Source of the DNA: Parcubacteria group bacterium
GTDB lineage: Bacteria; Patescibacteriota; Minisyncoccia; Phycocordibacterales; Phycocordibacteraceae
Reading direction: 5' to 3'
Assembly (NCBI GenBank): GCA_028286605.1
Contig: JAQBRE010000002.1
Coordinates: 191,720 to 255,719, forward strand
Length of the DNA: 64,000 nucleotides
Shown: positions 1 through 64,000 of the stretch, one piece after another
How positions within the stretch are numbered: position 1 is the stretch's first letter
How the letters are laid out: each line of letters starts with the position of its first letter
The notes under the pieces: generated by a model
What the model was told of the DNA's origin: nothing
What the model saw: only the letters and a program-made list of their open reading frames with translations
The model's database searches: none
Made by a program: the position numbers and the translations under genes

Positions 1-33
1 TTCTTTAAAAGTATTTGATGCTAATTATGTAAA

Positions 34-513
34 ATGATTCAGCTTATGACTGAATATAAGAAAGTTGCTAAACTAAGCTTAGTTGACGCTGCATATGTTG
101 CTGGCTTAATTGACGGCGAAGGAACAATAACTCTTACAAGAAGACAAAAGAACAAGGAGCGTTGCGTTGCCATTACTATCGCAAATACAGAACTAGATCT
201 TCTTGAATTTCCTCTCGCTATTATCAAGGCAGGAATAATTACTTCTAAGAAAACCTTTAAACCAAATCACTCTGCTTCATATGTATATCAAATATCAGGA
301 AGACAAGCTTTAGATCTTTTGGAACAGATAACACCATTTCTAAAATCTTATAAAAAGAATCGAGCTCAATTTTTGCTAAAGGACTATATTCGACTTACGC
401 CGCGTAACGGTCGCTATACAGCGGACCAGCTTCAAGAAAGAAAAGCGTTTGTGGAAGAGTTCTTTACAATTACAGCAAATGGAAACAGCCCGCATGTGCG
501 GGCTGTTTCCTAG
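34..513 (+). CDS. LAGLIDADG homing endonuclease, single-motif (I-CreI-like), 159 aa
   Basis: Contains the motif VAGLIDGEGT (LAGLIDADG signature) and is the right size for a single-motif homodimeric enzyme. The ORF begins 33 nt into the window, so its upstream context is unknown. Confidence 0.75.
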   Translation: MIQLMTEYKKVAKLSLVDAAYVAGLIDGEGTITLTRRQKNKERCVAITIANTELDLLEFPLAIIKAGIITSKKTFKPNHSASYVYQISGRQALDLLEQITPFLKSYKKNRAQFLLKDYIRLTPRNGRYTADQLQERKAFVEEFFTITANGNSPHVRAVS

Positions 514-517
514 ATTG

Positions 518-934
518 TGGAGGTGCGGGAAATCGAATCCCGGTCCGAATCCGGCCTTGAAAGCGAGTCTACGACGCGTAGCTGCTGTTGAAGTTTCAGC
601 AGGAATGTAAAAACGTCAGCGAAACCATTCCTGCCTGAGTCCTAAGTCTTAATAATCAAGCTGGACCAGCCGGACTATCGATCTCTTAGAGAATTACGCC
701 CATACACTCAGCTAAGAGAACCTGAATGTGTGAACGTCGCTAGGCGAACGTGCGGTTAGGCAGTCGCGTAGGCGAACGCAAAGTCGTTCTTCGTGAAAAA
801 CGGAGAGACGAGGCTCTTTGCGCTTGCAACGGTTTTGTTTGCAAGTATTTTTGATTGCGAGATTTAGGTGGTCTGCAATCATCCACCGCGTCGCACGTCT
901 CTCAAGGTACAGACCGTCAAAGCCGGTCACCCCC
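518..934 (-). ncRNA. ssrA: tmRNA (ssrA), one-piece
   Basis: Read on the minus strand, the 5' end is GGGGGUGACCGGCUUUGACGG. The 3' end is a T-arm CGGGA-UUCGAUU-UCCCG followed directly by CACCUCC plus a discriminator A. This gives a 7-bp acceptor stem with a G3:U70 wobble, the alanine identity element. An internal tag reading frame ends ...NDFAFAYATA then UAA. It lies immediately downstream of smpB on the same strand. Confidence 0.7.
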
Positions 935-988
935 AGTGCGGACACTATCAGGAGATGGTGTCCGGACTGCGAGCGGCCCGCATGCGCA

Positions 989-1459
989 CTACTTCTTGCC
1001 GCGCATCGCTTGCTGGATCTCGCGCTCGTCGTCTTTGCGCTTGAGGTCCTGACGCTTGTCCGCTTTGTTCTTTCCGCGGACGATCGCGATGCGCACCTTG
1101 ATGTATCGACCAGCATTATACACTTCAAAAGGCACTACTGTCAACCCTTTCTTCGATTCAGCATCGCCGATCTCTGCGATCTCATCTTTCTTGAGAAGCA
1201 GACGTCGCGTCGCGTCCGGCTGATAGCCTTCAGGCGTGTTGGCGACCTGATACGGAGAGATACTCATCCCAACCAGGAACGCTTCGCCACCGCGTACGAG
1301 CACGCGAGCACCTTCAAGAGACCCCTGTTTCTTACGCAGGGATTTCGTTTCAGCGCCACTCAGCTCGATACCGGCCTGAAAGGGCTTGAGTATCTCGAAG
1401 CGCAGATGTGCTTTCTTGTTTTCGACTAAGTTCATGAAGAAATGGTCGCCATATCGCAC
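989..1459 (-). CDS. smpB: SsrA-binding protein SmpB (probable true start at 1435, MNLVENKKAH...)
   Basis: Shows SmpB-like sequence: KKAHLRFEILKPFQAGIELSGAETKSLRKK...ISPY...LLLKKDEI...GLTVVPFEVY, with a basic C-terminal tail. Confidence 0.85.
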   Translation of the reverse strand: MRYGDHFFMNLVENKKAHLRFEILKPFQAGIELSGAETKSLRKKQGSLEGARVLVRGGEAFLVGMSISPYQVANTPEGYQPDATRRLLLKKDEIAEIGDAESKKGLTVVPFEVYNAGRYIKVRIAIVRGKNKADKRQDLKRKDDEREIQQAMRGKK

Positions 1460-3451
1460 GGCGTTCCACTATTGTATAGTGTGCTAGATATGGCACCTAA
1501 CAGCAACACCACGCCTCCGGAAGGGGGAAAGAAGAAACAGATAAAGAAGAGTTCAGGCACTGCGCCTGAAGACGGAAAGAAGAAGCTGCCAGGATCTGGC
1601 ATGCCCGGCGGATCAGGCTTCCTTATGAATCTCGGAATGACGATCATCATCTTCCTGCTCCTTATTAGCGGGTATTCAGCTATTACTGGCCTCACGAAGC
1701 AGAAGGTACAGGTGCCTCTTTCCCAGGTTGCCGCGGACGTGAAATCTGGAGCCGTGAAGGAAATCGATGTGAACGGAAACGATCTCGATCTCACGTATGC
1801 AGACGGCACGCACAAGACAGCGATGAAGGATCCGGATACGGGTCTTCCTGAAACGCTTGCGACCTATGGCGCTACGCCAGATCAGCTTTCTGCGGTTGCT
1901 ATAAAGATCCAGAATGAATCTGGCTTCAAGTTCTGGTTCCTTACGTTCGCACCGATCATCTTCCCCGTAATACTCCTCGGCATTCTGTTCCTGTTCTTGG
2001 TTCGTCAGGTAAGGGGCGCTGGCATGCAGGCATTCACGTTCGGTCAGTCGAAGGCGCGCATGACTGATCCTGCGGATCAGTCGCAGCGCGTTACGTTCGC
2101 GGACGTCGCCGGCGCGAAGGAAGCGAAGGAAGAATTAATGGAGATAGTGGATTTCTTGAAGAATCCTAAGAAATTCCTGGATATAGGTGCGCGTATTCCT
2201 AAGGGCATCCTGCTTATGGGTGCTCCCGGTACCGGAAAGACGCTGCTCGCGCGCGCAGTCGCCGGCGAAGCCGGCGTGCCATTCTTCTCGATTTCCGGTT
2301 CGGAATTCGTTGAGATGTTCGTGGGTGTCGGCGCGTCGCGTGTGCGTGATCTCTTCCAGATCGCTAAGAAAGCAGCACCTTCGATCATCTTCGTCGATGA
2401 GATCGATGCGGTTGGTCGCGTGCGCGGTTCAGGTGTCGGTGGCGGAAACGATGAACGCGAACAGACGCTCAATCAGATCCTCGTGGAAATGGACGGCTTC
2501 GATCCTACTGAAAAGGTTATCGTCATGGCGGCAACGAACCGTCCGGACGTTCTCGACCCTGCACTGATGCGCCCAGGCCGTTTCGATCGTCGTGTAACGA
2601 TCGATCTTCCTGACCGAAAGGATCGCCTCGAGATTCTTGCCGTGCATTCACGCACGAAGCCATTCGGTCCTGATGTGAATCTTGAAGTGATCGCAGAACG
2701 CACGCCAGGATTCTCGGGTGCAGAACTCTACTCGCTCATGAACGAAGGCGCGATCCTTGCCGCGCGTGAGAATCGCACGGAAGTGACGCAGTACGATCTC
2801 ATCCGCTCAATCGAGAAAGTCATGCTCGGCCCTGAACGCAAGAGCCACCTTATGAATAAGGAAGAGAAGAAGCTCACGGCATATCACGAGGCGGGTCATG
2901 CGCTCGTTACCTCCGTCCTTGAATTCGCTGATCCGGTGCACAAGATATCGATCATCAGTCGCGGACGTGCAGGCGGCTACACGCTCAAGCTTCCGTTCGA
3001 AGATCACAAGATGCAGAGCCGCAAGGAATTCCTTGATGACATCGCGGGTACGCTCGGCGGCTTCGCGGCTGAAGAGCTTATCTACGGCGACGTTACCACC
3101 GGCCCATCAAACGATCTTGCCGTGGTTACGGCGCTCGCACGCGATATGGTCTCACGCTATGGCATGAGCGACGTTATCGGTCCGGTTGCGTTCGCCACGG
3201 ATCATTCGTATCGCAACGAAACGTATTCGCAGGACATCGCTGCGAAGATCGATGCGGAAGTTTCGCGCATGATGGAAGAAGGGAAGAATCGCGCACGTCA
3301 GGTGCTTATGGATCATCGTGGCGCACTTGATGCTATCGCATTGAAGCTCGTTGAAGTCGAGACGCTTGAACGCGAAGAATTCGAGAAGATACTCATTGCT
3401 AACGGAATCACGCCGAAGAGCAAGAAGGAGGAGGACGTGCTGAAGGTGTAA
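1442..3451 (+). CDS. ftsH: ATP-dependent zinc metalloprotease FtsH (alternative start at 1490)
   Basis: Has an N-terminal TM region, Walker A GAPGTGKT, an AAA second region of homology, and the zinc-binding motif HEAGHA. Confidence 0.95.
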
Positions 3452-3472
3452 GAGATACGAGCATAAAAAGAA

Positions 3473-3504
3473 AGACGGCGGCCTCGGAGAGGTCGCCGCT
3501 TTTT
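3473..3504. terminator. Putative bidirectional rho-independent terminator
   Basis: A GC-rich hairpin GACGGCGGCC-tcggagag-GTCGCCGC is followed by TTTTT. It sits between the convergent ftsH and small-membrane-protein genes. Confidence 0.5.
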
Positions 3505-3520
3505 CGTATAGAACGAAGTC

Positions 3521-3739
3521 CTATCGAAGGTCTTCGGGTTTCGTCGGTGCGGTTGAGACGCTACCGAGATAGGTGATCGCCAGCAGCACGACTCCCAGGA
3601 GTAGAATCACTCCTGTAAACGTCATGACGCTGGCAGCTTCGGGATAATGCGGCATGGCGTGCCCGCCGCCGAATATGAGCCCGAAGCCTGCTATGAATAG
3701 CAGAAGCACGGTCCATTTACGCTTAGTCATCAATAGCAT
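3521..3739 (-). CDS. Small hypothetical membrane protein (72 aa)
   Basis: An ORF with two hydrophobic segments and no recognisable motif. Confidence 0.4.
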   Translation of the reverse strand: MLLMTKRKWTVLLLFIAGFGLIFGGGHAMPHYPEAASVMTFTGVILLLGVVLLAITYLGSVSTAPTKPEDLR

Positions 3740-3820
3740 CCCTCTGTTTCAATCCTTTCTGACCATATAAGAAAGGACGGACATGCGCAAGAAATGGAAA
3801 GCGTGTAAAGTATCTGAGAC

Positions 3821-3894
3821 GCATGCGTAGCTCAGTTGGTTAGAGCTCGGAGCTTATACCTCCGCGGTCCCTGGTTCGAGTCCAGGCGCATGCA
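3821..3894 (+). tRNA. tRNA with anticodon UAU (reads AUA; tRNA-Ile(UAU)-type)
   Basis: Folds as a cloverleaf: acceptor GCAUGCG/CGCAUGC, U8, D-stem GCUC/GAGC, anticodon stem CGGAG/CUCCG, loop CUUAUAC, T-arm CCUGG-UUCGAGU-CCAGG, discriminator A. No CCA is encoded. Confidence 0.7.
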
Positions 3895-4731
3895 CTATTT
3901 AGGGAATATATCGGTGAGCTGATTCGAGTTGTAGAAATCCAGTGCAAGACCGCCGAAACTGAAGGTTTGATTGCCTGCGGTAATCTCTGCACCGCCAACC
4001 TGCGGACTCGCATTTGGCATCGAATGCTGGAAACCGATATTGTAGAGCGTCGAGAGCACTGCGATATTGCTATCGATGGGGAAGCCGGCGTTTCGCCACT
4101 GCGCTTCGATTTCTTTTATATAGAGGCCTGCATACACATAGCTCCAGTAATGGTTGTGCTGGTCAGTCATGCGCGTGAAGCGTGCCGTGGTGATATCAGT
4201 CGTCGTCGCAGGAAAGTCGAGCAGATGCGCGTACTGGTCGCCAGGATAGTACGGAGATGTCGGATCCTTCAGATTATTTTCAACCTGTATGGCTGTCGCT
4301 TCCTTCATGCCCATGACACCCCAGCTGAACTGCGTTTGCGAGCCGAGAATCTTAAGCGGCAGGAAGAACTGTTTGTAGAGTTCGCGTTCAGTGAAGAAAA
4401 GGCGCAGCTGTTCGGCAACGAGATTCGCGGCAATTAAACGCGCAGGTACGCCGGAGGCACTCGCTGCTGTAGTAAGTGCTGTTTGATCTTTCGTGAGTGC
4501 TGCAGCGATGACGCCCCACTCTTCGGTCTGCTGCCATGGAAGATTCGAATCGTTGGAGACAGCCTGAGAAGCTGCGGGGCCAAGAAATGATTCACGCTGG
4601 AGGTCTACGACGCCTTTTTCATTCGTCAGGCCGAACTTCACGGCGAAGTAGCCGGCAACCAGAAAAATGCCGATCGCTGCGAAGATATAAATGACGATAT
4701 TGAGTCCAATCTTAAGGTGCTTTTTCTCCAT
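3895..4731 (-). CDS. Hypothetical membrane-anchored secreted protein (278 aa)
   Basis: Has an N-terminal TM helix then a large extracytoplasmic domain. No recognisable catalytic motif. Confidence 0.5.
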   Translation of the reverse strand: MEKKHLKIGLNIVIYIFAAIGIFLVAGYFAVKFGLTNEKGVVDLQRESFLGPAASQAVSNDSNLPWQQTEEWGVIAAALTKDQTALTTAASASGVPARLIAANLVAEQLRLFFTERELYKQFFLPLKILGSQTQFSWGVMGMKEATAIQVENNLKDPTSPYYPGDQYAHLLDFPATTTDITTARFTRMTDQHNHYWSYVYAGLYIKEIEAQWRNAGFPIDSNIAVLSTLYNIGFQHSMPNASPQVGGAEITAGNQTFSFGGLALDFYNSNQLTDIFPK

Positions 4732-4784
4732 AGGTGCACGTACTGTATCGTGCGGAACGTGGGAAGTAAATGAAAGGCACTATG

Positions 4785-7076
4785 TTATTCCATGTGGAGG
4801 CGTTCGTCGGAGCGGAGCGCGATAGCTTTGAGGGTGGGGTACTTGGTGAGCTCAGGGTCTTCCTTGATGAGGCGCGCAGCTTCGCTGCGCGCAGCCTCCA
4901 CCAGCCGCATATTCTTTATCGCTTCCATAGCGATATCCGAGATACCCCATTGGCGACCGCCGACGAGTTCACCTGCGCCGCGCAGCGCGAGGTCGTATTC
5001 AGCGAGCTCGAAACCGTCTTTCGCCGTCATGAGTGCTTTCAGGCGATCCTTTGTTGCGGGGCCGTATGATTCCGGCAGTGCGAAACAATACGCCTGATTA
5101 TTCGAACGGATGACACGCCCGCGCAGCTGATGCAGCTGCGCCAGTCCGAATCGCTCGGCACCTTCGATAAGTATCACCGTTGCATTCGGCACGTTCACGC
5201 CGACCTCAACCACAGAGGTTGCGACAAGGATATCAACTTCACCGTTACTGAATCGTTTCATCACGTCCTCTTTATCTTTCGGCGTCATCTTGCTATGCAG
5301 GATATCGATAATGGCGTCTGGAAATACATGCAGCTTGAGCCGCTCAGCTTCTGCCTTTACGCTCTTCGCTTGTACCGCCAGTTCTTTCGTAGGGTCGGGT
5401 TCGTCGATGCGCGGACAAATCACGTAGCCCTGGCGGCCCTTGTCCATTTCCTCTTTCAATCGCGCATATGCGAGTTGTCGTTTCTCAGGATCGAGTACTT
5501 CGGTGATGATGGGTTTACGGCCTACAGGCATTTCATCCAGCAGCGAAACGTCGAGGTCTCCGTATATGGTGAGCGCGAGCGTGCGAGGAATCGGTGTGGC
5601 GGTCATGGAAAGAAGATGGGGAGAGATATCGCCTTTGCGCGTGAGCTTCTGGCGATGCGCTTTGCCGAAGCGATGCTGCTCGTCGATAATCGCGTATGCG
5701 AGGTTCTGGAATTCAAGTGATTTGTACACGAGCGCATGCGTACCAATGACGATAGGTATCTCGCCATTCGCTACCCACTTCGTGAATTGCGCACGCGATA
5801 CTTTCGCAGACTCTTCGCCACGAATCTTGGAAGGGAATTTTCGGCACTCGCTGCCGGTCATAAGACCGATAGGAATGGGATGATCTTTGAAATAGGAAAC
5901 GAAGGTAGAGAAATGCTGCTTCGCGAGGATTTCGGTAGGACACATGTAGGCAACCTGCAGCGTGCCGGATTTTCGACCAGGCGGGTAGGAGGTGGCCACC
6001 ATATAGGCCGTTGCAGCAGCAACGGCCGTTTTTCCTGAACCCACATCGCCTTCAAGCAAACGGCGCATCGGATGAGACTGCTCGAAGTCATCAATAATGC
6101 TGTTTATAGAGCGGCGCTGCGCGCCGGTTGGCGGAAAGGGAAACGACTCGACGAATGCATCCAGGGACTTCCTATCAACCTGCACTTGCAGTGCTTTCTC
6201 CTCAAGAGTCTGTGCGCGCTCGCGCTGCATAGCGAGCTGTATCGCGAACACTTCTTCGAAGGCGAAACGCTTTCGCGCTGCTTCGCTGTCTCCTTTTTTC
6301 ATCGGTGCGTGTACCCATACCAACGCCGTCGCTAAGCTCGGTAAGTTATAGCGCTCAAGGATATCTGCAGGTATCGGATCTTGAATCGCTTCATGCACAT
6401 GCGCTTCGAACAGTTTCTTCTCTGCATGCAGGAACCACAAGCTCGAAACGCCGCGGCTTTCCGGATAAATCGCATAGAGCGCGTCCTCGATGATGGGTGC
6501 GCCTTCTTCTTTCTTGAAAAGCGTATCATGCACGTCTTCCGGCGATACAGGCGACTTGTCGATTTCCGGATTCGCGAGATACATCTTCGCTGCGGTGCCG
6601 GCGATACGCCCGGTCGCTTTCACCACCATGCCGTCTGCGACCATCTTCGCCATGTACGGCTGCGAGAACCACATCAGCTTGATGCGTCCGCTCGCGTCTT
6701 CAAGCCATGCCTCGGCCATCGGTCGCTTACTCTTCCATGATTTCTTCGCTTCGGGCTTACGTATAGTGCCGTATAGCGTAACTTCGGTGCCAGGCGTTAC
6801 AGCGGCAACGGTACCAGTCGGTCCTGCAGCCTCATAGCGCGCAGGGAAGTGGTATAGCAAATCACGTATCGTGCGGATACCGAGGCGCGTCAGCGCCGAT
6901 TTCTGGTCGGTACGAAGGCGTGTGAAGTGCTGCGTGACGAGGTCGGTCGGCTTCATACAGTCATTATACCGTTTTAAGATATACTGCACTTCTATGGACC
7001 CAAAGGCTAAAAAAATTGTTGCTGAATACAAGAAAGCAGGTGCACGCATCGAGACGAAAAGCCGTGTGAAGCTCAA
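4785..7076 (-). CDS. recG: ATP-dependent DNA helicase RecG (probable start at 6956, MKPTDLV...)
   Basis: Has a wedge/OB N-terminal region, Walker A GDVGSGKT, DEQHRFG, the SMTATPIPRTLAL helicase motif, and HQLRGRV. Confidence 0.9.
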   Translation of the reverse strand: MSFTRLFVSMRAPAFLYSATIFLAFGSIEVQYILKRYNDCMKPTDLVTQHFTRLRTDQKSALTRLGIRTIRDLLYHFPARYEAAGPTGTVAAVTPGTEVTLYGTIRKPEAKKSWKSKRPMAEAWLEDASGRIKLMWFSQPYMAKMVADGMVVKATGRIAGTAAKMYLANPEIDKSPVSPEDVHDTLFKKEEGAPIIEDALYAIYPESRGVSSLWFLHAEKKLFEAHVHEAIQDPIPADILERYNLPSLATALVWVHAPMKKGDSEAARKRFAFEEVFAIQLAMQRERAQTLEEKALQVQVDRKSLDAFVESFPFPPTGAQRRSINSIIDDFEQSHPMRRLLEGDVGSGKTAVAAATAYMVATSYPPGRKSGTLQVAYMCPTEILAKQHFSTFVSYFKDHPIPIGLMTGSECRKFPSKIRGEESAKVSRAQFTKWVANGEIPIVIGTHALVYKSLEFQNLAYAIIDEQHRFGKAHRQKLTRKGDISPHLLSMTATPIPRTLALTIYGDLDVSLLDEMPVGRKPIITEVLDPEKRQLAYARLKEEMDKGRQGYVICPRIDEPDPTKELAVQAKSVKAEAERLKLHVFPDAIIDILHSKMTPKDKEDVMKRFSNGEVDILVATSVVEVGVNVPNATVILIEGAERFGLAQLHQLRGRVIRSNNQAYCFALPESYGPATKDRLKALMTAKDGFELAEYDLALRGAGELVGGRQWGISDIAMEAIKNMRLVEAARSEAARLIKEDPELTKYPTLKAIALRSDERLHME

Positions 7077-8130
7077 AACGAAGGAGGATATTGCATTGTG
7101 GTATACGCCAGGAGTGGGTGCGGCCTCGAATCACTTGGCCGCGCATCCGGAGGATGCGCGCCTGATGAGCGTGAAGCGTAATTCAATTGCAGTTATCTCT
7201 GACGGCTCTGCAGTTCTCGGACTCGGTAACATCGGCCCGTATGGTGCGCTTCCGGTTATGGAAGGGAAGGCGCTTATTTTCCGCGAGATGGCGGGCGTCG
7301 ACGCGTGGCCTATCGTGCTTGATACGCAGGATCCTGATCGTATCGTTGAAACGGTCCTCGCTATTGCGCCTTCGTTCGGTGGCATCAACCTTGAGGACAT
7401 CAAAGCGCCGCAGTGTTTCCAGATTGAGAAGCTTCTTATTGAGAAGCTGAATATTCCCGTTATGCATGATGACCAGCACGGCACGGCAATCATCGTACTT
7501 GCGGCACTTATCAATGCCACGAAAGTGGTGGGGAAGACTATGAAGAAATTGCGCGTGGTGATAAGCGGTGCCGGTGCAGCCGGCACCGCAACTGCGAAGC
7601 TGCTACGCGCAGCAGGCATTTCAGATATTATCGTCCTCGATCGCGGCGGCGCGCTGTACGCAGGCCGTGAAGATATGAATATAGATAAGCAGGAGCTCGC
7701 TGTCATTACGAATCCACGCAGCGAAGTAGGAGACCTCATGCATGTGCTTGAAGGCGCTGATGTATTCATCGGACTTTCTGGCCCTGGCCTCCTTACGGCA
7801 GAACATATCGGACGTATGGCACCGGATTCTATTATCTTTGCGCTTTCAAACCCTGTCCCTGAAATTATGCCGGATGAAGCCAAGAAAGGCGGAGCTGCCG
7901 TAATCGGCACTGGCCGTTCAGATTTCCCGAATCAGATAAATAATGCGCTCGTGTTCCCAGGGATATTCCGTGGCGCACTTGATAAAGGCGTGACGAAGAT
8001 TACGGAAGAAACGAAGCTGCGCGCCGCAAAAGCACTCGCTGCGCTCGTGCTCAAACCAACTGCTAATAAGATCATTCCCGACATCTTCGACAAGCGCGTC
8101 GTTCCTGCCGTCGCGAAAGCAGTTCGATAG
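6994..8130 (+). CDS. NAD(P)-dependent malic enzyme (ORF opens at 6871; likely start MDPKAKK at 6994)
   Basis: Shows malic-enzyme sequence: WYTPGVG...ISDGSAVLGLGNIG...PVMEGKALIF...HDDQHGTAIIVLAALINA...ISGAGAAGTA. Confidence 0.85.
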   Translation: MDPKAKKIVAEYKKAGARIETKSRVKLKTKEDIALWYTPGVGAASNHLAAHPEDARLMSVKRNSIAVISDGSAVLGLGNIGPYGALPVMEGKALIFREMAGVDAWPIVLDTQDPDRIVETVLAIAPSFGGINLEDIKAPQCFQIEKLLIEKLNIPVMHDDQHGTAIIVLAALINATKVVGKTMKKLRVVISGAGAAGTATAKLLRAAGISDIIVLDRGGALYAGREDMNIDKQELAVITNPRSEVGDLMHVLEGADVFIGLSGPGLLTAEHIGRMAPDSIIFALSNPVPEIMPDEAKKGGAAVIGTGRSDFPNQINNALVFPGIFRGALDKGVTKITEETKLRAAKALAALVLKPTANKIIPDIFDKRVVPAVAKAVR

Positions 8131-8149
8131 TCCGCTATACTGTGCGTAT

Positions 8150-8569
8150 ATGAAGACCGCAGGAAGAATTTACAATTTCCTTGTCTGTATTCCAGACCAC
8201 TTATACCCGTTCAGTGAGATTATTGATGGAGAGACTGTCCGCTGGAAGCGGGCGTATGATCAGGCTCTTGCGCGCATGAATAATATCGGTGGGTTCGGAC
8301 ACTATGGTGCCCGGCTCATCGCATACCGAAGCCTTTTCCATGTACTCGGCTCGTTGCTGTTCATACTCTTCGCGACGCTCGTCTCACAGGATCTTTTCGG
8401 AAGTCAGATTGCAATCTATGTACTGTTCGGCATGGCAGCGTTCGCGCTCGTGTATCAGGAATTCTTCCTGCAGCCGCGCACCTTCGGTCAGATGCGCTTG
8501 CATGGCCTTGTCGACGTCCTTTCCTGGATCGTCCCGTTCATCATCTATCTGTACCTGATACTCCGTTAG
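8150..8569 (+). CDS. Hypothetical membrane protein (139 aa)
   Basis: An ORF with about three TM helices and no recognised motif. Confidence 0.4.
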   Translation: MKTAGRIYNFLVCIPDHLYPFSEIIDGETVRWKRAYDQALARMNNIGGFGHYGARLIAYRSLFHVLGSLLFILFATLVSQDLFGSQIAIYVLFGMAAFALVYQEFFLQPRTFGQMRLHGLVDVLSWIVPFIIYLYLILR

Positions 8570-9003
8570 TCACGTTGTACCGCCAGGCGGACGCGCTCGA
8601 ATACGCTTATGAACCAGGCGCGATCTTTCGTGCTTCCGATTTCCTGCGCGACGTTCTGCAACGGTACCCATTTTGCTGCTTCAATTTCCATCGTTGGCGA
8701 GAGAGTAGTGCTTGATGACGCAGAAAAGAGATACATATGTATCTCTTTCATTTCACTCAGGTCATCTCCACCTTCCTTGTCTAGACGATATCGCTTGTAG
8801 CTACCTAAATCATCGATATAGTCGAGGTCGCCAATTCCCGTCTCCTCAAGAATTTCCCGACGAGCTGCCTGCTCATCTGTTTCACCTGGTTCCACGTGAC
8901 CTTTTGGAAAGAGCCATTGCGTTCCCCGACGGTTCTGTACCATCGCTATCGTTCCATGTTCGCCAAGCACTATGCCGCCCGCGCTGCGTGTCTCCTTAGG
9001 CAT
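8566..9003 (-). CDS. NUDIX hydrolase
   Basis: Contains the Nudix box GHVEPGETDEQAARREILEETGI. Confidence 0.8.
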   Translation of the reverse strand: MPKETRSAGGIVLGEHGTIAMVQNRRGTQWLFPKGHVEPGETDEQAARREILEETGIGDLDYIDDLGSYKRYRLDKEGGDDLSEMKEIHMYLFSASSSTTLSPTMEIEAAKWVPLQNVAQEIGSTKDRAWFISVFERVRLAVQRD

Positions 9004-9367
9004 TTGTTGTCTGAGTTCGAGGAAAGAAGGCCAGCGCGAGCGCAGCGAGCGCTATCGAGACATCGCGGAACAATATCGAGAACTGCACCCAGTTGAAACC
9101 GACTATAGCGATGAGCATCAATGCTGCAATGACAGATGGAATACGGATCTTCCAGCCGGAAAGTATCCAGAGCGCGATGATTACTTCAATTATTTCGAAA
9201 CCGTGCAGCATAAGATGCGCATCAATCGGAAGTGCCGTTATGAAGCGAGGGAAGTAACCGATCCATGCGTCTGGTTCTGAAAGACCATCGAATGGCGGAT
9301 ATAGGAATGAAAGCGCGATACTGATGCGCAAGAGCCATTCGCTAAGCGATACGGATTTGAAATTCAT
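8996..9367 (-). CDS. Small membrane protein, DoxX-like (tentative)
   Basis: Has four hydrophobic helices and a size and topology typical of the DoxX family. Confidence 0.4.
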   Translation of the reverse strand: MNFKSVSLSEWLLRISIALSFLYPPFDGLSEPDAWIGYFPRFITALPIDAHLMLHGFEIIEVIIALWILSGWKIRIPSVIAALMLIAIVGFNWVQFSILFRDVSIALAALALAFFPRTQTTNA

Positions 9368-9368
9368 T

Positions 9369-9851
9369 TTACGAAGTTATCGTTACCGTCCCGCCGTCAG
9401 ATGCCTGTATATGGTTGTGGAAGGTGAACGTGCCTATCTTGTTGAACGTAAAGCTGTAGACCGTACCTGGATCAACCGCCGTACATTCGTCAAAGCTGCC
9501 ATTATTGTTCGTGCCATTCGTGCAGTGCTGCTGTTCCGTCGTACCATCATATGTGGTGTGCGTAGGATGATTACCTGCAGCGACCCACATTTTGTGCGAA
9601 GAATTGTTTACGAAGCGTACGGTCGTGCCGAGCTTTACGGTGAAGGTAGCAGGTGAGAAGCCTTTATCGGTATACGTTACGACGGTAGGGGTGGCACCGG
9701 TTGAAGAAGCGTTCGTGCTAACAGCCGGAGTAGTGGGTGTTGCTTCCACAGGCATTGGGGCTGCCGCTGAATGGCTAGCGAACAGGAAGTATCCGCCGAC
9801 TCCAAGAATGAGTACTACTATGACGGCGATAATGATGTTGGTATTGGACAT
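9369..9851 (-). CDS. Membrane-anchored secreted protein, possible cupredoxin-like fold
   Basis: Has an N-terminal TM then a Thr/Pro-rich linker. The C-terminal ~100 aa are beta-rich with His/Cys/His/Met candidates: HKMW, HPTH, two Cys, HNH. Confidence 0.45.
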   Translation of the reverse strand: MSNTNIIIAVIVVLILGVGGYFLFASHSAAAPMPVEATPTTPAVSTNASSTGATPTVVTYTDKGFSPATFTVKLGTTVRFVNNSSHKMWVAAGNHPTHTTYDGTTEQQHCTNGTNNNGSFDECTAVDPGTVYSFTFNKIGTFTFHNHIQASDGGTVTITS

Positions 9852-9959
9852 ACGTTTCAGATTAGCTAATGGATATATTCTACAGGGCGTGTCTTTACGT
9901 TCGTTTCAGTGGTCATATGAACAGTATATCCTCTAGAAGTGAGAGGAAGATTAAGACTG

Positions 9960-11927
9960 CTACTGATTATTTATTGCAGCACGGGTAATCGAACCGAAAT
10001 ACCCTGTTGCAGGCGAAATGTTATGTGCTTTCTGGAATCGCGCGAGTGCCGTCTGCGTTGCCGGACCAAATGTTGTCGTCTCTTTGCCTGGTGAACCTGC
10101 ACCCGATGCTGCAATGGCATATCCATGTACATTGAGCCACTGCTGAAGTGCACGTACATCTTCACCTGTTGAATCGATAGTGAGATCATGCATGAACGTA
10201 GCAGTTCCAGTAGCAGTTACCGCAGCTGACGGCAGAGATGATCCATTCCCCGCAATTGCTGCACGAGTAACCGCTCCGAAGTACCCAACAGCGGGAGAGA
10301 TACCGCGTGCTTTCTGGAATCGCGCGAGTGCAGCCTGCGTGAGTGCTCCAAAATATCCGGTATTATTTCCTGCTGTCAGATAGCCTCCCTGTATCAGGAA
10401 ATTCTGAAGGCTCGTAACATCGCTGCCGGTAGATTTCACATCAAGATTTCGTATGAACGGCGCCGACACCGAAACGCCAGAGCCGCCCTGCGATGAACCA
10501 CCTGGCGGACTATATGCAGGGCCACTACCGCTGAAATGACCTGGGACGATAACAATAGGAGCAACAACAGACGGTGTTACTGTGGTTGTAAATGTCTGGT
10601 CGCTCGACGTACTCGTATTGCCTGAGGCATCCGCGGAAACGACACGGAAATGGTAGATCGTCGAAGCCGTAAGAGCAGAGAGGGAACTGAGGTGCGAGCT
10701 GACTAGCGTTGCTGATGTAGAGACGCTGCCGTATCCAGCAGTAACCCCATAATCAACTATTGATGTCGCAGCTTCATCGGTCGTCCAATGAATCGTTGCT
10801 GCCTGATCAGATGGATTGGCAGAGATGCTGCTGATTGCCGGAGGGGTAGTGTCTGGCGTTGTGTTATTAACCGTGACGTTCGTTACGGTGGTTGTGGCGT
10901 AGTTATTTGAAGTGTCGCGAGCAACCGCACTGAACGCGTGTATCCCGTTACTTAGCATCGTACTATCGAAGTTCACCGTGTATGGGAATACCGTATCTTC
11001 TGTCCCTATGAGTGTCGTGTCAGCATAAAATTTCACACCAGCAACCGCAATGTTGTCTGACGCGGTTGCTGCGAAAACTACACTGCTTCCTGATACGGTG
11101 CTGCCGTTTATAGGAGCGCTTATGGTGATAGCGGGTGGCGTTGTGTCGGGTGTTACTGCTGTCGTGAATATTTGATCGCTCGAAGTCGTAACGTTATTCG
11201 AAAGGTCCGCAGATGCGACTTGAAAATGATAAGTCGTATTTGCCGCTAATCCACTAAGGAGTAACGAGTGCGAAGTGACGAAGGTTGCAGACGTTGAAGC
11301 AGCGCCATACGAAATAGTCGTGCCGTAGGAAACGCTAGAGGAAGCTGCTTCATCAGTCGTCCAAGTTATGGTTGCCGTTGCCTGGCCAGGGGTGCCAGAC
11401 GAAATCGCGGTGATAACCGGTGGCGTGGTATCTGGCACCGCTGCTGTCTTAAGCGTAAGGTCGGACGACGTCGCGGTGTTACTGAGAGCATCAGCAGACT
11501 GCACGCGGAAGTGGTAGGTCGTGTTCGCGGTAAGGCCGGTAATCGTTATGGAGTGTGATGTGGCGAGCGCTACAGACGTTGAAGCAGTGCCGTATAAAGC
11601 CGTCGTACCGATATCGATGCGTGAATTCGCGTTCTCATCGGTCGTCCACGTGATGGTCGCGCCAGTTTGAGATGTACTCGACGCAATATTCGTGAGTACC
11701 GGTGGGGTAACGTCTACGACGAGACCTCCATAATTTCCGCTTCCATACGTGCCGTTGCCATATGCGGTGTCCGCAAAACTAGTATGTGGAAAAGCAAACG
11801 ATAAAACGAAGAAGCAAGCCGCAACGAGCGCAGGTGTGAAAACGCTATTTCGCTTATGCTTGCTTGCCACCATACGTACCAGCTCCGTATCCCGCGGAAG
11901 CAATCGGGGCGGCCTTCTTTGAAGCAC
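9960..11927 (-). CDS. Cell-surface protein with four fibronectin-III-like repeats and two C-terminal peptidoglycan-binding (PG_binding_1-like) domains (probable start MVASKHK at 11873)
   Basis: Has a signal peptide. A ~95-aa unit (TITWTTDE...YG.T..YG...TSHS...GL.ANTTYHFRV.SAD.S.N) recurs four times. Two C-terminal repeats of L..FL...GY......GYFG..T..A...FQ follow. Confidence 0.7.
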   Translation of the reverse strand: MLQRRPPRLLPRDTELVRMVASKHKRNSVFTPALVAACFFVLSFAFPHTSFADTAYGNGTYGSGNYGGLVVDVTPPVLTNIASSTSQTGATITWTTDENANSRIDIGTTALYGTASTSVALATSHSITITGLTANTTYHFRVQSADALSNTATSSDLTLKTAAVPDTTPPVITAISSGTPGQATATITWTTDEAASSSVSYGTTISYGAASTSATFVTSHSLLLSGLAANTTYHFQVASADLSNNVTTSSDQIFTTAVTPDTTPPAITISAPINGSTVSGSSVVFAATASDNIAVAGVKFYADTTLIGTEDTVFPYTVNFDSTMLSNGIHAFSAVARDTSNNYATTTVTNVTVNNTTPDTTPPAISSISANPSDQAATIHWTTDEAATSIVDYGVTAGYGSVSTSATLVSSHLSSLSALTASTIYHFRVVSADASGNTSTSSDQTFTTTVTPSVVAPIVIVPGHFSGSGPAYSPPGGSSQGGSGVSVSAPFIRNLDVKSTGSDVTSLQNFLIQGGYLTAGNNTGYFGALTQAALARFQKARGISPAVGYFGAVTRAAIAGNGSSLPSAAVTATGTATFMHDLTIDSTGEDVRALQQWLNVHGYAIAASGAGSPGKETTTFGPATQTALARFQKAHNISPATGYFGSITRAAINNQ

Positions 11928-12015
11928 CTGGAATGCGAGAGAGAATCATGATACCGATAAGAGAACCGAGTATGATAAGAAATTGCTTGCGCGTAATTTT
12001 TTTATCCATAAAGTT

Positions 12016-12792
12016 TTAACCTTTGTTTCCTAAAGAGTATACAACTCTCCCCAAGAGGATACTAATCTCAAATATAATCAGAGTAGGAACGAGGAACAGC
12101 GAAAGACTGAAAAGATCAGTCGTAGGAGTGAGTATTGAAAGAACGATGATTGCGGTTATGTAGGATACTGCTCGTTTTTTAGCCAGTATCTTCGGATCGA
12201 GTATGCGTGCGAAGGCCAAGATAACCACGACGCTGGGAATTTGGAAAATAAGCGCCATAAGCACCAACTCCATGAGTACGAAATTTATGTACTGTTCAGC
12301 GGTGAAAAAATTCACCACACCTGGAACATGTATCGAGAGGAGGAAATGAACGCTGAGCGGCAAGAGCAGCAGATACGTATATACGGTCGCAGCAACGGCG
12401 AGTACCGCAGATAATACTAGGAACCAAGCTATGAATGTTGTGCTCCGTTTTCCGAATGCGGGCGCAATGAAACGAAACAGACAGAATAAAATAATCGGCA
12501 ATGCGAGCAAGAACCCGCCGAAGAAATCAATCTTAAATATGAAGAGGAGAGGGTCGAGTGGCGAAAGGAATACGAGTGTCTGTGTGCCTAGCGGTGCGAA
12601 GAGCAACTCAATAACCTGAACGTGGAAGAAATGGGTAGCGCATGCGCCAACGATGAAGGCGCCTAACGCAATGAAGAAATAGGTGCGAAGCTCTAAGAGA
12701 TGCTCCCAGATGCTTCGCGCATCATCATTTTTTCTTTCCATCCTTCGTACCTTCCTCAGAAGAGGTGCTGTCCATTTTGGTACCTTCCTCAA
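12016..12792 (-). CDS. tatC: Twin-arginine translocase subunit TatC (probable start MERKNDD at 12741)
   Basis: Has the HLLELR motif, six TM helices and a TatC-like hydrophobicity pattern. Confidence 0.85.
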   Translation of the reverse strand: MRKVPKWTAPLLRKVRRMERKNDDARSIWEHLLELRTYFFIALGAFIVGACATHFFHVQVIELLFAPLGTQTLVFLSPLDPLLFIFKIDFFGGFLLALPIILFCLFRFIAPAFGKRSTTFIAWFLVLSAVLAVAATVYTYLLLLPLSVHFLLSIHVPGVVNFFTAEQYINFVLMELVLMALIFQIPSVVVILAFARILDPKILAKKRAVSYITAIIVLSILTPTTDLFSLSLFLVPTLIIFEISILLGRVVYSLGNKG

Positions 12793-12925
12793 AACCTTTC
12801 TTCAGGTCATGGAATGAACGGCCGATGCTATTAGCAAGACCAGGTAGTTTTTCTTTACCGAAGAATAAAAGAAGAACGAAAAGGATAAGGAGGAGTTCAG
12901 GAACGCCAAGGCCGAAGATGCTCAT
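12725..12925 (-). CDS. tatA: Twin-arginine translocase subunit TatA/E
   Basis: Reads MSIFGLGVPELLLILFVLLLFFG then an amphipathic helix and an acidic tail. Sits immediately upstream of tatC. Confidence 0.8.
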   Translation of the reverse strand: MSIFGLGVPELLLILFVLLLFFGKEKLPGLANSIGRSFHDLKKGFEEGTKMDSTSSEEGTKDGKKK

Positions 12926-13013
12926 AAGATATTAGATTAAATTGACTCATCTATAGTATCTCCAGTCTTTATTGAAAATGCAATATAGAACGCCGTGCTA
13001 GAATTTCGACTAT

Positions 13014-15041
13014 ATGTGGATGCGCCCCGGAGTAATTGCAGCAGCCATGGCAGCGTTGCTGCCTGCTGCTGTTAAGAACGTTTTGAGTGTCTCTGGCGAT
13101 AGTTGGACGGCAGGTAATGAAGCTAAGCAAAGCCGTCTCGGGCAAGGGGTCTTCACGGAAAGCGATCGTTGGGATTATCAGCTTGCTGCACTGCTAGGCA
13201 TTCCTAATTACACCACCCCCGGCCAGACCGGTGTTAGCTCGGGCGTGATAAATGTTGGATATGGGGGCCAGAGCGCACAAACTATTTATACAAATCTTGA
13301 TGCCATCATCACTGCAGATCCGACACGCATGCAGGATACATGGACGTACTTTGGCGGTCGTAATAATGTGGGTGCTGATACGCAGGTCACCGCTATCACT
13401 GCTCAGCAGACTAATTTCATAAATCGCATCACTCATGATCGAAAGATCATTCTTCCCCCTTCTATGGGTGGAGGCCTGGGTGGTACTCCTGACGACTGGG
13501 TTCGTCAGCATCGCGTACAAATATATGACTGGCGAAATTTTAGAAAATACACCTTCAATCACTTCCGTTACTGGTGGGGAATTAGTCCGCATGGCGGATA
13601 TCCGGGTAATGGTGCGCCTGCTGTTGCGGTAATAGTTGGAAGCATTTCAGGTACCACACTAACGGTTGCAAGTGTCACGTCTGGCGCGCTTGCTATAAAT
13701 CAAGCCTTATTTGGCACTGGAGTCACTGCAGGTACCGTTATTACGGCAGGATCAGGTACGACATGGACCGTAAACCTATTGCAGACTGTTGCTACCGGCA
13801 CAACGATATCAACTACTCTGGATACGCGCGATGTTGGAAACCAGAGTATCCTCACTTCTTTATCTAAGAGCGCTGCGGTAGCGCAGGACCATCCGAACTA
13901 TTGGTCCAGTCCTATTATTGCAGCTGCAATGAAGCCTCTTACCCTCGCTCTATGGAATCTGGATGTTTTTGTCCTCGAACAAAGTATTCCCGATGTTGCC
14001 TACGATATGGGTGCGGGCACGACAATAGAAGTGTATTTCAAGGGATACGTAACATCTTGCTCTATTGCCAGCGATGATCCGGTAAATCCTGGTTTCTTTA
14101 CTATTGCAATGAAGCCGAGCAGTACGGATACGGCACTGCTCACTCGAACGTCTGTGTCAGCAGGGAGTATGATTTCGCCGTTGAATCTCCGTATAACGGC
14201 AAACGGTGTCGATACCGGCGGGAATGCCAAGACTCATACGAATGACGTACGAATTCTGCCGAGCGCAATAGGAGCAAGTTCGACGCTGCCTATCGGTGCA
14301 ACGTTCCCGCGAGATACCGTTAATCCGATACAACGATGGCCACGAATGGAATCAGCAGTATCTCCTTTCACGAATGATTCAAAATTCACCATCGCGATCT
14401 GCTGGAAGCCAGGCGAAGATAATTCGAACATGAATATCTGGGTCAACTCCGGTATCGTTATCAATCGTGCGGTCGGCTCGACAAACAGACTAGCAGTTGT
14501 AATCAGAGATACTGCAGCAAGTAACAGGGTAAACTGGACGAGCGTCAGTACGAATTTCAATATTGCAGGCGGTGAGACTTGGATACTTCTTTCAGTCGAC
14601 CTTGGTGCTGCTACGCCTGTGGCGAATATGTATTCGGTACGTGCTGGCTCAGTGGTGAATATCGCATCCGGCCTGACGCAGCCGACCGTGGGTACTGGAT
14701 TGGTCGGACTGGGAACCAGTACGCCGTTTATGTTCAGTTCGACCGTAGGAGGAGCCTCATCTTTTAAGGGCTCTATAAAATCTGTCTGGGCTGCGCAGGG
14801 AGTCTATTTCGATTTCTCACAGACTTCCAACGTAGACCTTTTCGTTAATCACACGACCGGTGTTCCGACTGACCTTGGCTCTAATGGTTCAACAGGTACA
14901 GGCGTTACTCCGCAGGTCTATTTTCGGGGCACTCCGGGTGACTGGATTACTGGTAAGAATTTTGGTTCAGGCACAGACTGGACTCTGCAGGACAACTGGC
15001 TTTCAGGTGAAGCGCAGTCTTCGCAACCAACTTCATATTAA
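13014..15041 (+). CDS. Large secreted protein with an SGNH/GDSL-like N-terminal region and beta-rich C-terminal region (tail-fibre/receptor-binding-like)
   Basis: Has an N-terminal hydrophobic segment then SVSGDSW (GDS block) and GGRNN (GxND-like block). The rest is Thr/Ser/Gly/Asn-rich beta-type sequence. Confidence 0.5.
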
Positions 15042-15060
15042 TTTGATATAATTTACAGAC

Positions 15061-15444
15061 ATGGCAAATCTACCAACACCAGGCTCAGACAGTGGTACAT
15101 GGGGTAATACGCTCAATACGTATCTTCTCATCGGACATGATGCGTCGGGGAATAATGTTGGCGGCCTGATCGTAGAGGCGACGAAGAGCGGATCGTATAC
15201 GCTCACGACGGCAAACAACAGTCAGCGTATCGTGGCGACATCAGCGATAACCATTACCGTTCCGACGACCGGTACCCTTGGAAACGGTTTCGAATGCGAA
15301 ATCGTAAATGATAGCGGCGGTAGCGTTATCATTGATGGACCTGGTGCTACGAATGTGACCATGGCAGACGGGGAAGTTGCCTGCTTCCTTGAGGTGAATG
15401 GCAAGCAGCGTGTGGTGAAGGGTTCAAGCACCATAATCTCGTAA
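15061..15444 (+). CDS. Small protein with a phage minor-tail/tail-fibre-like N-terminus
   Basis: Its N-terminus MANLPTPGSDSGTWGNTLNTYL resembles the conserved P.PG..D...WG..LN..L opening of actinophage minor tail proteins, recalled from memory. Confidence 0.45.
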   Translation: MANLPTPGSDSGTWGNTLNTYLLIGHDASGNNVGGLIVEATKSGSYTLTTANNSQRIVATSAITITVPTTGTLGNGFECEIVNDSGGSVIIDGPGATNVTMADGEVACFLEVNGKQRVVKGSSTIIS

Positions 15445-15467
15445 TCGAAGCTCGTTTATATGTATGA

Positions 15468-15500
15468 AAACAAGACCGCGTTCGCGGTCTTGTTTCTTAG
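15468..15500. terminator. Bidirectional rho-independent terminator
   Basis: A near-perfect hairpin AAACAAGACCGCG/CGCGGTCTTGTTT is followed by TCTT. Confidence 0.55.
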
Positions 15501-15587
15501 CGGAGACGGAGGGATTCGAACCCTCGAAGGGTTTAACCCCTTACATCGTTAGCAGTGATGCGCCTTCGACCACTCGGCCACGTCTCC
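15501..15587 (-). tRNA. tRNA-Ser (anticodon GCU), long variable arm
   Basis: Has acceptor GGAGACG/CGUCUCC, U8, a 3-bp D-stem, anticodon loop CUGCUAA, a long variable arm UAAGGGGUUAAACCCUUCG, T-arm GAGGG-UUCGAAU-CCCUC and discriminator G. Confidence 0.85.
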
Positions 15588-15603
15588 GTTCAGCTACTAT
15601 ATG

Positions 15604-16221
15604 TCACGTTGCGTATCTATTCAAATGTTTCGGATTGTGGGAGGAAATGACCCTAAAGTAGGCTTTCAAGTCCGCTTTGCTTTCTAGACGAACTCCATTA
15701 CGACTAGAAAATCTTGGACACATCCCAAGTTCTTTAAAGAACGTATATACAGTCTTACGAAGAGGTTCCGATGCACTACTAAAATCAAGCTTCTTATACG
15801 TGTATCGTTTACCTTTGGAAATATATGAATGATCGAATACGCAGCCGTCTGTATCTACCAATCCGCGAATACACGCGATAAGAAATTTAGGATTTTCTTT
15901 AATCCAGCAAGGAATATCAATTTGTGAATGTGTTTTATTTCCTTTAGGTAGTCCTGCGCTATGCAAAAAACGAACTAGTTCAATTCTGGATATTACAAGA
16001 TCATTTACAGACCGGGTAGGTCTTTTTTGAATATGCGGCTCGATAGCAAATAATTTTTGTATGAGATTACTTACGTATCTTGAGTATTCAAGGTCATTTG
16101 TGTGATGAAGACTTATCTTTACTTGATATTTGGATATGTTTCCATCGCCAATCATGATTCCTATGAATTCTGCGAGTTCAATGCTTTTTTCTGGTTGCTG
16201 TATGCGCTTAGTCCAGACCAT
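15604..16221 (-). CDS. LAGLIDADG homing endonuclease, two-motif (205 aa)
   Basis: Has two LAGLIDADG-type motifs, IGIMIGDGNIS and IRGLVDTDGCV. Lies 16 nt upstream of tRNA-Ser on the same strand. Confidence 0.75.
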   Translation of the reverse strand: MVWTKRIQQPEKSIELAEFIGIMIGDGNISKYQVKISLHHTNDLEYSRYVSNLIQKLFAIEPHIQKRPTRSVNDLVISRIELVRFLHSAGLPKGNKTHSQIDIPCWIKENPKFLIACIRGLVDTDGCVFDHSYISKGKRYTYKKLDFSSASEPLRKTVYTFFKELGMCPRFSSRNGVRLESKADLKAYFRVISSHNPKHLNRYAT

Positions 16222-16223
16222 AC

Positions 16224-16850
16224 TTATGGGGAGTGAGCCAAGGCGACGGGTGCGATGCGTACGGCACCGGCGGCCTGAAGTGCTTGTATACAGGCGGAAA
16301 GAGCGGCTCCGGTGGTGGTAACATCGTCTACGACTATATATAAGGTATGCGGATCAGGCGTTCGGATCAGTGTGAAGGCACCTTCCAAATTAGCTCGGCG
16401 GCCTTGGCCGCCGAGCCCGGTTTGTGGCGGCGTGTCGCGAATGCGCTGCAGCAGGCCCGTATCGATTGTGGTGTTGGATTTTAATGTACGTAGCGCAGCT
16501 CTACATATGAGTTCGGCCTGGTTATAGCCGCGCTCGCGAAGACGCTTGCGCGAAAGTGGCACAGGAAGCAGTACACACGGCCGCTCGCCCATACTAGATC
16601 CAAGATAATCTGCAAGAATCCCACCGAGCGCTTCTTGTGCCTGGCGCGCATTATGAAACTTCGCTTCAGTAATAGCGGCCTGTACGAGCAAATTACGATA
16701 GGGGAGTAGTGAGGTGACCTGCGGGGTTGTGGACGCGATGCGTATGGGATGCACGAGCACGGCGAGCGCTTCATGGGAAACAGAGCGGGCGCGAAGCGCC
16801 CGTTGTTTCGGTGGAAACAATATATCAAGCATTGCCGTGAGTAATCGCAT
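16224..16850 (-). CDS. comFC: ComF-family phosphoribosyltransferase-domain protein (ComFC-like)
   Basis: Has YNQAELI and the PRTase motif IVVDDVTTTGAA. Divergent from the pilus operon. Confidence 0.75.
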   Translation of the reverse strand: MRLLTAMLDILFPPKQRALRARSVSHEALAVLVHPIRIASTTPQVTSLLPYRNLLVQAAITEAKFHNARQAQEALGGILADYLGSSMGERPCVLLPVPLSRKRLRERGYNQAELICRAALRTLKSNTTIDTGLLQRIRDTPPQTGLGGQGRRANLEGAFTLIRTPDPHTLYIVVDDVTTTGAALSACIQALQAAGAVRIAPVALAHSP

Positions 16851-16986
16851 CTATTCATGCTATCCAGTTCCTTATCCACAGTCTTCATATAGCAGCTGCA
16901 TAGCGTGAATAGATTTTCAGATTTTCACTATGCTAATTTCATTTTTTCTTGAAGTTGGAAAAGCGAGCAGATGATACAATGCCTGC

Positions 16987-18075
16987 ATGACATTGTTCGG
17001 AAACTTATTCGGCGGCAGCAAGAAAAGCAAGAGCGTCATCGGTCTTGATATCGGTTCTTCTTCGTTGAAGGTGGTACAACTACGTCGTGACGGAGAGACA
17101 GCCGTACTTGAAACCTATGGAGAGCTTGCGCTCGGCCCCTATGCTGGCGGCGAAGCGGGGCAGGCAACGAACCTTCCTGCAGACAAGATCGCAGAGACAC
17201 TGAAGGATCTTCTGCGTGAATCAAGCGTAACGACGACGGATTCAGGCATTTCAATTCCGTTTTCTCGTTCACTCCTTACGCTCGTTGAACTTCCGTACCG
17301 CGAAGACCCGAACGAACAGAAGACGATGATCGAACTTGAGGCTCGTAAATACATTCCGGTGCCGGTCTCAGAAGTGCAACTGGACTGGTTCATCGTTCCA
17401 GAACCGCCGACGGCTAATGGCGAGAAACCGACAAAGATGAAGGTGCTTATCGTTGCAGTTCATAACGACCAGCTTGCGCTCCTGCAGACGGTTATTGCGG
17501 GTGCGGGTCTCACGGCAAGCTTTTACGAGATAGAAATATTCAGCACGATACGTTCAGTGGTGGATGAGCCCCTGTTACCAGTGCTCGTGCTTGATATCGG
17601 CGCGTCCGCGACGAAAGTGTACGTGGTCGAGCATGGTGTGGTGGCTCTTTCGCACAATATTCCTCAGGGCGGGCAGGATGTGACGCGCACGATAGCCACA
17701 GCGAATGGCTATTCGGTTTCCCAGGCAGAAGCGCTTAAGAAGGAGCACGGGTTTGCAGACGGAAAAGGTGTCTACGAGCGAAAGACGATCGAACTTATCT
17801 TCTCCCGCATCTTCGAAGAGACGAAACGCGTACTTACGCAATATGAAACGACGCATCAAAAGACTATTTCCGTTATCGTCCTTACCGGCGGCGGCGGCGT
17901 TACCAAGGATCTTGCCGTATATGCGAAGGAATTCTTCTCACTAGATGTAAAGCTTGCGGATCCGTTCGGAAAAACGCAGGCGCCTGCATTCATGCGTCCG
18001 GTACTTGAAGAGATTGGCCCTGAATTCGCAGTCGCAGTCGGTGTTGCACTACGAAAACTCGAAGAGACGGGTTAG
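16987..18075 (+). CDS. pilM: Type IV pilus assembly protein PilM (actin-like ATPase)
   Basis: Has IGLDIGSSSLKVVQL and an actin/FtsA-like fold pattern. First gene of the pilus cluster. Confidence 0.85.
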   Translation: MTLFGNLFGGSKKSKSVIGLDIGSSSLKVVQLRRDGETAVLETYGELALGPYAGGEAGQATNLPADKIAETLKDLLRESSVTTTDSGISIPFSRSLLTLVELPYREDPNEQKTMIELEARKYIPVPVSEVQLDWFIVPEPPTANGEKPTKMKVLIVAVHNDQLALLQTVIAGAGLTASFYEIEIFSTIRSVVDEPLLPVLVLDIGASATKVYVVEHGVVALSHNIPQGGQDVTRTIATANGYSVSQAEALKKEHGFADGKGVYERKTIELIFSRIFEETKRVLTQYETTHQKTISVIVLTGGGGVTKDLAVYAKEFFSLDVKLADPFGKTQAPAFMRPVLEEIGPEFAVAVGVALRKLEETG

Positions 18076-18097
18076 ATGTGCATAACCACGTACGCCT

Positions 18098-18799
18098 GTG
18101 CGCAAGTTATGTCGTATACTGCAATCTGTGGCACTCTCTCCCGGTATCCCGACATCATTCGTTCCGAAGCAGCCTGTACAGACACCTAAGCGAAAGGTGA
18201 GTCCAGGCAGTAATGTGTTCCTGCTCGCGTCACTGGCTATTGCGGGAATCTCTATCCTTGCCGCTGGCGCTGTCTTCGGATACGGGCAATATCTTTCTCA
18301 TCTTGAAACAGCGAAAGCTGCGGAACTGAAGCAGGAACAGGACTCCGTCAATGCGGATACGCTGAAAGACTATCTTCGCCTTAAGGACCGCTTCCAGTCC
18401 GGCGAATCACTGCTCGATAATCACATCATCCTTTCTGGATTCTTCAATGAGCTAGAGCAGCTTACGTTGCAGAACGTACAATTCACGACGCTCACTATAG
18501 CGGTTGCAGGAGATGGAACGGCTAAAGTAAGCATGGATGGAACGGCCAAGAATTTTAATGCACTTGCCGTTCAGTCGAACTCGGTCGCCGCGGACCCTCT
18601 GTTCAAGAGCGCTATCTTCTCAGGCATCGCATTTGATACGAATAATCGAATCAAATTCGTCCTTACGGCGAATATCGATCCCACGTTGATTCATGTAACT
18701 CAAAAACAGGCTCTTGCTGCGCCGGCAGTACCGGTTCAGCAGGTGGCGCCAGCTCCCGTAACCCCTGCAGCAACAAGCACCGCAACAACAACGCTATGA
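18098..18799 (+). CDS. pilN: PilN-like pilus assembly protein
   Basis: Single TM then a coiled-coil/periplasmic domain, positioned after pilM. Confidence 0.6.
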   Translation: MRKLCRILQSVALSPGIPTSFVPKQPVQTPKRKVSPGSNVFLLASLAIAGISILAAGAVFGYGQYLSHLETAKAAELKQEQDSVNADTLKDYLRLKDRFQSGESLLDNHIILSGFFNELEQLTLQNVQFTTLTIAVAGDGTAKVSMDGTAKNFNALAVQSNSVAADPLFKSAIFSGIAFDTNNRIKFVLTANIDPTLIHVTQKQALAAPAVPVQQVAPAPVTPAATSTATTTL

Positions 18800-19362
18800 T
18801 TACCCGTATCCTTCCATTCGCCGCCCTTGCACTCGCTGCCGCTCTTATATTCGGATACATAGTACCTGCCTATAAGAATTCGATCGTCGGTGCACAGGCA
18901 AGTATTAAAAGCTATGAGAATGCGCTCACCGCAGCCAAAGGATTCAATCAGAAAGAAACTGACTTGGCACAGCAGCGCGCAGCAATCTCGTCTGATAACC
19001 TCGCACGCCTCGCATCATTCCTACCGGATGGCGTGAATAATGTGCAGCTCATTCTTGATCTCGATGGTCTTGCGGCACGTTCCGGAATGGTGCTTTCGAA
19101 TTTCAATATCGATACGAGCACCGTAACGAACGGCAGCGGCTCGGGCGACCCTACTGCGATCGCCCTTGAATCCAGCAATCCGGTCGATTCTGTGCAGCTT
19201 ACTGTGGAGACGAATGGCACGTACGCGCAATTCCGTTCATTCCTTGCTGGTATCGAGCAGAGTCTGCGCCCGCTTGATGTGGTGAATCTTACGGTTGCCG
19301 CGGGCAGTTCGAGTACCACCTATAAGTATGATCTGACGATACGTATCTATTGGCTTCATTAG
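18796..19362 (+). CDS. pilO: PilO-like pilus assembly protein
   Basis: N-terminal TM then a periplasmic domain, positioned after pilN and overlapping its stop. Confidence 0.6.
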   Translation: MITRILPFAALALAAALIFGYIVPAYKNSIVGAQASIKSYENALTAAKGFNQKETDLAQQRAAISSDNLARLASFLPDGVNNVQLILDLDGLAARSGMVLSNFNIDTSTVTNGSGSGDPTAIALESSNPVDSVQLTVETNGTYAQFRSFLAGIEQSLRPLDVVNLTVAAGSSSTTYKYDLTIRIYWLH

Positions 19363-19371
19363 TCTTTCTTT

Positions 19372-19683
19372 ATGCACCTCACCAAAAGCAATATCATACT
19401 CGCCGTCGTCGCAGGTCTCACCCTCATCGCGGCAGTCTATTATTATTTCTTCTATAACAAGGACACCGGCTCGGCAGTCGTTGCGACAGCGCCAGCAAGC
19501 GCTGCTGAACTTGATTTCGTGAATCTGACGGGCCAGATCAGTACGATTTCTTTCGACACGCGCATCTTCTCTGATCCGCGCTTCACGCGCCTCGTTGACA
19601 TACATACGGTCGTCGTACCAGAAACGGCCGGCCGCCGTGACCCATTCGCTCCGCTAACCGGCACTGCTACGACCGGAAAGTAA
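19372..19683 (+). CDS. Small membrane-anchored protein, possible PilP-like
   Basis: A 103-aa protein with one TM, positioned between pilO and pilB. Confidence 0.35.
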   Translation: MHLTKSNIILAVVAGLTLIAAVYYYFFYNKDTGSAVVATAPASAAELDFVNLTGQISTISFDTRIFSDPRFTRLVDIHTVVVPETAGRRDPFAPLTGTATTGK

Positions 19684-19698
19684 TAGTGATTCACATGC

Positions 19699-21459
19699 AT
19701 GAACGTACTTACCATTCTTACGGATGCGGGCGTATTGAAGCCGGAAGACGCGAAAGCGATTGAGGCGGAGGCGCTTGCGAAGCAAACGCCGATAGAAACT
19801 CTTCTTGAGAAGCGTGGCATAACCTCGCAGCAGGTGCTCGCTAAGGAAAGCGAAAAGTATGGAATCCCCATGCGCGTGGTGCCAGCCACGGCGCGCGGCA
19901 GGGAAGCGCTCGATCACATTCCGGAAGAATCTGCGCGCCATTACGGCTTCGTTCCGCTGGCCGTTGCCGACGGTGCGCTCGAGGTTGGTATCGTAGACCC
20001 GGATAATATCGAGGCGCTCGATGCATTGCAGTTCATTTCCAGCCGCGTCGGCCTTCCGTATAAGCTTTTTCTGATTAGCAAGAACGATTTCAATAGAGTG
20101 ATCGAAGAATACGGCAGCCTCTCCGACGAAGTCGGCACGGCGCTTTCTGAACTCGAGCCGGCAGCAGAGGGTACCTTAGGCGAAGGCGGCACGATAGAGA
20201 CCGTCATCAAGGAAGATGCGCCAGTGACTAAGATCGTCGCGACGATTCTGCGCTATGCGGTGGAAGGCGGCGCATCCGATATTCACATCGAGCCAGGTAC
20301 CGACAAGACACACGTACGATTCCGTATGGATGGCGACCTGCACACCTCGCTTGAGCTTCCGGTGAAAGTGCACCCGGCGGTCGTCGCGCGTATCAAGATC
20401 CTTTCGCAGATGCGTCTCGATGAGAAGCGAAAACCGCAGGACGGTCGCTTCTCGGCGCAAGTGGAAGGACGCCGTATCGACTTCCGTGTTTCTACCTTCC
20501 CGACACAAGGCGGTGAGAAAGTCGTTATGCGTATTCTGGACCGCGCGAAGTCCGTCGCGACCATGGAAAGCCTCGGCTTTTCGCCGAAAGATTTTGAAAC
20601 TATAAAGCTCGCGCTTGATCGCCCGTACGGCATCATCCTCATTTCCGGTCCGACGGGTTCTGGTAAATCAACGACGCTCTTCGCCATGCTTTCCTCTATC
20701 GATCGCGAAACGCAGAACGTCGTTACGCTCGAGGATCCGGTGGAGTATGAAGTGCCCGGCGTGTCGCAATCGCAGGTGCATCCGGAAATCGGCTACACCT
20801 TCGCATCAGGCCTCCGTTCCATCCTTCGTCAGGACCCTGACGTGATCATGGTGGGAGAGATTCGCGATAAGGAGACGGCGCAGCTCGCTATTCAGGCTGC
20901 GCTTACAGGCCACCTCGTGTTCTCTACGATTCACACCAATACGGCGGCCGGCGTGATTCCGCGCTTGGTAGATATGGGCGTGGATCCATACCTGATCGCA
21001 CCGACGCTTATCGCTGCAGTGGGTCAGCGCCTCGTGCGCAAGCTGTGCCCCGGTGCCGGCGTACCCACGCCGATGAGTCCAAGCATCAAGCTGCTACTTG
21101 AAAAAGAATTCGCAGATCTGCCCGCTGAATTCCATAAGGATCTGCCCGCATTCGATACTTATTATGAAGCGACCACCACGCCAGATTGTCCGAATGGAAC
21201 GCGTGGCCGTCTTGCGGTGTTTGAAATCCTTCAGATGGACAAGGATCTCGAGAGCGTCGTGCTTAAGGATCCTGTGGAAGAGAAAGTGTATGCAGCTGCG
21301 CGCGCGAAAGGCATGATTACCATGCGCGAGGATGCTATCATGAAAGCACTCGCCGGCCTGATTCCGTTCGAGGAAGTGAATACGCTCGGTGGAACCTTGC
21401 TTGCAGATGATGAGCCTGAAGAAGTCGAGTCAGAACCCGTAGCAGAAGTCGTCGCCTAG
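19699..21459 (+). CDS. pilB: Type IV pilus assembly ATPase PilB/GspE
   Basis: Has an N-terminal GSPII_E_N-like region, Walker A GPTGSGKSTT, Asp/His boxes and a tetracysteine-like C-terminal region. Confidence 0.9.
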   Translation: MNVLTILTDAGVLKPEDAKAIEAEALAKQTPIETLLEKRGITSQQVLAKESEKYGIPMRVVPATARGREALDHIPEESARHYGFVPLAVADGALEVGIVDPDNIEALDALQFISSRVGLPYKLFLISKNDFNRVIEEYGSLSDEVGTALSELEPAAEGTLGEGGTIETVIKEDAPVTKIVATILRYAVEGGASDIHIEPGTDKTHVRFRMDGDLHTSLELPVKVHPAVVARIKILSQMRLDEKRKPQDGRFSAQVEGRRIDFRVSTFPTQGGEKVVMRILDRAKSVATMESLGFSPKDFETIKLALDRPYGIILISGPTGSGKSTTLFAMLSSIDRETQNVVTLEDPVEYEVPGVSQSQVHPEIGYTFASGLRSILRQDPDVIMVGEIRDKETAQLAIQAALTGHLVFSTIHTNTAAGVIPRLVDMGVDPYLIAPTLIAAVGQRLVRKLCPGAGVPTPMSPSIKLLLEKEFADLPAEFHKDLPAFDTYYEATTTPDCPNGTRGRLAVFEILQMDKDLESVVLKDPVEEKVYAAARAKGMITMREDAIMKALAGLIPFEEVNTLGGTLLADDEPEEVESEPVAEVVA

Positions 21460-21481
21460 CAAAACCTTTTCATATCTATTT

Positions 21482-21871
21482 ATGTCCGCACTCTATCGCA
21501 TCTATCTCGTTGACGACGACCGCTTCCTGCTCGACATGTATGCAGTGAAATTCAAGGCAGCAGGTCATGAAGTGACTGCATTTCAAGGTGGCACGCTTGT
21601 GCTCGACGCATTGCGTTCAGGCGCTGCGGCACCGGACGCACTGCTTCTTGATATCGTTATGCCAGAGATAGATGGCTTCGGCGTACTTGAGGCAATACGC
21701 AAGGAAAATCTTATCCCGACGACGAAGATCATCGTGCTTTCTAATCAGGGTCAGGAGTCCGATATCGAGCACGCTACGAAGCTTGGCGTCGCGGGCTATA
21801 TTATCAAGGCATCTGCGATACCGTCTGAAGTATTCTCTGAGACGATTCGTATTATAGAAAAGAAAGCATGA
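21482..21871 (+). CDS. Single-domain response regulator (CheY-like receiver)
   Basis: Has YLVDDD, a phospho-acceptor Asp within LLLDIVMP, and a conserved K in the C-terminal region. Confidence 0.8.
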   Translation: MSALYRIYLVDDDRFLLDMYAVKFKAAGHEVTAFQGGTLVLDALRSGAAAPDALLLDIVMPEIDGFGVLEAIRKENLIPTTKIIVLSNQGQESDIEHATKLGVAGYIIKASAIPSEVFSETIRIIEKKA

Positions 21872-22935
21872 GCACAGGTACCGCAAAGAAAATAAGTCCG
21901 CTTCTCGACACAGTGATAAGTGAAGGCGGTTCAGACCTGCACCTTTCTGCAGGCGTGCATCCTATCATCCGTGTCTCCGGCTCGCTCGTTCCGTTGCTGC
22001 AGTATCCGGTGCTCACCCAGGAAGACACGATGGAGATGCTCAAGAGCATGGTGCCTACGGAACGGCTCCCTACATTCGAAAGCAATCAGTCCGTGGACTT
22101 TTCGTATTCGCATAACGAACAGTCACGTTTCCGTGTAAACGGCTACGTAGTGCAAGGAAAGGTTGCGATGGCGATGCGTCTCATTCCGCACGAGACCTTC
22201 ACGTTCGCAAACCTGAATCTCCCGCCAATTTTGGAAGTTTTCACGCAGCGCACACAAGGCTTCTTTCTTATTGTTGGACCAGTGGGGCAGGGAAAGTCTA
22301 CGACGATGGCAGCAATCATCGACCGTATCAACGAAACCCGTGCTGAACACATCCTTACGATTGAAGATCCTGTAGAGTATCTCTTCGAGCAGAAGAAGTC
22401 GCTCATCCATCAGCGTGAAGTGCATGTTGATGCGCCGGATTTCGCAAGCGCACTGCAAGCTGCCTTCCGTGAGGACATGAACGTGATCATGGTGGGCGAG
22501 ATGCGCGATCAGGAAACTATCTCTGCTGCGGTTACTGCTGCTGAAACCGGTCACCTTGTTCTTTCGACGCTGCACACCAATAATGCCGCGCAGACCATCG
22601 ACCGTATCATCGACATGTTCCCTTCGACACAGCAGGATCAGGTGCGCGTGCAGCTTGCCGGCTCGCTTGCGGGTATCTTCTCGCAGCGTCTCGTGCCGCG
22701 TATCCAGGGCGGTTTGATTCCTGCGTACGAGCTGCTCATCAACAACAACGCCGTCGCGAATCTTATCCGCGAAGGACGTACGCATGAAATCACGACCGTC
22801 GTGCAGACTAGCTCGCAGGAAGGAATGGTTGATCTTGACCGCTCGCTCGCCGAGCTCGTTCGTCGCGGGGAAGTGACTATAGAACACGCGTATGAACGTT
22901 CACTCGACCCTAAGACCTTCGAACGCTACCTCTAA
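21868..22935 (+). CDS. pilT: Twitching-motility (retraction) ATPase PilT
   Basis: Has Walker A GPVGQGKSTT and MVGEMRD...HLVLSTLHTN. Confidence 0.9.
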   Translation: MSTGTAKKISPLLDTVISEGGSDLHLSAGVHPIIRVSGSLVPLLQYPVLTQEDTMEMLKSMVPTERLPTFESNQSVDFSYSHNEQSRFRVNGYVVQGKVAMAMRLIPHETFTFANLNLPPILEVFTQRTQGFFLIVGPVGQGKSTTMAAIIDRINETRAEHILTIEDPVEYLFEQKKSLIHQREVHVDAPDFASALQAAFREDMNVIMVGEMRDQETISAAVTAAETGHLVLSTLHTNNAAQTIDRIIDMFPSTQQDQVRVQLAGSLAGIFSQRLVPRIQGGLIPAYELLINNNAVANLIREGRTHEITTVVQTSSQEGMVDLDRSLAELVRRGEVTIEHAYERSLDPKTFERYL

Positions 22936-22938
22936 TCT

Positions 22939-24147
22939 ATGCTTTTTGCTTACCGCGCCCTTGATGCAGACGGACATGAACGCTCAGGAAGCGTGGAGGC
23001 TCTTTCGCAGGATGTCGCCGTTGCGACGCTTCAGCGCCGCAACCTGATCGTCTCGTCCATTGAGCCGCTCGTTGCCAATAAAGGACTTACGGCGAATCTC
23101 GACCTTTTCAAGCATGTTTCTAACAAAGAGATCGTTATCCTTTCACGTCAGATAGCAACGCTCTTCGAGGCACAGGTTTCTGCGCTTCGCATTTTCCGCC
23201 TGCTCGCTTCAGAAGTCGATAACAAGTATCTCGGAGAAATCATGGGACAGGTCGCGGACGACCTGCAGGGCGGAAGTCCTATTTCAAAGGCGCTTGCGCG
23301 CCACCCGAAGGTCTTCACTCCTTTTTATGTAAACATGGTGCGTTCCGGCGAAGAGTCTGGAAAGCTCTCAGAGACCTTCGGCTATCTGGCTGACTATCTC
23401 GACCGCACCTATGAAGTAATGAGCAAGGCGCAGAATGCGCTCATCTATCCGGCGTTCGTTATCGGCGTGTTCTTCGTCGTGATGGCACTGATGATGACGG
23501 TCGTGATTCCGAAGATCAGTGTGATCCTTCTGGATTCCGGAGAAGCGATACCGATGTACACACAGGTGGTGATTTGGATATCGCAATTCCTTGTGAAATT
23601 CGGCTTTCTTATCATCATCGCTATGATCGTAGGAGCATTCGTTGCGTATCGCATGATGCAGACTGAGCAGGGGAAGCTTTTCTTCGACAGCTTCAAGCTT
23701 GATATCCCCTATGTAGGCGATCTCTATTCGAAGCTTTATCTTTCACGCATCGCGGATAACTTCGCAACGATGCTCGTTTCCGGCGTGCCACCGGTCGAAG
23801 CTGTTGAAATAACGGCATCGGTGGTGGGGAGCAAGACATTCGAGGACTTGCTGCGCGAAGCAGCCGAAGAAGTGAAGGGCGGCGTCCCTATTTCAGACGC
23901 ACTTGGCAAGCATCCGGAAATTCCTGGCATCATGGTTGCCATGATCCGTGTGGGTGAAGAGACCGGAGAGCTCGGTAATATCCTCAATACGCTCGGCAAG
24001 TTCTATCGTCGTGAAGTATCGAACTCAGTCGACACGCTGGTCGGTCTTATCGAGCCTCTCATGATCGTCTTTCTCGGACTTGGTGTCGGTACGTTGCTCG
24101 CATCGGTTATGATTCCGATCTACAACCTCGCTGGCGCGATCAACTAG
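22939..24147 (+). CDS. pilC: Type IV pilus platform protein PilC (GspF family)
   Basis: Contains two T2SSF repeats and three TM helices. Confidence 0.9.
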   Translation: MLFAYRALDADGHERSGSVEALSQDVAVATLQRRNLIVSSIEPLVANKGLTANLDLFKHVSNKEIVILSRQIATLFEAQVSALRIFRLLASEVDNKYLGEIMGQVADDLQGGSPISKALARHPKVFTPFYVNMVRSGEESGKLSETFGYLADYLDRTYEVMSKAQNALIYPAFVIGVFFVVMALMMTVVIPKISVILLDSGEAIPMYTQVVIWISQFLVKFGFLIIIAMIVGAFVAYRMMQTEQGKLFFDSFKLDIPYVGDLYSKLYLSRIADNFATMLVSGVPPVEAVEITASVVGSKTFEDLLREAAEEVKGGVPISDALGKHPEIPGIMVAMIRVGEETGELGNILNTLGKFYRREVSNSVDTLVGLIEPLMIVFLGLGVGTLLASVMIPIYNLAGAIN

Positions 24148-24259
24148 CCCGCACGTTTTATATTCTTATCCACAGAGTAAACCGTTCGTGCGTAATCTTC
24201 ACGTACAATACATGTAGCGGAACATTACTCGTAACCCGCATTACCTTACTTAAAAAAAT

Positions 24260-24760
24260 ATGACATCTGTATCTTCTGCGGCGCGACGTGGTTTCACTCT
24301 CATCGAGCTCCTCGTCGTTATCGCTATCATCGGCATTCTCTCCTCCGTCGTGCTCGCCTCTTTGAATACGGCACGTAACAAGGGAGCGGACGCGGCAGTC
24401 AAGTCGAACCTTGAGCAGGCTCGTACTCAGGGCGAACTCTTCTACGACGCGAACAGCAACAATTACCTCCAAGGTGCGGCAGGATCAGGCAATACTGCTG
24501 ATGCGTGTTCTCCTGCAGGTTCCATTGGAACTTTGACTGGTGTATACAAGTCGGTTCTTGCAGCAGCTCAGGCGGTCGGCATTAGCACCGTGAGCGAAAA
24601 TACGCTTGGTGCTGCTGGTGTTGCAAACTGCAATATCATCACAACAGCATGGGCAGCTTCAGTGCCGCTTAAGTCAACGACTGGTTACTTCTGTGTAGAC
24701 AGCACTGGTGTCGCAACCACAACAGCAACGGCACTCGCTGCCGGACTACAGCACTGTTAA
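24260..24760 (+). CDS. pilA: Type IV major pilin (prepilin), paralog 1
   Basis: Leader MTSVSSAARRG then a cleavage site before FTLIELLVVIAIIGILSSVVLASL. Four Cys in the C-terminal region would give two disulfides. Confidence 0.85.
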   Translation: MTSVSSAARRGFTLIELLVVIAIIGILSSVVLASLNTARNKGADAAVKSNLEQARTQGELFYDANSNNYLQGAAGSGNTADACSPAGSIGTLTGVYKSVLAAAQAVGISTVSENTLGAAGVANCNIITTAWAASVPLKSTTGYFCVDSTGVATTTATALAAGLQHC

Positions 24761-24782
24761 TCCAGCGTTCTTGTGTGCAACA

Positions 24783-24805
24783 AAAGGCCCCTTCGGGGCC
24801 TTTTG
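24783..24805 (+). terminator. Strong rho-independent terminator after pilin paralog 1
   Basis: Perfect hairpin AAAAGGCCCCTTCGGGGCCTTTTGTATTT. Confidence 0.8.
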
Positions 24806-24872
24806 TATTTCTATCTTGGACTTGTCCTTGGACGAAAATATTTAAACCGAAATGTCCCGTATACTGAATGGA

Positions 24873-25358
24873 ATGAGCTTTCCCCGGCGCGGCTTCACGC
24901 TCATAGAGCTCCTCGTTGTTGTTGCTATCATTGGTGTTCTTTCTTCTGTCGTTCTTGCGTCGCTCACTACGGCGCGTAACAAGGGAGTGGACGCGGCAGT
25001 CAAGTCAAACCTCGAACAGGCTCGCACACAGGGCGAACTCTTCTATAGCGCGAATAACAATTCGTATGACGGCGGCACCGCACCAACCAGCGTTTGTAAC
25101 CCGCTCGCTTCAGCTGGCGGCCTTATTGGCGCCAACAGATCAATTCTTGCCGCAGCGCAGGCAATCGGTCAGAATACCGTTACTCTTCTTGGTACAGGCG
25201 CCACGTCGGTATGCAATAGCAATGCCGGCGCATGGGTGGCACAGGTGCCGCTCAAGTCTGTGGCTGGTTTTTTCTGTATCGATAGTACTGGTGTAGCAAC
25301 AACTACACTCCTTGCTTCTCCGGGCCTTGTTAGCGGGGCTGGCGATTTCGCTTGCTAA
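24873..25358 (+). CDS. Type IV major pilin paralog 2 (ORF opens at 24852; likely start MSFPRRG)
   Basis: Reads RRGFTLIELLVVVAIIGVLSSVVLASLTTARNKGVDAAVKSNLEQARTQGELFY, nearly identical to paralog 1 over the N-terminal ~55 aa. Confidence 0.8.
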   Translation: MSFPRRGFTLIELLVVVAIIGVLSSVVLASLTTARNKGVDAAVKSNLEQARTQGELFYSANNNSYDGGTAPTSVCNPLASAGGLIGANRSILAAAQAIGQNTVTLLGTGATSVCNSNAGAWVAQVPLKSVAGFFCIDSTGVATTTLLASPGLVSGAGDFAC

Positions 25359-25406
25359 TCCACACTGCGTACGATAGTGAAGGAAGTATCACGTATAATA
25401 AAAACA

Positions 25407-25931
25407 ATGCGTTCTCCTCGCCTCGGCTTCACTCTCATCGAGCTCCTCGTCGTTATCGCTATCATCGGCATTCTCTCGAGCATCGTGCTTTCATCGCTTA
25501 ATACAGCGCGCAATAAAGGTAATGATGCAGCGATTAAATCGAATCTTGATCAGGCGCGCACGGGAGCGGAATTATTTTATGATTCAAATAACAATCACTA
25601 TGTGACGGCGGCTGGAGCAGCGACGGATGTGTGCTCTTCAACTGGCACGGCAGGTGGAATAAACAGCATATACAAATCAGTACTTGCTGCTGCACAGGCA
25701 GCTGGTTTGAGTAGCGTGGACACGACCCTTCTAGTCTTATCACCAATTGGTAACGCCGTATGTCACTCATGCTATCCAGGTGAAGCGGGTTCGGATTGCG
25801 GAACAGCCGATCGTTGGGCTGCTCAGGTACCACTAAAGTCCGCCCCCGGAGTTGTGTGGTGCGAGGATTCATCTGGATCGGTAGGTACCAGTACTAATAC
25901 GCTCGCGAGCGGCGATACGCATTGCAACTAA
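25407..25931 (+). CDS. Type IV major pilin paralog 3 (ORF opens at 25377; likely start MRSPRLG)
   Basis: Reads RLGFTLIELLVVIAIIGILSSIVLSSLNTARNKGNDAAIKSNLDQARTGAELFY. Confidence 0.8.
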   Translation: MRSPRLGFTLIELLVVIAIIGILSSIVLSSLNTARNKGNDAAIKSNLDQARTGAELFYDSNNNHYVTAAGAATDVCSSTGTAGGINSIYKSVLAAAQAAGLSSVDTTLLVLSPIGNAVCHSCYPGEAGSDCGTADRWAAQVPLKSAPGVVWCEDSSGSVGTSTNTLASGDTHCN

Positions 25932-25934
25932 TTC

Positions 25935-26696
25935 GTGATTGAGTCCTGGTTCATTCTGGCTGCTTTCTTTATACTCGGCGCATTGTGCGCGAGCTTTACC
26001 GGCGTGGTTGCAGAGCGATTGCATACAGGGCAGTCATGGGTGAGCGGACGCTCGCGCTGTAATTCCTGCAGTGCATATCTGGATGGGCGCGATTTAATTC
26101 CGATACTTTCCTGGTTGCTGTGGACGGGGAAGTGTCGACAATGTCGCGCCCGGGTACCGGGCGCATACGCGCTTTCGGAGCTTTCGCTCGCTATTGCGTT
26201 TGCTGCGGCATATCATCTGTTCGGCTTTTCTTTGGTTCTCCCGTTCTTCCTTGTGGCACTTATCGTCCTTCTTTTCATAGTCCTGTACGACTTACGTCAT
26301 ATGATCGTGCCGACCGGAAGCTCGACGTTGCTACTGGTGCTTTCGGTGATCGTTGCGGTGCTCAGAGCGCCTGCCCTGCAGGCGCTCGGCCTCGTATTCC
26401 TGGTCGCCGGCGCCATCGCGATCTTCTTCTTCCTACTGCATGTATGCTCGCGCGGCCGTGCCATGGGATTGGGTGATGCGCCCGTAGCTCTCGCCCTATC
26501 GCTGCTGGTAGGCACGCAGGCGATCGCTGGACTCATGTTTTCATTCTGGGTGGGGGCGTTGTACGGCATCGTCGTATTGAGTACACGGCGCGGAGGGCCT
26601 AGAATGGGTATTGAGGTACCGTTCGTGCCATTCTTGGCTATCGGCTTTCTCCTCGCCCTTTTTACTGCATGGAACCCATTCGCACTCGTCCTCTGA
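25935..26696 (+). CDS. pilD: Prepilin peptidase PilD (A24 family)
   Basis: Has an N-terminal Cys tetrad (CNSC...CRQC), polytopic membrane topology, and catalytic Asp contexts LYDLRH and GLGDAPV. Confidence 0.85.
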   Translation: MIESWFILAAFFILGALCASFTGVVAERLHTGQSWVSGRSRCNSCSAYLDGRDLIPILSWLLWTGKCRQCRARVPGAYALSELSLAIAFAAAYHLFGFSLVLPFFLVALIVLLFIVLYDLRHMIVPTGSSTLLLVLSVIVAVLRAPALQALGLVFLVAGAIAIFFFLLHVCSRGRAMGLGDAPVALALSLLVGTQAIAGLMFSFWVGALYGIVVLSTRRGGPRMGIEVPFVPFLAIGFLLALFTAWNPFALVL

Positions 26697-27349
26697 TAGC
26701 GCGCAGGCTAGACGCTTCGCGCGGCTTCACATTGATCGAGATGCTCGTTACGCTTTCGATACTCGCTATCATTACTGCAGTGGCTGTTACTGGGCAATCC
26801 ACCTTCAATCATTCGATCCTGCTGAATGATACGAGCTATACGATCGCGCTCTCTGCACGCGAAGCGCAATCGCTCGGCCTCTCGAGCCGTAAATTCGCAA
26901 ACGTACAGAACGGCGGGTATGGCGTTGATTTCAAGAGCGCTACGCCTTCAAAATATACTGTCTTCGCTGACATTCAGAGCATCGCCTCAGAACCGGCGTG
27001 GTGTCCGGCCATAGCCACCAGTACTCCGGAAAACAAATCTGGAAACTGCTTATATGACGGGGCGGGGGAGACATTCCAAACGTATGATCTTACGCGCGGG
27101 TATACGATAAGTAATTTCTGCGGAAAGGCGGGAGCAACGCTTACGTGTTCGAGCGGGGGTGGTCTGCAATCTTTGGATGTGCTGTATCTGCGTCCCAATA
27201 CTACAGCAATCATCACAGGCATCACCACGGGGGGTACGGTCCAATTTACTTGCGCACAGATATATGTGAAATCGCCAACAGATACCGCGACGCAGACGGT
27301 GCGAATGTCCTCGCTGGGTGAAGTATCGGTCGGCCAAACTTGTCCATGA
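26669..27349 (+). CDS. Minor pilin / pseudopilin 1
   Basis: Class III signal: SRGFTLIEMLVTLSILAIITAVAV. Confidence 0.65.
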   Translation: MEPIRTRPLIARRLDASRGFTLIEMLVTLSILAIITAVAVTGQSTFNHSILLNDTSYTIALSAREAQSLGLSSRKFANVQNGGYGVDFKSATPSKYTVFADIQSIASEPAWCPAIATSTPENKSGNCLYDGAGETFQTYDLTRGYTISNFCGKAGATLTCSSGGGLQSLDVLYLRPNTTAIITGITTGGTVQFTCAQIYVKSPTDTATQTVRMSSLGEVSVGQTCP

Positions 27350-27912
27350 GTATGCGCACTTCACGCCCCGGCTTCACTCTTATTGAAATGATCGTGTCGG
27401 TCGGCCTTTTTGCGATCGTGATGCTGGTCTCGACAGGCGCATATCTCTCGCTCATAAGTCTGGACCGTAAGGCACGTGCGACGAATGACCTCGTGACGAA
27501 TCTTTCATTCGTCATCGACACGATGGAGCGTAGTATGCGCTCGGGATCTAATTTCCAATCCGGTGGAATCGGAGGCACGAACTCACCGCCTACCGGCGAC
27601 ACTAGCCTTGCCTTCGTTAATGATCAGGGTCAGACGGTTACCTATATTTTTGATGCGACGAATCATTCAATTGGGGAGTGCGTTGGTGCTGTAACCTGTA
27701 CATCATCGAATGATCAGACCCTTACGGACCCGCGTGTCATTATTACGAGCATGAAATTCTATGTACGCGGTGTCGGTACCGCTACACCGAATGATATCGT
27801 CCAGCCATGGGCCACCTTCGTGACAACCGGCTCGATTACGCCAGATTCAACGTCGCAACCGATTACGTTCACGATACAAAGTACTGCCTCTGCACGCGCC
27901 CCTGAACTATGA
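27340..27912 (+). CDS. Minor pilin / pseudopilin 2
   Basis: Class III signal: RPGFTLIEMIVSVGLFAIVML. Confidence 0.7.
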   Translation: MSMSMRTSRPGFTLIEMIVSVGLFAIVMLVSTGAYLSLISLDRKARATNDLVTNLSFVIDTMERSMRSGSNFQSGGIGGTNSPPTGDTSLAFVNDQGQTVTYIFDATNHSIGECVGAVTCTSSNDQTLTDPRVIITSMKFYVRGVGTATPNDIVQPWATFVTTGSITPDSTSQPITFTIQSTASARAPEL

Positions 27913-28439
27913 TAAAACTACGCACAAAGAAGGGATTTACGCTTGTTGAAACGCTGGTAGCGATTTCGATACTCATGGTTAGTATCGTGGGCCCCATGTA
28001 TAGCGTATTTCAGGCTGTACAGACAACGTACATCGCGCGCGACCAGCTTATTGCAACGGCATTGGCACAGGAGGGGATAGAATACGTGCGTCATCATCGC
28101 GATAATAATTCCCTCTACAACCTCAAGAACCCTGGAAGCCCCGTATCATGGATGAATGGGCTCAGTGCATGTACCGGACAGAATTGTATGGTAGATGTTA
28201 TTGCTTCTGATAGCGTTCCGCCGGTTACATGTAGTGGTACGTGTTCGCCCCTCGACAATGCTACTGTTGCTCCCTTTTATTATAACTATATAAGTGGTAC
28301 GCCAAGCCGCTTTACTCGCACGGTCAGAATCAACACGGTAAGCGCAAATGAAGTAGTCGTAACCTCGACGGTGAGCTGGATTAATTCGAAGATTCCATTT
28401 TCTGTTACCGTTACGGAACACTTGTATAATTGGCTATGA
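27909..28439 (+). CDS. Minor pilin / pseudopilin 3
   Basis: Class III signal: KKGFTLVETLVAISILMVSIVGP. Confidence 0.7.
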   Translation: MIKLRTKKGFTLVETLVAISILMVSIVGPMYSVFQAVQTTYIARDQLIATALAQEGIEYVRHHRDNNSLYNLKNPGSPVSWMNGLSACTGQNCMVDVIASDSVPPVTCSGTCSPLDNATVAPFYYNYISGTPSRFTRTVRINTVSANEVVVTSTVSWINSKIPFSVTVTEHLYNWL

Positions 28440-29743
28440 TTTATACCCCCTCATCACCGCGCGGCTTCACGCTCCTTATCGCCGTCATACTTTCAACCGT
28501 CGTCCTTACGGTGGGTCTTTCGCTGCTCGATGTCGCATACAAGCAGACCATTCTTTCTTCCACAGCGAAACAATCGCAGGCGGCGTTTTATAATGCGGAT
28601 TCCGCGCTTGAATGCGCGTTGTATTACGATCAGAAACTCGATGCCTTCGATTTCGCGACGCCTTTAGCTGCTTCATCGCTTACCTGCAGCAGTACGCCCG
28701 TAACGAATTATTCTACGGTTGTAAACCCTGCAATGACAATGCGTACGACCATCTTCACAACCCCGTGCCCAGGGAGCGGCATTTCTGCAACGACGACCAT
28801 ATATAAATATGCAGGCGGTGCAACGAGCTTGTATGCAGACGGCTTTAATACATGTACTGCGACTGATCCACGTCGTGTCGAGCGCGGTTTGAAGGCTACC
28901 TATGGTGACCCTTCGGCTCCGGTTATTCCTTCAGGCCCTTCGCTTACGTATTTGATAGTTGCAGGCGGCGGCGGCGGCGCTGCCTGGGCAGGTGGCGGTG
29001 GCGGTGGCGGTGGCGTTATAACCGGAAGCGCAGCAGCGACATCAGGAAGCTATTCGATAGTGGTTGGCAGTGGAGGCGCTTCGGGCTTTACTGGTAGCCC
29101 CACACCTTCTGATTATCAAGGAAAGAATGGAACTAATTCTTCGTTCAATGGAATGAGCGCGATAGGCGGTGGCGGTGGCGGCGCGTCTACGCCGGTTGCA
29201 GCGCCTGGCAGTGCCGGAGGTTCGGGCGGTGGCGCTGGATACCCTAGTTCAGGAACAAATGCCGGAGGCGCAGGTACGGCAGGTCAGGGAAATAGCGGTG
29301 CTTCTGAAGCATCTGTACCGGGAACTTGGGCAGGCGGCGGCGGCGGTGCGAGCGCTGCAGGTACTTCAGGAAGTGCCGCAGCAGCGGGTGCAGGTGGCGC
29401 AGGACTGAGCAGTGCTATAAGCGGTTCGTCAGTTGTGTACGGTTCAGGCGGCGGTGGTGGCGACTGGACCGCGACGGCATTTGGTCCGGGCGGATCTGGC
29501 GCAGGAAGCGGTGGCGGCATAGGAAATCCAGCTCTCGCCAATAGAGGCGGTGGCGGTGGCGGTGGCGGTTTCTTCCCCGGCCCCGGCGGAGAACCAGGAG
29601 GCGTGGGTGGATCTGGTGTCGTAATAATTAGTATTCCTACGTCTTCGGCTGCGGGTATTACTACGACGGGCGCCACGCTCACCACTTCTGGCGGCAACAA
29701 TATATATACATTCACCGGAAACGGCACGTTCGTTGTACCGTAA
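28430..29743 (+). CDS. Large minor pilin (PilX-like N-terminus) with a ~250-aa glycine-rich low-complexity C-terminal region
   Basis: Has PRGFTLLIAVILSTVVLTV at the N-terminus, a globular middle, and long Gly/Ala/Ser runs such as GGGGGAAWAGGGGGGGGV. Confidence 0.65.
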   Translation: MAMIYTPSSPRGFTLLIAVILSTVVLTVGLSLLDVAYKQTILSSTAKQSQAAFYNADSALECALYYDQKLDAFDFATPLAASSLTCSSTPVTNYSTVVNPAMTMRTTIFTTPCPGSGISATTTIYKYAGGATSLYADGFNTCTATDPRRVERGLKATYGDPSAPVIPSGPSLTYLIVAGGGGGAAWAGGGGGGGGVITGSAAATSGSYSIVVGSGGASGFTGSPTPSDYQGKNGTNSSFNGMSAIGGGGGGASTPVAAPGSAGGSGGGAGYPSSGTNAGGAGTAGQGNSGASEASVPGTWAGGGGGASAAGTSGSAAAAGAGGAGLSSAISGSSVVYGSGGGGGDWTATAFGPGGSGAGSGGGIGNPALANRGGGGGGGGFFPGPGGEPGGVGGSGVVIISIPTSSAAGITTTGATLTTSGGNNIYTFTGNGTFVVP

Positions 29744-29753
29744 TTTCCTGTAG

Positions 29754-31778
<2,025 letters not shown>

Positions 31779-31790
31779 TAGAGTACCCGC

Positions 31791-32093
31791 ATGACCGCGC
31801 ACGCAACGCCCGACGATGTTAAGAAACTGGCCGCCCTCGCGCGCCTTTCCGTTTCTGAAAAAGACCTGCCGAAGCTAGCTGCGGAATTCGACAGTATCCT
31901 TGCGTATATCGGTCAGCTCGATGAGCTCGCTCTTCCGAAAGCGGAGGGGCCACGCGTAACGGATGTCGTGAATTCATTCCGTGCCGATGGTGCGCCGCAC
32001 GAGAAAGGCGAGTTCACCAAAAAGATCGTCGATGCATTCCCGCAGAAGGAAGGGAACGCCCTTTCAGTGAAGCAGATCATCGTCAACGATTAA
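31791..32093 (+). CDS. gatC: Asp/Glu-tRNA amidotransferase subunit C
   Basis: A 100-aa GatC-like protein: DVKKLAALARLSVSEKDLPKLAAEFDSILAYIGQLDEL. Sits immediately upstream of gatA. Confidence 0.85.
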   Translation: MTAHATPDDVKKLAALARLSVSEKDLPKLAAEFDSILAYIGQLDELALPKAEGPRVTDVVNSFRADGAPHEKGEFTKKIVDAFPQKEGNALSVKQIIVND

Positions 32094-32094
32094 T

Positions 32095-33531
32095 ATGACC
32101 AATCTTAAAAATAGTCTCGCAGAACTCACGATAACTGAAGCCGCACGCATGCTCCGCACGAAGGAGTGTACCGTGCGTGAACTTTGGGATGCGTGTGCCG
32201 CAGCGGCGAGTGCACAGAACGAAAAGCTTAATGCATACCTCGAGCTATTCGTTGCAGACGATGCTGCTATCGACGCTGCACAGGCACGTATCGGTAGCGG
32301 CGATGCGCCGCTTCTTTGCGGCATTCCGCTCGCAATCAAAGACAATATTTTAATAGAAGGACATATCGCGAGCGCAGCGAGCAAGATGCTTGAGAACTAC
32401 AAGGCCACGTATGATGCGACGGTTATCACGAAGCTGCGCGCCGCAGGCGCGCTCTTCCTCGGCCGTACGAATATGGACGAGTTTGCCATGGGAAGCTCCA
32501 CTGAACATTCCGCATTCGGTCGCGTAAAGAATCCGTATGATCATGCGCGCGTGCCCGGCGGTTCTTCCGGCGGTTCGGCTGCGGCAGTCGCCGCTCACAT
32601 GGCCATCGCGTCGCTCGGCACTGATACGGGCGGTTCCATTCGTCAGCCTGCTGCACACACCGGCCTTGTCGGACTCAAGCCAACTTATGGTGCAGTCTCG
32701 CGCTCTGGGGCTATAGCGCTCGGTTCTTCCCTGGATCAGATCGGTCCGTTCGGAAAGAGCGTCGCTGACACCAAAGCACTCTTCGATACTATTAAAGGTG
32801 CGGATACGCTCGACGCTACCACCACGCCGCCAGACACCTATATCGTTCGTGATGCGAAGAAGTCGCTTCGTATTGGAATTCCGATGCGTCTCCTCGAAGA
32901 GGGAATCGATGCGGATGTACGCGCTGCCTTTGACGCGACCATAGAGAAACTCAAGAGCGAAGGCCATACGGTGGTGGATATTTCACTTCCAACCAGCAAG
33001 TATGCGCTCCCGGTGTACTACGTGATCATGCCGGCTGAAGCGTCGACGAATCTTTCCCGTTATGACGGTATCCGTTATGGTCTCGCTGAACGCAGCGCAA
33101 CGTTGCTTGATGACTACATCGATTCCCGTACGAAGGGATTCGGTGCAGAGACGCAGCGCCGCATTCTGCTCGGCACCTTCGTGCTTTCTTCGGGATACAT
33201 CGATGCCTATTACCGAAAAGCAGACGCCGCACGCGGCGTCCTTACGGCAGAATATGATACGGCGTTCGAATCCTGCGATGTCATCGCATTTCCAACGACG
33301 CCCTCGCCGGCCTTCAAGGCCGGCGAGAAGTCCGATCCTGTCTCCATGTATCTTGAAGATGTCTTCACCGTAACGGCGAATCTCACCGGCATGCCTGCAC
33401 TTTCCGTCCCTATGGGTACGGTCGTACGCGAAGAGTCCACCCTTCCGATAGGCATCCATTTCACCGCTCCGAAAGGCAATGAAGAGATACTGTTTAAAAT
33501 CGGTGCGTCTGTGACCGGCGAGCAGCTATAA
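32095..33531 (+). CDS. gatA: Asp/Glu-tRNA amidotransferase subunit A (amidase family)
   Basis: Has the amidase signature GGSSGGSAAAVAA with Ser-cisSer-Lys triad context. Confidence 0.95.
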   Translation: MTNLKNSLAELTITEAARMLRTKECTVRELWDACAAAASAQNEKLNAYLELFVADDAAIDAAQARIGSGDAPLLCGIPLAIKDNILIEGHIASAASKMLENYKATYDATVITKLRAAGALFLGRTNMDEFAMGSSTEHSAFGRVKNPYDHARVPGGSSGGSAAAVAAHMAIASLGTDTGGSIRQPAAHTGLVGLKPTYGAVSRSGAIALGSSLDQIGPFGKSVADTKALFDTIKGADTLDATTTPPDTYIVRDAKKSLRIGIPMRLLEEGIDADVRAAFDATIEKLKSEGHTVVDISLPTSKYALPVYYVIMPAEASTNLSRYDGIRYGLAERSATLLDDYIDSRTKGFGAETQRRILLGTFVLSSGYIDAYYRKADAARGVLTAEYDTAFESCDVIAFPTTPSPAFKAGEKSDPVSMYLEDVFTVTANLTGMPALSVPMGTVVREESTLPIGIHFTAPKGNEEILFKIGASVTGEQL

Positions 33532-33538
33532 TAAGCTG

Positions 33539-34162
33539 ATGGGAACCACTACGGTTACAACGACCGGTCCGGCCGTACATTTCATTAATGTCGAGTATTT
33601 TTTCCGACTCCTGTACGACCTCATCTTCGGCCTGCACATTGGTTCGGTGAACGTCGGCATCGGCAACACATCTGGTCTCGTTACGCTTGCCGGACAGATC
33701 TGGCTTTTCATAAGCGTCATCGCGTGGATCGTCGCGCTCGGTGCATGCTGGGCGCTCGTCTATTACACGACACGGTACTGGCAGTTGCTTGAACAGGAGA
33801 ATGAACGATACACGACTATCTCTGAACCGGAGGCACATGTACAGGTGGAACATTCACGCTGGGCGTACATAAAACAGCTTATCGAGAGTCCGCAGGAAAG
33901 CGATTGGCGCCAGGCGATCATCGAAGCAGATATCATGCTGGACGAAGTGCTTACGCGTTCGGGATATCAGGGCAATACGATTGGCGATAAGCTGAAGACC
34001 GCGAATCCAGATCGCTTCACGACCATTCGCAATGCATGGGACGCGCATACTGTGCGCAATGAAATTGCGCACTCGGGCTCTGCATATCAGCTCACGAACC
34101 ACGCTGCATTCCGCACGATTCAGAATTACGAAGCGGTGTTCCGCCAGTTCAACGAGATTTGA
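33539..34162 (+). CDS. Membrane-anchored protein with a C-terminal HEPN-like domain (tentative)
   Basis: Has two N-terminal TM helices. The C-terminal ~100 aa are helical and contain RNEIAH, which is Rx4H, the HEPN catalytic motif pattern. Confidence 0.5.
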   Translation: MGTTTVTTTGPAVHFINVEYFFRLLYDLIFGLHIGSVNVGIGNTSGLVTLAGQIWLFISVIAWIVALGACWALVYYTTRYWQLLEQENERYTTISEPEAHVQVEHSRWAYIKQLIESPQESDWRQAIIEADIMLDEVLTRSGYQGNTIGDKLKTANPDRFTTIRNAWDAHTVRNEIAHSGSAYQLTNHAAFRTIQNYEAVFRQFNEI

Positions 34163-34827
34163 TTCGGTATTTCAGCAATACTTGCGAGTATTCTTCTTCG
34201 AAGCGAGGTGCTGTTTCGTACTTTTATGCGAATCGTGCCGATATAGGTTTTTGAATCACGATCTACGTTTCCATACCCGCTTATATATGTTGGTTTTGAA
34301 AATTGTTCTCTGGGAATATTTGTCTCTTTAGACCAGAAAGAAGTAATTCTCTCGGTTTCGTCATTGTATAAATTATTAATTGTTATTCGAGCATGAATAT
34401 CTTTTAGTGGAATTTGATAACACATATCGAGCCATTGAATTGCGGTATTTATAATCTTTGGGTCTGAATTCGTAAATCCAAACTCCTGACTTCCTCTTTT
34501 GTATCCTTCACCCCAATACAAACCAATTCCAAGCATAAAAAGATCACGGATTTGTAACATGTCTATATCTTCTTTCCCTTGCTTTGTCTGAGCCAAGATG
34601 TCATGAATTTTTCGAGTCTTGTTTTTCTCAATCCACGGAGCAAGTGCTGCTAGTGACGCAGTGCGATGTCGTTCAGACAAGTACTCCTTCTGCTTAGTCG
34701 TTAGAGAAACGTTTTTACACCATCTACTTACAGTGCTGCTGCTTACTCTTAGGTTGTCGGCAATTTCCTTAATACTCATTCCGCTCGCGCGGAGTTCCAA
34801 AGCCCTCCCATGAAGTTCATTTTTCAT
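34126..34827 (-). CDS. HTH-LAGLIDADG homing endonuclease (single-motif) with N-terminal helix-turn-helix
   Basis: Has the HTH MSIKEIADNLRVSSSTVSRW and the LAGLIDADG-type motif LFMLGIGLYWGEGYK. Divergent from the intron-containing tRNA(CAU). Confidence 0.65.
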   Translation of the reverse strand: MKNELHGRALELRASGMSIKEIADNLRVSSSTVSRWCKNVSLTTKQKEYLSERHRTASLAALAPWIEKNKTRKIHDILAQTKQGKEDIDMLQIRDLFMLGIGLYWGEGYKRGSQEFGFTNSDPKIINTAIQWLDMCYQIPLKDIHARITINNLYNDETERITSFWSKETNIPREQFSKPTYISGYGNVDRDSKTYIGTIRIKVRNSTSLRRRILASIAEIPNQISLNWRNTAS

Positions 34828-34884
34828 ACTTTAATGCTAAGCATATATCGGTAAATATTCTCTATATTTTGAGTGAATATAGCA

Positions 34885-34913
34885 TTGCGTTCTTCATATT
34901 TTCCCTATATAAT
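34885..34913 (+). promoter_or_regulatory. Putative sigma70-like promoter for the tRNA(CAU) precursor
   Basis: TTGCGT, a 17-nt spacer, then TATAAT within TATATAAT, ending 8 nt before the tRNA 5' end. Confidence 0.4.
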
Positions 34914-34921
34914 CGCCGGAT

Positions 34922-35210
34922 AGCGGGGTAGAGGAGAGGTACCTCGGGAGGATTGAATTATAAGGGCGTCCGCAGGAGCAATCATGTGGAAGATCAACTG
35001 CCAAATTCGGTGAAACCCTCACGTCCGAAAGGACGAAAGGCAATGCCGAGCCAAGCCTGTCGAAAGACAGGAAGGTGTAGAGACTAGACGGTAGACACCC
35101 CTCGTGGGTGAAGGCATAGTCCAGACCACAAATTCGTCTTCGGACGAAGCAACGAAAGTTGTAGCGGCAAGCATAACCTCCAGACGCCGGTTCGATTCCG
35201 GCCCCCGCAA
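34922..35210 (+). tRNA. tRNA(CAU) (Met/Ile2-type) interrupted by a group I intron; exons 34922-34953 and 35172-35210
   Basis: Exon 1 reads AGCGGGG-U8-A-GAGG-AGAGGUA-CCUC-G-GGAGG-AU. Exon 2 reads CAUAA-CCUCC-AGAC-GCCGG-UUCGAUU-CCGGC-CCCCGC-A. The spliced anticodon loop is AUCAUAA, with U8, A14, G18G19 and the T-loop conserved. Confidence 0.8.
34954..35171 (+). ncRNA. Group I self-splicing intron (IC3-like) in the tRNA anticodon loop, about 218 nt, no internal ORF
   Basis: The 5' splice site follows U33 and the 3' splice site follows a G. Core segments CCAAAUUCGGUGAAACC, GGCAAUGCCGAGCCAAGC and GAAGGUGUAGAGACUAGACGG match the Azoarcus tRNA-Ile(CAU) intron P4-P7 core as recalled from memory. Confidence 0.8.
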
Positions 35211-35287
35211 CACGATTGTGACATCAGGAACCAATACCGGCCCCTGTCAAAGTTGGTATTGTACCGGTTCGGGTGTTCAACAGAAAA

Positions 35288-35318
35288 AGTCTGCAAATAT
35301 CATGCAGGCTTTTTCTGT
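35288..35318 (+). terminator. Rho-independent terminator downstream of tRNA(CAU)
   Basis: Hairpin AGTCTGCA-aatatca-TGCAGGCT followed by TTTTTCTGTG. Confidence 0.6.
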
Positions 35319-35392
35319 GTGTATGCTGGGTGGCGCCCATCTACAGCTCAGGATAGTATGTATCTATTCAAATTACTTAAGAACAATATCGT

Positions 35393-35986
35393 ATGAAGAC
35401 ATCTAACACTCTTTGGATTGCAGTAGCATTAGTAGTCATTATCGTAGGAGGGTACTGGTACTGGAGCACGACTCAGTCTTCAAGCACATCACCCGCGGCA
35501 GTTTCCACCGGTACGCAAACGGCTCCGATAGCGTCAACAGTAAATGTAGGTTCGAACGCGCAGCTCCCTAGCTACCTAACTGCAGCAAACGGAATGGCAC
35601 TGTATACCTATAATGCTGATACGTCAGGGGTAAGCAACTGCACTGGTTCATGTGCTGGATTCTGGCCTCCGTATACAGTTTCGAGCACAGCCAATATCTC
35701 TGCGGGATCAGACATCTCAGGAACCATCGGAACGATAAAGCGTGCAGATGGAAGCATGCAGGTTACCTATAACGGCATGCCTCTCTATTTCTTCGTTCAG
35801 GACAAGAATTCTGGACAGGTAACAGGGAACGGAGTACAAAACTTCTCAATCGCTACGCCAACCACGGTGTCGGCACAAAAAGCGGCTGCTGCACCAAAGA
35901 CCGTGGCACCCGCTGCGCCTGTAGTAGCTCCGGTTAAAACAACGCCTGCGCCTACGACACCTGCCCCGTACAACTACAATTATTAA
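35393..35986 (+). CDS. Secreted protein of the 'secreted repeat of unknown function' family (COG4315-like)
   Basis: Has a signal/TM and a twice-repeated motif GMALYTYNAD...CTGSCAGFWPP / GMPLYFFVQD. The tail is Pro/Ala/Thr-rich. Confidence 0.7.
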   Translation: MKTSNTLWIAVALVVIIVGGYWYWSTTQSSSTSPAAVSTGTQTAPIASTVNVGSNAQLPSYLTAANGMALYTYNADTSGVSNCTGSCAGFWPPYTVSSTANISAGSDISGTIGTIKRADGSMQVTYNGMPLYFFVQDKNSGQVTGNGVQNFSIATPTTVSAQKAAAAPKTVAPAAPVVAPVKTTPAPTTPAPYNYNY

Positions 35987-36026
35987 TCGCATCTGAGCTG
36001 GGAACTCCGGTTTCTATACTCAAAAG

Positions 36027-36060
36027 AAAAAGCTCGCACGGTACGCGCGAGCTTTTTCTT
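36027..36060. terminator. Bidirectional rho-independent terminator
   Basis: An A-run, the hairpin GCTCGCAC-ggtac-GCGCGAGC, then TTTTTCTTTC. Sits between convergent genes. Confidence 0.6.
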
Positions 36061-36072
36061 TCATCGTACTTC

Positions 36073-36624
36073 TTACTTCGCGATACCTTTCACGTAGGCA
36101 AGCATCGTCTCTGCATCTGATACTTCGAATGGGTCTTCAGGATAATCGTCGGAAAGTCCTGGTTCAATGAAGAGCTTCTGTATGACGCCGTCTTTGACGA
36201 GCATCGAGTAGCGCCAGCTACGGTTACCGAATCCGAGATTCTCTTTCTTTACGAGCATTCCCATCTTCTCAGTGAATTCGCCGTTTCCATCGGGAAGCAC
36301 TTGTACGTGCTTCAGTCCGAGCTTGTCTGCCCATTGCTTCATCACGAATGCGTCGTTGACCGAAAGGCAGTAGATCGCATCTATGCCCGCTGCTTTGAAC
36401 TCGTCATACTTCGCTTCGTAGCCGGGGGCATGGGTTGTAGAGCAGGTAGGAGTAAATGCACCCGGAAGGCCGAATACGACTACATTCTTTCCGTCAAAAA
36501 TCTCTGCAGATGAAACATCTTGCCAGCGATAGGGGTTTTCACCGCCGACAGATTCATCGCGCACACGGGTCTTGAATATAGCCTCAGGGATATGTTCTTT
36601 TTCTTTTAGTGGTTGAGGGCTCAT
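36073..36624 (-). CDS. Peroxiredoxin, Prx5 subfamily, copy 1
   Basis: Has VVFGLPGAFTPTCS (peroxidatic Cys context) and an AhpC/TSA fold. Confidence 0.9.
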   Translation of the reverse strand: MSPQPLKEKEHIPEAIFKTRVRDESVGGENPYRWQDVSSAEIFDGKNVVVFGLPGAFTPTCSTTHAPGYEAKYDEFKAAGIDAIYCLSVNDAFVMKQWADKLGLKHVQVLPDGNGEFTEKMGMLVKKENLGFGNRSWRYSMLVKDGVIQKLFIEPGLSDDYPEDPFEVSDAETMLAYVKGIAK

Positions 36625-36686
36625 CGTGGTTTTGTTACTAGAAAATTAATCTTAAATATAGCACGAATCAGTGGTAGTATGAATGA

Positions 36687-37097
36687 ATGAAACGGTTTCG
36701 GCACATAGTAGCCTTTTCGTTAGGCCTATTCCTGCTTGTCGGGGTCTCTGTCTGCGCAAGCATGATGCTTATGTCGCAGCCGCACGCAAGCCTGAATGCG
36801 CCTGTGTCGTATCACCAGCTTTGCGCACCCCTCGGAAATTTTCCCTGTTTGCCTCTGGGTCATCTTGTGGTCTGGCAGGTGATATTTAGCGGCATTCCAA
36901 GGCTGATTACGTTCCTGGCGCTTCTCATCTCCATAGGCATCTCGTGCGCTTTTTCAATTTTCTTTACGCGGAGACGTGTGATGCGAGATGTGCGAGCACA
37001 CACCGCGCAAGCTGCTCGTTCCAGACTCCTACCGAGTACGCCCCTGCAGGAAGCTTTTTCGAACGGCATCCTTCACTCGAAGCGGTTTTCATACTAG
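36687..37097 (+). CDS. Hypothetical membrane protein (uncertain ORF)
   Basis: Has hydrophobic segments and no recognisable motif. It may not be a real gene. Confidence 0.3.
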   Translation: MKRFRHIVAFSLGLFLLVGVSVCASMMLMSQPHASLNAPVSYHQLCAPLGNFPCLPLGHLVVWQVIFSGIPRLITFLALLISIGISCAFSIFFTRRRVMRDVRAHTAQAARSRLLPSTPLQEAFSNGILHSKRFSY

Positions 37098-37156
37098 ATC
37101 ATCGGTCTAACTGATGTGGTAGCGCCGCTGCGCTTATTCCATCGGTATTATTCACT

Positions 37157-37885
37157 ATGACTATTCGTATGAAATTAGAATTCAAATTAAACACACTCAT
37201 CTTACCCGTTGCAGTGCTTGTCGCAGCTATCCTCATCTCAGGTTCTCTGTTGTGGAGCAGTAATCGCGCATCGGCGGCGGCGATTGCGGCGAACACGCCG
37301 CCTGGAGCGCAAGCGCCATCGATACCAGTCGATTCAAACAAGGTAGTCACGGACAATGAACCGTATGTCGGAGACCAAAACGCCCCTATTACTATCGCGT
37401 ACTGGTTCGATTACCAGTGCCCATTCTGCCACCAGGACGAAGAGACCGTGATACCGACACTCATTCAACAGTATGTAGATACTGGGAAAGTGAAAATCGT
37501 ATTCAAGGATTTCCAGTTTCTTGGCGCTGATTCGACGACACTCGGAGAAGTAGCACGTGCTGTATGGGAAGTATCGCCTAACCAGTTCTATGCATGGCAC
37601 AAGGCAATGTTCGATGCGCAGGGGACTGAGAACACCGGATGGGCAACTCCAGAGAAGATCAAATCAGTGACGACAAACATTCTGGGAGCTGCTACGGCAG
37701 ATAAGGTGCTCGCGCTCTCCGTAAGCAAGGCGGCTACCTACCAGCAAGAGATGCAGGCAGACCAGACTGAAGCAGAGAACTTCGGCGTAAATGGAACCCC
37801 GTCTATGATTATTGGCAAGCAGATTATTGTCGGTGCACAGCCTATCGCGCAGTTTGAGGCAGCGATTGCGGCAGCAAGCAAATAA
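37157..37885 (+). CDS. DsbA-family thiol:disulfide oxidoreductase 1
   Basis: Has an N-terminal TM anchor and a thioredoxin-fold active site CPFC within YWFDYQCPFCHQ. Confidence 0.85.
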   Translation: MTIRMKLEFKLNTLILPVAVLVAAILISGSLLWSSNRASAAAIAANTPPGAQAPSIPVDSNKVVTDNEPYVGDQNAPITIAYWFDYQCPFCHQDEETVIPTLIQQYVDTGKVKIVFKDFQFLGADSTTLGEVARAVWEVSPNQFYAWHKAMFDAQGTENTGWATPEKIKSVTTNILGAATADKVLALSVSKAATYQQEMQADQTEAENFGVNGTPSMIIGKQIIVGAQPIAQFEAAIAAASK

Positions 37886-37892
37886 GAGAGAT

Positions 37893-38660
37893 ATGGATCA
37901 GAAACGCATGCTGCTCTGGGTGTTCTTTCTCGTCGCCATATCTGGTATCGTGGTCGCTGTCTTAGCTGTCTCAGGAAAGGGGGGTACGCCTGCACCAACG
38001 CAGGCCGTACAACTAACTGCGCCGGTTACTGCGGCGGATCATACCATTGGTTCTAGCAGTGCTCCGGTCACTGTCGTCGAGTACGCTGACTTCCAGTGCC
38101 CTGCATGTCAGGAGTACTCGCCGATTATTACGCAGCTGGTCAAAGACGAAGGACCGAAGGTGTATTTCGCCTATAGGTATTTCCCTTTGACGCAGCACAT
38201 GAACGCGCTTCCTTCTGCCAAAGCAGCAGAAGCAGCAGGGCTACAGGGAAAGTTCTGGGAGATGCATGACCTTCTCTTCGCTAACAATGCGGACTGGGAG
38301 AACCTACAGGACCCAACCCTGGTCTTCGTGGGATATGCGAAAACGCTTGGGCTTGATACGACGCAGTTCGCACAGGATATGAAATCGGCCAAGGTGGCTG
38401 GAGTAGTGAATACTGATCTTGCTTTTGCGGATGCCAACCAGCTTACGTATACTCCGAGCATCTTCGTGAATGGCGTGCTCATCAATAATCCGTCTAGCTA
38501 TGCGGACTTCAAGAAGCTCATCGATGACGCAGCAGGGACTCCCGTTCCGCAGACTGCGTCAGCGCCAAGCTCTGCAGGATCCGCGACGATCGCAGCGACC
38601 TCTACTGCCGCCGCACCCGCTGCATCCGCGCCGGCGGCACCGAAACCGTATGCTTGGTAA
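37893..38660 (+). CDS. DsbA-family thiol:disulfide oxidoreductase 2 (ORF opens at 37812; likely start MDQKRM)
   Basis: Has a TM anchor and active site CPAC within EYADFQCPACQEY. Confidence 0.85.
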   Translation: MDQKRMLLWVFFLVAISGIVVAVLAVSGKGGTPAPTQAVQLTAPVTAADHTIGSSSAPVTVVEYADFQCPACQEYSPIITQLVKDEGPKVYFAYRYFPLTQHMNALPSAKAAEAAGLQGKFWEMHDLLFANNADWENLQDPTLVFVGYAKTLGLDTTQFAQDMKSAKVAGVVNTDLAFADANQLTYTPSIFVNGVLINNPSSYADFKKLIDDAAGTPVPQTASAPSSAGSATIAATSTAAAPAASAPAAPKPYAW

Positions 38661-39135
38661 GTTGCTTAACGGAATCCTCCAGAAACTGTCGATAAGCCCG
38701 ATACTGCTTTGGTTGTTCAGCTTGCTCGCGACGCTCGGCTTCATCGATTCGGTCTATCTGACGATCGATCACTATACGCATGGCATCGTGCCGTGTTATG
38801 TAGGAAGTTGCGAAACAGTGCTCACGAGCTCATATGCGAATGGTCTCTTCGGTATCCCGATACCGGTTGCCGTGCTGGGTGTCATATTCTATTTTTCAGT
38901 CCTAGTACTCCTCATGGTGTATTTCGATTCAAAGAATAAAATCGCGCTCTTGCTCGCATTGCTTGCGACATCAATAGGGGTTCTTGCCTCCGGATATTTC
39001 ATCTATCTCCAGGCAGATGTCATTGGTGCATGGTGTCAGTATTGTCTCTTCTCGGCGTTCACGTCGACGACGATGTTTGTAATCGCATTACTGGTAACAA
39101 CTAAAATATGGATGAATTCTTCTTCCACCTCGTAA
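38650..39135 (+). CDS. Vitamin K epoxide reductase (VKOR) homolog (ORF opens at 38470; likely start MLGKLL at 38650)
   Basis: Has TM helices, a Cys pair in the loop (CYVGSC) and the active-site CQYC. Its start overlaps the stop of the upstream DsbA gene. Confidence 0.85.
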   Translation: MLGKLLNGILQKLSISPILLWLFSLLATLGFIDSVYLTIDHYTHGIVPCYVGSCETVLTSSYANGLFGIPIPVAVLGVIFYFSVLVLLMVYFDSKNKIALLLALLATSIGVLASGYFIYLQADVIGAWCQYCLFSAFTSTTMFVIALLVTTKIWMNSSSTS

Positions 39136-39704
39136 ACAATCTTGCCGGGCAATCGGCAAGCGTGGATACAGTAGTGAAGTATCTCTCCACTAATGATCAG
39201 CCGATCATGGAGTGGGTAGGGGTGCTGTGCATTGGGTTTGCAGGAGGCAGACTCCTCAAGCCAAAGGTCAGGATGGGAATCGTGGTCGTGATCTCTGGAC
39301 TCATCACCGGATATATCGCGCTCATGACGAACTTCTTCTTGTGGTTCCATCGTGCACGGCCGTACACGGTGCTGACCGGGAATGATATACATCTCTTGAC
39401 CAAGGTAAGCGCCGCACAAGCATACACTTCGTTCCCTTCGGGGCATGCGATGTTCTTCTTCTCAATTGCAACTGCTGTGTTCCTCACGGACAAGTGCAAA
39501 TGCAAGAAGTTGGGCTGGCTCGCATATGCTGTTGCAACGGTGTTAAGTCTGAGCAAGCTCTACGTGGGAGCGCATTGGCCAAGCGATCTTATTGTCGGCG
39601 GCCTGCTCGGTTCTGCCATCGCATGGATCGTGTGGCGTATTGTGAAGTGCGTGTGCAAGCGGATACAGTCTCGAAAGACCGTTCCTGAAATAGTGAAAGT
39701 GTAG
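39108..39704 (+). CDS. PAP2-family phosphatase (undecaprenyl-diphosphatase-like)
   Basis: Has PAP2 motifs PSGHAMFFFSIATA and HWPSDLIVGG. Confidence 0.8.
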   Translation: MDEFFFHLVNNLAGQSASVDTVVKYLSTNDQPIMEWVGVLCIGFAGGRLLKPKVRMGIVVVISGLITGYIALMTNFFLWFHRARPYTVLTGNDIHLLTKVSAAQAYTSFPSGHAMFFFSIATAVFLTDKCKCKKLGWLAYAVATVLSLSKLYVGAHWPSDLIVGGLLGSAIAWIVWRIVKCVCKRIQSRKTVPEIVKV

Positions 39705-39740
39705 GAGTGCGTGTCAATCCGCGTTCTGCGGAACATGAGT

Positions 39741-39780
39741 AAGACGAACGGCGCGAGAAATCGCGCCGTTCGTCTTGTAT
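39741..39780 (+). terminator. Rho-independent terminator
   Basis: Perfect 16-bp hairpin AGACGAACGGCGCGA-gaaa-TCGCGCCGTTCGTCT followed by TGTATT. Confidence 0.55.
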
Positions 39781-39827
39781 TGCTTGGTACCGTACCCGTG
39801 CTGGCAATACGTTAAATGCACTGATTC

Positions 39828-40379
39828 TTATGCGGCGCTCCCTTTCACATACGCAAGCATCGTCTCTGCATCCGATACTTCGAAGGGGTCCTCGGGGTAA
39901 TCATCAGAGAGGCCGGGCTCAATAAAGAGTTTCTGTATGACGCCGTCTTTTACGAGCATGGAATAGCGCCAGCTACGATTACCGAACCCAAGATTCTCTT
40001 TCTTCACGAGCATGCCCATCTTTTCGGTGAACGCGCCGTTCCCGTCCGGAAGCATTTTTACGTTCTCAAGTCCGAGCTTGTCTGCCCACTGCTTCATGAC
40101 GAACGCGTCGTTCACTGAGAGACAATAGATCTCATCGATCCCGAGCGCTTTGAATTCATCGTACTTCGCTTCGTACCCCGGAGCATGCGTCGTAGAGCAG
40201 GTAGGTGTGAACGCGCCCGGAAGACCGAACACCACTACATTCTTTCCATCAAAAATCTCTGCGGACGGTACATCCTGCCAACGGTACGGGTTCTCACCGC
40301 CGATAGATTCATCGCGCACGCGAGTCTTGAAAACTGTTGCAGGAACACATTCTTCTTCTTTCAGGGGTTGGTGTGACAT
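39828..40379 (-). CDS. Peroxiredoxin, Prx5 subfamily, copy 2 (paralog of 36073..36624)
   Basis: Identical in length (183 aa) and almost identical in sequence to copy 1, with the same PGAFTPTCS motif. Confidence 0.9.
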   Translation of the reverse strand: MSHQPLKEEECVPATVFKTRVRDESIGGENPYRWQDVPSAEIFDGKNVVVFGLPGAFTPTCSTTHAPGYEAKYDEFKALGIDEIYCLSVNDAFVMKQWADKLGLENVKMLPDGNGAFTEKMGMLVKKENLGFGNRSWRYSMLVKDGVIQKLFIEPGLSDDYPEDPFEVSDAETMLAYVKGSAA

Positions 40380-40464
40380 GATGTTTTGTTAGTAGAAAAT
40401 CAGGCATACGATACCACGATCCGGTTGTAGCGTGAATGAAGTGTGCCGAGAGCTACGGCAACGA

Positions 40465-40968
40465 TTACGCCGATTCGCGTTTTCGAACGACCGCATATTC
40501 GCGATAGATGAAATACAGCACGACGAGGTCGAACGCTGTTATCGCAACAACAAGTATCGAGTGCAGGGTTACGATCTGATATATCTGATACAGAACGAAC
40601 AGTCCAAGCACGACGAGTGAAGCAGGATAGGCCCACAGCTTATTACGGAGCAGAGCGACGATAAGAAAAAGCTTTATGACGCCTCGACTGAGCAGATAGA
40701 ATGCTAAGAAAATCTCGAGCGACGTAGAGAATGAATGTGCAAGGTGCAGTATCTGGTTCGCGATGAAATCATTCGGTTCTTCCATGAGTTCGCCGCGCGT
40801 AAAGAACATCGCAAGCTGGTTCACGAGCGTAGGCCGTGCGAAGAGCATGAGTGCCCCCGCGATAATCTCTAGTATGGACACCGCTCCCTTAAGAAGGATG
40901 CCGATGCGGAAATATTCATATATATTCTTTTCAGTTTCCATACTTATAGAACTATACCTCTCCACCAT
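40465..40968 (-). CDS. Membrane protein, DUF2127-like, paralog A
   Basis: Has four TM helices. Shares the LLRNKLWAYP...VLYQIYQI motif with 52531..53112. Confidence 0.5.
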   Translation of the reverse strand: MVERYSSISMETEKNIYEYFRIGILLKGAVSILEIIAGALMLFARPTLVNQLAMFFTRGELMEEPNDFIANQILHLAHSFSTSLEIFLAFYLLSRGVIKLFLIVALLRNKLWAYPASLVVLGLFVLYQIYQIVTLHSILVVAITAFDLVVLYFIYREYAVVRKRESA

Positions 40969-41507
40969 ACGCTGCGTTCAATGGCAGGGCTTACATACTG
41001 TGCAACGAACCAGCCGCACGCGATACCAAGCACTGCGCCCGCAATGATGTCAGAAGGGTAATGTATCCCAGCGGCAACACGTGCAAGGACGACGAACGTG
41101 CTAAGAACGTAGAAGAGAACCCCAAGCTTCTTATTCATGAAATACACGCCCGTTGAGAACGCGAAGAAAAAGAGCGCGTGGCCGGAAGGGAAGGAAGGCG
41201 CGTGCTCCTGAATAAGCTGATGCACCTGATAACTAAGGAAGGGTCGAGGTCGCGGAAAGAAATAACGTATCGGGCTTCCGATACCGATACGAGCGATGAG
41301 CGCGCCAAGTAACACCGAGCTGAACGCAAAGAGCTTCTGCTTAATTGAGAGCAGCTGCTGCGAAAGCAGATACAGTGCGAAGCCAGCCACGAGCATGTAT
41401 GGCAGGTACGACGCGATCCCTACGATCACTGCATTGGTAAGCGGATTGTGCCCAGCAAGACTGTTGAGCGCAAAGAAAAGAGTTATGTCCCAGGATCCGA
41501 AATTCAT
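40944..41507 (-). CDS. PAP2-family phosphatase, second copy
   Basis: Has PSGHALFFFAFSTG and HYPSDIIAGA. Confidence 0.75.
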   Translation of the reverse strand: MNFGSWDITLFFALNSLAGHNPLTNAVIVGIASYLPYMLVAGFALYLLSQQLLSIKQKLFAFSSVLLGALIARIGIGSPIRYFFPRPRPFLSYQVHQLIQEHAPSFPSGHALFFFAFSTGVYFMNKKLGVLFYVLSTFVVLARVAAGIHYPSDIIAGAVLGIACGWFVAQYVSPAIERSVWWRGIVL

Positions 41508-42331
41508 TTTTTAATGATACCGGTATCTCGCTTCGTAATACTAAGATAGATCACCAGAACAAGAATAGCGGCAAGGAAGATAAAACTGGTCACTGTTGTA
41601 CCAAGCCCGAGGCCGCCACTGCTTATATCTTGAGAGAGATAATCGCCGATAGACGCTCCGAGCGGTCGCGTAAGAATATATGCGACCCAGAACGCAGCAA
41701 CGGCATTAGCAGATTCAGGCAGGTGTTTGGATTCATTCATGGCTTTTCCTGTGTAGTGGAATGTAGCGACGATGCCTATCAGTGCCGCAAAGATAAGAGC
41801 GGAAATAAGATATCCGAAGTTAAGTCCCTCAGCCATCCAGTCTCCTGCAGAAGTGCCGAGTGCGAATGTGAATAGGATTGCGAGCCAATAAAAGGCTTCA
41901 CGCTTCGTAGTAAAGATGGAGTGGATGGAAAGCGTATGCTCAACGCGATACCAGATCCAGAACACGGCGGCCAAGATGAGACTGAACACCAGTGTCGTAA
42001 CCGGAAGAGCTACGCCAAGATTATCGGTCAGATTATCCGTAATCTGCGTGCCGACGACGCTGATAAGCACCACGGAAAGCCAATAAATCCAGGGAACATA
42101 TTTTCGCGACCGGAACTGCATAAAAAGAACGACCGCAAGAACTGCGGCAGTAATGAGGGTCGTGATAGTAAGGCCAAGATTGACGGTAGATTGTAGGAAA
42201 TCGGAAGCAGTCTCGCCGACGGTCGTGCAAAGCACCTTGATAATCCAGAAATATACGGTAATTTCCGGTACTTTGCTTAGCATTTTCCCTACTTTATCAT
42301 TCTGAATAACAGGAGCTTCTGTTGGCGGCAT
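41504..42331 (-). CDS. Polytopic membrane protein with internal two-fold repeat (COG4705-like)
   Basis: Two halves each carry ...SDFL/GDYLSQ plus a TM bundle. Confidence 0.5.
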   Translation of the reverse strand: MPPTEAPVIQNDKVGKMLSKVPEITVYFWIIKVLCTTVGETASDFLQSTVNLGLTITTLITAAVLAVVLFMQFRSRKYVPWIYWLSVVLISVVGTQITDNLTDNLGVALPVTTLVFSLILAAVFWIWYRVEHTLSIHSIFTTKREAFYWLAILFTFALGTSAGDWMAEGLNFGYLISALIFAALIGIVATFHYTGKAMNESKHLPESANAVAAFWVAYILTRPLGASIGDYLSQDISSGGLGLGTTVTSFIFLAAILVLVIYLSITKRDTGIIKK

Positions 42332-42425
42332 GGATACGTGGCTATGAGTAAATAAATGGGCAGCAGCCCTCCCTCATAGTACGCGTTTCATGCCGTTTTA
42401 TTTCATATGGAATATACTCAGATGA

Positions 42426-43001
42426 ATGGACCCCTCAGACTCGACCGACGAAGCGCTTGCGCAGCGCCTGCAGGCAGGAGACGAAGAGTCACTCTCGCTT
42501 CTTATGCAGCGCTTCGAGCCGAAGCTGATGCGCTATGGCCGGCGCTTCCTTGAAGGGCAGCGCGAGGACGTGTTGCGCCAGGCCGTACAAGACATTTTCA
42601 TTTCTGCGTATCAGAATATCGAATCCTTCGACCCGCGTCAGAGATTCTCGCCCTGGATATATCGCATAGCGCATAACGCATTCGTTGATATCTTGCGGCG
42701 AAGAACGAAGCAGCCGCTCTATGGAATCGATTTCGACCAGCTGATTTCACATCCGATACATGAGGACTCATTCGCTGCAGAGAAAGAACAAGAGGAAATC
42801 CGCGTACTAGTAGAGAAGGGTCTTGGTGAACTCGCTCCTGCCCAGCGCGAAATAATAGTCCTATACTATTTCGAAGAGCTGAGCTACAAGGAAATAGCTG
42901 ATGTGCTTCATGTGCCGGTGAGCACCGTAGGAGTTCGGCTCGCTCGCGCACGCACGACCCTGAAGCGCACGCTGCCGAACTCCTCCGAACTACCCCTATG
43001 A
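42426..43001 (+). CDS. RNA polymerase sigma factor, ECF subfamily
   Basis: Region 2 reads FSPWIYRIAHNAFVDILRRR. The region 4 HTH reads LSYKEIADVLHVPVSTVGVRLARAR. Confidence 0.85.
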   Translation: MDPSDSTDEALAQRLQAGDEESLSLLMQRFEPKLMRYGRRFLEGQREDVLRQAVQDIFISAYQNIESFDPRQRFSPWIYRIAHNAFVDILRRRTKQPLYGIDFDQLISHPIHEDSFAAEKEQEEIRVLVEKGLGELAPAQREIIVLYYFEELSYKEIADVLHVPVSTVGVRLARARTTLKRTLPNSSELPL

Positions 43002-43723
43002 ACGAGAATAACCCAGATTCCATACAGCAGGCCGTACTCGACAAAGTTCGGGCAGGAACAGTACGTCGTCGTCCGCGCTGGCAATTCATCCTGCGCGTAG
43101 CAGGAACTATCGTGGTTATATCGCTGCTACTCGTTATCGCTGCCTTCCTCATAAGTTTCATCCTGTACAGCTTGAATGAAAGCGGCGAGCAATTCCTGCT
43201 CGGTTTCGGACTTCGCGGCATACAAGTATTCCTGACGCTGTTCCCGTGGCTATTCGGCCTCGTTGCGCTTGGCCTTATCGTGCTGCTCGAATGGCTCATT
43301 CGCGGATTCAGATTCGGCTACCGCATACCGCTTCTGAATATATTCCTAGGCGTTGTCGGCGTGAGCATCGTGCTCGGTATAGTAATAAGCGTTACGCCGC
43401 TTCACACGACCCTGCAAGGATTCGCCGCTAAGGACCAGCTTCCGATACTCGGGCAGCCCTATAAGCACGTCCTGGATCATCATGAAGATGAGGGACTTTC
43501 GCGCGGAAAAGTCATAACCGTTGGTGCGAATGAATTCATCATTCAGCACGATGATCACGACCGCGATACGGACGACGGGACCTTTTCCATACACGTAGCC
43601 CCTGATGCGTCTATCGTGCTTCCGCATGTCGGTGATGAAGTCCTCGTATTCGGCGAACCGGAACAAGGGTATATAGACGCTAGTAACGTACTAGTGCTAT
43701 CTCCGCTTTTACCGGTGAAATAA
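42998..43723 (+). CDS. Membrane protein downstream of the ECF sigma (putative anti-sigma factor)
   Basis: Overlaps the sigma-factor stop. Has multiple TM helices and a C-terminal soluble domain. No RsiW zinc motif was recognised. Confidence 0.45.
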   Translation: MNENNPDSIQQAVLDKVRAGTVRRRPRWQFILRVAGTIVVISLLLVIAAFLISFILYSLNESGEQFLLGFGLRGIQVFLTLFPWLFGLVALGLIVLLEWLIRGFRFGYRIPLLNIFLGVVGVSIVLGIVISVTPLHTTLQGFAAKDQLPILGQPYKHVLDHHEDEGLSRGKVITVGANEFIIQHDDHDRDTDDGTFSIHVAPDASIVLPHVGDEVLVFGEPEQGYIDASNVLVLSPLLPVK

Positions 43724-43769
43724 AAAGAGGCGAATGTGCGTACTAAGGCTATACACCCGAGAATAGTCT

Positions 43770-44285
43770 ATGAAAAAATTCCTCGCATCATTCATCTTTA
43801 TCGTCGGATTCATCGGGTACGCCGTGTATGCGAATAGTTCAGCTTCGAGTGCTAACGCACAGACCGTTACGGTATCTAATCCTTCCGCTAGCACGGCGGC
43901 CGATACGGCCGCCTCTGTACCAACGCAGACATCCGCAGGATCGGCACCGCCGACACAACCGGTAACGCCTGTGACGGTAGTGAAGAAGCCGGCCGCTGCG
44001 GCCGGCAAATATGCCGATGGCACCTACACTGGCATCGCCGCGGATGCGTACTACGGAAACATTCAGGTGAAAGCAACAATCTCCGGAGGAAAGCTTACAG
44101 ATGTGGCCTTCCTGCAATATCCCTCGGATCGAAATACATCCGTCTATATAAATCAGCAGGCGATGCCCGTGCTTCGTTCGGAAGCTATCCAAGCGCAGAG
44201 CGCGAATGTAAATGGGGTCTCCGGGGCATCAGATTCGAGCGCGGCATTCAAGCAGTCTCTTGCAAGCGCGCTTGCCAAGGCATAA
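43770..44285 (+). CDS. Secreted FMN-binding domain protein (NqrC/RnfG/PplA-like)
   Basis: Has a signal peptide, then KYADGTYTG...G.IQVKATISGGKLTDV (FMN_bind pattern) and VNGVSGASDSS. The latter fits the [ST]GA[ST] motif flavinylated by ApbE. Confidence 0.75.
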   Translation: MKKFLASFIFIVGFIGYAVYANSSASSANAQTVTVSNPSASTAADTAASVPTQTSAGSAPPTQPVTPVTVVKKPAAAAGKYADGTYTGIAADAYYGNIQVKATISGGKLTDVAFLQYPSDRNTSVYINQQAMPVLRSEAIQAQSANVNGVSGASDSSAAFKQSLASALAKA

Positions 44286-44287
44286 CT

Positions 44288-45034
44288 ATGAGACAGCAGC
44301 GAATTATCATGGGCATGCCCGTGCAACTTGAAATTACAGACGAACACGCACCGCTCGAGCTATACGAACGAGTATTCGATTATTTAAAAAGTATCGATAC
44401 ACGTTTCAGTACGTATATACAAGAGAGTGAAGTATCGAGAATCAATCGCCATGAACTGAAAGAAGCAGAGTACAGTGCTGAGATGCAGGAAGTGCTTTCG
44501 CTTTCAGAAGAAACGAAGAACCAGACCGGAGGATATTTCGATATACGTACTCCTGAAGGACTTCTTGATCCGTCAGGTCTCGTGAAAGGGTGGGCGATCA
44601 ATGCCGCGGCATCAATAGTTTCTGAAGCAGGATTCAAGGATTTCTACATTGAGATCGCCGGTGACATTCAGACGAACGGCATGAATGCTGAAGGGAAGGA
44701 GTGGAGTATCGGCATTCGTAATCCGCTTTCGCGCGACGAAGTGGTGAAAGTCCTGTATCCACGAGGCGCAGGAATCGCGACTTCCGGAACTTCTGAGCGC
44801 GGAAATCATATATACGATCCCCATGCGCCAGGCGTACATCCCGATTCGTATGCGAGCATAACGGTTATCGGACCGAACGTGTACGAAGCTGATCGCTTCG
44901 CCACCGCTGCGTTCGCCATGGGCGAATCGGGCATCCGTTTCATTGAGGCGCTGCCCGGCTTCGAGGCATATGCGATCAATCATAAAGGAATCGCGACCAT
45001 GACGAGCGGCTTCGATTCATACACGAACATATGA
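44288..45034 (+). CDS. apbE: FAD:protein FMN transferase ApbE
   Basis: ApbE family pattern: GGYFDIR...GLVKGWAI...IEIAGDI...ATSGTSERG. Confidence 0.85.
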   Translation: MRQQRIIMGMPVQLEITDEHAPLELYERVFDYLKSIDTRFSTYIQESEVSRINRHELKEAEYSAEMQEVLSLSEETKNQTGGYFDIRTPEGLLDPSGLVKGWAINAAASIVSEAGFKDFYIEIAGDIQTNGMNAEGKEWSIGIRNPLSRDEVVKVLYPRGAGIATSGTSERGNHIYDPHAPGVHPDSYASITVIGPNVYEADRFATAAFAMGESGIRFIEALPGFEAYAINHKGIATMTSGFDSYTNI

Positions 45035-46551
45035 TGCGCTTCATCGACTCATTGCTGAATAAAATAACGATGTATCGTGTCGTGTTGTATGAACTCCTGT
45101 TCCTGCTTGCTGCCGCTGCAGTGCTTGGTGTGTTTCATCTGATTCCGTACAGTCCTTTATATATAGGGTATTCAACGCTCGTTATTCTTGCGGTCTGTTG
45201 GATATCGAACAAAGCCTTCGCCTATTTCTTTGATGCTCCGAGCAATCCGGAATCTGCATATATCACTGCGTTCATTCTTGCGCTCATCATTGCGCCGCCA
45301 CAGGCATTCGGCGACGCACACTTTTTAATACTTGCAGGCTGGGCTTCTGCATGGGCGATGGCTTCTAAATATATCTTCGCAATACAGCGGAAACATCTCT
45401 TCAATCCCGCCGCCTTCGGCGTCGTGATGACTGCGCTTTTTTTGAATCAAGGCGCAACGTGGTGGGTGGGAACGTTATGGATGCTGCCATTCGTTGTGGT
45501 GGGAGGCTTCTTCGTTGCGCGAAAGATACGCCGGTTCGATATGGTGGTCACCTTCGGAATTGCGCTTGTCGCTACGATTCTAATTCTCGGTACCGGAGGC
45601 GGTTCGCTGCATGTCGTACAGCAGGCGCTCTTATATGCGCCCGCGGTATTCTTCGGCACCGTCATGCTGACAGAACCACTCACCGCCCCGACCGACCGGT
45701 ATTGGCGTATTCTCTTCGCGGTGCTCGTCGGCTTCTTGTTCGCTCCTGAAGTGCACATCGGTACGTTCTATCTAACGCCGGAGCTGGTGCTTCTAGCAGG
45801 AAATCTATTCGCATATGTAGTGAGTTCGAAACAGAAGCTCGTGCTTACGCTTAAGGAGCGCATTCCGATAGCGACAGATGCCTATGAGTTCGTTTTCTCA
45901 TCCGATCGTGCGCTTACCTTCAAGCCAGGCCAGTATCTTGAATGGACGCAGGCACATTCGCACAGCGACTCGCGCGGCATACGTCGTTACTTCACTATCG
46001 CTTCTTCGCCGACCGAGAAAGACTTACGTATCGGTGTTAAATTCTACAAGCCTTCAAGCAGTTACAAGAAGGCGTTGTTCGCACTGCGCCCAGGCGATAC
46101 CATCGTCGCCTCGCAGCTTGCGGGTGACTTCACTCTACCTAAAGACAAGAAGAAAAAGCTCGTATTCATTGCGGGCGGCATAGGTGTCACGCCATTCCGC
46201 AGCATGATCCAGTATCTTATAGACAAGAAAGAGCGGCGCGACATCACCCTCATATATTCAAATCGATCGCTGGAGGATACTGCGTATGTCGAGCTGCTTG
46301 GCCAAGCAGAAAGGGAACTGGGTATTGAAACGCTTCCTATATTCAATACGCCGCCTCCGAATGCAGCTCCGGGTGAATTCCCATCGCTCCTAACGCCTGA
46401 AGTGCTCGCCACGGAAGTACCTGATTATCGGGAACGGGAATTTTATCTGTCAGGACCGAACAGCATGGTCAACGCATTCAGCGATATGCTTGCTAGCATG
46501 GGCGTACCGAAGCGACACATCAAGAAGGATTTTTTCCCTGGCTTCGCGTAG
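45031..46551 (+). CDS. Membrane oxidoreductase: NqrB/RnfD-like polytopic domain fused to an FNR-type FAD/NAD(P)-binding domain (tentative)
   Basis: The N-terminal ~280 aa have multiple TMs and HLFNPAAFG. The C-terminal region has RRYFTIAS (RxY[ST] FAD motif), GGIGVTPF (NAD-binding) and a C-terminal aromatic. No 2Fe-2S Cys cluster was seen. Confidence 0.6.
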   Translation: MMRFIDSLLNKITMYRVVLYELLFLLAAAAVLGVFHLIPYSPLYIGYSTLVILAVCWISNKAFAYFFDAPSNPESAYITAFILALIIAPPQAFGDAHFLILAGWASAWAMASKYIFAIQRKHLFNPAAFGVVMTALFLNQGATWWVGTLWMLPFVVVGGFFVARKIRRFDMVVTFGIALVATILILGTGGGSLHVVQQALLYAPAVFFGTVMLTEPLTAPTDRYWRILFAVLVGFLFAPEVHIGTFYLTPELVLLAGNLFAYVVSSKQKLVLTLKERIPIATDAYEFVFSSDRALTFKPGQYLEWTQAHSHSDSRGIRRYFTIASSPTEKDLRIGVKFYKPSSSYKKALFALRPGDTIVASQLAGDFTLPKDKKKKLVFIAGGIGVTPFRSMIQYLIDKKERRDITLIYSNRSLEDTAYVELLGQAERELGIETLPIFNTPPPNAAPGEFPSLLTPEVLATEVPDYREREFYLSGPNSMVNAFSDMLASMGVPKRHIKKDFFPGFA

Positions 46552-46566
46552 CTGCGTTGCTCAAAG

Positions 46567-47700
46567 TTATCGAACGGATTCGTAACCGTTCTTCACGCCG
46601 TTCGGTGAGAGAACGAATTGATAGAGCTGCGTTGTGCGGCCCCGGACCGTCCCCGCACAACTGCCAAGATAGTACCGCCACATGCGGTAGAACCGATCAT
46701 TAAAACGTGCTTCAGTGCCTTTTATTTTTGGCCATGCGGCGACGAAGTTCGCATCCCATGCACAGAGCGTCTTGTCGTAATCCGTACCGAAGTTATGCAG
46801 GTCTTCGATGATAAAATTTCCGTTCACGGCGCTCGTGATTTCCTTCAGAGAGGGAATCCATCCTCCGGGGAAGATGTACCGCTCAATCCATGGCTCGGAA
46901 CCTCCATGGTCATTGCCGCCGATAGTGTGAAGCAGGAACAGGCCTTCAGGCTTTAGGAGCGGGGAAAGAACACGCATGTATTCTGCGTGGTTCTTCGGTC
47001 CTACGTGCTCGAACATACCGATCGAAACGATGTGATCGAAGTGTCCAGCCTTGAAGTGCTTCGGCAAATCACGGTAATCCATGAGACGCAGATCAACCGG
47101 CAATCCTTCACAGAGTTTCGTACCATGTACGAGCTGTTCTTCAGAAAGAGTAATGCCGACGACCGTAGCGCCATATTTTTCTGCTGCGAACTTCGCGAAT
47201 GAGCCGTAGCCGCAACCGACATCAAGAATTATCTGACCTGCGTTGAGTCCGATCTTCCGGCAGATTAGATCGAGTTTTGCTTCCTGTGCCTCGGCGAGCG
47301 TCGTTGCGTTTGCCCAGTATCCGCACGTATAGACCATTCTTGGATCAAGCATGTTCGCATAGAACTGAGCGGGAAGATCGTAGTGCTGTTTCGCAACCCG
47401 AACGGATCGCGTAATGCTCTGTTGATTCCATAGCTTTTGCGCGAATAAGAAAAGAGTGCCCGTAAGTCCGGAACTGCCTCTGTCTGCACCGGTGCGAAGC
47501 AGACGGTTGAAGAATTCGGGGAGGTCATCACAATCCCAATCACCATCCATATAGCTCTCGCCAAGGCCAAGCGAACCCTCTAGGGCTACGCGTGAATAGA
47601 TACGGTCGTTATGAATCTGGATATCGAACGGCCGGTCGCCGTTGATATCGATGCCTGCCTTTTCAAGAGGGGACGTAACCATCCGTTGCAGCATTTTCAT
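46567..47700 (-). CDS. cfa: Cyclopropane-fatty-acyl-phospholipid synthase
   Basis: Has the SAM-binding motif ILDVGCGYGSFAKFAAEKYGA and CFA-synthase-like N- and C-terminal regions. Confidence 0.9.
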   Translation of the reverse strand: MKMLQRMVTSPLEKAGIDINGDRPFDIQIHNDRIYSRVALEGSLGLGESYMDGDWDCDDLPEFFNRLLRTGADRGSSGLTGTLFLFAQKLWNQQSITRSVRVAKQHYDLPAQFYANMLDPRMVYTCGYWANATTLAEAQEAKLDLICRKIGLNAGQIILDVGCGYGSFAKFAAEKYGATVVGITLSEEQLVHGTKLCEGLPVDLRLMDYRDLPKHFKAGHFDHIVSIGMFEHVGPKNHAEYMRVLSPLLKPEGLFLLHTIGGNDHGGSEPWIERYIFPGGWIPSLKEITSAVNGNFIIEDLHNFGTDYDKTLCAWDANFVAAWPKIKGTEARFNDRFYRMWRYYLGSCAGTVRGRTTQLYQFVLSPNGVKNGYESVR

Positions 47701-47807
47701 AGTGATATCTATACCACTTTATTCTAAACTTACAATGAGGATATTCTCTTGGTGCAGCCACACATGATTCACCCCTTTCTAACTCAAAAGGTCTATACTT
47801 TATTCAT

Positions 47808-48569
47808 ATGGAACTACTTATCACCCTCGTCGCTATTATCGTCATCTTGGCCGGACTTTCATTACGTGTCGTGAAGGAATACGATCGCGGCGTCATCTTC
47901 TTTCTGGGGAAGGTAACCGGTGTGCGCGGCCCTGGGCTCATCATCCTTATTCCCATCCTTGAACGAATGACGAAGGTGACGCTCCGCACCATCACGATGA
48001 ACATCCCTTCGCAAAAGATAATCACGAAGGATAACGTCTCAATCGATATCGCTGCAGTGGCATACTTTCACATCGTTGATCCGACGAAGTCAGTCGTCGC
48101 TATCGAGAACGTATACGACGCAGTGAATCAGATCAGCCAGACGACGGTACGAAATGTCGTGGGGCAATTCCAGCTGGACCAGCTGCTTTCGCAGACGAGC
48201 GATATCAACACGCAGATCAAGGAAGTCATCGATACGCACACCGAACCCTGGGGCGTCGAAGTAACGGCAGTAGAAATTAAAGACATTACGCTTCCTGATA
48301 ACATGCAGCGCGCGATGGCGAAGGAGGCAGAAGCAGAACGCGAACGCCGTGCGAAGATCGTCGCTGCAGAAGGCGAATTCCAGGCAGCAGTAAAGCTGGG
48401 CGAGGCCGCAGACATCATGGCGCTTCATCCGGTTGCTCTTCAGCTTCGTACGCTTCAGACCATGGCAGAAATAAGCGTGGAGAAGAATTCAACCATTATC
48501 TTTCCCGCGCAATTCATGACCACCGTGCAGGAAGCGATGAAGATGATGGGTGCGGATGCGCACAAGTAA
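47808..48569 (+). CDS. SPFH/band-7 (stomatin/prohibitin-like) protein
   Basis: Has an N-terminal TM, then [12 protein letters not shown]...[30 protein letters not shown], and a coiled-coil Ala/Glu-rich C-terminus. Confidence 0.85.
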
Positions 48570-48589
48570 AGATAAAGCAAAGCAAAACA

Positions 48590-48624
48590 AAAGAGGGATG
48601 CGCGAAGCGCATCCCTCTTTTGTT
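48590..48624. terminator. Bidirectional rho-independent terminator
   Basis: Hairpin AAGAGGGATGCGCG-aa-GCGCATCCCTCTT flanked by an A-run and a T-run. Confidence 0.6.
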
Positions 48625-48663
48625 ACTCGTCGTGCCCGCTGCCTTACCAGCGCTCTCTTTAAA

Positions 48664-49458
48664 TTAGAAGAATGAGAATATCTTTTTGAAGAAACCGCCG
48701 ATGCCACCAAGAATGCCACTCATACCCGTATCACTGGTGTTCGTTGCTCCTTGTGTCTTCTGGCCCTGATCAATAACGGCAGTCGCCGTTACGTTCTGTC
48801 CGCTGACGGTTCCTTGTACAAGAACGCTGTCGCCGGAAAGAACCGCGCTAATGGTTGACGTTGCACTCTTCACCATGACCGTCGCATTCGTCGCGTCGAT
48901 CGTGTAGGGATTACCGCCACTGTTCGTGACCGTGAGCGTGGAACCGCTTACTGTAGAGACCGTCCCGCCGATAACCGGCTTGCCGTCTCCTTTGAATGCG
49001 CCCATACCAGCCATGCCTGCACCGCCCTTGCCCATCGTGCCGCCGGCTGGGATGCCGTCCATGATGGCTGTTGCTGTAACATTCGAGCCGCTGACCGTTC
49101 CTTGAACGGAAACGCGATCACCAACAGTAATCACGCCGATCGATGACGCTGCGCCTGTCTTCGTTACAGTCGCGCCGCTTGCGTCAACCGTGTAGGTTGT
49201 TGAGGTGCTTGCGGTTGCCGTTCCGCCTGTGGTGGAAGGCTTGCCGCGCATCATGCTCGTAACCGTAATGGTTGAGCCGCTGATGCTTGCGACCGTTCCG
49301 AAGACCCCGGGGCGCGTCATGTGCTGGCCGTTCTGGCCACTCCATGCGCCCGTTGCTGCGCTCGTGCTTGTGGTGGCAGCTAGCGCAGGAAGTGCGGCTA
49401 CCGAACCAGCTAGCATCGTCGCTGCGACGACGAAAGTTATATAAGATATTCGTTGCAT
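48664..49458 (-). CDS. Secreted Gly/Thr/Ser/Val-rich repeat protein
   Basis: Has a signal peptide and repeats of the type G.TVS.VSGST.TVT... and VSVQGTVSG.NVTATA. Confidence 0.5.
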   Translation of the reverse strand: MQRISYITFVVAATMLAGSVAALPALAATTSTSAATGAWSGQNGQHMTRPGVFGTVASISGSTITVTSMMRGKPSTTGGTATASTSTTYTVDASGATVTKTGAASSIGVITVGDRVSVQGTVSGSNVTATAIMDGIPAGGTMGKGGAGMAGMGAFKGDGKPVIGGTVSTVSGSTLTVTNSGGNPYTIDATNATVMVKSATSTISAVLSGDSVLVQGTVSGQNVTATAVIDQGQKTQGATNTSDTGMSGILGGIGGFFKKIFSFF

Positions 49459-49563
49459 AAGTAGGAATGTATGTGACTAACGAGGCACCGCCTCTGTACA
49501 GACTACGTGCGTACGGCGGGTACTGTTGCAAATCTTCATGAATATATAGTTGAATAGGATTTC

Positions 49564-49788
49564 ATGGCGTATCCTTATGGGGTGAAAGACACTGTCCGTA
49601 ACACGGTATATGAGCTGCGCACGAACCAGGCAATTACTCAGGAAGCGCTTGCTGAAGCGCTTAGCGTGAGCCGTCAGACGGTTATCGCTATCGAACGCGG
49701 CAACTATGCTCCGTCTATACTGCTTGCGCTAAAAATCAGTGCATTTTTCAAGCTGCCTGTAGAAAAAATATTCACCATCCATGACTAA
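49564..49788 (+). CDS. XRE-family HTH transcriptional regulator
   Basis: HTH reads TQEALAEALSVSRQTVIAIERGNYAPS. Confidence 0.8.
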   Translation: MAYPYGVKDTVRNTVYELRTNQAITQEALAEALSVSRQTVIAIERGNYAPSILLALKISAFFKLPVEKIFTIHD

Positions 49789-50143
49789 GACTTTCATATC
49801 ACTCCTGTGCGCGTTCGTCATTATCGCGTTAGTGTTGCTTCTTCTGAATCCTTTGCATATGTGGATGCCGGATATGGTTCACATGACCGTTGAAGTTTCA
49901 TTGCTGGCCGTGTTCGGGATCTTCGCCGCATTCGTACTGGGCGAACAGGGTGGCGATGAACGAGAACAGGCGCACCGCATGTTCTCAGGAAGAACTGCAT
50001 TCCTTTCCGGCGCGCTCATACTGGTTGCTGGCATTGCCTATGAAGGATATCGGGGTTCAGTTGATCCGTGGCTGGTGCTTGCTTTGGCAATAATGCTCGT
50101 GATGAAAATCCTCGCGCACAGCTACAGCGATTGGCGTCGATAG
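49781..50143 (+). CDS. Small membrane protein co-transcribed with the XRE regulator
   Basis: Overlaps the XRE stop and has three or four TM helices. Confidence 0.45.
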   Translation: MTKTFISLLCAFVIIALVLLLLNPLHMWMPDMVHMTVEVSLLAVFGIFAAFVLGEQGGDEREQAHRMFSGRTAFLSGALILVAGIAYEGYRGSVDPWLVLALAIMLVMKILAHSYSDWRR

Positions 50144-50207
50144 ATGGTGGGGATAAGTATGTAAAGTACACTTTACATTCGTTCATAACCCGCTACCATA
50201 CCTATAT

Positions 50208-51992
50208 ATGACACTCCTACTCATTTCCTTTATTGCTGGCCTGCTTACCGTTCTTGCGCCCTGCGTGCTGCCGTTGCTACCAGTGATAGTGGGGGAATCA
50301 GTAACCGGAAAGCCGAGCATGAAGCGTGCGATCGTCACGATCCTTTCGCTCGCCGTCTCGCTCTTCGCCTTCACGTTCATACTGAAAGTTTCTACCGCAT
50401 TCATAAACGTGCCGCCGCAGGTGTGGTCATACATATCAGGCGGATTGCTCATCGCGTTCGGTATCATTTCTCTCTTTCCGAATCTGTGGGACAATCTTCT
50501 GTTCGTGAACAAGATGAATCGCGATGCGAATAAGGCGATAGGGCAGGGATATCTGAAGAAAAGCATCTGGGGGGACATCATCGTAGGTGCGGCGCTCGGC
50601 CCGGTGTTCTCTAGCTGCAGTCCGACGTACTTTTTAATATTGGCGACCGTGCTTCCGGTGAGCCTTGCGCTCGGCGCCGTGTATCTGACGGTGTACATCG
50701 TTGGGCTTTGCTTGTCGCTTCTTGCTATCGCGCTGCTTGGCCAGAAGCTCGTTACGAAACTCGGCGTCGCATCTGATCCGAACGGCTGGTTCAAGCGCGG
50801 CATCGGCATCATCTTCCTTATAATAGGTATCGCTATCGTGTTCGGCATCGATAAGACCGTTGAAGCGGATCTGCTTGCACATGCCGGCGCTCTTGATGTG
50901 ACGCAGATAGAGCAGAAGCTTCTTATCGACCGTGCGGCGCAAAGCGATGCGAATGCAACCGGCACGCTCGGCATGGGAAGTACCACCGGCATCACCGCAA
51001 CCTCAACGGCTTCAGCGATAACGGAAGCGTTGAAAGCGGCGCGGTATAAGAAAGCGCCTGAGCTCGCTCATCCGGACGCATATCTCAACACGGGTGGCCT
51101 TCCTATAACGCTTGCGCAATATCGCGGGAAGGATGTCGTGCTCGTAGACTTCTGGACGTACAGCTGCATAAACTGTCAGCGCACGCTGCCGTATCTCACG
51201 ACATGGTATGGAAAGTATAAGGATCAGGGTCTCGTCATCATCGGCGTGCACACGCCGGAGTTCGCGTTCGAGCATTTGCAGTCGAATGTCGCAGACGCGC
51301 TCAAGCGCTTCGGCATCACGTATCCCGTCGTGCTCGATAACGAATACGCAACATGGAATGCCTTCGGGAATCAGTTCTGGCCGCGCGATTACCTGATAGA
51401 TATCGATGGCTACATCGTGTATGACCACTCAGGAGAAGGGGATTATGCGGCAACGGAAACGGCAATTCAGAAAGCGCTCGCGGAGCGAGCGCAGCGCCTG
51501 AAGACCGGTGCGATGATTCCAACCACAACCAGCAGCGTGGCAGCAGCGACTGCTACGGGTGTCGGCAGTCCAGAAACATACTTCGGTGCATCGCGTAATC
51601 AATATCTTGCGAACGGCGAACCTTCTAATCCAGACACTCAGACGCTTACACTTCCCGCAGACTTCCTTCCGAACGCGCTCTACCTGGGTGGCGTATGGGA
51701 CTTCGCTCTTGAATATGCGACTGCGCACGACGGCGACGATATCGTGTATCGCTATAGTTCGAAAGAAGTATATGTCGTGGCGAGCGCTAACAGTCCGGTA
51801 ACCGTTGATGTTATGCAGGACGGAAAGCCGATAGGCGCTGCCGCAGGCAGCGACGTATCTGCACAAGGGATCCTCACCATCGGCTCAAGCCGTCTGTATA
51901 AGATCGTTAGCAACCCTGCTCCGGGTGACCACGTTCTTGAACTGAAGGTGCACGGAAACGGTGCACAGTTCTATACCTTCACCTTCGGGTAG
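50208..51992 (+). CDS. Fusion thiol:disulfide oxidoreductase: CcdA/DsbD-type membrane domain plus TlpA/ResA-like thioredoxin domain plus C-terminal domain of unknown function
   Basis: The N-terminal polytopic domain has Cys in TM1 (LAPCVLP). The periplasmic part has WTYSCINCQ (CxxC) and a redoxin pattern. Confidence 0.75.
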   Translation: MTLLLISFIAGLLTVLAPCVLPLLPVIVGESVTGKPSMKRAIVTILSLAVSLFAFTFILKVSTAFINVPPQVWSYISGGLLIAFGIISLFPNLWDNLLFVNKMNRDANKAIGQGYLKKSIWGDIIVGAALGPVFSSCSPTYFLILATVLPVSLALGAVYLTVYIVGLCLSLLAIALLGQKLVTKLGVASDPNGWFKRGIGIIFLIIGIAIVFGIDKTVEADLLAHAGALDVTQIEQKLLIDRAAQSDANATGTLGMGSTTGITATSTASAITEALKAARYKKAPELAHPDAYLNTGGLPITLAQYRGKDVVLVDFWTYSCINCQRTLPYLTTWYGKYKDQGLVIIGVHTPEFAFEHLQSNVADALKRFGITYPVVLDNEYATWNAFGNQFWPRDYLIDIDGYIVYDHSGEGDYAATETAIQKALAERAQRLKTGAMIPTTTSSVAAATATGVGSPETYFGASRNQYLANGEPSNPDTQTLTLPADFLPNALYLGGVWDFALEYATAHDGDDIVYRYSSKEVYVVASANSPVTVDVMQDGKPIGAAAGSDVSAQGILTIGSSRLYKIVSNPAPGDHVLELKVHGNGAQFYTFTFG

Positions 51993-52017
51993 CGTGACCG
52001 TAGACTATACTGAATAG

Positions 52018-52560
52018 ATGATTTCCCAGAAAGGGTTCACTCTTATCGAGCTTCTCGTCGTTATCGCGATCATCGGCATACTTTCCAGCATCGTGCTTTC
52101 TTCGCTGAATACCGCTCGCACGAAAGGGACTGACGCAGCAGTGAAATCGAATCTCGATCAGGCGCGTACGCAGGCAGAGCTGTTCTATTCGACGAATGGA
52201 GATTCTTATAACAATGGCACGAATGATGTTTGTGCCGTGGGTGCGCTCGCGCTTCGTGATGCATGGATACCTCAAGAAGCTGGAAAATTACTTGCCTTCG
52301 TCGGGTTACCTCCCGGCACGGTGAAGGGAATCAACAGCTTCGTTCTTGCTGCTGCACAATCCGCGGGGCTAGCAACTGTTTCGTTAAATGCTGCAGGCGG
52401 GCCTGGTGTCGCGCTCTGTAATAGTTCAGCGACCGCGTGGGCAGCGGAAGTTCCCCTCAAGACCGCAGGTGCAGGATTCTTCTGTGTCGATAACACCGGT
52501 ATCGCGAGTACTTCGCCGACGACCAAGATCTCAACCGCTGCGGACCGTTCCTGCTTGTAA
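52018..52560 (+). CDS. Type IV major pilin paralog 4 (orphan, outside the main locus)
   Basis: Reads KGFTLIELLVVIAIIGILSSIVLSSLNTARTKGTDAAVKSNLDQARTQAELFY and has four C-terminal Cys. Confidence 0.8.
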   Translation: MISQKGFTLIELLVVIAIIGILSSIVLSSLNTARTKGTDAAVKSNLDQARTQAELFYSTNGDSYNNGTNDVCAVGALALRDAWIPQEAGKLLAFVGLPPGTVKGINSFVLAAAQSAGLATVSLNAAGGPGVALCNSSATAWAAEVPLKTAGAGFFCVDNTGIASTSPTTKISTAADRSCL

Positions 52561-53112
52561 GCGCTTCAGCACGATCTGGTATTCACGCCAGACGAAATAC
52601 ATCACGATGAGATCGAACACAGTTATGCCGATTACGATGATCGAGTCGCCGTTGAGTATCTGGTAAATCTGATACAGCACGAATCCACCCATTACTAGGA
52701 GCAGCGATGGATATGCCCAGAGCTTGTTCAGGAGGAGCGCACTGATAAGCACGGCCTTCACGATACCTCGTATGAAAAGATATCCTGCGACGAAAAGTAG
52801 GGTGTCTGGAGTATAGCTCCCAACCTGGTCGAGCAGCTCTGCTCCGATGGAACCGAGTGGAAGGTTTGTTATGAGCGCAGATGCCAGCTCGTAGATTTTC
52901 GCAGACGGGACAAAGAGAATCGCGATGCCGGAGAGAACTTCGATGATCGAGATAGCGCCCTTAAGAAGGATCGTGATGAGGAATCCTTCGTATATCATTT
53001 TTTCTTCTTGCATAGAGGACAGTATACTGTACGTAATGCTACTTCCGGAACGCGCTCGCAGCCCACGTCCGTTTTTCTGGTCTTTTGCAGCTATTATCGC
53101 GGTCGCAGGCAT
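52531..53112 (-). CDS. Membrane protein, DUF2127-like, paralog B
   Basis: Paralog of 40465..40968. Convergent with the orphan pilin and overlapping it. Confidence 0.5.
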   Translation of the reverse strand: MPATAIIAAKDQKNGRGLRARSGSSITYSILSSMQEEKMIYEGFLITILLKGAISIIEVLSGIAILFVPSAKIYELASALITNLPLGSIGAELLDQVGSYTPDTLLFVAGYLFIRGIVKAVLISALLLNKLWAYPSLLLVMGGFVLYQIYQILNGDSIIVIGITVFDLIVMYFVWREYQIVLKRLQAGTVRSG

Positions 53113-54382
53113 CGCAGGATCTATATATGTATACGTGCAGGTTGATCAGTCGGGCCGCCAGGACATAATCGATCGTGCAGCGACGCTTGCGCAAGTGATT
53201 CCCGCAAACGATGTGTTGGCACTTTCTGGTAGTTCGGCAGACCTCTCTTCGCCCACATATCAAGAATTAAAAACGCTTATGGAGCGCGAACGCGCGGTGA
53301 ATCACGACATACGTTTCATATATCTAGTGGGCAACGAACCGGACGGTACGCTCTTTTTCTACGGTGATTCTGAAGACCCTGCATCGCCGGATTATTCGCC
53401 GCCTGGCCAGGAGTATCCTGAAGCATCGCCTGCGATGCACACGTTCTTTGCGGATGGAGGGAAGAGCCTTGCGGAAGGACCCGATCGCGATCGCTGGGGA
53501 TTGTGGATTTCAGCATACGCGCCCGTTCGCGATGTGAATGGGAACCTTATCGCTATGCTCGGCATGGATGTGCCTGCAGGACCGTATCTTTTGGATCTTA
53601 TTACGTATGCATCACTGCCGCTTCTGCTTGCGCTCCTCCTCCTTGTTCTTTTGCTGGTAGACGGCATATGGCGTGCGCGCAAGGAAGCACTCCTTTCGCA
53701 GAAAGCGGAATTCCTTTCCATCGCCTCACATCAGATTCGTACGCCGCTCATCGGCATACGTTGGGCCATCGAGCAGGTGCTTTCTTCGAATGGCTCTACC
53801 TTGAGTGATCGGGATCGCAACACGCTTTCGCTTACGCATGAAAGCAGCCTCGGCCTTATCGGCCGCGTGAATAATTTGCTAGATGTCACGTCGCTGGAAC
53901 AGCAGGGCGCGCTTCGCGCGCCCAACCAATCTGTCCTAATGCAGCCGCTTCTTAAAGAAATCGCAGACAGTCTCGAGCTTTCCGCCAAGCGCAAGCAGGT
54001 TAGTATCGTTCTCGACGAAAGCATCCCTTCGGATCTTGAAGTGACGAGCGACCGTCAGACGCTCCAGCATATCTTCTTTAATCTTTTAGGTAACGCGGTG
54101 AAGTACACGCGTTCAGAAACGACCATCACCGTCGCGTACGGCTGGACTCCTGATGGCCATCAATTCACCATCACGGATCATGGCCTCGGCATTGCCGCCT
54201 CAGAACAGGAACTTATCTTTGCGGGCTATCATCGCACGCAGCAGGCTATGGAAAGCGGGGAAGCAGGCAGCGGTCTCGGCCTCTATCTTACGAAGAAACT
54301 CGTTCAGCTATTAAAAGGGACGATAGAAGTACACTCGGTCGTGGGCGAAGGCTCGATCTTCACCGTAACGATTCCGGACTAA
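53039..54382 (+). CDS. Sensor histidine kinase with periplasmic sensor domain (ORF opens at 52925; likely start near 53039)
   Basis: Has TM1, a periplasmic domain, TM2, HisKA with H in SIASHQIRTPL, and HATPase_c with G boxes GLGLYL. Confidence 0.8.
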   Translation, partial: LLPERARSPRPFFWSFAAIIAVAGIAGSIYVYVQVDQSGRQDIIDRAATLAQVIPANDVLALSGSSADLSSPTYQELKTLMERERAVNHDIRFIYLVGNEPDGTLFFYGDSEDPASPDYSPPGQEYPEASPAMHTFFADGGKSLAEGPDRDRWGLWISAYAPVRDVNGNLIAMLGMDVPAGPYLLDLITYASLPLLLALLLLVLLLVDGIWRARKEALLSQKAEFLSIASHQIRTPLIGIRWAIEQVLSSNGSTLSDRDRNTLSLTHESSLGLIGRVNNLLDVTSLEQQGALRAPNQSVLMQPLLKEIADSLELSAKRKQVSIVLDESIPSDLEVTSDRQTLQHIFFNLLGNAVKYTRSETTITVAYGWTPDGHQFTITDHGLGIAASEQELIFAGYHRTQQAMESGEAGSGLGLYLTKKLVQLLKGTIEVHSVVGEGSIFTVTIPD

Positions 54383-54750
54383 TCGGGCGGAAGATGTTCG
54401 CGAATGAGATTCACCACTGCAGTGATCTGCGGATCTGATTTTATGAGATAGGCGATAACGCCATCGTCTGCAGCGCGAGCAACATGCTCAAGCTCATTCG
54501 AATTACTGAGTATGACGAACGGCGTCTTAGCGAGCGGGGCCATGGTACGGATCTGCTCGAGCATCTCGAGGCCGCTCATCTTCGGCATCATCACATCCAG
54601 CACGACGGCATCCGGCTTCTCCTTGAAATAGAGCTCGACGCCTTCGGCACCATCCTGCGCAGTCACGACCTCGAAACCCGACATGGCGAACTGGTTGGCG
54701 AGTACGGTGCGGAGCAGCGAATCGTCTTCGGCGATGAGTACTTTCTTCAT
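54379..54750 (-). CDS. Single-domain response regulator (receiver), likely start MKKVLIAEDD
   Basis: Reads LIAEDD...DAVVLDVMMPKMSG...K. Convergent with the HK and overlapping it by 4 nt. Confidence 0.8.
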   Translation of the reverse strand: MKKVLIAEDDSLLRTVLANQFAMSGFEVVTAQDGAEGVELYFKEKPDAVVLDVMMPKMSGLEMLEQIRTMAPLAKTPFVILSNSNELEHVARAADDGVIAYLIKSDPQITAVVNLIREHLPPD

Positions 54751-54808
54751 TGGAAAAAGTATAACACCGGTTTTGAGCCCGTCAGTATCACTGATACGAT
54801 GAATATTC

Positions 54809-56596
54809 ATGCACGATCCTAAGAAAAAGACTCGAATAATGCCCGTTTTACGCCTTTATACGAAGGCGGCATTGAAATACCCATGGCTTCTGGTCCTGAT
54901 CGTGGTCGGGGGAGTAATCATCGAAGGAGCGAGCGTCGCGAGTTCGCTCGTCGTACGAAACATCATCAACCTGCTCTCGGAAAATAAGCCGAACGCGGCA
55001 GTGGTAACGATGCTTTTTATCACTCTTGGTTTCTTTGCCCTGACGGCCATAGGCGGGTGGGTCGGGCAGCGCTTGCGCCAGATCGGACTCACGTACATCG
55101 AACCGAAGGCGATGAACGATCTCACCTCTTCTGCGTTCGCGTATATGCTCGGGCACTCGCACGATTTTTTCATATCTAATTTCTCAGGCTCACTCACGCG
55201 TCGCGTGACGCGTTTCGGACGCAGTTTCGAGAACGTTCTTGATAATCTCTCCTTTAACTTCTTCTCGACAGCTGTCTATACGTCGAGTATCCTTGTTATT
55301 CTTTCACTGCGTAATCTTCTTCTCGGCATTATCGTATTTGCGTGGACCGTCCTATTCATCTATATACAAGTCGCAATGGCACGCTGGCGTCAGCCGTTAC
55401 GCGTCGCGCGTGCTGCCGAAGACAGTAACGTTACGGGAGTTCTTTCTGATGCTATTGGAAACTATTCTGCTATCAGCCTGTTTGCTGCTGATACGCACGA
55501 ACGCTCTATATTCGACGGTGCGCTGGAGAAGTGGCGCGTCGCAACACTGAAGTCATGGGTGGCTGATAACTGGATATGGGGCGTGCAAGGCATTTTCGTG
55601 ATGATCATGGAAATCGGCTTGCTTGCGGTGGGTATCCTGCTTTGGGAACGCGGCATCTTTTCAGTAGGTGATTTCGTTCTCATTCAGCTGTATCTTATCG
55701 GTCTTATCGATCGCATCTGGAATATCGGGAATGCGATGCGCCAGCTGTACGATGCATTCGCTGATGCGTATGAGATGGTGGAGATATTCGAGCAACCGCA
55801 TGCGGTTCAGGACGCACCGAATGCAACGGAACTTTCAATTACGGATGGTTCTATCGACCTCGATGACGTCGGATTCCATTTCATCGAAGGACGCGATGTC
55901 TTCAAGAATTTCACGCTCTCCATAAAAGGAGGAGAGAAGATCGCGTTTGTGGGTCCTTCAGGCGCAGGGAAGTCTACGGTTATTCGTTTGCTTCTACGTT
56001 TGTATGACGTAACGGCTGGGTCTGTATGCGTAGACGGAAAAGATATTCGTTCTATCACGCAGGGAAGTTTGCGTCGGGCTATTTCGTTCGTGCCACAGGA
56101 GCCGGTGCTGTTCCATCGCACGCTGCGCGAGAATATCGCGTATGCGAAGCCGGATGCTTCGCTCGAAGAAGTCATCGACGCAGCGAAGAAAGCACACTGC
56201 CATGAGTTCATCGATATGCTTCCTGAAAAGTATGAGACGCTCGTGGGCGAGCGCGGGGTTAAGCTGTCGGGCGGCGAGCGTCAGCGAGTCGCCATAGCGC
56301 GTGCCATCCTTAAGAATGCGCCGATACTTATTCTCGACGAAGCGACCTCAAGCTTGGACTCTGAATCAGAGGCGCTCATCCAGGATGCGCTGCGCATTCT
56401 CATGGAAGGGAAGACAGTCGTGGTTGTTGCGCATCGTCTTTCCACTATCATGCGCATGGATCGCATCATGGTTATCGAAGGCGGCACCATAGTCGCTCAG
56501 GGCACGCACGACGAGCTGCTTAATCACAAGGGTAGCCTGTATCACAAGCTCTGGAGCATCCAGGCAGGTGGGTTTATCGCAGATGTTGAGGAATAG
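54809..56596 (+). CDS. ABC transporter, fused permease/ATPase (MsbA-like exporter)
   Basis: Has six TM helices, Walker A GPSGAGKST, the signature LSGGERQRVAIARA, and Walker B ILILDEATS. Confidence 0.9.
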   Translation: MHDPKKKTRIMPVLRLYTKAALKYPWLLVLIVVGGVIIEGASVASSLVVRNIINLLSENKPNAAVVTMLFITLGFFALTAIGGWVGQRLRQIGLTYIEPKAMNDLTSSAFAYMLGHSHDFFISNFSGSLTRRVTRFGRSFENVLDNLSFNFFSTAVYTSSILVILSLRNLLLGIIVFAWTVLFIYIQVAMARWRQPLRVARAAEDSNVTGVLSDAIGNYSAISLFAADTHERSIFDGALEKWRVATLKSWVADNWIWGVQGIFVMIMEIGLLAVGILLWERGIFSVGDFVLIQLYLIGLIDRIWNIGNAMRQLYDAFADAYEMVEIFEQPHAVQDAPNATELSITDGSIDLDDVGFHFIEGRDVFKNFTLSIKGGEKIAFVGPSGAGKSTVIRLLLRLYDVTAGSVCVDGKDIRSITQGSLRRAISFVPQEPVLFHRTLRENIAYAKPDASLEEVIDAAKKAHCHEFIDMLPEKYETLVGERGVKLSGGERQRVAIARAILKNAPILILDEATSSLDSESEALIQDALRILMEGKTVVVVAHRLSTIMRMDRIMVIEGGTIVAQGTHDELLNHKGSLYHKLWSIQAGGFIADVEE

Positions 56597-56618
56597 GTTA
56601 TAGCAACATGAACATAGT

Positions 56619-56646
56619 CAATAAAGAATCCAAATATTCTTTATTG
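56619..56646. repeat. Perfect 11-bp inverted repeat (hairpin) just after the ABC transporter stop
   Basis: CAATAAAGAAT-ccaaat-ATTCTTTATTG, overlapping a TTGACA hexamer. Confidence 0.35.
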
Positions 56647-56663
56647 ACATAATCTTAATTTTT

Positions 56664-57278
56664 ATGGAGACTGAAAGCGGATTACTACAGGAGATGGTTA
56701 TGAATCCTATTAAAACAGTTCTGCTGCACGGAAAGCCTGGTGCTGGGAAAGGCACTCAAGCAAAATTACTGATTGATGGCTTAGGCTGGCGTTACTGCGG
56801 TACCGGCGATTTTTTTCGAGATCAAGCCAAACACGATAATGAGCTAGGCAGGCGGATACGAATTGCCTACGAGACTGGGACGTTCCTTCCGCAATGGTTA
56901 ATTACGCGCCTTTTTGTGAACGAGACTATGTGTCTTAATCTTTCACAAGGAATTGTTTTTGATGGCTTTGCCCGTACAAGTCTTCAGGCAAGCGAGATTC
57001 ATAGTATTTTATCCTGGTTCGAACGCCCATATCTTGTCATTAATCTTGAAGTGAGTGATTCGATAGCTCTTCAGCGTATTGCTCAGCGAAATTTGATAGA
57101 AGATAGAACAGACGGAGATTCACTAGAAAAATTACAGAAGCGTTTCTCAGTTCATCGAAACCTCAGTGAACCAGCACTTACAATTTTCGAGAATGCCAAT
57201 GGATTAAAACGCATTGATGGCGAGCGTCCAATTGAGGTAGTTCATCAAGACATACTCGATCTGCTTCAATCTTACTGA
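56664..57278 (+). CDS. Adenylate-kinase-family nucleoside monophosphate kinase (divergent, short LID)
   Basis: Has the P-loop GKPGAGKGTQA and NMP-binding GTGDFFRD. Confidence 0.7.
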   Translation: METESGLLQEMVMNPIKTVLLHGKPGAGKGTQAKLLIDGLGWRYCGTGDFFRDQAKHDNELGRRIRIAYETGTFLPQWLITRLFVNETMCLNLSQGIVFDGFARTSLQASEIHSILSWFERPYLVINLEVSDSIALQRIAQRNLIEDRTDGDSLEKLQKRFSVHRNLSEPALTIFENANGLKRIDGERPIEVVHQDILDLLQSY

Positions 57279-57279
57279 G

Positions 57280-57312
57280 CGCCCGCCCTAGTGTGGGCGC
57301 TTTTTGTTATTG
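57280..57312 (+). terminator. Putative rho-independent terminator
   Basis: Hairpin GCGCCC-gccctagtgt-GGGCGC followed by TTTTTG. Confidence 0.5.
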
Positions 57313-57372
57313 ACTTATATATCCGTTAAGTTAGCGTTTGTACGCGTACCATTTCTATGAAATAATTGTTGC

Positions 57373-57990
57373 ATGACCAGCATCTTAGGAAAGGGCTTTG
57401 TTTTACTCACCTCGACAGGTTTTTCCAATACAAAAGTTGCTGATACTTTAATATCAAATCTGACGAATATTCCGCAGAAACGTGCTGCCGTAGTGACAAC
57501 TGCAGCCGAAGACAAAGCTGAGAATCGTTATTCAATCTTAGCCAAAGAGCAACTTGAGGGAATGGGATTTGGCCAAGTTGATTTTCTGGATTTAGAAATA
57601 GACGGTTCAGAAGGTGTTCCGTCTTACGATCTCATCTATGTCTGTGGAGGTAATACCTTCAAGCTTCTCTTTTTCGCTAGATCTACAGATTTCAAAGAAA
57701 AAATACTTGAGGTACTTTCACGCGGAGGTTGTTATGTGGGGGTTAGTGCTGGCAGCCTTATTGCTGGACCTTCAATACAGATAGCGAATGAAGTAGCACC
57801 TGACAAAAACGATGTAAGTTTGAAAGATTTCACTGGTTTATCAATTGTTTCTTCTATAGTTTTTCCACATTATACGGTAGAGCATGAGTTAGAAATAATA
57901 TCCTTTGAATCAAGGAATTCAGTTAAGATTACTCGTCTGACGAATGATCAGGCACTCTTGATTATGCAAGATTCACAAATATTAATATGA
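57373..57990 (+). CDS. Peptidase S51 (PepE/cyanophycinase-like) family protein
   Basis: Has the Ser nucleophile context VGVSAGSLIAG and an S51-like layout. Confidence 0.65.
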   Translation: MTSILGKGFVLLTSTGFSNTKVADTLISNLTNIPQKRAAVVTTAAEDKAENRYSILAKEQLEGMGFGQVDFLDLEIDGSEGVPSYDLIYVCGGNTFKLLFFARSTDFKEKILEVLSRGGCYVGVSAGSLIAGPSIQIANEVAPDKNDVSLKDFTGLSIVSSIVFPHYTVEHELEIISFESRNSVKITRLTNDQALLIMQDSQILI

Positions 57991-58748
57991 TGAAGCATAT
58001 TGTTTTTATAACTGATTGCAGTGATATTGCATACAGCGAACTACGTGGTACAGCATTGAGCGAATTAGCTAAACTAACAGCACAAGACAATATCTCTATT
58101 GAGCCTGTTGTGAGCGTTAAACCATTTTCAATTCTAAATGGAAACTTCGTTCTCCGTCTTATGGCCGAATCGTATCCGGAAGGTACCGTCTTTTCTGTAA
58201 TTCTTAACCCTTCAAAGAATCGTCCAGAACGCCTTTTAGGACGAACTAAGAAAAATAACTTTCTATTTGTCGGCGCTAACACCGGAGTGTTTGAATGGTT
58301 CCTTAGAGATTTTGGTGTCGCCGAACTGTATGAACTTAAGGATCCAGGTTTTCTGCCATTTGGTGGAAAATACGTACATGCTCCCGCTGTGGCTAAATTA
58401 GCTAGCGGTATTCCACCTGCTGAACTCGGAAATCCATTTCAAGTGAGTGGTTTGCGTAAACTAGAAATACTTCCTGGAACTATCGTGCATGTTGATAATT
58501 TTGGACTAATGAAATTTAATACCGTTTTACCGAAATTTGAAGAAGGGGCCCGACTGCGTATAACCGTTAAGGGACTTTCTATCCCGGCTGTGTATTCAAC
58601 ACGAATGATGAATCGAGAAACAGGAGAATGGGTTATCTATCCAGGCAGTTCTCTTGGATTACCGGAGCTAGGGAAAGTTCGTCAAAACGGAGCATTAGAG
58701 CTGGGAGTTGCGGAAGGTGATCAAATTTTCATCGAGATCGAAAAATAA
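57987..58748 (+). CDS. DUF62 / SAM hydroxide adenosyltransferase (fluorinase/chlorinase superfamily)
   Basis: The N-terminus IVFITDCSDIAYSELRG is ITDFG-like. The IVHVDNFGLMKFN region matches the DxFGN motif. Confidence 0.65.
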   Translation: MMKHIVFITDCSDIAYSELRGTALSELAKLTAQDNISIEPVVSVKPFSILNGNFVLRLMAESYPEGTVFSVILNPSKNRPERLLGRTKKNNFLFVGANTGVFEWFLRDFGVAELYELKDPGFLPFGGKYVHAPAVAKLASGIPPAELGNPFQVSGLRKLEILPGTIVHVDNFGLMKFNTVLPKFEEGARLRITVKGLSIPAVYSTRMMNRETGEWVIYPGSSLGLPELGKVRQNGALELGVAEGDQIFIEIEK

Positions 58749-58749
58749 A

Positions 58750-58784
58750 GACCCCTGCGGTGTTGTGCAGGGGTCAGTTTTGTT
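58750..58784. terminator. Bidirectional rho-independent terminator
   Basis: Hairpin GACCCCTGC-ggtgttgt-GCAGGGGTC followed by AGTTTTGTTG. Confidence 0.6.
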
Positions 58785-58792
58785 GCAAGCTC

Positions 58793-59356
58793 TCACGTTG
58801 TGCTCAGGAAAAAGACACTGAAGGGTGGAAGTGCTTGCCGAGCAGCCAGGTAGAAGTACTCAGACCGGATGCCCGCAAGAAATCCATTCAAGCCGAATTT
58901 TTCCATCGCTACGCGAATTACGTGCAGATGCCACAGAAATCCGATTATCTCGGATGATCGGAGATCGTCTATAGTCCCCTTGCTTTTAGGTAACAGTTTC
59001 AGAAACTGGGAAGTACTAAATTTTAAGCTGTACTGTAAGTACTCCCAGTACTCTGATACATCAACGAACGTCGACACTAGATATACTTCATCGAATTGTA
59101 GCTGTGGCAAATTAGTCAGATATTCTTGACTGATTTGCGACTGCTCTTCATCAGTGCGCGAGTACAATATCAAGGGCCAAATATCGTCTACCAATCCCAC
59201 AACTTTGACTTCAGTGATAGCATTTTCACCGATTAGTGATTTTGCTGCTTGTGGATAGGTAGCCAAATAAGGCTTTGGTGCACCACGAGCCCAGACACTG
59301 AAACCTAGGCGTTGTAATGGTACGATTGGTACTGTGTATATCGAGGAGGTAATCAT
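58793..59356 (-). CDS. Hypothetical protein (ORF opens at 59449; likely start MITSSIY)
   Basis: ORF with no recognised motif, convergent with DUF62 and downstream of tyrS. Confidence 0.4.
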   Translation of the reverse strand: MITSSIYTVPIVPLQRLGFSVWARGAPKPYLATYPQAAKSLIGENAITEVKVVGLVDDIWPLILYSRTDEEQSQISQEYLTNLPQLQFDEVYLVSTFVDVSEYWEYLQYSLKFSTSQFLKLLPKSKGTIDDLRSSEIIGFLWHLHVIRVAMEKFGLNGFLAGIRSEYFYLAARQALPPFSVFFLSTT

Positions 59357-59369
59357 GACGATAACCCAC

Positions 59370-60617
59370 TCACAGGATCGAATGGTCGATTTTAAAGAAC
59401 ATACGTCGACCGACACGAACTCGCCATCCACCTTCAGGCACCTGATCATCCTGCTTAATTAGCACGGAATCAGTGACAGATCGAACAGCGTTTTGCTCGA
59501 AAAGGCGCCGTAGTGCTGCCTTGCTTTGGAATTTACCGCTTGCATAGAGCGCAACGAGCGCTGTTGCTCCCGGCTCAACATTTAGTTGAACGTAATCATC
59601 ATCGTGGATAACTTGCTGAGAAAAGAGACGCTCGAAAGTATCGCGTTCCCGCAAGCCATCGTCAGGGTTTTTCGTTTCGAGGCTTGCGACAACGGTTGCA
59701 AGTTGCTTTTTAGCCTCAAACGGGTTCGCCTCAACGAAAATTCTGAGTTCATCAAGCTCACGCTGATGGACATCGGCAAAGCTTAAAAAATATTGGAAAA
59801 TGAGACGATCGGGGATCGACATGATCTTTCCAAATTTATCAGCTTGGCTTGAATTTACCGCGATATAGTTGTTGTAGCTTTTGCTCATCTTTCTGCCATC
59901 ACCACTAGTACCTTCGATGATGGGGGTCATAAGAATGACCTCTTCCTCTAACCCAGCATTCCGCATAATAGTCCGGCACTGCTGGAAATTAAGAAGCTGA
60001 TCTATGCCCCCGACTTCTACGTCGGTTTGCAGATGAAGCGAATCGATTCCCATTAGAACGCCATAGCAAACCTCAGCCAAGGACACTCCTTGTCCTTTTC
60101 TGCCTCGTTCCCGGAAATCCTCCCGCTGGAGGGCCTCTGCGAGGTTTAGTGACTGAAAGATGCCGAAAACATCACTGAGTGACATGGGATTTAGCCACGT
60201 CGTGTTGTGATGAATGGACACTTTTTCGACAGAAAGGTACTTCCCAATCTGGGACACATAAGTCGTCTTGTTTTCCGCGATCTTTTCAGGAGACAGCGGG
60301 ACTCGACCGGTGTCACGCTCAGTCGGATCGCCAACTCGAGCGGTAAAATCACCGATGATAAGGTCGACATGGTTACCGGTTCTCGCAAAAATATTCAACA
60401 CGAGAATTGGCACTACGTGCCCCAAATGAACATCTGTGGCAGTTGGATCAATACCGAATTTGACGCGCAACTTTCGTTGGTCGAGCAAGTGCCGCAAGCG
60501 CTCTTCAGTGATTATCTGTTGACACTTTGGCTGAAGAAAACCGACAATCTCATCAGCTATCATTCCTTCCCAGTTCTCAATGGCCCGGGCAAGGAATTTC
60601 TGGTCAAAACGAATCAT
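59370..60617 (-). CDS. tyrS: Tyrosyl-tRNA synthetase
   Basis: Has class I HIGH (TATDVHLGH), KMSKS, and a C-terminal S4-like domain. Confidence 0.85.
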   Translation of the reverse strand: MIRFDQKFLARAIENWEGMIADEIVGFLQPKCQQIITEERLRHLLDQRKLRVKFGIDPTATDVHLGHVVPILVLNIFARTGNHVDLIIGDFTARVGDPTERDTGRVPLSPEKIAENKTTYVSQIGKYLSVEKVSIHHNTTWLNPMSLSDVFGIFQSLNLAEALQREDFRERGRKGQGVSLAEVCYGVLMGIDSLHLQTDVEVGGIDQLLNFQQCRTIMRNAGLEEEVILMTPIIEGTSGDGRKMSKSYNNYIAVNSSQADKFGKIMSIPDRLIFQYFLSFADVHQRELDELRIFVEANPFEAKKQLATVVASLETKNPDDGLRERDTFERLFSQQVIHDDDYVQLNVEPGATALVALYASGKFQSKAALRRLFEQNAVRSVTDSVLIKQDDQVPEGGWRVRVGRRMFFKIDHSIL

Positions 60618-60840
60618 TTGTTTGCACCTTTCGTGCTGGGTTGCTGGTTAGAAGCCTAATGACTTGTACATACTTCTAAGCACCAGAAAAGCACAAATTA
60701 ACATTTCTGTCAAAATTCACATAATTATTTAATCGTTTGAAATACTAACATTTTCACTTTGTTTTCGTGTCAACTGGCTATATCAGTGTATTTTCATAAG
60801 ACAGCTATTCTTTTAATTTTTCTAGTTTAGAATTAAAGAA

Positions 60841-61008
60841 ATGGCTTGGGATAACTATTTAAAAGCAATGAGTAATAGGAAGTGCCGACTTCTCTTGAAA
60901 GAAACACTTCTGTATGTTTATAAAAGTGACAGATTGCTTGCCTTAGATTTAGACACGGAAGTAAGCTTCTGGAGCATCCAGGCAGGCGGGTTCATCGCGG
61001 ACGAGTAA
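60841..61008 (+). pseudogene. Chimeric gene remnant: methyltransferase N-terminus fragment fused to ABC-transporter C-terminus fragment
   Basis: The 55-aa ORF MAWDNYLKAMSNRKCRLLLKE...ALDLD parallels the N-terminus of the methyltransferase at 62107. Its end VSFWSIQAGGFIADE parallels the last 15 aa of the ABC transporter (LWSIQAGGFIADVEE, nt 56546-56596). Confidence 0.55.
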
Positions 61009-61017
61009 AATAATCCT

Positions 61018-61494
61018 ATGCCAAAGAAATACACGGATGAGGAATACCAGCGAATCCTGCCTAGAAAGCAGGTCGGTACAGCAGTGTTGTTCTTCAATAC
61101 AAAAGGCGAGCTACTTATCGTCAAACCAGATTATAAGGATAACTGGCTCGTGCCAGGCGGTTCTGCTGATGAGAACGAGTCTCCGTTAGAGTGTGCAATT
61201 CGAGAAACAAAAGAGGAGATCGGATTTGAGTTTCAAGAACTTCCATTAATCGGCATCTACTATGTGCATGCGAAAGGATCGCATGCAGACCATATAAAGT
61301 TTCTCTTTCACGGAGGAGTGCTGAGTGACGTTCAGATTTCCTCGATCGTCTTGCAAGCAGACGAACTCGAAGAATTTACATTCCTTTCAGTACAGGATGC
61401 GTTGCCGCTTTTATCCGGAAGCTTGCAAGCAAGTATTCCGATGTCTCTGGACGCATTTCAAAACAAAAGGATCGGATATAAGGAAGCGAATTAA
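61018..61494 (+). CDS. NUDIX hydrolase
   Basis: Has the Nudix box GGSADENESPLECAIRETKEEIG. Confidence 0.8.
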   Translation: MPKKYTDEEYQRILPRKQVGTAVLFFNTKGELLIVKPDYKDNWLVPGGSADENESPLECAIRETKEEIGFEFQELPLIGIYYVHAKGSHADHIKFLFHGGVLSDVQISSIVLQADELEEFTFLSVQDALPLLSGSLQASIPMSLDAFQNKRIGYKEAN

Positions 61495-61499
61495 TCCTT

Positions 61500-62096
61500 A
61501 TGGATACGAGCAATGCAGCTTTTTTCATCATTCCTGGATTTAAGGATCAAGTGAAGGATACTCAATACAAGTGGCTCGTTTCACACCTTAAAGACAAAGG
61601 CGTAACTGTTATGCAGACTCCTGTGGAATGGAATAATAAGACGCTATCGCAAAACGCTGCTGAATTCGTAACGTATTTCAACACCAATCAGAAAAAGGAA
61701 AATTACATACTTGGTTTTTCACTCGGGGCAGTACTAGCTCTCATGACCGCAAACCTGCTGCTTCCCAAGAAGATATTCCTTTGCTCGCTGAGCGCGGTCT
61801 TTGCTGAAGACCTGAAAGCCATTGATGCATCTTTTGCGGATTATGCAGGAAAGAGACGACAAGCAGACTTCGCGACTCTAAACGGAAGAATGCTTGCAAA
61901 GAATCTTAAGGTACCGGCAGTCGTATTCTATGGCGAGAAAGAAATAGAGGAATTTCCTAAGCTAAAGAATAGGTGCGAGGAAACAGTACGTCTCGCGAAA
62001 GATGCAAAGCTGGTTATGGTGAAAGATGCACCGCACCAGATAGATTTCCTTGCATACAAAGAGGCAATTAAAAAAGTTCTAAATGGAATAGTTTAG
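61500..62096 (+). CDS. Alpha/beta-hydrolase fold protein
   Basis: Has the nucleophile elbow GFSLG and a C-terminal His context DAPHQ. Confidence 0.65.
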   Translation: MDTSNAAFFIIPGFKDQVKDTQYKWLVSHLKDKGVTVMQTPVEWNNKTLSQNAAEFVTYFNTNQKKENYILGFSLGAVLALMTANLLLPKKIFLCSLSAVFAEDLKAIDASFADYAGKRRQADFATLNGRMLAKNLKVPAVVFYGEKEIEEFPKLKNRCEETVRLAKDAKLVMVKDAPHQIDFLAYKEAIKKVLNGIV

Positions 62097-62106
62097 AATC
62101 AAATGA

Positions 62107-62676
62107 ATGTCTTGGGATGATTACCTAAAAGCAACGAGCAATAGTAAGTGTCGACCTCTTCTTAGAGAGGCTTTTCAGTATCTTAAAAAGACTGACAGAG
62201 GAAATGCTTTAGATTTGGGAGCTGGGGCACTGGGAGACACCAGCTTCCTTTTGAAGGCAGGATTTACGGTGATCGCCGTAGACAGTAATCCTAAAATTCT
62301 GGAATACTCCAAACCGCATGAGAATCTCTCAGTGGAGATTAGTTCCTTTGAGAACTATTCTTTTCCTGAGAATTCATTTGATTTAATAAATGCTCAGTAT
62401 GCTTTGCCTTTCAATAAGCCAGAAACATTCGAATCAGTTTTTCAAAAGATGATTCTTTCCATGAAAGACAGCGCTATTTTTACGGGTCAGCTATTCGGTA
62501 CCGAAGACGGGTGGGCAGAGAAGAAAACTATGACATTCCTTTCTGCAGAGCAAGTAAATAAATTAATGGAGAACTTTAAGAAAGTACACGTTTTACGTGA
62601 AGAAAAGAAATTAGGTCCTACGGCAACAGGAATAGACAAGTTTTGGCACGTATTTCATATAATTGCAGAGAAATAG
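62107..62676 (+). CDS. Class I SAM-dependent methyltransferase
   Basis: Has motif I ALDLGAGALGDTS and motif II-like VIAVDSN. Confidence 0.75.
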   Translation: MSWDDYLKATSNSKCRPLLREAFQYLKKTDRGNALDLGAGALGDTSFLLKAGFTVIAVDSNPKILEYSKPHENLSVEISSFENYSFPENSFDLINAQYALPFNKPETFESVFQKMILSMKDSAIFTGQLFGTEDGWAEKKTMTFLSAEQVNKLMENFKKVHVLREEKKLGPTATGIDKFWHVFHIIAEK

Positions 62677-62760
62677 TTATTTTGTGAAGAATACTTTCAT
62701 CAGTTGTGCGAATGACACATTTTACAAAACAGGCTGGCAAGTACGTTATTATTAGGAGGT

Positions 62761-63774
62761 ATGATTCCTCTCGACAGGAACGAGAACTATTGGCTCCTTG
62801 ATGACGAGCTCTTATCTGCGTGCAAACAATACGGAACAGATGCACTGGCTACCTATCCGCACTATGACCAGTTGCGATCGGCACTCGCTTCATATGCAGG
62901 CGTTGATGCGTCCTCAATCATTCTTACTCCTGGTTCCGATGCGGCCATTCAAGAATTAGCGCGTGCGTACGCTGGGGGAGGGAAGAAAGCTCTTTTACCT
63001 GTGCCGACCTTCTATGGATATGAATCAGTACTAGAACGCGTGGGCGCTCATGTCATTCCCGTAGCCTATGGTGAAGAGGAGGGAGTTTTTCGTTTCCCGA
63101 TAGAGGAGACATGCCGACTGCTTACGGCCGAACGTCCTGACGTCTTGTTCCTGTGCAATCCGAACAATCCGCTCGGATCCCCGATCCCCGATGCCGATCT
63201 TGAACGTTTACGCGTCGCCACGCTGGAATCAGAAACCTTGCTAGTAGTGGATGAAGCCTATTACGAATATTCGGGACGAACGCTCATTGATACTTTTAAT
63301 GATTCTCCGAATTTGGTGATACTGCGCACCATGTCCAAAGGGTTCGGTATACCGGGCGCACGCATTGGTTATTGCATCGCGCACGCCGAGGTAAAAGAGA
63401 TATTAGGGAAGCTCATGCTTCCGTGGCCCGTCGCTCATACGAGCGTGTTTGCTGCACTTGCACTACTCGAGCGTGTTGCTGCTGTATCAGCGCGGCGCGA
63501 AGAGACTATTCGCGAGCGAGAACATTTCAGCGATGAACTAAAGAAGCTGCCAGGATTTGTCGTGCATCCATCCGAGACGAACTTCTTACTTATACATGTC
63601 GATGATGCCGCTCAAATTGCTGCGAAGCTGGCTTCGCATGGGGTGGCAGTCGCAACCGGCGACTGGATGAGTCGCTATCCCGAAGCAAAGAAACTCCTTG
63701 ATTCCACATTGCGTATCGCCACCCCCTCGCCAACCGATAGGGAGCAGGTACTTGACATATTACGTAATATATAG
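62761..63774 (+). CDS. PLP-dependent aminotransferase, class I/II (HisC/CobD-like)
   Basis: Has the PLP-lysine context MSKGFGIPGARIGY and NPNNPLG. Confidence 0.8.
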   Translation: MIPLDRNENYWLLDDELLSACKQYGTDALATYPHYDQLRSALASYAGVDASSIILTPGSDAAIQELARAYAGGGKKALLPVPTFYGYESVLERVGAHVIPVAYGEEEGVFRFPIEETCRLLTAERPDVLFLCNPNNPLGSPIPDADLERLRVATLESETLLVVDEAYYEYSGRTLIDTFNDSPNLVILRTMSKGFGIPGARIGYCIAHAEVKEILGKLMLPWPVAHTSVFAALALLERVAAVSARREETIREREHFSDELKKLPGFVVHPSETNFLLIHVDDAAQIAAKLASHGVAVATGDWMSRYPEAKKLLDSTLRIATPSPTDREQVLDILRNI

Positions 63775-63786
63775 TATGTTATTCGA

Positions 63787-64000
63787 CATGAATACAGAAC
63801 CCGAAGAGAGCGTCTCAGAACCAAGCGCATCAGCGCGCCTTTTCAGCTTCACTCCGTTCGCCTCTGCGACAGTGCTTGAACGATTCCGTAAAATAAAGAG
63901 CGCTCGCTGGGGCGCCCTACAAGCGGAAACTCTCTTGAAACTTTTTACGCGTGCAGCAAAGCATGTGCCTGCGTATACCCGCTTCCTGAAGGAAGCGGGT
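63787..64000 (+). CDS. 5' part of an ORF running off the window (possibly an adenylate-forming/phenylacetate-CoA-ligase-like enzyme; weak)
   Basis: Open frame from the ATG at 63787 to the window end. Its N-terminal sequence ...KHVPAYTRFL is the only hint to function. Confidence 0.35.

Follow-up and report, generated by a model that had tools for sequence, protein, structure and literature searches.

The locus described here belongs to a small-genome Parcubacteria (CPR) bacterium and consists of an operon of envelope genes bracketed by two peroxiredoxin genes. Its best explanation, to which we give a probability of roughly 0.75, is that two unrelated and ordinary features lie side by side: an ancient pair of duplicated peroxiredoxin (prx) genes, and a vertically inherited envelope operon encoding DsbA, VKOR and PAP2 proteins. 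The locus is real and correctly annotated. It is ordinary because the prx copies stem from an old duplication and have diverged too far to recombine, and because this type of operon is already known from CPR bacteria.

Organization of the locus

The window, which is the whole 64-kb stretch of DNA that was analysed, is part of a 532-kb contig. prxA (36073-36624) and prxB (39828-40379) both lie on the minus strand and bracket a 3.2-kb block of genes. These genes are arranged on the plus strand in the operon order DsbA1 (37157-37885), DsbA2 (start at 37893 or 37908, end at 38660), VKOR (38650-39135) and PAP2a (39108-39704). Adjacent genes overlap by 11 nt at the DsbA2-VKOR junction and by 28 nt at the VKOR-PAP2a junction. 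The two 183-aa prx ORFs of the same orientation described in the first-pass annotation lie at exactly these positions, and its identification of the genes as Prx5-type peroxiredoxins, two DsbAs, an overlapping VKOR and a PAP2 protein was upheld by Pfam and PDB matches. Independent assemblies agree with the arrangement: the Logan contig L002 matches 36520-46634 without a difference (100% identity), and identity to the JGI contigs L001 and L167 is 99.8% and 100%.

The peroxiredoxin genes

Both prx proteins match the Pfam Redoxin/AhpC-TSA families (Redoxin, 2.2e-28 for prxA and 4.8e-28 for prxB) and belong to the Prx5 subfamily. In addition to the Redoxin domain, both copies contain the PGAFTPTCS peroxidatic-Cys motif (PxxxTxxC) and the conserved Arg (RSWRY region), and their alignment to 1NM3 takes in the active site. 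This entry, the Prx5 domain of H. influenzae HI0572, is the best match among solved structures (E 8e-54), and the top PDB matches (1NM3, 1XIY, 1TP9, 3UMA and 1HD2/PRDX5) are of the Prx5 type; the NCBIfam models for AhpC, BCP and PrxQ scored far below their cutoffs. A second Cys lies 25 residues downstream of the peroxidatic Cys (C61 and C86). PGAFTPTCS, C61/C86 and RSWRY are held in common with the HI0572 Prx5-Grx hybrid, human PRDX5 and plant type II Prx. Unlike 1NM3, the proteins studied here have no fused glutaredoxin and occur as two diverged paralogues; their alignment to it begins at residue 15, so that about 14 residues at the N terminus lie outside it, and contains a 9-residue insertion at approximately residues 23-31. 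A hydropathy scan found no hydrophobic or transmembrane segment or signal in either copy, and the proteins are therefore predicted to be cytoplasmic. No Trx or Grx gene was present in the window as a candidate source of prx reductant; a 79-aa glutaredoxin gene lies 1.5 kb from prx in one relative (L178). Nearly every freshwater CPR MAG encodes a peroxiredoxin (PMC9166423).

Each prx gene is predicted to be transcribed on its own, between an extended -10 promoter and a hairpin terminator. A likely bidirectional terminator (36023-36061) lies between prxA and the convergent gene Lipo15 and consists of the palindromic hairpin AAAGAAAAAGCTCGCACGGTACGCGCGAGCTTTTTCTTT flanked by an A-run and a T-run; within it is a minus-strand terminator-like site (36047-36035). 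Likewise, the convergent PAP2a and prxB are separated by a perfect 16-bp hairpin, AAGACGAACGGCGCGA-GAAA-TCGCGCCGTTCGTCTT (39741-39776), also a likely bidirectional terminator. The prxA promoter and leader (36625-36687, minus strand) contain a promoter-like site with TG at 36683-36655, whose extended -10 is TGCTATATT, and the leader motif TTTTCTAGTAACAAAAC at 36629-36645. This region was duplicated with the gene. Its homologue upstream of prxB (40380-40441, minus strand) contains a -10-like TGGTATCGT and the leader TTTTCTACTAACAAAAC, and the two upstream regions are 75% identical over 59 nt.

Age and divergence of the prx pair

The copies had been described as near-identical paralogs, which holds for the proteins (90.2% amino acid identity) and fails for the DNA, where 450 of 552 nt (81.5%) are identical. 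Codons are identical at 96 of 184 positions, differ synonymously at 70 and non-synonymously at 18, and third positions differ in 79 of the 184. The resulting pS is 0.66, as high as that between species (0.67-0.87), with dS of approximately 1.6 (near saturation), dN of 0.056 and dN/dS of 0.035. The first-pass annotation had proposed a nucleotide alignment to date the duplication, and had named as the outcome that would speak against its reading an ancient synonymous divergence together with an arrangement fixed in all relatives; the first of these, ancient divergence at synonymous sites, is what the alignment revealed. The near-saturation of synonymous sites means that exchange between the copies has not homogenised them. 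Nor is there a conversion tract, since their longest stretch of perfect identity, 20 nt, does not exceed what permuted mismatches give (mean 22.7, P(>=20)=0.76).

prxA and prxB were sister paralogs in 500 of 500 neighbour-joining bootstraps. Among 5.8 billion proteins no prx protein was more than 84% identical, save one 96%-identity strain variant. Of the 18 differences, 11 are derived in prxA and 4 in prxB, and prxB is consistently 2-5 points closer to orthologues. prxA is the faster-evolving copy and prxB the more conservative one. Judged from their codon differences, both copies appear to be under strong purifying selection, as in textbook examples of paralogues that have long been retained together. 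The pair also serves as a caution that saturated synonymous divergence can hide behind 90% protein identity. We suggest an ancient duplication, within this Parcubacteria lineage, of a monocistronic prx unit of about 615 bp that comprised promoter, leader and CDS. Either a tandem copy later split by insertion or a dispersed duplication may have given the present order. Both copies would have been kept as working cytoplasmic peroxidases, with prxA changing faster. Retention may have come about through dosage or differential regulation.

The prx copies had also been proposed to form direct repeats of about 550 bp, through which homologous recombination could excise, duplicate or amplify the DsbA-VKOR-PAP2 cassette. 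The copies have the same orientation, and their homologous length is about 615 bp (the CDS and about 60 nt upstream, ending at the stop codon). Short-read contigs break near them, although two co-occurring strains of 96% identity explain the breaks equally well. The proposal is not supported by the degree of divergence (18.5%) or by the length of the perfect blocks, which is no better than that of permuted mismatches. RecA-dependent recombination in E. coli has a minimal efficient processing segment of about 20-30 bp, and the longest perfect prx block is at or below this size; divergence of the kind found between the copies lowers recombination by orders of magnitude. In addition, none of the sequences of high identity showed an allele with one prx or a variant lacking the cassette, and DsbA2-VKOR is old in its neighbourhood, as its synteny with CMAS at equal divergence from L164 shows. 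Composite transposons and other repeat-bounded amplifiable units (rrn- or IS-bounded) resemble the locus in having same-orientation homologous segments around a block, here of 3.2 kb. Unlike in those units, the repeats here are functional genes with identical blocks of at most 20 nt, and no mobility genes or polymorphism were observed. As recombination-competent repeats the copies were rejected, since near-identity with long perfect blocks was not found. Given the saturated synonymous divergence and the short identical run, a role in recombination or excision is therefore unlikely, to the point that we give it almost no weight.

The DsbA-VKOR-PAP2 operon

DsbA1 is a DsbA-like protein with a CPFC active site (Pfam Thioredoxin_4 5e-27, DSBA 3e-17). 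Its PDB matches include 4PWO, BdbD and ScsC-like (copper-stress) proteins, and its homologue in contig L088 belongs to a gene cluster with a heavy-metal P-type ATPase. DsbA1 shares just 25% identity with DsbA2 and is an additional paralogue. DsbA2 is DsbA/MdbA-like (Pfam Thioredoxin_4 6e-29), has a CPAC active site and is the VKOR partner. The DsbA proteins encoded upstream of VKOR in four other contigs all have CPAC as well; their identity to DsbA2 is 62% in L164, the closest VKOR contig, and 37-39% in L170, L172 and L175. Both proteins have the features of the DsbA fold: CPFC with GTPS in DsbA1 and CPAC with YTPS in DsbA2 (T-P loops), and DsbA-type PDB matches (4PWO, BdbD and 3BCI, 'Disulfide bond protein A'). 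Both would be membrane-anchored, by a single N-terminal hydrophobic segment that was located by hydropathy scan only (residues 14-32 in DsbA1, 8-26 in DsbA2).

VKOR is a stand-alone homologue of 161 aa with four predicted TM helices (Pfam VKOR 5.8e-24). C49, C54, S60 and C129xxC132 are invariant in 17 homologues. Searching the PDB by sequence gave no match for it. The AF2 model (pLDDT 89.7, pTM 0.82) predicts a four-helix TM bundle with the VKOR fold, and the top 14 PDB matches of the model in Foldseek were all VKORs (TMq 0.52-0.72), with those of Synechococcus and human on top (0.6-0.72).

PAP2a belongs to the PAP2 family of lipid phosphate phosphatases (Pfam PAP2 6.7e-19), and its PDB matches include LpxE and PgpB. 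The family motif (KxxxxxxRP / PSGH / SRxxxxxHxxxD) is represented by HRARP, FPSGH and SKLYVGAHWPSD, the K of the first motif not being evident. Matches to the NCBIfam SepP and UppP models were weak and all below cutoff. PAP2a is probably an undecaprenyl-diphosphate or PGP phosphatase, and it would be co-translated with VKOR.

The closest known system is the MdbA/DsbA-VKOR pathway of monoderms (MdbA-VKOR of Actinomyces oris and Corynebacterium, DsbA-VKOR of Mycobacterium tuberculosis) together with its CPR counterpart, fam000318 and fam000898 (PMC6744442). The locus resembles it in several ways. First, a membrane-anchored DsbA with CxxC and T-cisPro lies directly upstream of, and overlaps, a stand-alone four-TM VKOR. 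Secondly, this VKOR has the loop Cys pair, the conserved Ser and the CxxC, and candidate pilin substrates have paired cysteines. Third, the proteins of solved structure that come closest in sequence are DsbA and BdbD from Gram-positive bacteria. Unlike the known system, the locus has two DsbA paralogues (CPFC and CPAC), a translationally coupled PAP2 and a CPR host.

In the proposed pathway the two DsbAs would put disulfides into exported proteins, and VKOR would re-oxidise the DsbAs, chiefly DsbA2, and pass the electrons to a membrane quinone. Re-oxidation of DsbA2 by VKOR may be supported indirectly by the overlapping gene pairs, which occur in five loci. Type IV pilins are the likeliest clients. 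All eight pilin-like ORFs in the window have an even number of cysteines (2, 4 or 6), which is a small in-genome argument for pilins as substrates. Pilins have also been proposed as substrates in CPR, in which an MdbA-like family and VKOR are an enriched feature (Méheust 2019, PMC6744442); VKOR adjoins the MdbA-like family in 88 of 750 genomes (PMC6744442). The first-pass annotation had considered a DsbA-VKOR pathway in such an organism to be notable. The pathway genes are indeed present, and the locus is one more case of a pathway already published for CPR (Méheust et al. 2019, PMC6744442).

Conservation in relatives and origin of the arrangement

prx is single-copy and has no adjacent cassette in 160 GTDB and metagenome loci, and the same is true of the nearest relatives, L176 and L178; the copy count in about 165 related loci covers the available flank, up to ±10 kb. 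In contig L086 the surrounding gene order is the same (GatCAB-orf207 ... prx ... FMN_bind-ApbE-NAD_binding), and it encloses a single prx and lacks the cassette. The adjacency of prx and DsbA/VKOR is thus absent from other species, both in these approximately 165 prx loci and in four other DsbA-VKOR loci. No relative at 84-100% prx identity has a long enough contig, and the view of close relatives comes from two fragments that are consistent with a stable arrangement: L166, from a 96%-identical strain, keeps PAP2b-DUF2127-prxB, and L169, from an 82%-identical relative, keeps VKOR-PAP2a. DsbA2 and VKOR also form an overlapping, conserved gene pair in four other Parcubacteria-like contigs (L164, L170, L172 and L175). 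DsbA2, VKOR and the nearby CMAS are each 61% identical to their L164 counterparts, and this equal divergence argues for vertical descent.

Alternatively, one prx may have arrived together with DsbA-VKOR-PAP2 from a related Parcubacterium, beside a tRNA gene, in which case the prx pair would be xenologues. The interval from GatCAB-orf207 to FMN_bind-ApbE is variable among relatives. An intron-containing tRNA(CAU) gene (34922-35211) does lie 0.9 kb from the candidate island, and a low-GC gene (GC 0.40) with HTH/transposase-like matches lies just upstream of prxA (34126-34827). Several findings argue against an import. The prx copies are each other's closest relatives, both in the bootstraps and in the search of 5.8 billion proteins, and the synteny at equal divergence with L164 includes CMAS. 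The GC and GC3 of the cassette genes and of both prx match the rest of the window (GC3 0.54-0.64). No integrase, att-like repeats or flanking remnants were found at the locus, nor any repeats other than prx. We consider an imported island unlikely, and vertical inheritance of the operon beside an old duplicate pair remains the preferred reading.

Possible relation of the peroxiredoxins to disulfide formation

A functional link between the two features was also considered. The peroxiredoxins could remove H2O2 or superoxide formed when O2 re-oxidises VKOR-reduced quinol in a cell without a full respiratory chain, making the locus one co-selected oxidative module. In favour of this, prxA and the DsbA operon diverge from a common intergenic region, and envelope and redox genes abound in the DNA around them (an ECF sigma factor, a putative anti-sigma factor, FMN_bind-ApbE-NAD_binding and a DsbD_TM-Redoxin fusion). 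Contig L164 has a GST gene immediately upstream of DsbA-VKOR and, at a distance of 4 kb, an operon for a cyo quinol oxidase. However, the adjacency is not conserved, the Prx proteins are predicted to be cytoplasmic whereas the DsbA active sites would be extracytoplasmic, and each prx has its own predicted promoter and terminator. A shared ECF-type promoter motif was looked for at the locus and none was found. A coupling of this kind is doubtful.

Reports generally describe CPR bacteria as lacking quinone biosynthesis. No men, ubi, cyo or cyd gene was recognised in the window (Pfam on ORFs at about 35.4-52 kb, other ORFs by their first residues). In a CPR cell without quinone synthesis or respiration, DsbA-VKOR might run on scavenged, host-derived quinone that is re-oxidised by O2 directly, with the flanking cytoplasmic Prx5 proteins removing the resulting peroxide. 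If true, this would be a self-contained oxidative-folding module without a respiratory chain, with prx dosage raised by duplication; we regard it as quite improbable. The locus bears on how quinone-dependent enzymes such as VKOR and cyo would work in CPR bacteria thought to lack quinone synthesis, a question that was already known.

In eukaryotic ER oxidative folding, PRDX4, VKOR and Ero1 all oxidise PDI. The same three families (peroxiredoxin, VKOR and thioredoxin-fold oxidoreductase) occur at this locus, as an analogy only: unlike ER PRDX4, the Prx proteins here are of the Prx5 type and have no signal or TM segment, and so they would not reach the DsbA active sites.

Lastly, the interval contains a seventh ORF that was absent from the first-pass annotation. 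This doubtful ORF, orf136 (36687-37097, plus strand), would encode two hydrophobic segments and four Cys, and it lies in the divergent intergenic region shared by prxA and the DsbA operon. It had no Pfam match and no homologue among 5.8 billion proteins, and its exact sequence occurred in no gene call from any source. Instead of a gene, it may be non-coding spacer DNA or the stretch that holds the DsbA operon promoter.

Organization of the locus

Biologically the locus, from a Parcubacteria (CPR/Patescibacteria) MAG, is ordinary. The peroxiredoxin duplication is old, and its two copies happen to flank a disulfide-formation operon of a type known from CPR. The open reading frames of the first-pass annotation lie exactly where it had placed them, and its gene identities were correct. 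The two Prx5-type peroxiredoxin genes, prxA (36073-36624) and prxB (39828-40379), are on the minus strand. On the plus strand between them are DsbA1 (37157-37885), DsbA2 (37893 or 37908 to 38660), VKOR (38650-39135, overlapping DsbA2 by 11 nt) and PAP2a (39108-39704, overlapping VKOR by 28 nt). The exact proteins are deposited at NCBI as MDB5265569-MDB5265574, encoded on a 532,551-bp contig, and NCBIfam returned no above-cutoff name for any cassette protein. Independent assemblies from other samples give the arrangement base for base (L002, 100% identical over 36520-46634; L001, 99.8%; L167, 100%), and thus the locus is not an assembly artefact.

Perfect hairpins at 36023-36061 and 39741-39776 divide the convergent genes, so each prx gene looks monocistronic, with its own predicted promoter and terminator. 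Directly upstream of prxB is a membrane-protein operon, DUF347-PAP2b-DUF2127 (40465-42331, minus strand), divergent from an ECF sigma gene. Part of the 532-nt spacer between prxA and DsbA1 is occupied by orf136 (36687-37097, 136 codons). This is a doubtful open reading frame and unlikely to be a conserved gene: it has no Pfam match, a search of 5.8 billion proteins gave no homologue, and none of the sources calls a gene there. Within the spacer, an Rfam scan (34700-37250, relaxed threshold) likewise found nothing credible.

Divergence of the peroxiredoxin genes

The two genes had been described as near-identical, which is true of the proteins (90.2% identity) but not of the DNA, where 450 of 552 nt (81.5%) and 96 of 184 codons are the same and homology stops at the end of the coding sequence. 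Another 70 codons differ synonymously and 18 non-synonymously, and 79 of the 184 third positions differ. Nei-Gojobori estimates were pS 0.66, dS approximately 1.6 (near saturation), dN 0.056 and dN/dS 0.035. By the same measure, pS was 0.67-0.87 when the two copies were compared with their nearest orthologues; thus, synonymous sites are about as scrambled between the paralogues as between species. The longest perfect identical run was 20 nt, compared with a mean of 22.7 ± 5.0 when mismatches were permuted within codon positions (probability of a run of at least 20 nt, 0.76). In 60-nt sliding windows, identity was 67% in the first window and 75-90% afterwards. Gene conversion and recent duplication were therefore ruled out by the high pS, a run length equal to the permutation expectation and the lack of any locally raised tract.

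The first-pass annotation had proposed that the copies could act as direct repeats which recombine to excise or duplicate the cassette, and had suggested a nucleotide alignment as a check. That alignment found copies anciently diverged at synonymous sites, a result which the annotation had itself named as counting against the idea. Diverged repeats with short perfect blocks recombine poorly, owing to MEPS and divergence effects. At 18.5% divergence and with no perfect block longer than 20 nt, the prx copies would be poor substrates for homologous recombination, and the saturated synonymous divergence indicates that no sequence has been exchanged between them for a long time. The proposal was not borne out and is considered highly improbable.

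Homology between the copies runs from about 60 nt upstream, where a conserved leader (TTTTCTAsTAACAAAAC) follows an extended -10, through the coding sequence to the stop codon. Searches of the upstream and downstream regions by blastn, tblastx and blastx found only this upstream homology, with no wider duplicated segment and no remnants of pseudogenes or of a larger duplication beside either copy. The leader motif (36629-36645 and 40383-40399, minus strand) is SD-less and stands directly before the prx start codon, downstream of an extended -10, TGnTATACT. Both window copies have TTCTAsTAACAAAAC, and the orthologous form (contigs L004, L083, L085, L086 and others) is CTTAsTCAyTAAC.GAAAC. Its conservation despite saturated synonymous sites suggests a regulatory or translational element.

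Origin of the pair and arrangement in relatives

The closest prx homologues are all in Parcubacteria, Paceibacteria and Kaiserbacteria MAGs. In a neighbor-joining tree that included the 28 closest distinct homologues, the two genes were sisters in 500 of 500 bootstraps. The next closest cluster in a search of 5.8 billion proteins was 84% identical, and the only extra member of the 90% cluster of prxA and prxB differs from prxB at one residue and comes from a co-occurring strain of 96% identity. Polarisation of the 18 amino-acid differences with eight outgroups assigned 11 derived changes to prxA and four to prxB, with three ambiguous; such asymmetry is the usual pattern after duplication. Four substitutions specific to prxA (E83A, K108Q, M109V and A116E) fall at sites where eight close orthologues do not vary. 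In addition, both copies and the cassette genes have GC and GC3 values like those elsewhere in the window. Sister status, the lack of a closer homologue, the asymmetry of derived changes and the matching composition together point to an old, lineage-specific duplication within the genome, with both copies under strong purifying selection.

Among 160 loci, half from GTDB species and half from metagenomes, each followed for up to ±10 kb as far as its contig reached, prx was always single-copy in the sequence covered and never adjoined a DsbA-VKOR-PAP2 block. The two nearest relatives (L176, 84%, and L178, 83%) also have a single prx with no cassette alongside, in quite different contexts. Contig L086 (prx 80%, GatA 70%) keeps the large-scale frame of the window, bounded by GatCAB-orf207 and by FMN_bind-ApbE-NAD_binding. 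Between these frame genes, L086 carries one prx and unrelated GST, UDG, MarR and HlyD genes, and thus the interval is a variable region. No closer strain, with or without the cassette, was found: the best match was 83% in the GTDB scan and 81% among metagenomes, and the next best in the protein search was 84%. Close relatives were recovered as fragments only, one retaining PAP2b-DUF2127-prxB (L166, 96% nt) and one retaining VKOR-PAP2a (L169, 82% nt). The adjacency of prx and the operon appears to be unique to this lineage.

The Parcubacteria Prx5 proteins share 67-74% identity with their counterparts in Gammaproteobacteria and Betaproteobacteria such as Methylomonas, Methylobacter, Methylophaga and Methylotenera (methylotroph and other proteobacterial loci L057-L059, L062, L063, L065-L072, L077 and L081). 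Since these are as close as many CPR-CPR pairs, the comparison hints at inter-phylum transfer of the gene.

The disulfide-formation operon

Four other Parcubacteria-like contigs carry the DsbA2-VKOR pair as a conserved two-gene unit in which VKOR overlaps the DsbA gene before it. CPAC, the motif of DsbA2, is present in all, and DsbA2 identity is 62% to L164 and 37-39% to L170, L172 and L175. Compared with L164, identity is 61% for DsbA2, for VKOR and for a nearby cyclopropane-fatty-acid synthase alike. This equality argues that the DsbA2-VKOR pair was probably inherited vertically in its neighbourhood and not recently imported. In VKOR, C49, C54, S60 and C129xxC132 are invariant. A sequence search of the PDB gave no match for VKOR, and its fold was settled by structure prediction and Foldseek: the AF2 model (pLDDT 89.7) matches VKOR structures from Synechococcus, Takifugu and human, with no other fold at E <0.01. 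PAP2a resembles LpxE, PgpB and undecaprenyl-diphosphatases, and is 32% identical to PAP2b (40944-41507) of the adjacent operon.

DsbA1 (CPFC) is only 25% identical to DsbA2. Its closest homologue outside the source population (L088, 55%) belongs to a cluster with a heavy-metal P-type ATPase, and ScsC-like copper-stress proteins are among the PDB matches of DsbA1. DsbA1 may therefore have another client set, in metal-stress repair rather than general oxidative folding. The L088 cluster (12907-17104) encodes the heavy-metal P-type ATPase (HMBD), DUF302 and a SHOCT protein.

The identities, motifs, fold, topology and operon structure of the cassette are established, and each DsbA has one N-terminal membrane anchor. 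From what is known of DsbA-DsbB and MdbA-VKOR, the anchored DsbAs would oxidise cysteine pairs in exported proteins, and VKOR would re-oxidise the DsbAs and reduce a membrane quinone. Eight type IV pilin-like open reading frames (24260-29743 and 52018-52560, plus strand) have 2, 4, 4, 4, 4, 4, 6 and 6 Cys outside the N-terminal helix; other predicted exported proteins in the window have 0 or 2. The even count in all eight fits disulfide-bonded pilins as candidate clients. Dutton et al. reportedly used an even-number cysteine bias as a signature in 2008.

A DsbA-VKOR pathway in a small-genome organism had been called notable. The pathway genes are present, but the feature is already known, since the MdbA-like oxidoreductase family was reported to be enriched in CPR (Méheust et al. 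2019, PMC6744442). The quinone source of VKOR in CPR is likewise a question already known in the field. In L164, the closest VKOR contig, a cyo-type quinol oxidase operon lies 4 kb from GST-DsbA-VKOR, and thus at least some Parcubacteria-like relatives cluster quinone-dependent enzymes. The cyo operon is complete (COX2+COX_ARM, COX1, COX3, COX4_pro and UbiA/heme O synthase); L164 positions 255-5138 and 8543-10441 cover this operon and GST-DsbA-VKOR. Such oxidases occur in some Paceibacteria, acquired from Gammaproteobacteria, and nearly every freshwater CPR MAG has peroxiredoxins (Chiriac et al. 2022, PMC9166423).

Relation of the peroxiredoxins to the operon

Neither Prx protein has a membrane anchor, and the Prx5 enzymes are predicted cytoplasmic peroxidases requiring a Trx or Grx reductant; no gene for such a partner was found within the window. 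An O2-driven oxidative-folding module using scavenged quinone, with dedicated peroxide clean-up, has the adjacency as its sole positive support and is considered very unlikely. A search for a shared ECF-type promoter (AAC-N16-18-CGT) in front of FMN_bind, the ECF sigma gene, the prx genes and the DsbA and DUF347 operons found none. Because the adjacency is unique to the lineage and the proteins act in different compartments, the prx genes and the operon probably have no functional tie.

Other features of the window

The stretch 42426-46551 (plus strand) contains the ECF sigma gene, an overlapping 241-aa 3-TM open reading frame, a secreted FMN_bind protein, an ApbE flavin transferase and lastly a 506-aa membrane protein that has about five TM and ends in an FNR-like NAD_binding_1/6 domain. 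The set resembles a module for extracytosolic flavinylated electron transfer. The 241-aa product has no Pfam match and is possibly an anti-sigma factor. The FMN_bind-ApbE-NAD_binding block is kept in L086, and FMN_bind and NAD_binding were also matched in L083. A 594-aa fusion of DsbD/CcdA-type transmembrane, ResA/TlpA-like Redoxin and Thioredoxin_10 domains (50208-51992, plus strand) represents a reductive thiol pathway of the envelope, at a distance of 11 kb from the DsbA-VKOR operon, which is oxidative.

A tRNA gene at 34922-35211 (plus strand) is split in its anticodon loop by a group I intron of approximately 218-220 nt, and was missed by default ARAGORN and by Rfam at the gathering threshold (Intron_gpI, 43.1 bits against a gathering score of 50, E 8e-10). 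When introns are allowed, ARAGORN calls it tRNA Ser(tga). The U(-1)/omega-G splice rule instead gives the loop AU|CAUAA, anticodon CAU, insertion at 33/34 and an A1xA72 mismatch, in agreement with the known tRNA-fMet 33/34 intron site listed by Nakagawa et al. 2025 (bioRxiv 10.1101/2025.07.03.662931). Immediately upstream is a 233-aa open reading frame (34126-34827, minus strand; GC 0.40, GC3 0.36) with an N-terminal HTH, weak matches to IS630, IS3 and IS21 transposase HTH regions, and weak homologues (27-31%) near prx in L038, L046 and L078. Lastly, open reading frames at 34-513 (plus strand) and 15604-16221 (minus strand) contain LAGLIDADG-like motifs (AGLIDGEG, IGDGN), seen in translations only, and may be free-standing homing-endonuclease-like genes of a kind common in CPR genomes.

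Follow-up and report, generated by a model that had tools for sequence, protein, structure and literature searches.

[quoted passage not shown] It has also been suggested as the source of the 3′ gene ends that lie displaced in Vibrio T6SS and Rhs arrays (PMC5361080). Saccharibacteria, which belong to another lineage of Patescibacteria than the one considered here, are documented to be naturally competent (PMC10633639). The locus described here lies between an ABC transporter gene and a methyltransferase (MT) gene in an uncultivated Paceibacteria genome. It resembles HFIR in that one incoming end would be anchored in a homologous gene and the other joined non-homologously with little or no microhomology, the net outcome being foreign genes added beside the anchor. 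It differs in that the event is deduced from sequence alone, donor and recipient are not assignable, and the illegitimate partner site belongs to the locus itself, in its opposite conserved flank. Owing to this position of the partner site, the product mimics a tandem duplication and loses nothing essential. Paceibacteria are not known to be competent.

In the T6SS effector-immunity arrays of Vibrio cholerae and in Rhs/CDI loci (PMC5361080), as here, a conserved 5′ body gains new 3′ ends and cargo, while the former 3′ end, together with the genes that follow it, is displaced but retained and truncated remnants lie in direct orientation. In contrast, the present slot has no toxin or immunity genes, its cargo is metabolic or housekeeping-like (TyrS, NMP kinase, peptidase, NUDIX), and its single displaced end is fused to a remnant of the right-flank gene. 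Flexible genomic islets, such as capsule or O-antigen-type cassette loci, are replaced via flanking homologous recombination. They share with this locus the conserved flanking genes around low-GC, strain-specific cargo, and slot alleles about 10% divergent lie here within flanks that are 98-100% identical. However, at 0.1-6.4 kb this slot is small, its functions are heterogeneous, and the present instance stacks two alleles rather than swapping them. Direct repeats with an intact target gene are the classic appearance of integration into a gene 3′ end. As in 3′-end or tRNA-targeting integrative islands, a direct repeat of a gene 3′ end flanks extra DNA here and the target is intact, but an integrase is lacking, the two repeat copies are not identical, and the extra DNA terminates with a fragment of the neighbouring MT gene.

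A strain-variable cargo slot

In a clade of Paceibacteria (Patescibacteria), the interval from ABC to MT is a cargo slot that is low in GC and varies between strains. The following features were located in the window, which is the whole stretch of 64,000 nucleotides analysed.

54809-56596, plus strand: ABC transporter gene, 595 aa (Pfam ABC_membrane and ABC_tran), conserved left frame, C-terminus ...LWSIQAGGFIADVEE before the stop
56546-56583, plus: left one of the two ABC 3′ end copies, within the working gene
56597-62750, no strand: low-GC cargo block, GC 0.425
56664-57278, plus: cargo set 1, gene 1, adenylate-kinase (ADK)-like NMP kinase, 204 aa (Pfam ADK 1.9e-26)
57373-57990, plus: cargo set 1, gene 2, peptidase family S51, 205 aa (Pfam 4e-26)
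57987-58748, plus: cargo set 1, gene 3, SAM hydroxide adenosyltransferase-like (DUF62), 253 aa (Pfam SAM_HAT_N/C)
58793-59356, minus: cargo set 1, gene 4, hypothetical protein, 187 aa in the gene call, with a possible extension of the ORF to 59449
59370-60617, minus: cargo set 1, gene 5, tyrosyl-tRNA synthetase (TyrS), 415 aa (TIGR00234, 220 bits against a cut-off of 113.8)
60796-60840, plus: MT-family 5′ flank carried with the fragment, with a conserved TAGTTTAGAAT motif and a -10-like TAGAAT, from alignment to MT orthologues
60841-60952, plus: MT-derived 5′ part of the scar ORF (codons 1-37), MAWDNYLKAMSNRKCRLLLKETLLYVYKSDRLLALDL, truncated ahead of the GxGxG SAM-binding motif
60953-60969, plus: junction interval containing the breakpoint, GACACGGAAGTAAGCTTC region
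60970-61008, plus: displaced ABC 3′ end of ancestral type, WSIQAGGFIADE before the stop, peptide identical to L061 and L064
61018-61494, plus: cargo set 2, gene 1, NUDIX hydrolase, 158 aa (Pfam)
61500-62096, plus: cargo set 2, gene 2, putative alpha/beta hydrolase, 198 aa (weak Pfam matches only)
62107-62676, plus: resident class I SAM-dependent MT, 189 aa (Pfam Methyltransf_25/31/11), conserved right frame

Pfam and NCBIfam upheld the gene labels that the first-pass annotation had given from the letters (ABC, ADK-like, S51, SAM_HAT/DUF62, TyrS, NUDIX, and MTase), the alpha/beta hydrolase remaining weak. The lower GC noticed there by eye is also real. The block has a GC of 0.425, against 0.518 in the remaining window, and a windowed profile places it as the lowest 6.15-kb stretch, all others having at least 0.484. 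However, it extends to about 62750 and includes the whole MT gene, rather than ending at 62220 as proposed.

A frame of histidine kinase, response regulator, and ABC genes, followed by variable low-GC cargo and MT, is kept in five related loci (L031, L032, L035, L062, and L067), with different cargo in each. The equivalent interval is also low in GC in L035, L060, and L062, so low GC is not peculiar to the source genome. ABC orthologues in Paceibacteria are 56-87% identical and have the same histidine kinase and response regulator in front. MT orthologues are 70-81% identical, and those at 71-73% stand 3′ of the same three-gene frame.

All five cargo set 1 proteins are singletons at 90% identity. 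The kinase matches NCBIfam adk models below their own cut-offs, its gene is absent from L061 and L060, and a terminator-like hairpin lies at 57277-57302. Another such hairpin, bidirectional, occupies 58750-58775. Homologues of the S51 peptidase (52% identity) and the DUF62 protein (64%) are found in a module of L037, where a 50% identical homologue of the hypothetical protein adjoins TyrS. The hypothetical protein has no match in Pfam, NCBIfam, or PHROG and bears no sign of a recombinase. The window TyrS is of a different subtype from that found 3′ of ABC in other Paceibacteria; it is 65% identical to its nearest homologue outside the genome and 24% identical to the L019 tyrS product. In L037, cargo set 1 is linked to a 523-aa protein, ThiF, a nitroreductase-like protein, and a histidine kinase, which form the downstream cluster of the window. 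Given this old linkage, it may be cargo set 1 that is native and NUDIX-hydrolase-MT that came in. The NUDIX protein is 94% identical to that of L061, 76% to that of L060, and 73% to that of L035, while the alpha/beta hydrolase has no NCBIfam or PHROG match and occurs in none of the relative loci. Searches that included Pfam, NCBIfam, and PHROG found no integrase, transposase, or tRNA within or at the block, and no viral relatives were found.

The junction remnant and its two parents

The ORF at 60841-61008 is a junction remnant, in which an MT 5′ piece and an ABC 3′ piece form a single open frame of 55 aa. In a comparison of the window with itself, 60823-60950 aligns with 62089-62216 over 128 nt, ungapped, at 74% identity (blastn E = 6e-17). 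This copy comprises 18 nt 5′ of the ATG and codons 1-37 of MT, close to the 40 codons first suggested, and 23/37 residues are identical at the protein level (tblastn 1e-10). The ABC 3′ copy agrees at 31/34 positions (56550-56583 vs 60968-61001), and a second ABC 3′ match appeared in 0/100 dinucleotide shuffles of the window. Both similarities are thus far above chance and lie where the first-pass annotation had placed them. The indel it invoked for the ABC copy is not needed, as the copies align in frame from TGG (60970 and 56552). The four differences within WSIQAGGFIAD are all synonymous and at third positions, none being non-synonymous, and the L/F difference falls exactly at the junction. 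The ABC repeats are only about 90% identical, with a longest exact match of 19 nt. The segment 60970-61008, a copy of the final 13 ABC codons, has a GC of 0.62, and 9 nt separate its stop from the NUDIX start.

The join connects two unrelated genes with imperfect microhomology of 2-5 nt at most. The interval 60953-60969 can be aligned to MT codons 44-47 (DTSF) through an 18-nt deletion and a 6-nt insertion, but this alignment is not significant in shuffles (p = 0.58); under it the join would fall after AGCTTC, opposite AAGCTC in ABC.

Between the MT piece and the resident MT, dS is 1.16, dN 0.24, and omega (dN/dS) 0.20. True MT orthologue pairs have values of 0.22-0.28, and about 0.56 is expected for a functional copy paired with a neutrally decaying one. 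In simulation, P was 0.058 if one copy decays neutrally and 0.80 if both are functional, although these selection tests cover only 37 and 12 codons and are marginal (P ~0.06; ~0.03-0.09 by hand calculation). The 5′ flank of the fragment from -45 to -19 matches the MT orthologues of L031 (16/27, p = 0.005) and L062 (19/27, p < 0.0002), whereas it does not match the region upstream of the resident MT (9/27, p = 0.82). With this flank and the dN/dS of 0.20, the MT piece has the look of an orthologue that diverged, not of a local copy that decayed. Three substitutions (T10M, P17L, and A22T), at positions invariant among the nine closest homologues, indicate that constraint was somewhat relaxed.

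The ABC piece has its counterpart in relatives. In L060, whose ABC is 87% identical to that of the window at the amino acid level, and in the conspecific L061, ABC ends in GGFIADE and NUDIX starts 3-5 nt further, whereas the working ABC of the window ends in FIADVEE. L035 has one additional gene between ABC and NUDIX. The fragment shares the stop context GAC GAG TAA and the short spacer with L060 and L061. The ending GCG GAC GAG TAA is identical in the fragment, L061, and L064, and the NUDIX start context CCTATG is the same in the fragment and L061. Homology of the working ABC to these ends (fragment, L061, and L060) breaks off just past the Asp codon, where the window has GTT GAG GAA TAG against GAG TAA. 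This match of arrangement indicates that an ABC 3′ end of the original type was displaced to 60970-61008. L061 is 99.4-100% identical in amino acids from HisC to the downstream histidine-kinase gene, but 56584-60962 is entirely missing from it. The comparison with relatives thus yields ABC directly followed by NUDIX in L060 and L061, which does not fit a duplication of one segment.

Origin of the junction

The most probable origin, with a probability of about 0.68, is a single homology-anchored illegitimate recombination between two differently loaded slot versions, either of which could be the donor. Version D, a putative parent, would have had the order ABC (ending in FIADVEE), ADK-like, S51, DUF62, hypothetical, TyrS, and MT; this arrangement was found in no genome. 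Version R would have been ABC (ending in FIADE), NUDIX, hydrolase, and MT. The two versions would have met in one cell, probably after DNA uptake. Ordinary allelic replacement would use both conserved flanks, whereas here homologous recombination would have acted at one flank only and the other end would have been joined illegitimately. MT of version D, at codon ~37-47, would have been fused in frame to ABC of version R at the 13th codon from its end. Such an event would be HFIR, in effect an unequal crossover of two alleles that had diverged, and would leave both cargo sets in tandem, the flanking genes intact, and a 55-codon MT-5′/ABC-3′ chimera between the sets. The locus has the repeats, the ancestral-type ABC-NUDIX junction, the conspecific lacking 56584-60962, the orthologue-like MT piece, and no mobility genes. 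The scar is a clean yet ordinary example of genome plasticity in an uncultivated ultrasmall bacterium, and the event is of a known kind. It also agrees with the fallback reading of the first-pass annotation, an illegitimate recombination scar.

The reading preferred there was an intragenomic tandem duplication of the segment bounded by the ABC 3′ end and the MT 5′ end, after which genes would have been lost or replaced reciprocally in the two copies. The topology, an end of segment followed by a start of segment, was correctly observed, and the junction order of MT start and ABC end formally fits. In L037, TyrS, the hypothetical gene, DUF62, and S51 stand beside NUDIX and could once have been its neighbours, and N12, K28, D30, and R31 are common to the fragment and the resident MT only. 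Nevertheless, a duplication is unlikely, as the relatives, the MT dN/dS, and the upstream flank speak against it. It requires at least three events, with deletions flush with gene boundaries. The tight ABC-NUDIX junction after the fragment is that of L060 and L061, so the right half is an intact ancestral-type junction rather than a copy minus five genes. The omega of 0.20 is set against an expected ~0.56, the ABC piece has only synonymous differences, the 5′ flank is of orthologue type, unlike the resident hydrolase-MT junction, and self-comparison of the window revealed no other repeats or residual similarity between the cargo sets.

Less likely still is a function for the 55-codon ORF as a small gene, such as a leader whose translation is coupled to that of NUDIX; this would be compatible with any origin. 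It has an intact ATG, is free of stops over 55 codons of AT-rich DNA, ends 9 nt ahead of NUDIX, keeps the MT-type 5′ flank with its -10-like TAGAAT, and is called as a gene in both the NCBI annotation and Logan contig L001. However, it is a singleton among about 15 billion proteins, lacks any catalytic motif of either parent protein, and is substituted at conserved MT positions. Related loci match it only at genuine MT starts or ABC ends, and an intact, conserved small gene or chimeric homologue was not found there.

Site-specific integration of a genomic islet at the ABC 3′ end, with the ~39-nt direct repeats as attL/attR and the gene end restored, is very improbable. Direct repeats do flank a 4.4-kb segment missing in the conspecific, and the target gene is intact. 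Against this, there is no integrase or recombinase in or beside the segment, the hypothetical protein has no Pfam, NCBIfam, or PHROG match and is conserved beside TyrS in L037, the repeats are imperfect, and the cargo is housekeeping-like. The segment also terminates with part of the MT 5′ region and the upstream flank belonging to it, which points to an origin in a homologous ABC...MT locus rather than in a discrete element. An assembly chimera of contigs from two co-occurring strains can practically be set aside: related organisms share the sample (L036, from the same run as L001, has a 71%-identical MT), but no more than 2-5 nt are common to the two sides of the MT/ABC join, far too few for any assembler k-mer, the longest exact ABC match is 19 nt, and the NCBI MAG contig and L001 agree, though possibly from the same reads.

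Under the illegitimate recombination between slot versions, the MT-type 5′ flank of the fragment may now help expression of NUDIX-hydrolase-MT. A separate sigma-70-like site is predicted at 60698-60725. At this locus the conspecific L061 has another scar of this type, independent of the first, where 150 nt of unique DNA are joined to the final 64 nt of MT, which are all that is left of the gene. Divergence from L061 jumps sharply from 2.3% to 10.5% at 56251 within ABC. This switch looks like the homologous anchor of the L061 event, and the boundary may belong to that event rather than to the window's own crossover.

Gene order of the slot and structure of the scar

The source lineage of the window belongs to the Patescibacteria (Paceibacteria, or the 'Parcubacteria group'). 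Its proteins are also present in NCBI as a metagenome-assembled genome on a 532-kb contig (proteins MDB5265594-MDB5265603, locus tags of the form JWM39_3xx), and a Logan contig (L001) has an identical structure. The ABC-transporter gene and a class I methyltransferase gene (MT) border a slot with the following gene order:

54809-56596: ABC-transporter gene, left border of the slot
First after ABC: ADK-like kinase gene
Second after ABC: S51 peptidase gene
Third after ABC: DUF62 (SAM-hydroxide-adenosyltransferase-like) gene
Fourth after ABC, minus strand: hypothetical gene
59370-60617, minus strand, fifth after ABC: tyrosyl-tRNA synthetase gene (tyrS)
60841-61008, plus strand: 55-codon ORF between tyrS and the NUDIX gene
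After the 55-codon ORF: NUDIX gene
Between NUDIX and MT: putative alpha/beta hydrolase gene
62107-62676: MT, right border of the slot

The enclosed DNA had been judged by eye to be lower in GC, and the GC profile agrees, with 0.425 for 56597-62750 and 0.518 for the remaining window, in which no other 6.15-kb stretch falls below 0.484. The ABC piece within the 55-codon ORF is a small GC-rich patch (0.62). Further 1-kb low-GC stretches (0.42-0.45, background ~0.52) are located at 34001-35000, 12001-13000 and 15001-16000 of the window and could be additional variable cargo slots. The DUF62 and hypothetical genes, which are convergent, are separated by a strong terminator-like hairpin at 58750-58775 that is bidirectional (10 bp, 7 GC), and a second terminator-like hairpin is found 3' of the ADK-like gene at 57277-57302. 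A promoter scan gave one site at 60698-60725, and such sites were not enriched relative to shuffled sequence.

The 55-codon ORF is composed of an MT 5' piece (60823-60952, with its upstream flank) followed by an ABC 3' piece (60970-61008), both on the plus strand, which is an end-of-segment/start-of-segment order in direct orientation. Positions 60823-60950 align with 62089-62216 over 128 nt without gaps (74% identity, blastn E = 6e-17), and the latter interval covers MT codons 1-37 and the 18 nt 5' of them. Positions 60968-61001 match the ABC 3' end at 56550-56583 at 31 of 34 positions, and a second match of this kind appeared in 0 of 100 window shuffles. Both repeats described in the first-pass annotation are therefore real, and the copy of the first ~40 MT codons that it placed before the ABC copy is confirmed for codons 1-37. 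The indel that it placed between the ABC copies is unnecessary, since the fragment and the working ABC end align in frame from the Trp codon onward, with four synonymous and no non-synonymous differences. The ABC 3' end forms a direct repeat of 39 nt at ~90% identity.

MT codon ~37-47 is joined in frame to ABC codon -13. The junction interval (60953-60969) has at most 2-5 nt in common with both parents (AGCT / TC), and a longer alignment of the junction to MT codons 44-47 (DTSF) is plausible but not significant. The fragment holds 37 of the 189 MT codons, ending before the GxGxG motif, and 13 of the 595 ABC codons. A Pfam search of the ORF gave no match, and its protein cluster is a singleton. 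The suggestion that relatives might carry it as an intact small gene was not borne out, as a chimeric homologue is absent from the related loci examined. The ORF therefore appears to be a gene remnant that lost the essential motifs of both parents and is unconserved as a gene of its own. Transcription and translation of the ORF may still occur, given its retained MT-type 5' flank and a stop only 9 nt before NUDIX.

Conserved frame and variable cargo in related genomes

Relatives have a common frame of histidine kinase (HK), response regulator (RR, minus strand), ABC and MT, and the cargo between ABC and MT varies by genome.

Cargo between ABC and MT in related loci (identities are to the window's proteins)
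L035: ABC 73%, MT 71%; CYTH-like gene, NUDIX (73%), two unrelated genes
L062: ABC 77%; TrpS, DXS, 554-aa protein, S51 peptidase, 88-aa protein
L031 and L067: MT 73% and 71%; one small gene (L031 ABC paralogous)

In another locus (L064, ABC 76%), different genes follow ABC and MT is absent within 10 kb. The cargo is low in GC in the relatives too. Therefore, low GC characterizes the slot as such and does not point to a recent import specific to this genome. In L031 (4739-6538) and L032 (1487-3286), the ABC gene of the frame is a paralogue that is 33% identical to that of the window, and the frame is otherwise orthologous (HK 70%, RR 88%, MT 73%), which indicates that in these two loci the frame gene itself has probably been replaced. 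Mobile elements are present in related genomes, namely two IS200/IS605-type Y1 transposase genes near an MT homologue in L066 (941-1618, 4284-4961) and a reverse-transcriptase gene at the start of L060 (16-999); none was found within the slot of the window.

The most informative relatives are L060, a close relative (ABC 87% identical in amino acids), and L061, a conspecific locus. They were obtained from a protein search and a NUDIX cluster member, and not from scans with the ABC protein, which returned only relatives at or below 71% (genomes) and 65% (metagenomes) identity. HisC and the four genes 3' of it (523-aa protein, nitroreductase-like protein, ThiF and histidine kinase) are 99.4-100% identical in amino acids between L061 and the window genome, and ABC is 98.9% identical. 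L061 passes directly from ABC to NUDIX without window 56584-60962. This DNA is missing from L060 as well, where 5 nt separate the ABC stop from the NUDIX start.

Alignment of L061 with the window
L061 1-1569: window 55015-56583, 96.0% identity
L061 1532-2057: window 60963-61495, 89.5% identity
L061 2211-3598: window 62613-64000, 99.35% identity

The ABC protein of both L060 and L061 ends in LWSIQAGGFIADE, and the fragment ORF has the matching C-terminus WSIQAGGFIADE. The end codons of the fragment (GCG GAC GAG TAA) are those of L061, and the NUDIX start context CCTATG is also shared. The working ABC gene of the window ends in FIADVEE and is followed by different DNA. Since the fragment ends as the ABC genes of L060 and L061 do and shares the NUDIX start context of L061, 60970-61008 and NUDIX together form an undamaged ABC-NUDIX junction of ancestral type (R type), and the present ABC terminus of the window would belong with the ADK-to-TyrS cargo (D type).

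The right end of the L061 slot is also disrupted. Only the last 64 nt of its MT are kept (window 62613-62676, 100% identical), and the 150 nt in front of them (within L061:2058-2274) are unique DNA, unmatched among the fetched loci. Divergence between L061 and the window is 2.3% up to 56250 (dS 0.086), switches sharply to 10.5% from 56251 (dS 0.54, dN/dS (omega) 0.02) and is 10.5% across NUDIX (dS 0.46, omega 0.06); 62613-62960 is identical and divergence is then ~0.9% overall. The L061 allele resembles a further import with its anchor in ABC and an illegitimate join inside MT, and its MT end appears to be an independent scar of illegitimate recombination, the second at this slot, which fits a recombination hotspot. 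The switch at 56251 may belong to this replacement event of L061, and therefore the boundary is not usable to place the crossover of the window. An origin of L061 from a window-like allele by recent, precise excision across its two ABC repeats was rejected, as the shared parts are 10.5% divergent and the flanks ~1-2%. Beyond window position 64000, mismatches between L001 and L061 are clustered (window-equivalent 64201-64300, 64396-64645 and 65002-65038) with long identical stretches between them, a mosaic pattern that suggests frequent homologous recombination in the population.

Proposed recombination between slot versions and its alternatives

Comparison of the MT piece with the resident MT gave 31 differences over 111 positions, with dS = 1.16, dN = 0.24 and omega = 0.20 (Nei-Gojobori). 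True MT orthologue pairs gave omega of 0.22-0.28 over the same codons. In simulations, a ratio that low had P = 0.058 when one copy decayed neutrally after a local duplication, the sequence being short, and P = 0.80 when function was kept in both lineages through most of the divergence. The 27-nt 5' flank of the fragment (-45 to -19) matches the MT flank of L062 at 19/27 positions (p < 0.0002), that of L031 at 16/27 (p = 0.005) and that of the resident MT, whose start is abutted by the hydrolase gene, at 9/27 (p = 0.82). Because of this flank, the fragment seems to come from another MT allele with the usual 5' flank of the family and not from a copy of the resident hydrolase-MT junction. The changes T10M, P17L and A22T occur at sites invariant among the nine closest homologues, which indicates some decay of the MT piece after the event.

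The simplest single event consistent with these sequences would be a recombination between D-type and R-type versions of the slot. One conserved flank would recombine homologously and the other end would be joined illegitimately, at the MT/ABC join. Such a combination is characteristic of homology-facilitated illegitimate recombination (HFIR; PMC3240628). Two of its features are found here: the join is between non-homologous sequences with at most 2-5 nt of microhomology, and the extra DNA is missing from close relatives. An illegitimate recombination scar was the alternative named in the first pass. The displaced 3' ends described at Vibrio T6SS and Rhs loci resemble the displaced ABC end of the window (PMC5361080). 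For Saccharibacteria, there is literature on DNA uptake by competence (PMC10633639). The recombination scar is genuine and well resolved, and it lies in a slot with cargo that varies between strains; this kind of event is already known.

Two directions can be considered. D cargo would have entered an R genome with the anchor in ABC, or R cargo would have entered a D genome with the anchor in MT or HisC. The latter gains some weight because a distant relative, L037, carries TyrS (65% identity), the hypothetical protein (50%), DUF62 (64%) and S51 (52%) as a block that adjoins homologues of the four-gene cluster downstream of HisC in the window genome (523-aa protein, ThiF, nitroreductase-like protein and histidine kinase). 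This arrangement points to an old linkage of the TyrS-to-S51 block with that cluster. The L037 block (4500-14400, GCA_034680565.1) also holds a PPDK-like gene. A D-type genome was not found; the nearest TyrS homologue is 65% identical, and all five proteins of this cargo set are singletons at 90%-identity clustering. Other cargo, with no ADK-to-TyrS block, surrounds the MT homologues that are most similar to the fragment (P0006, P0007) and the ABC homologues P0214 and P0215. Searched viral contigs contained no relatives of TyrS or DUF62.

A tandem duplication followed by reciprocal gene loss in the copies, which was the reading first favored, is rather improbable. The junction order and direct orientation are as it expects, but several boundary-precise events would be required, and the internal content is not shared, with no DNA or protein similarity between 56597-60822 and 61009-62088. 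The proposed later divergence of two copies also conflicts with the ancestral-type ABC-NUDIX junction and with the relatives in which NUDIX directly follows ABC. The low omega of the MT piece, the synonymous-only differences of the ABC piece and the unlike 5' flank point the same way, although each comes from a short sequence. Site-specific integration of an island into the ABC 3' end is very improbable. Two orthologous ABC 3' ends fully account for the direct repeat that would suggest it, the MT piece is left unexplained, and Pfam, NCBIfam and PHROGs show no integrase or recombinase among the five genes. An assembly artefact is unlikely, as the joined sequences have no usable shared k-mer. 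Inversion was rejected, as both fragments are in direct orientation.

Tyrosyl-tRNA synthetase and the meaning of the slot

The scar is a well-resolved natural example of homology-anchored illegitimate recombination in Patescibacteria, which are uncultivated, have tiny genomes and whose mechanisms of gene flow are mostly inferred. Turnover of a small slot flanked by two conserved genes is seen even inside a single species, and the gene remnants in the slot preserve a legible record of earlier events. A further question is raised by a tyrosyl-tRNA synthetase located in DNA that the conspecific strain is without at this position. Beyond these points, the findings represent ordinary genome plasticity and no new system.

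A doubtful extension is that the slot is a dedicated Paceibacteria cassette-exchange hotspot, in which repeated HFIR stacks or swaps cargo; two separate scars in conspecific genomes would agree with it. By this route, an essential tyrS of foreign subtype may have come to lie in strain-variable DNA. If true, the slot would capture an aminoacyl-tRNA synthetase in the course of xenologous displacement, and its sequence would be direct evidence of transformation-type recombination in uncultivated CPR bacteria.

In L019 (11766-13061), a gene confirmed as tyrS (348 bits) lies directly after ABC on the same strand, and the same arrangement, with a putative tyrS, occurs in other more distant Paceibacteria (L006, L007, L009, L011 and L013). 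The window tyrS is of a different subtype (24% identity, 220 bits) and on the opposite strand.

A tRNA-Ile gene with the anticodon TAT is located at 3821-3895 of the window. Such a tRNA is unusual for bacteria, which usually decode AUA with a lysidine-modified CAT tRNA. At 515-934 (minus strand), a tmRNA gene has the long predicted tag peptide ANKTVASAKSLVSPFFTKNDFAFAYATA.
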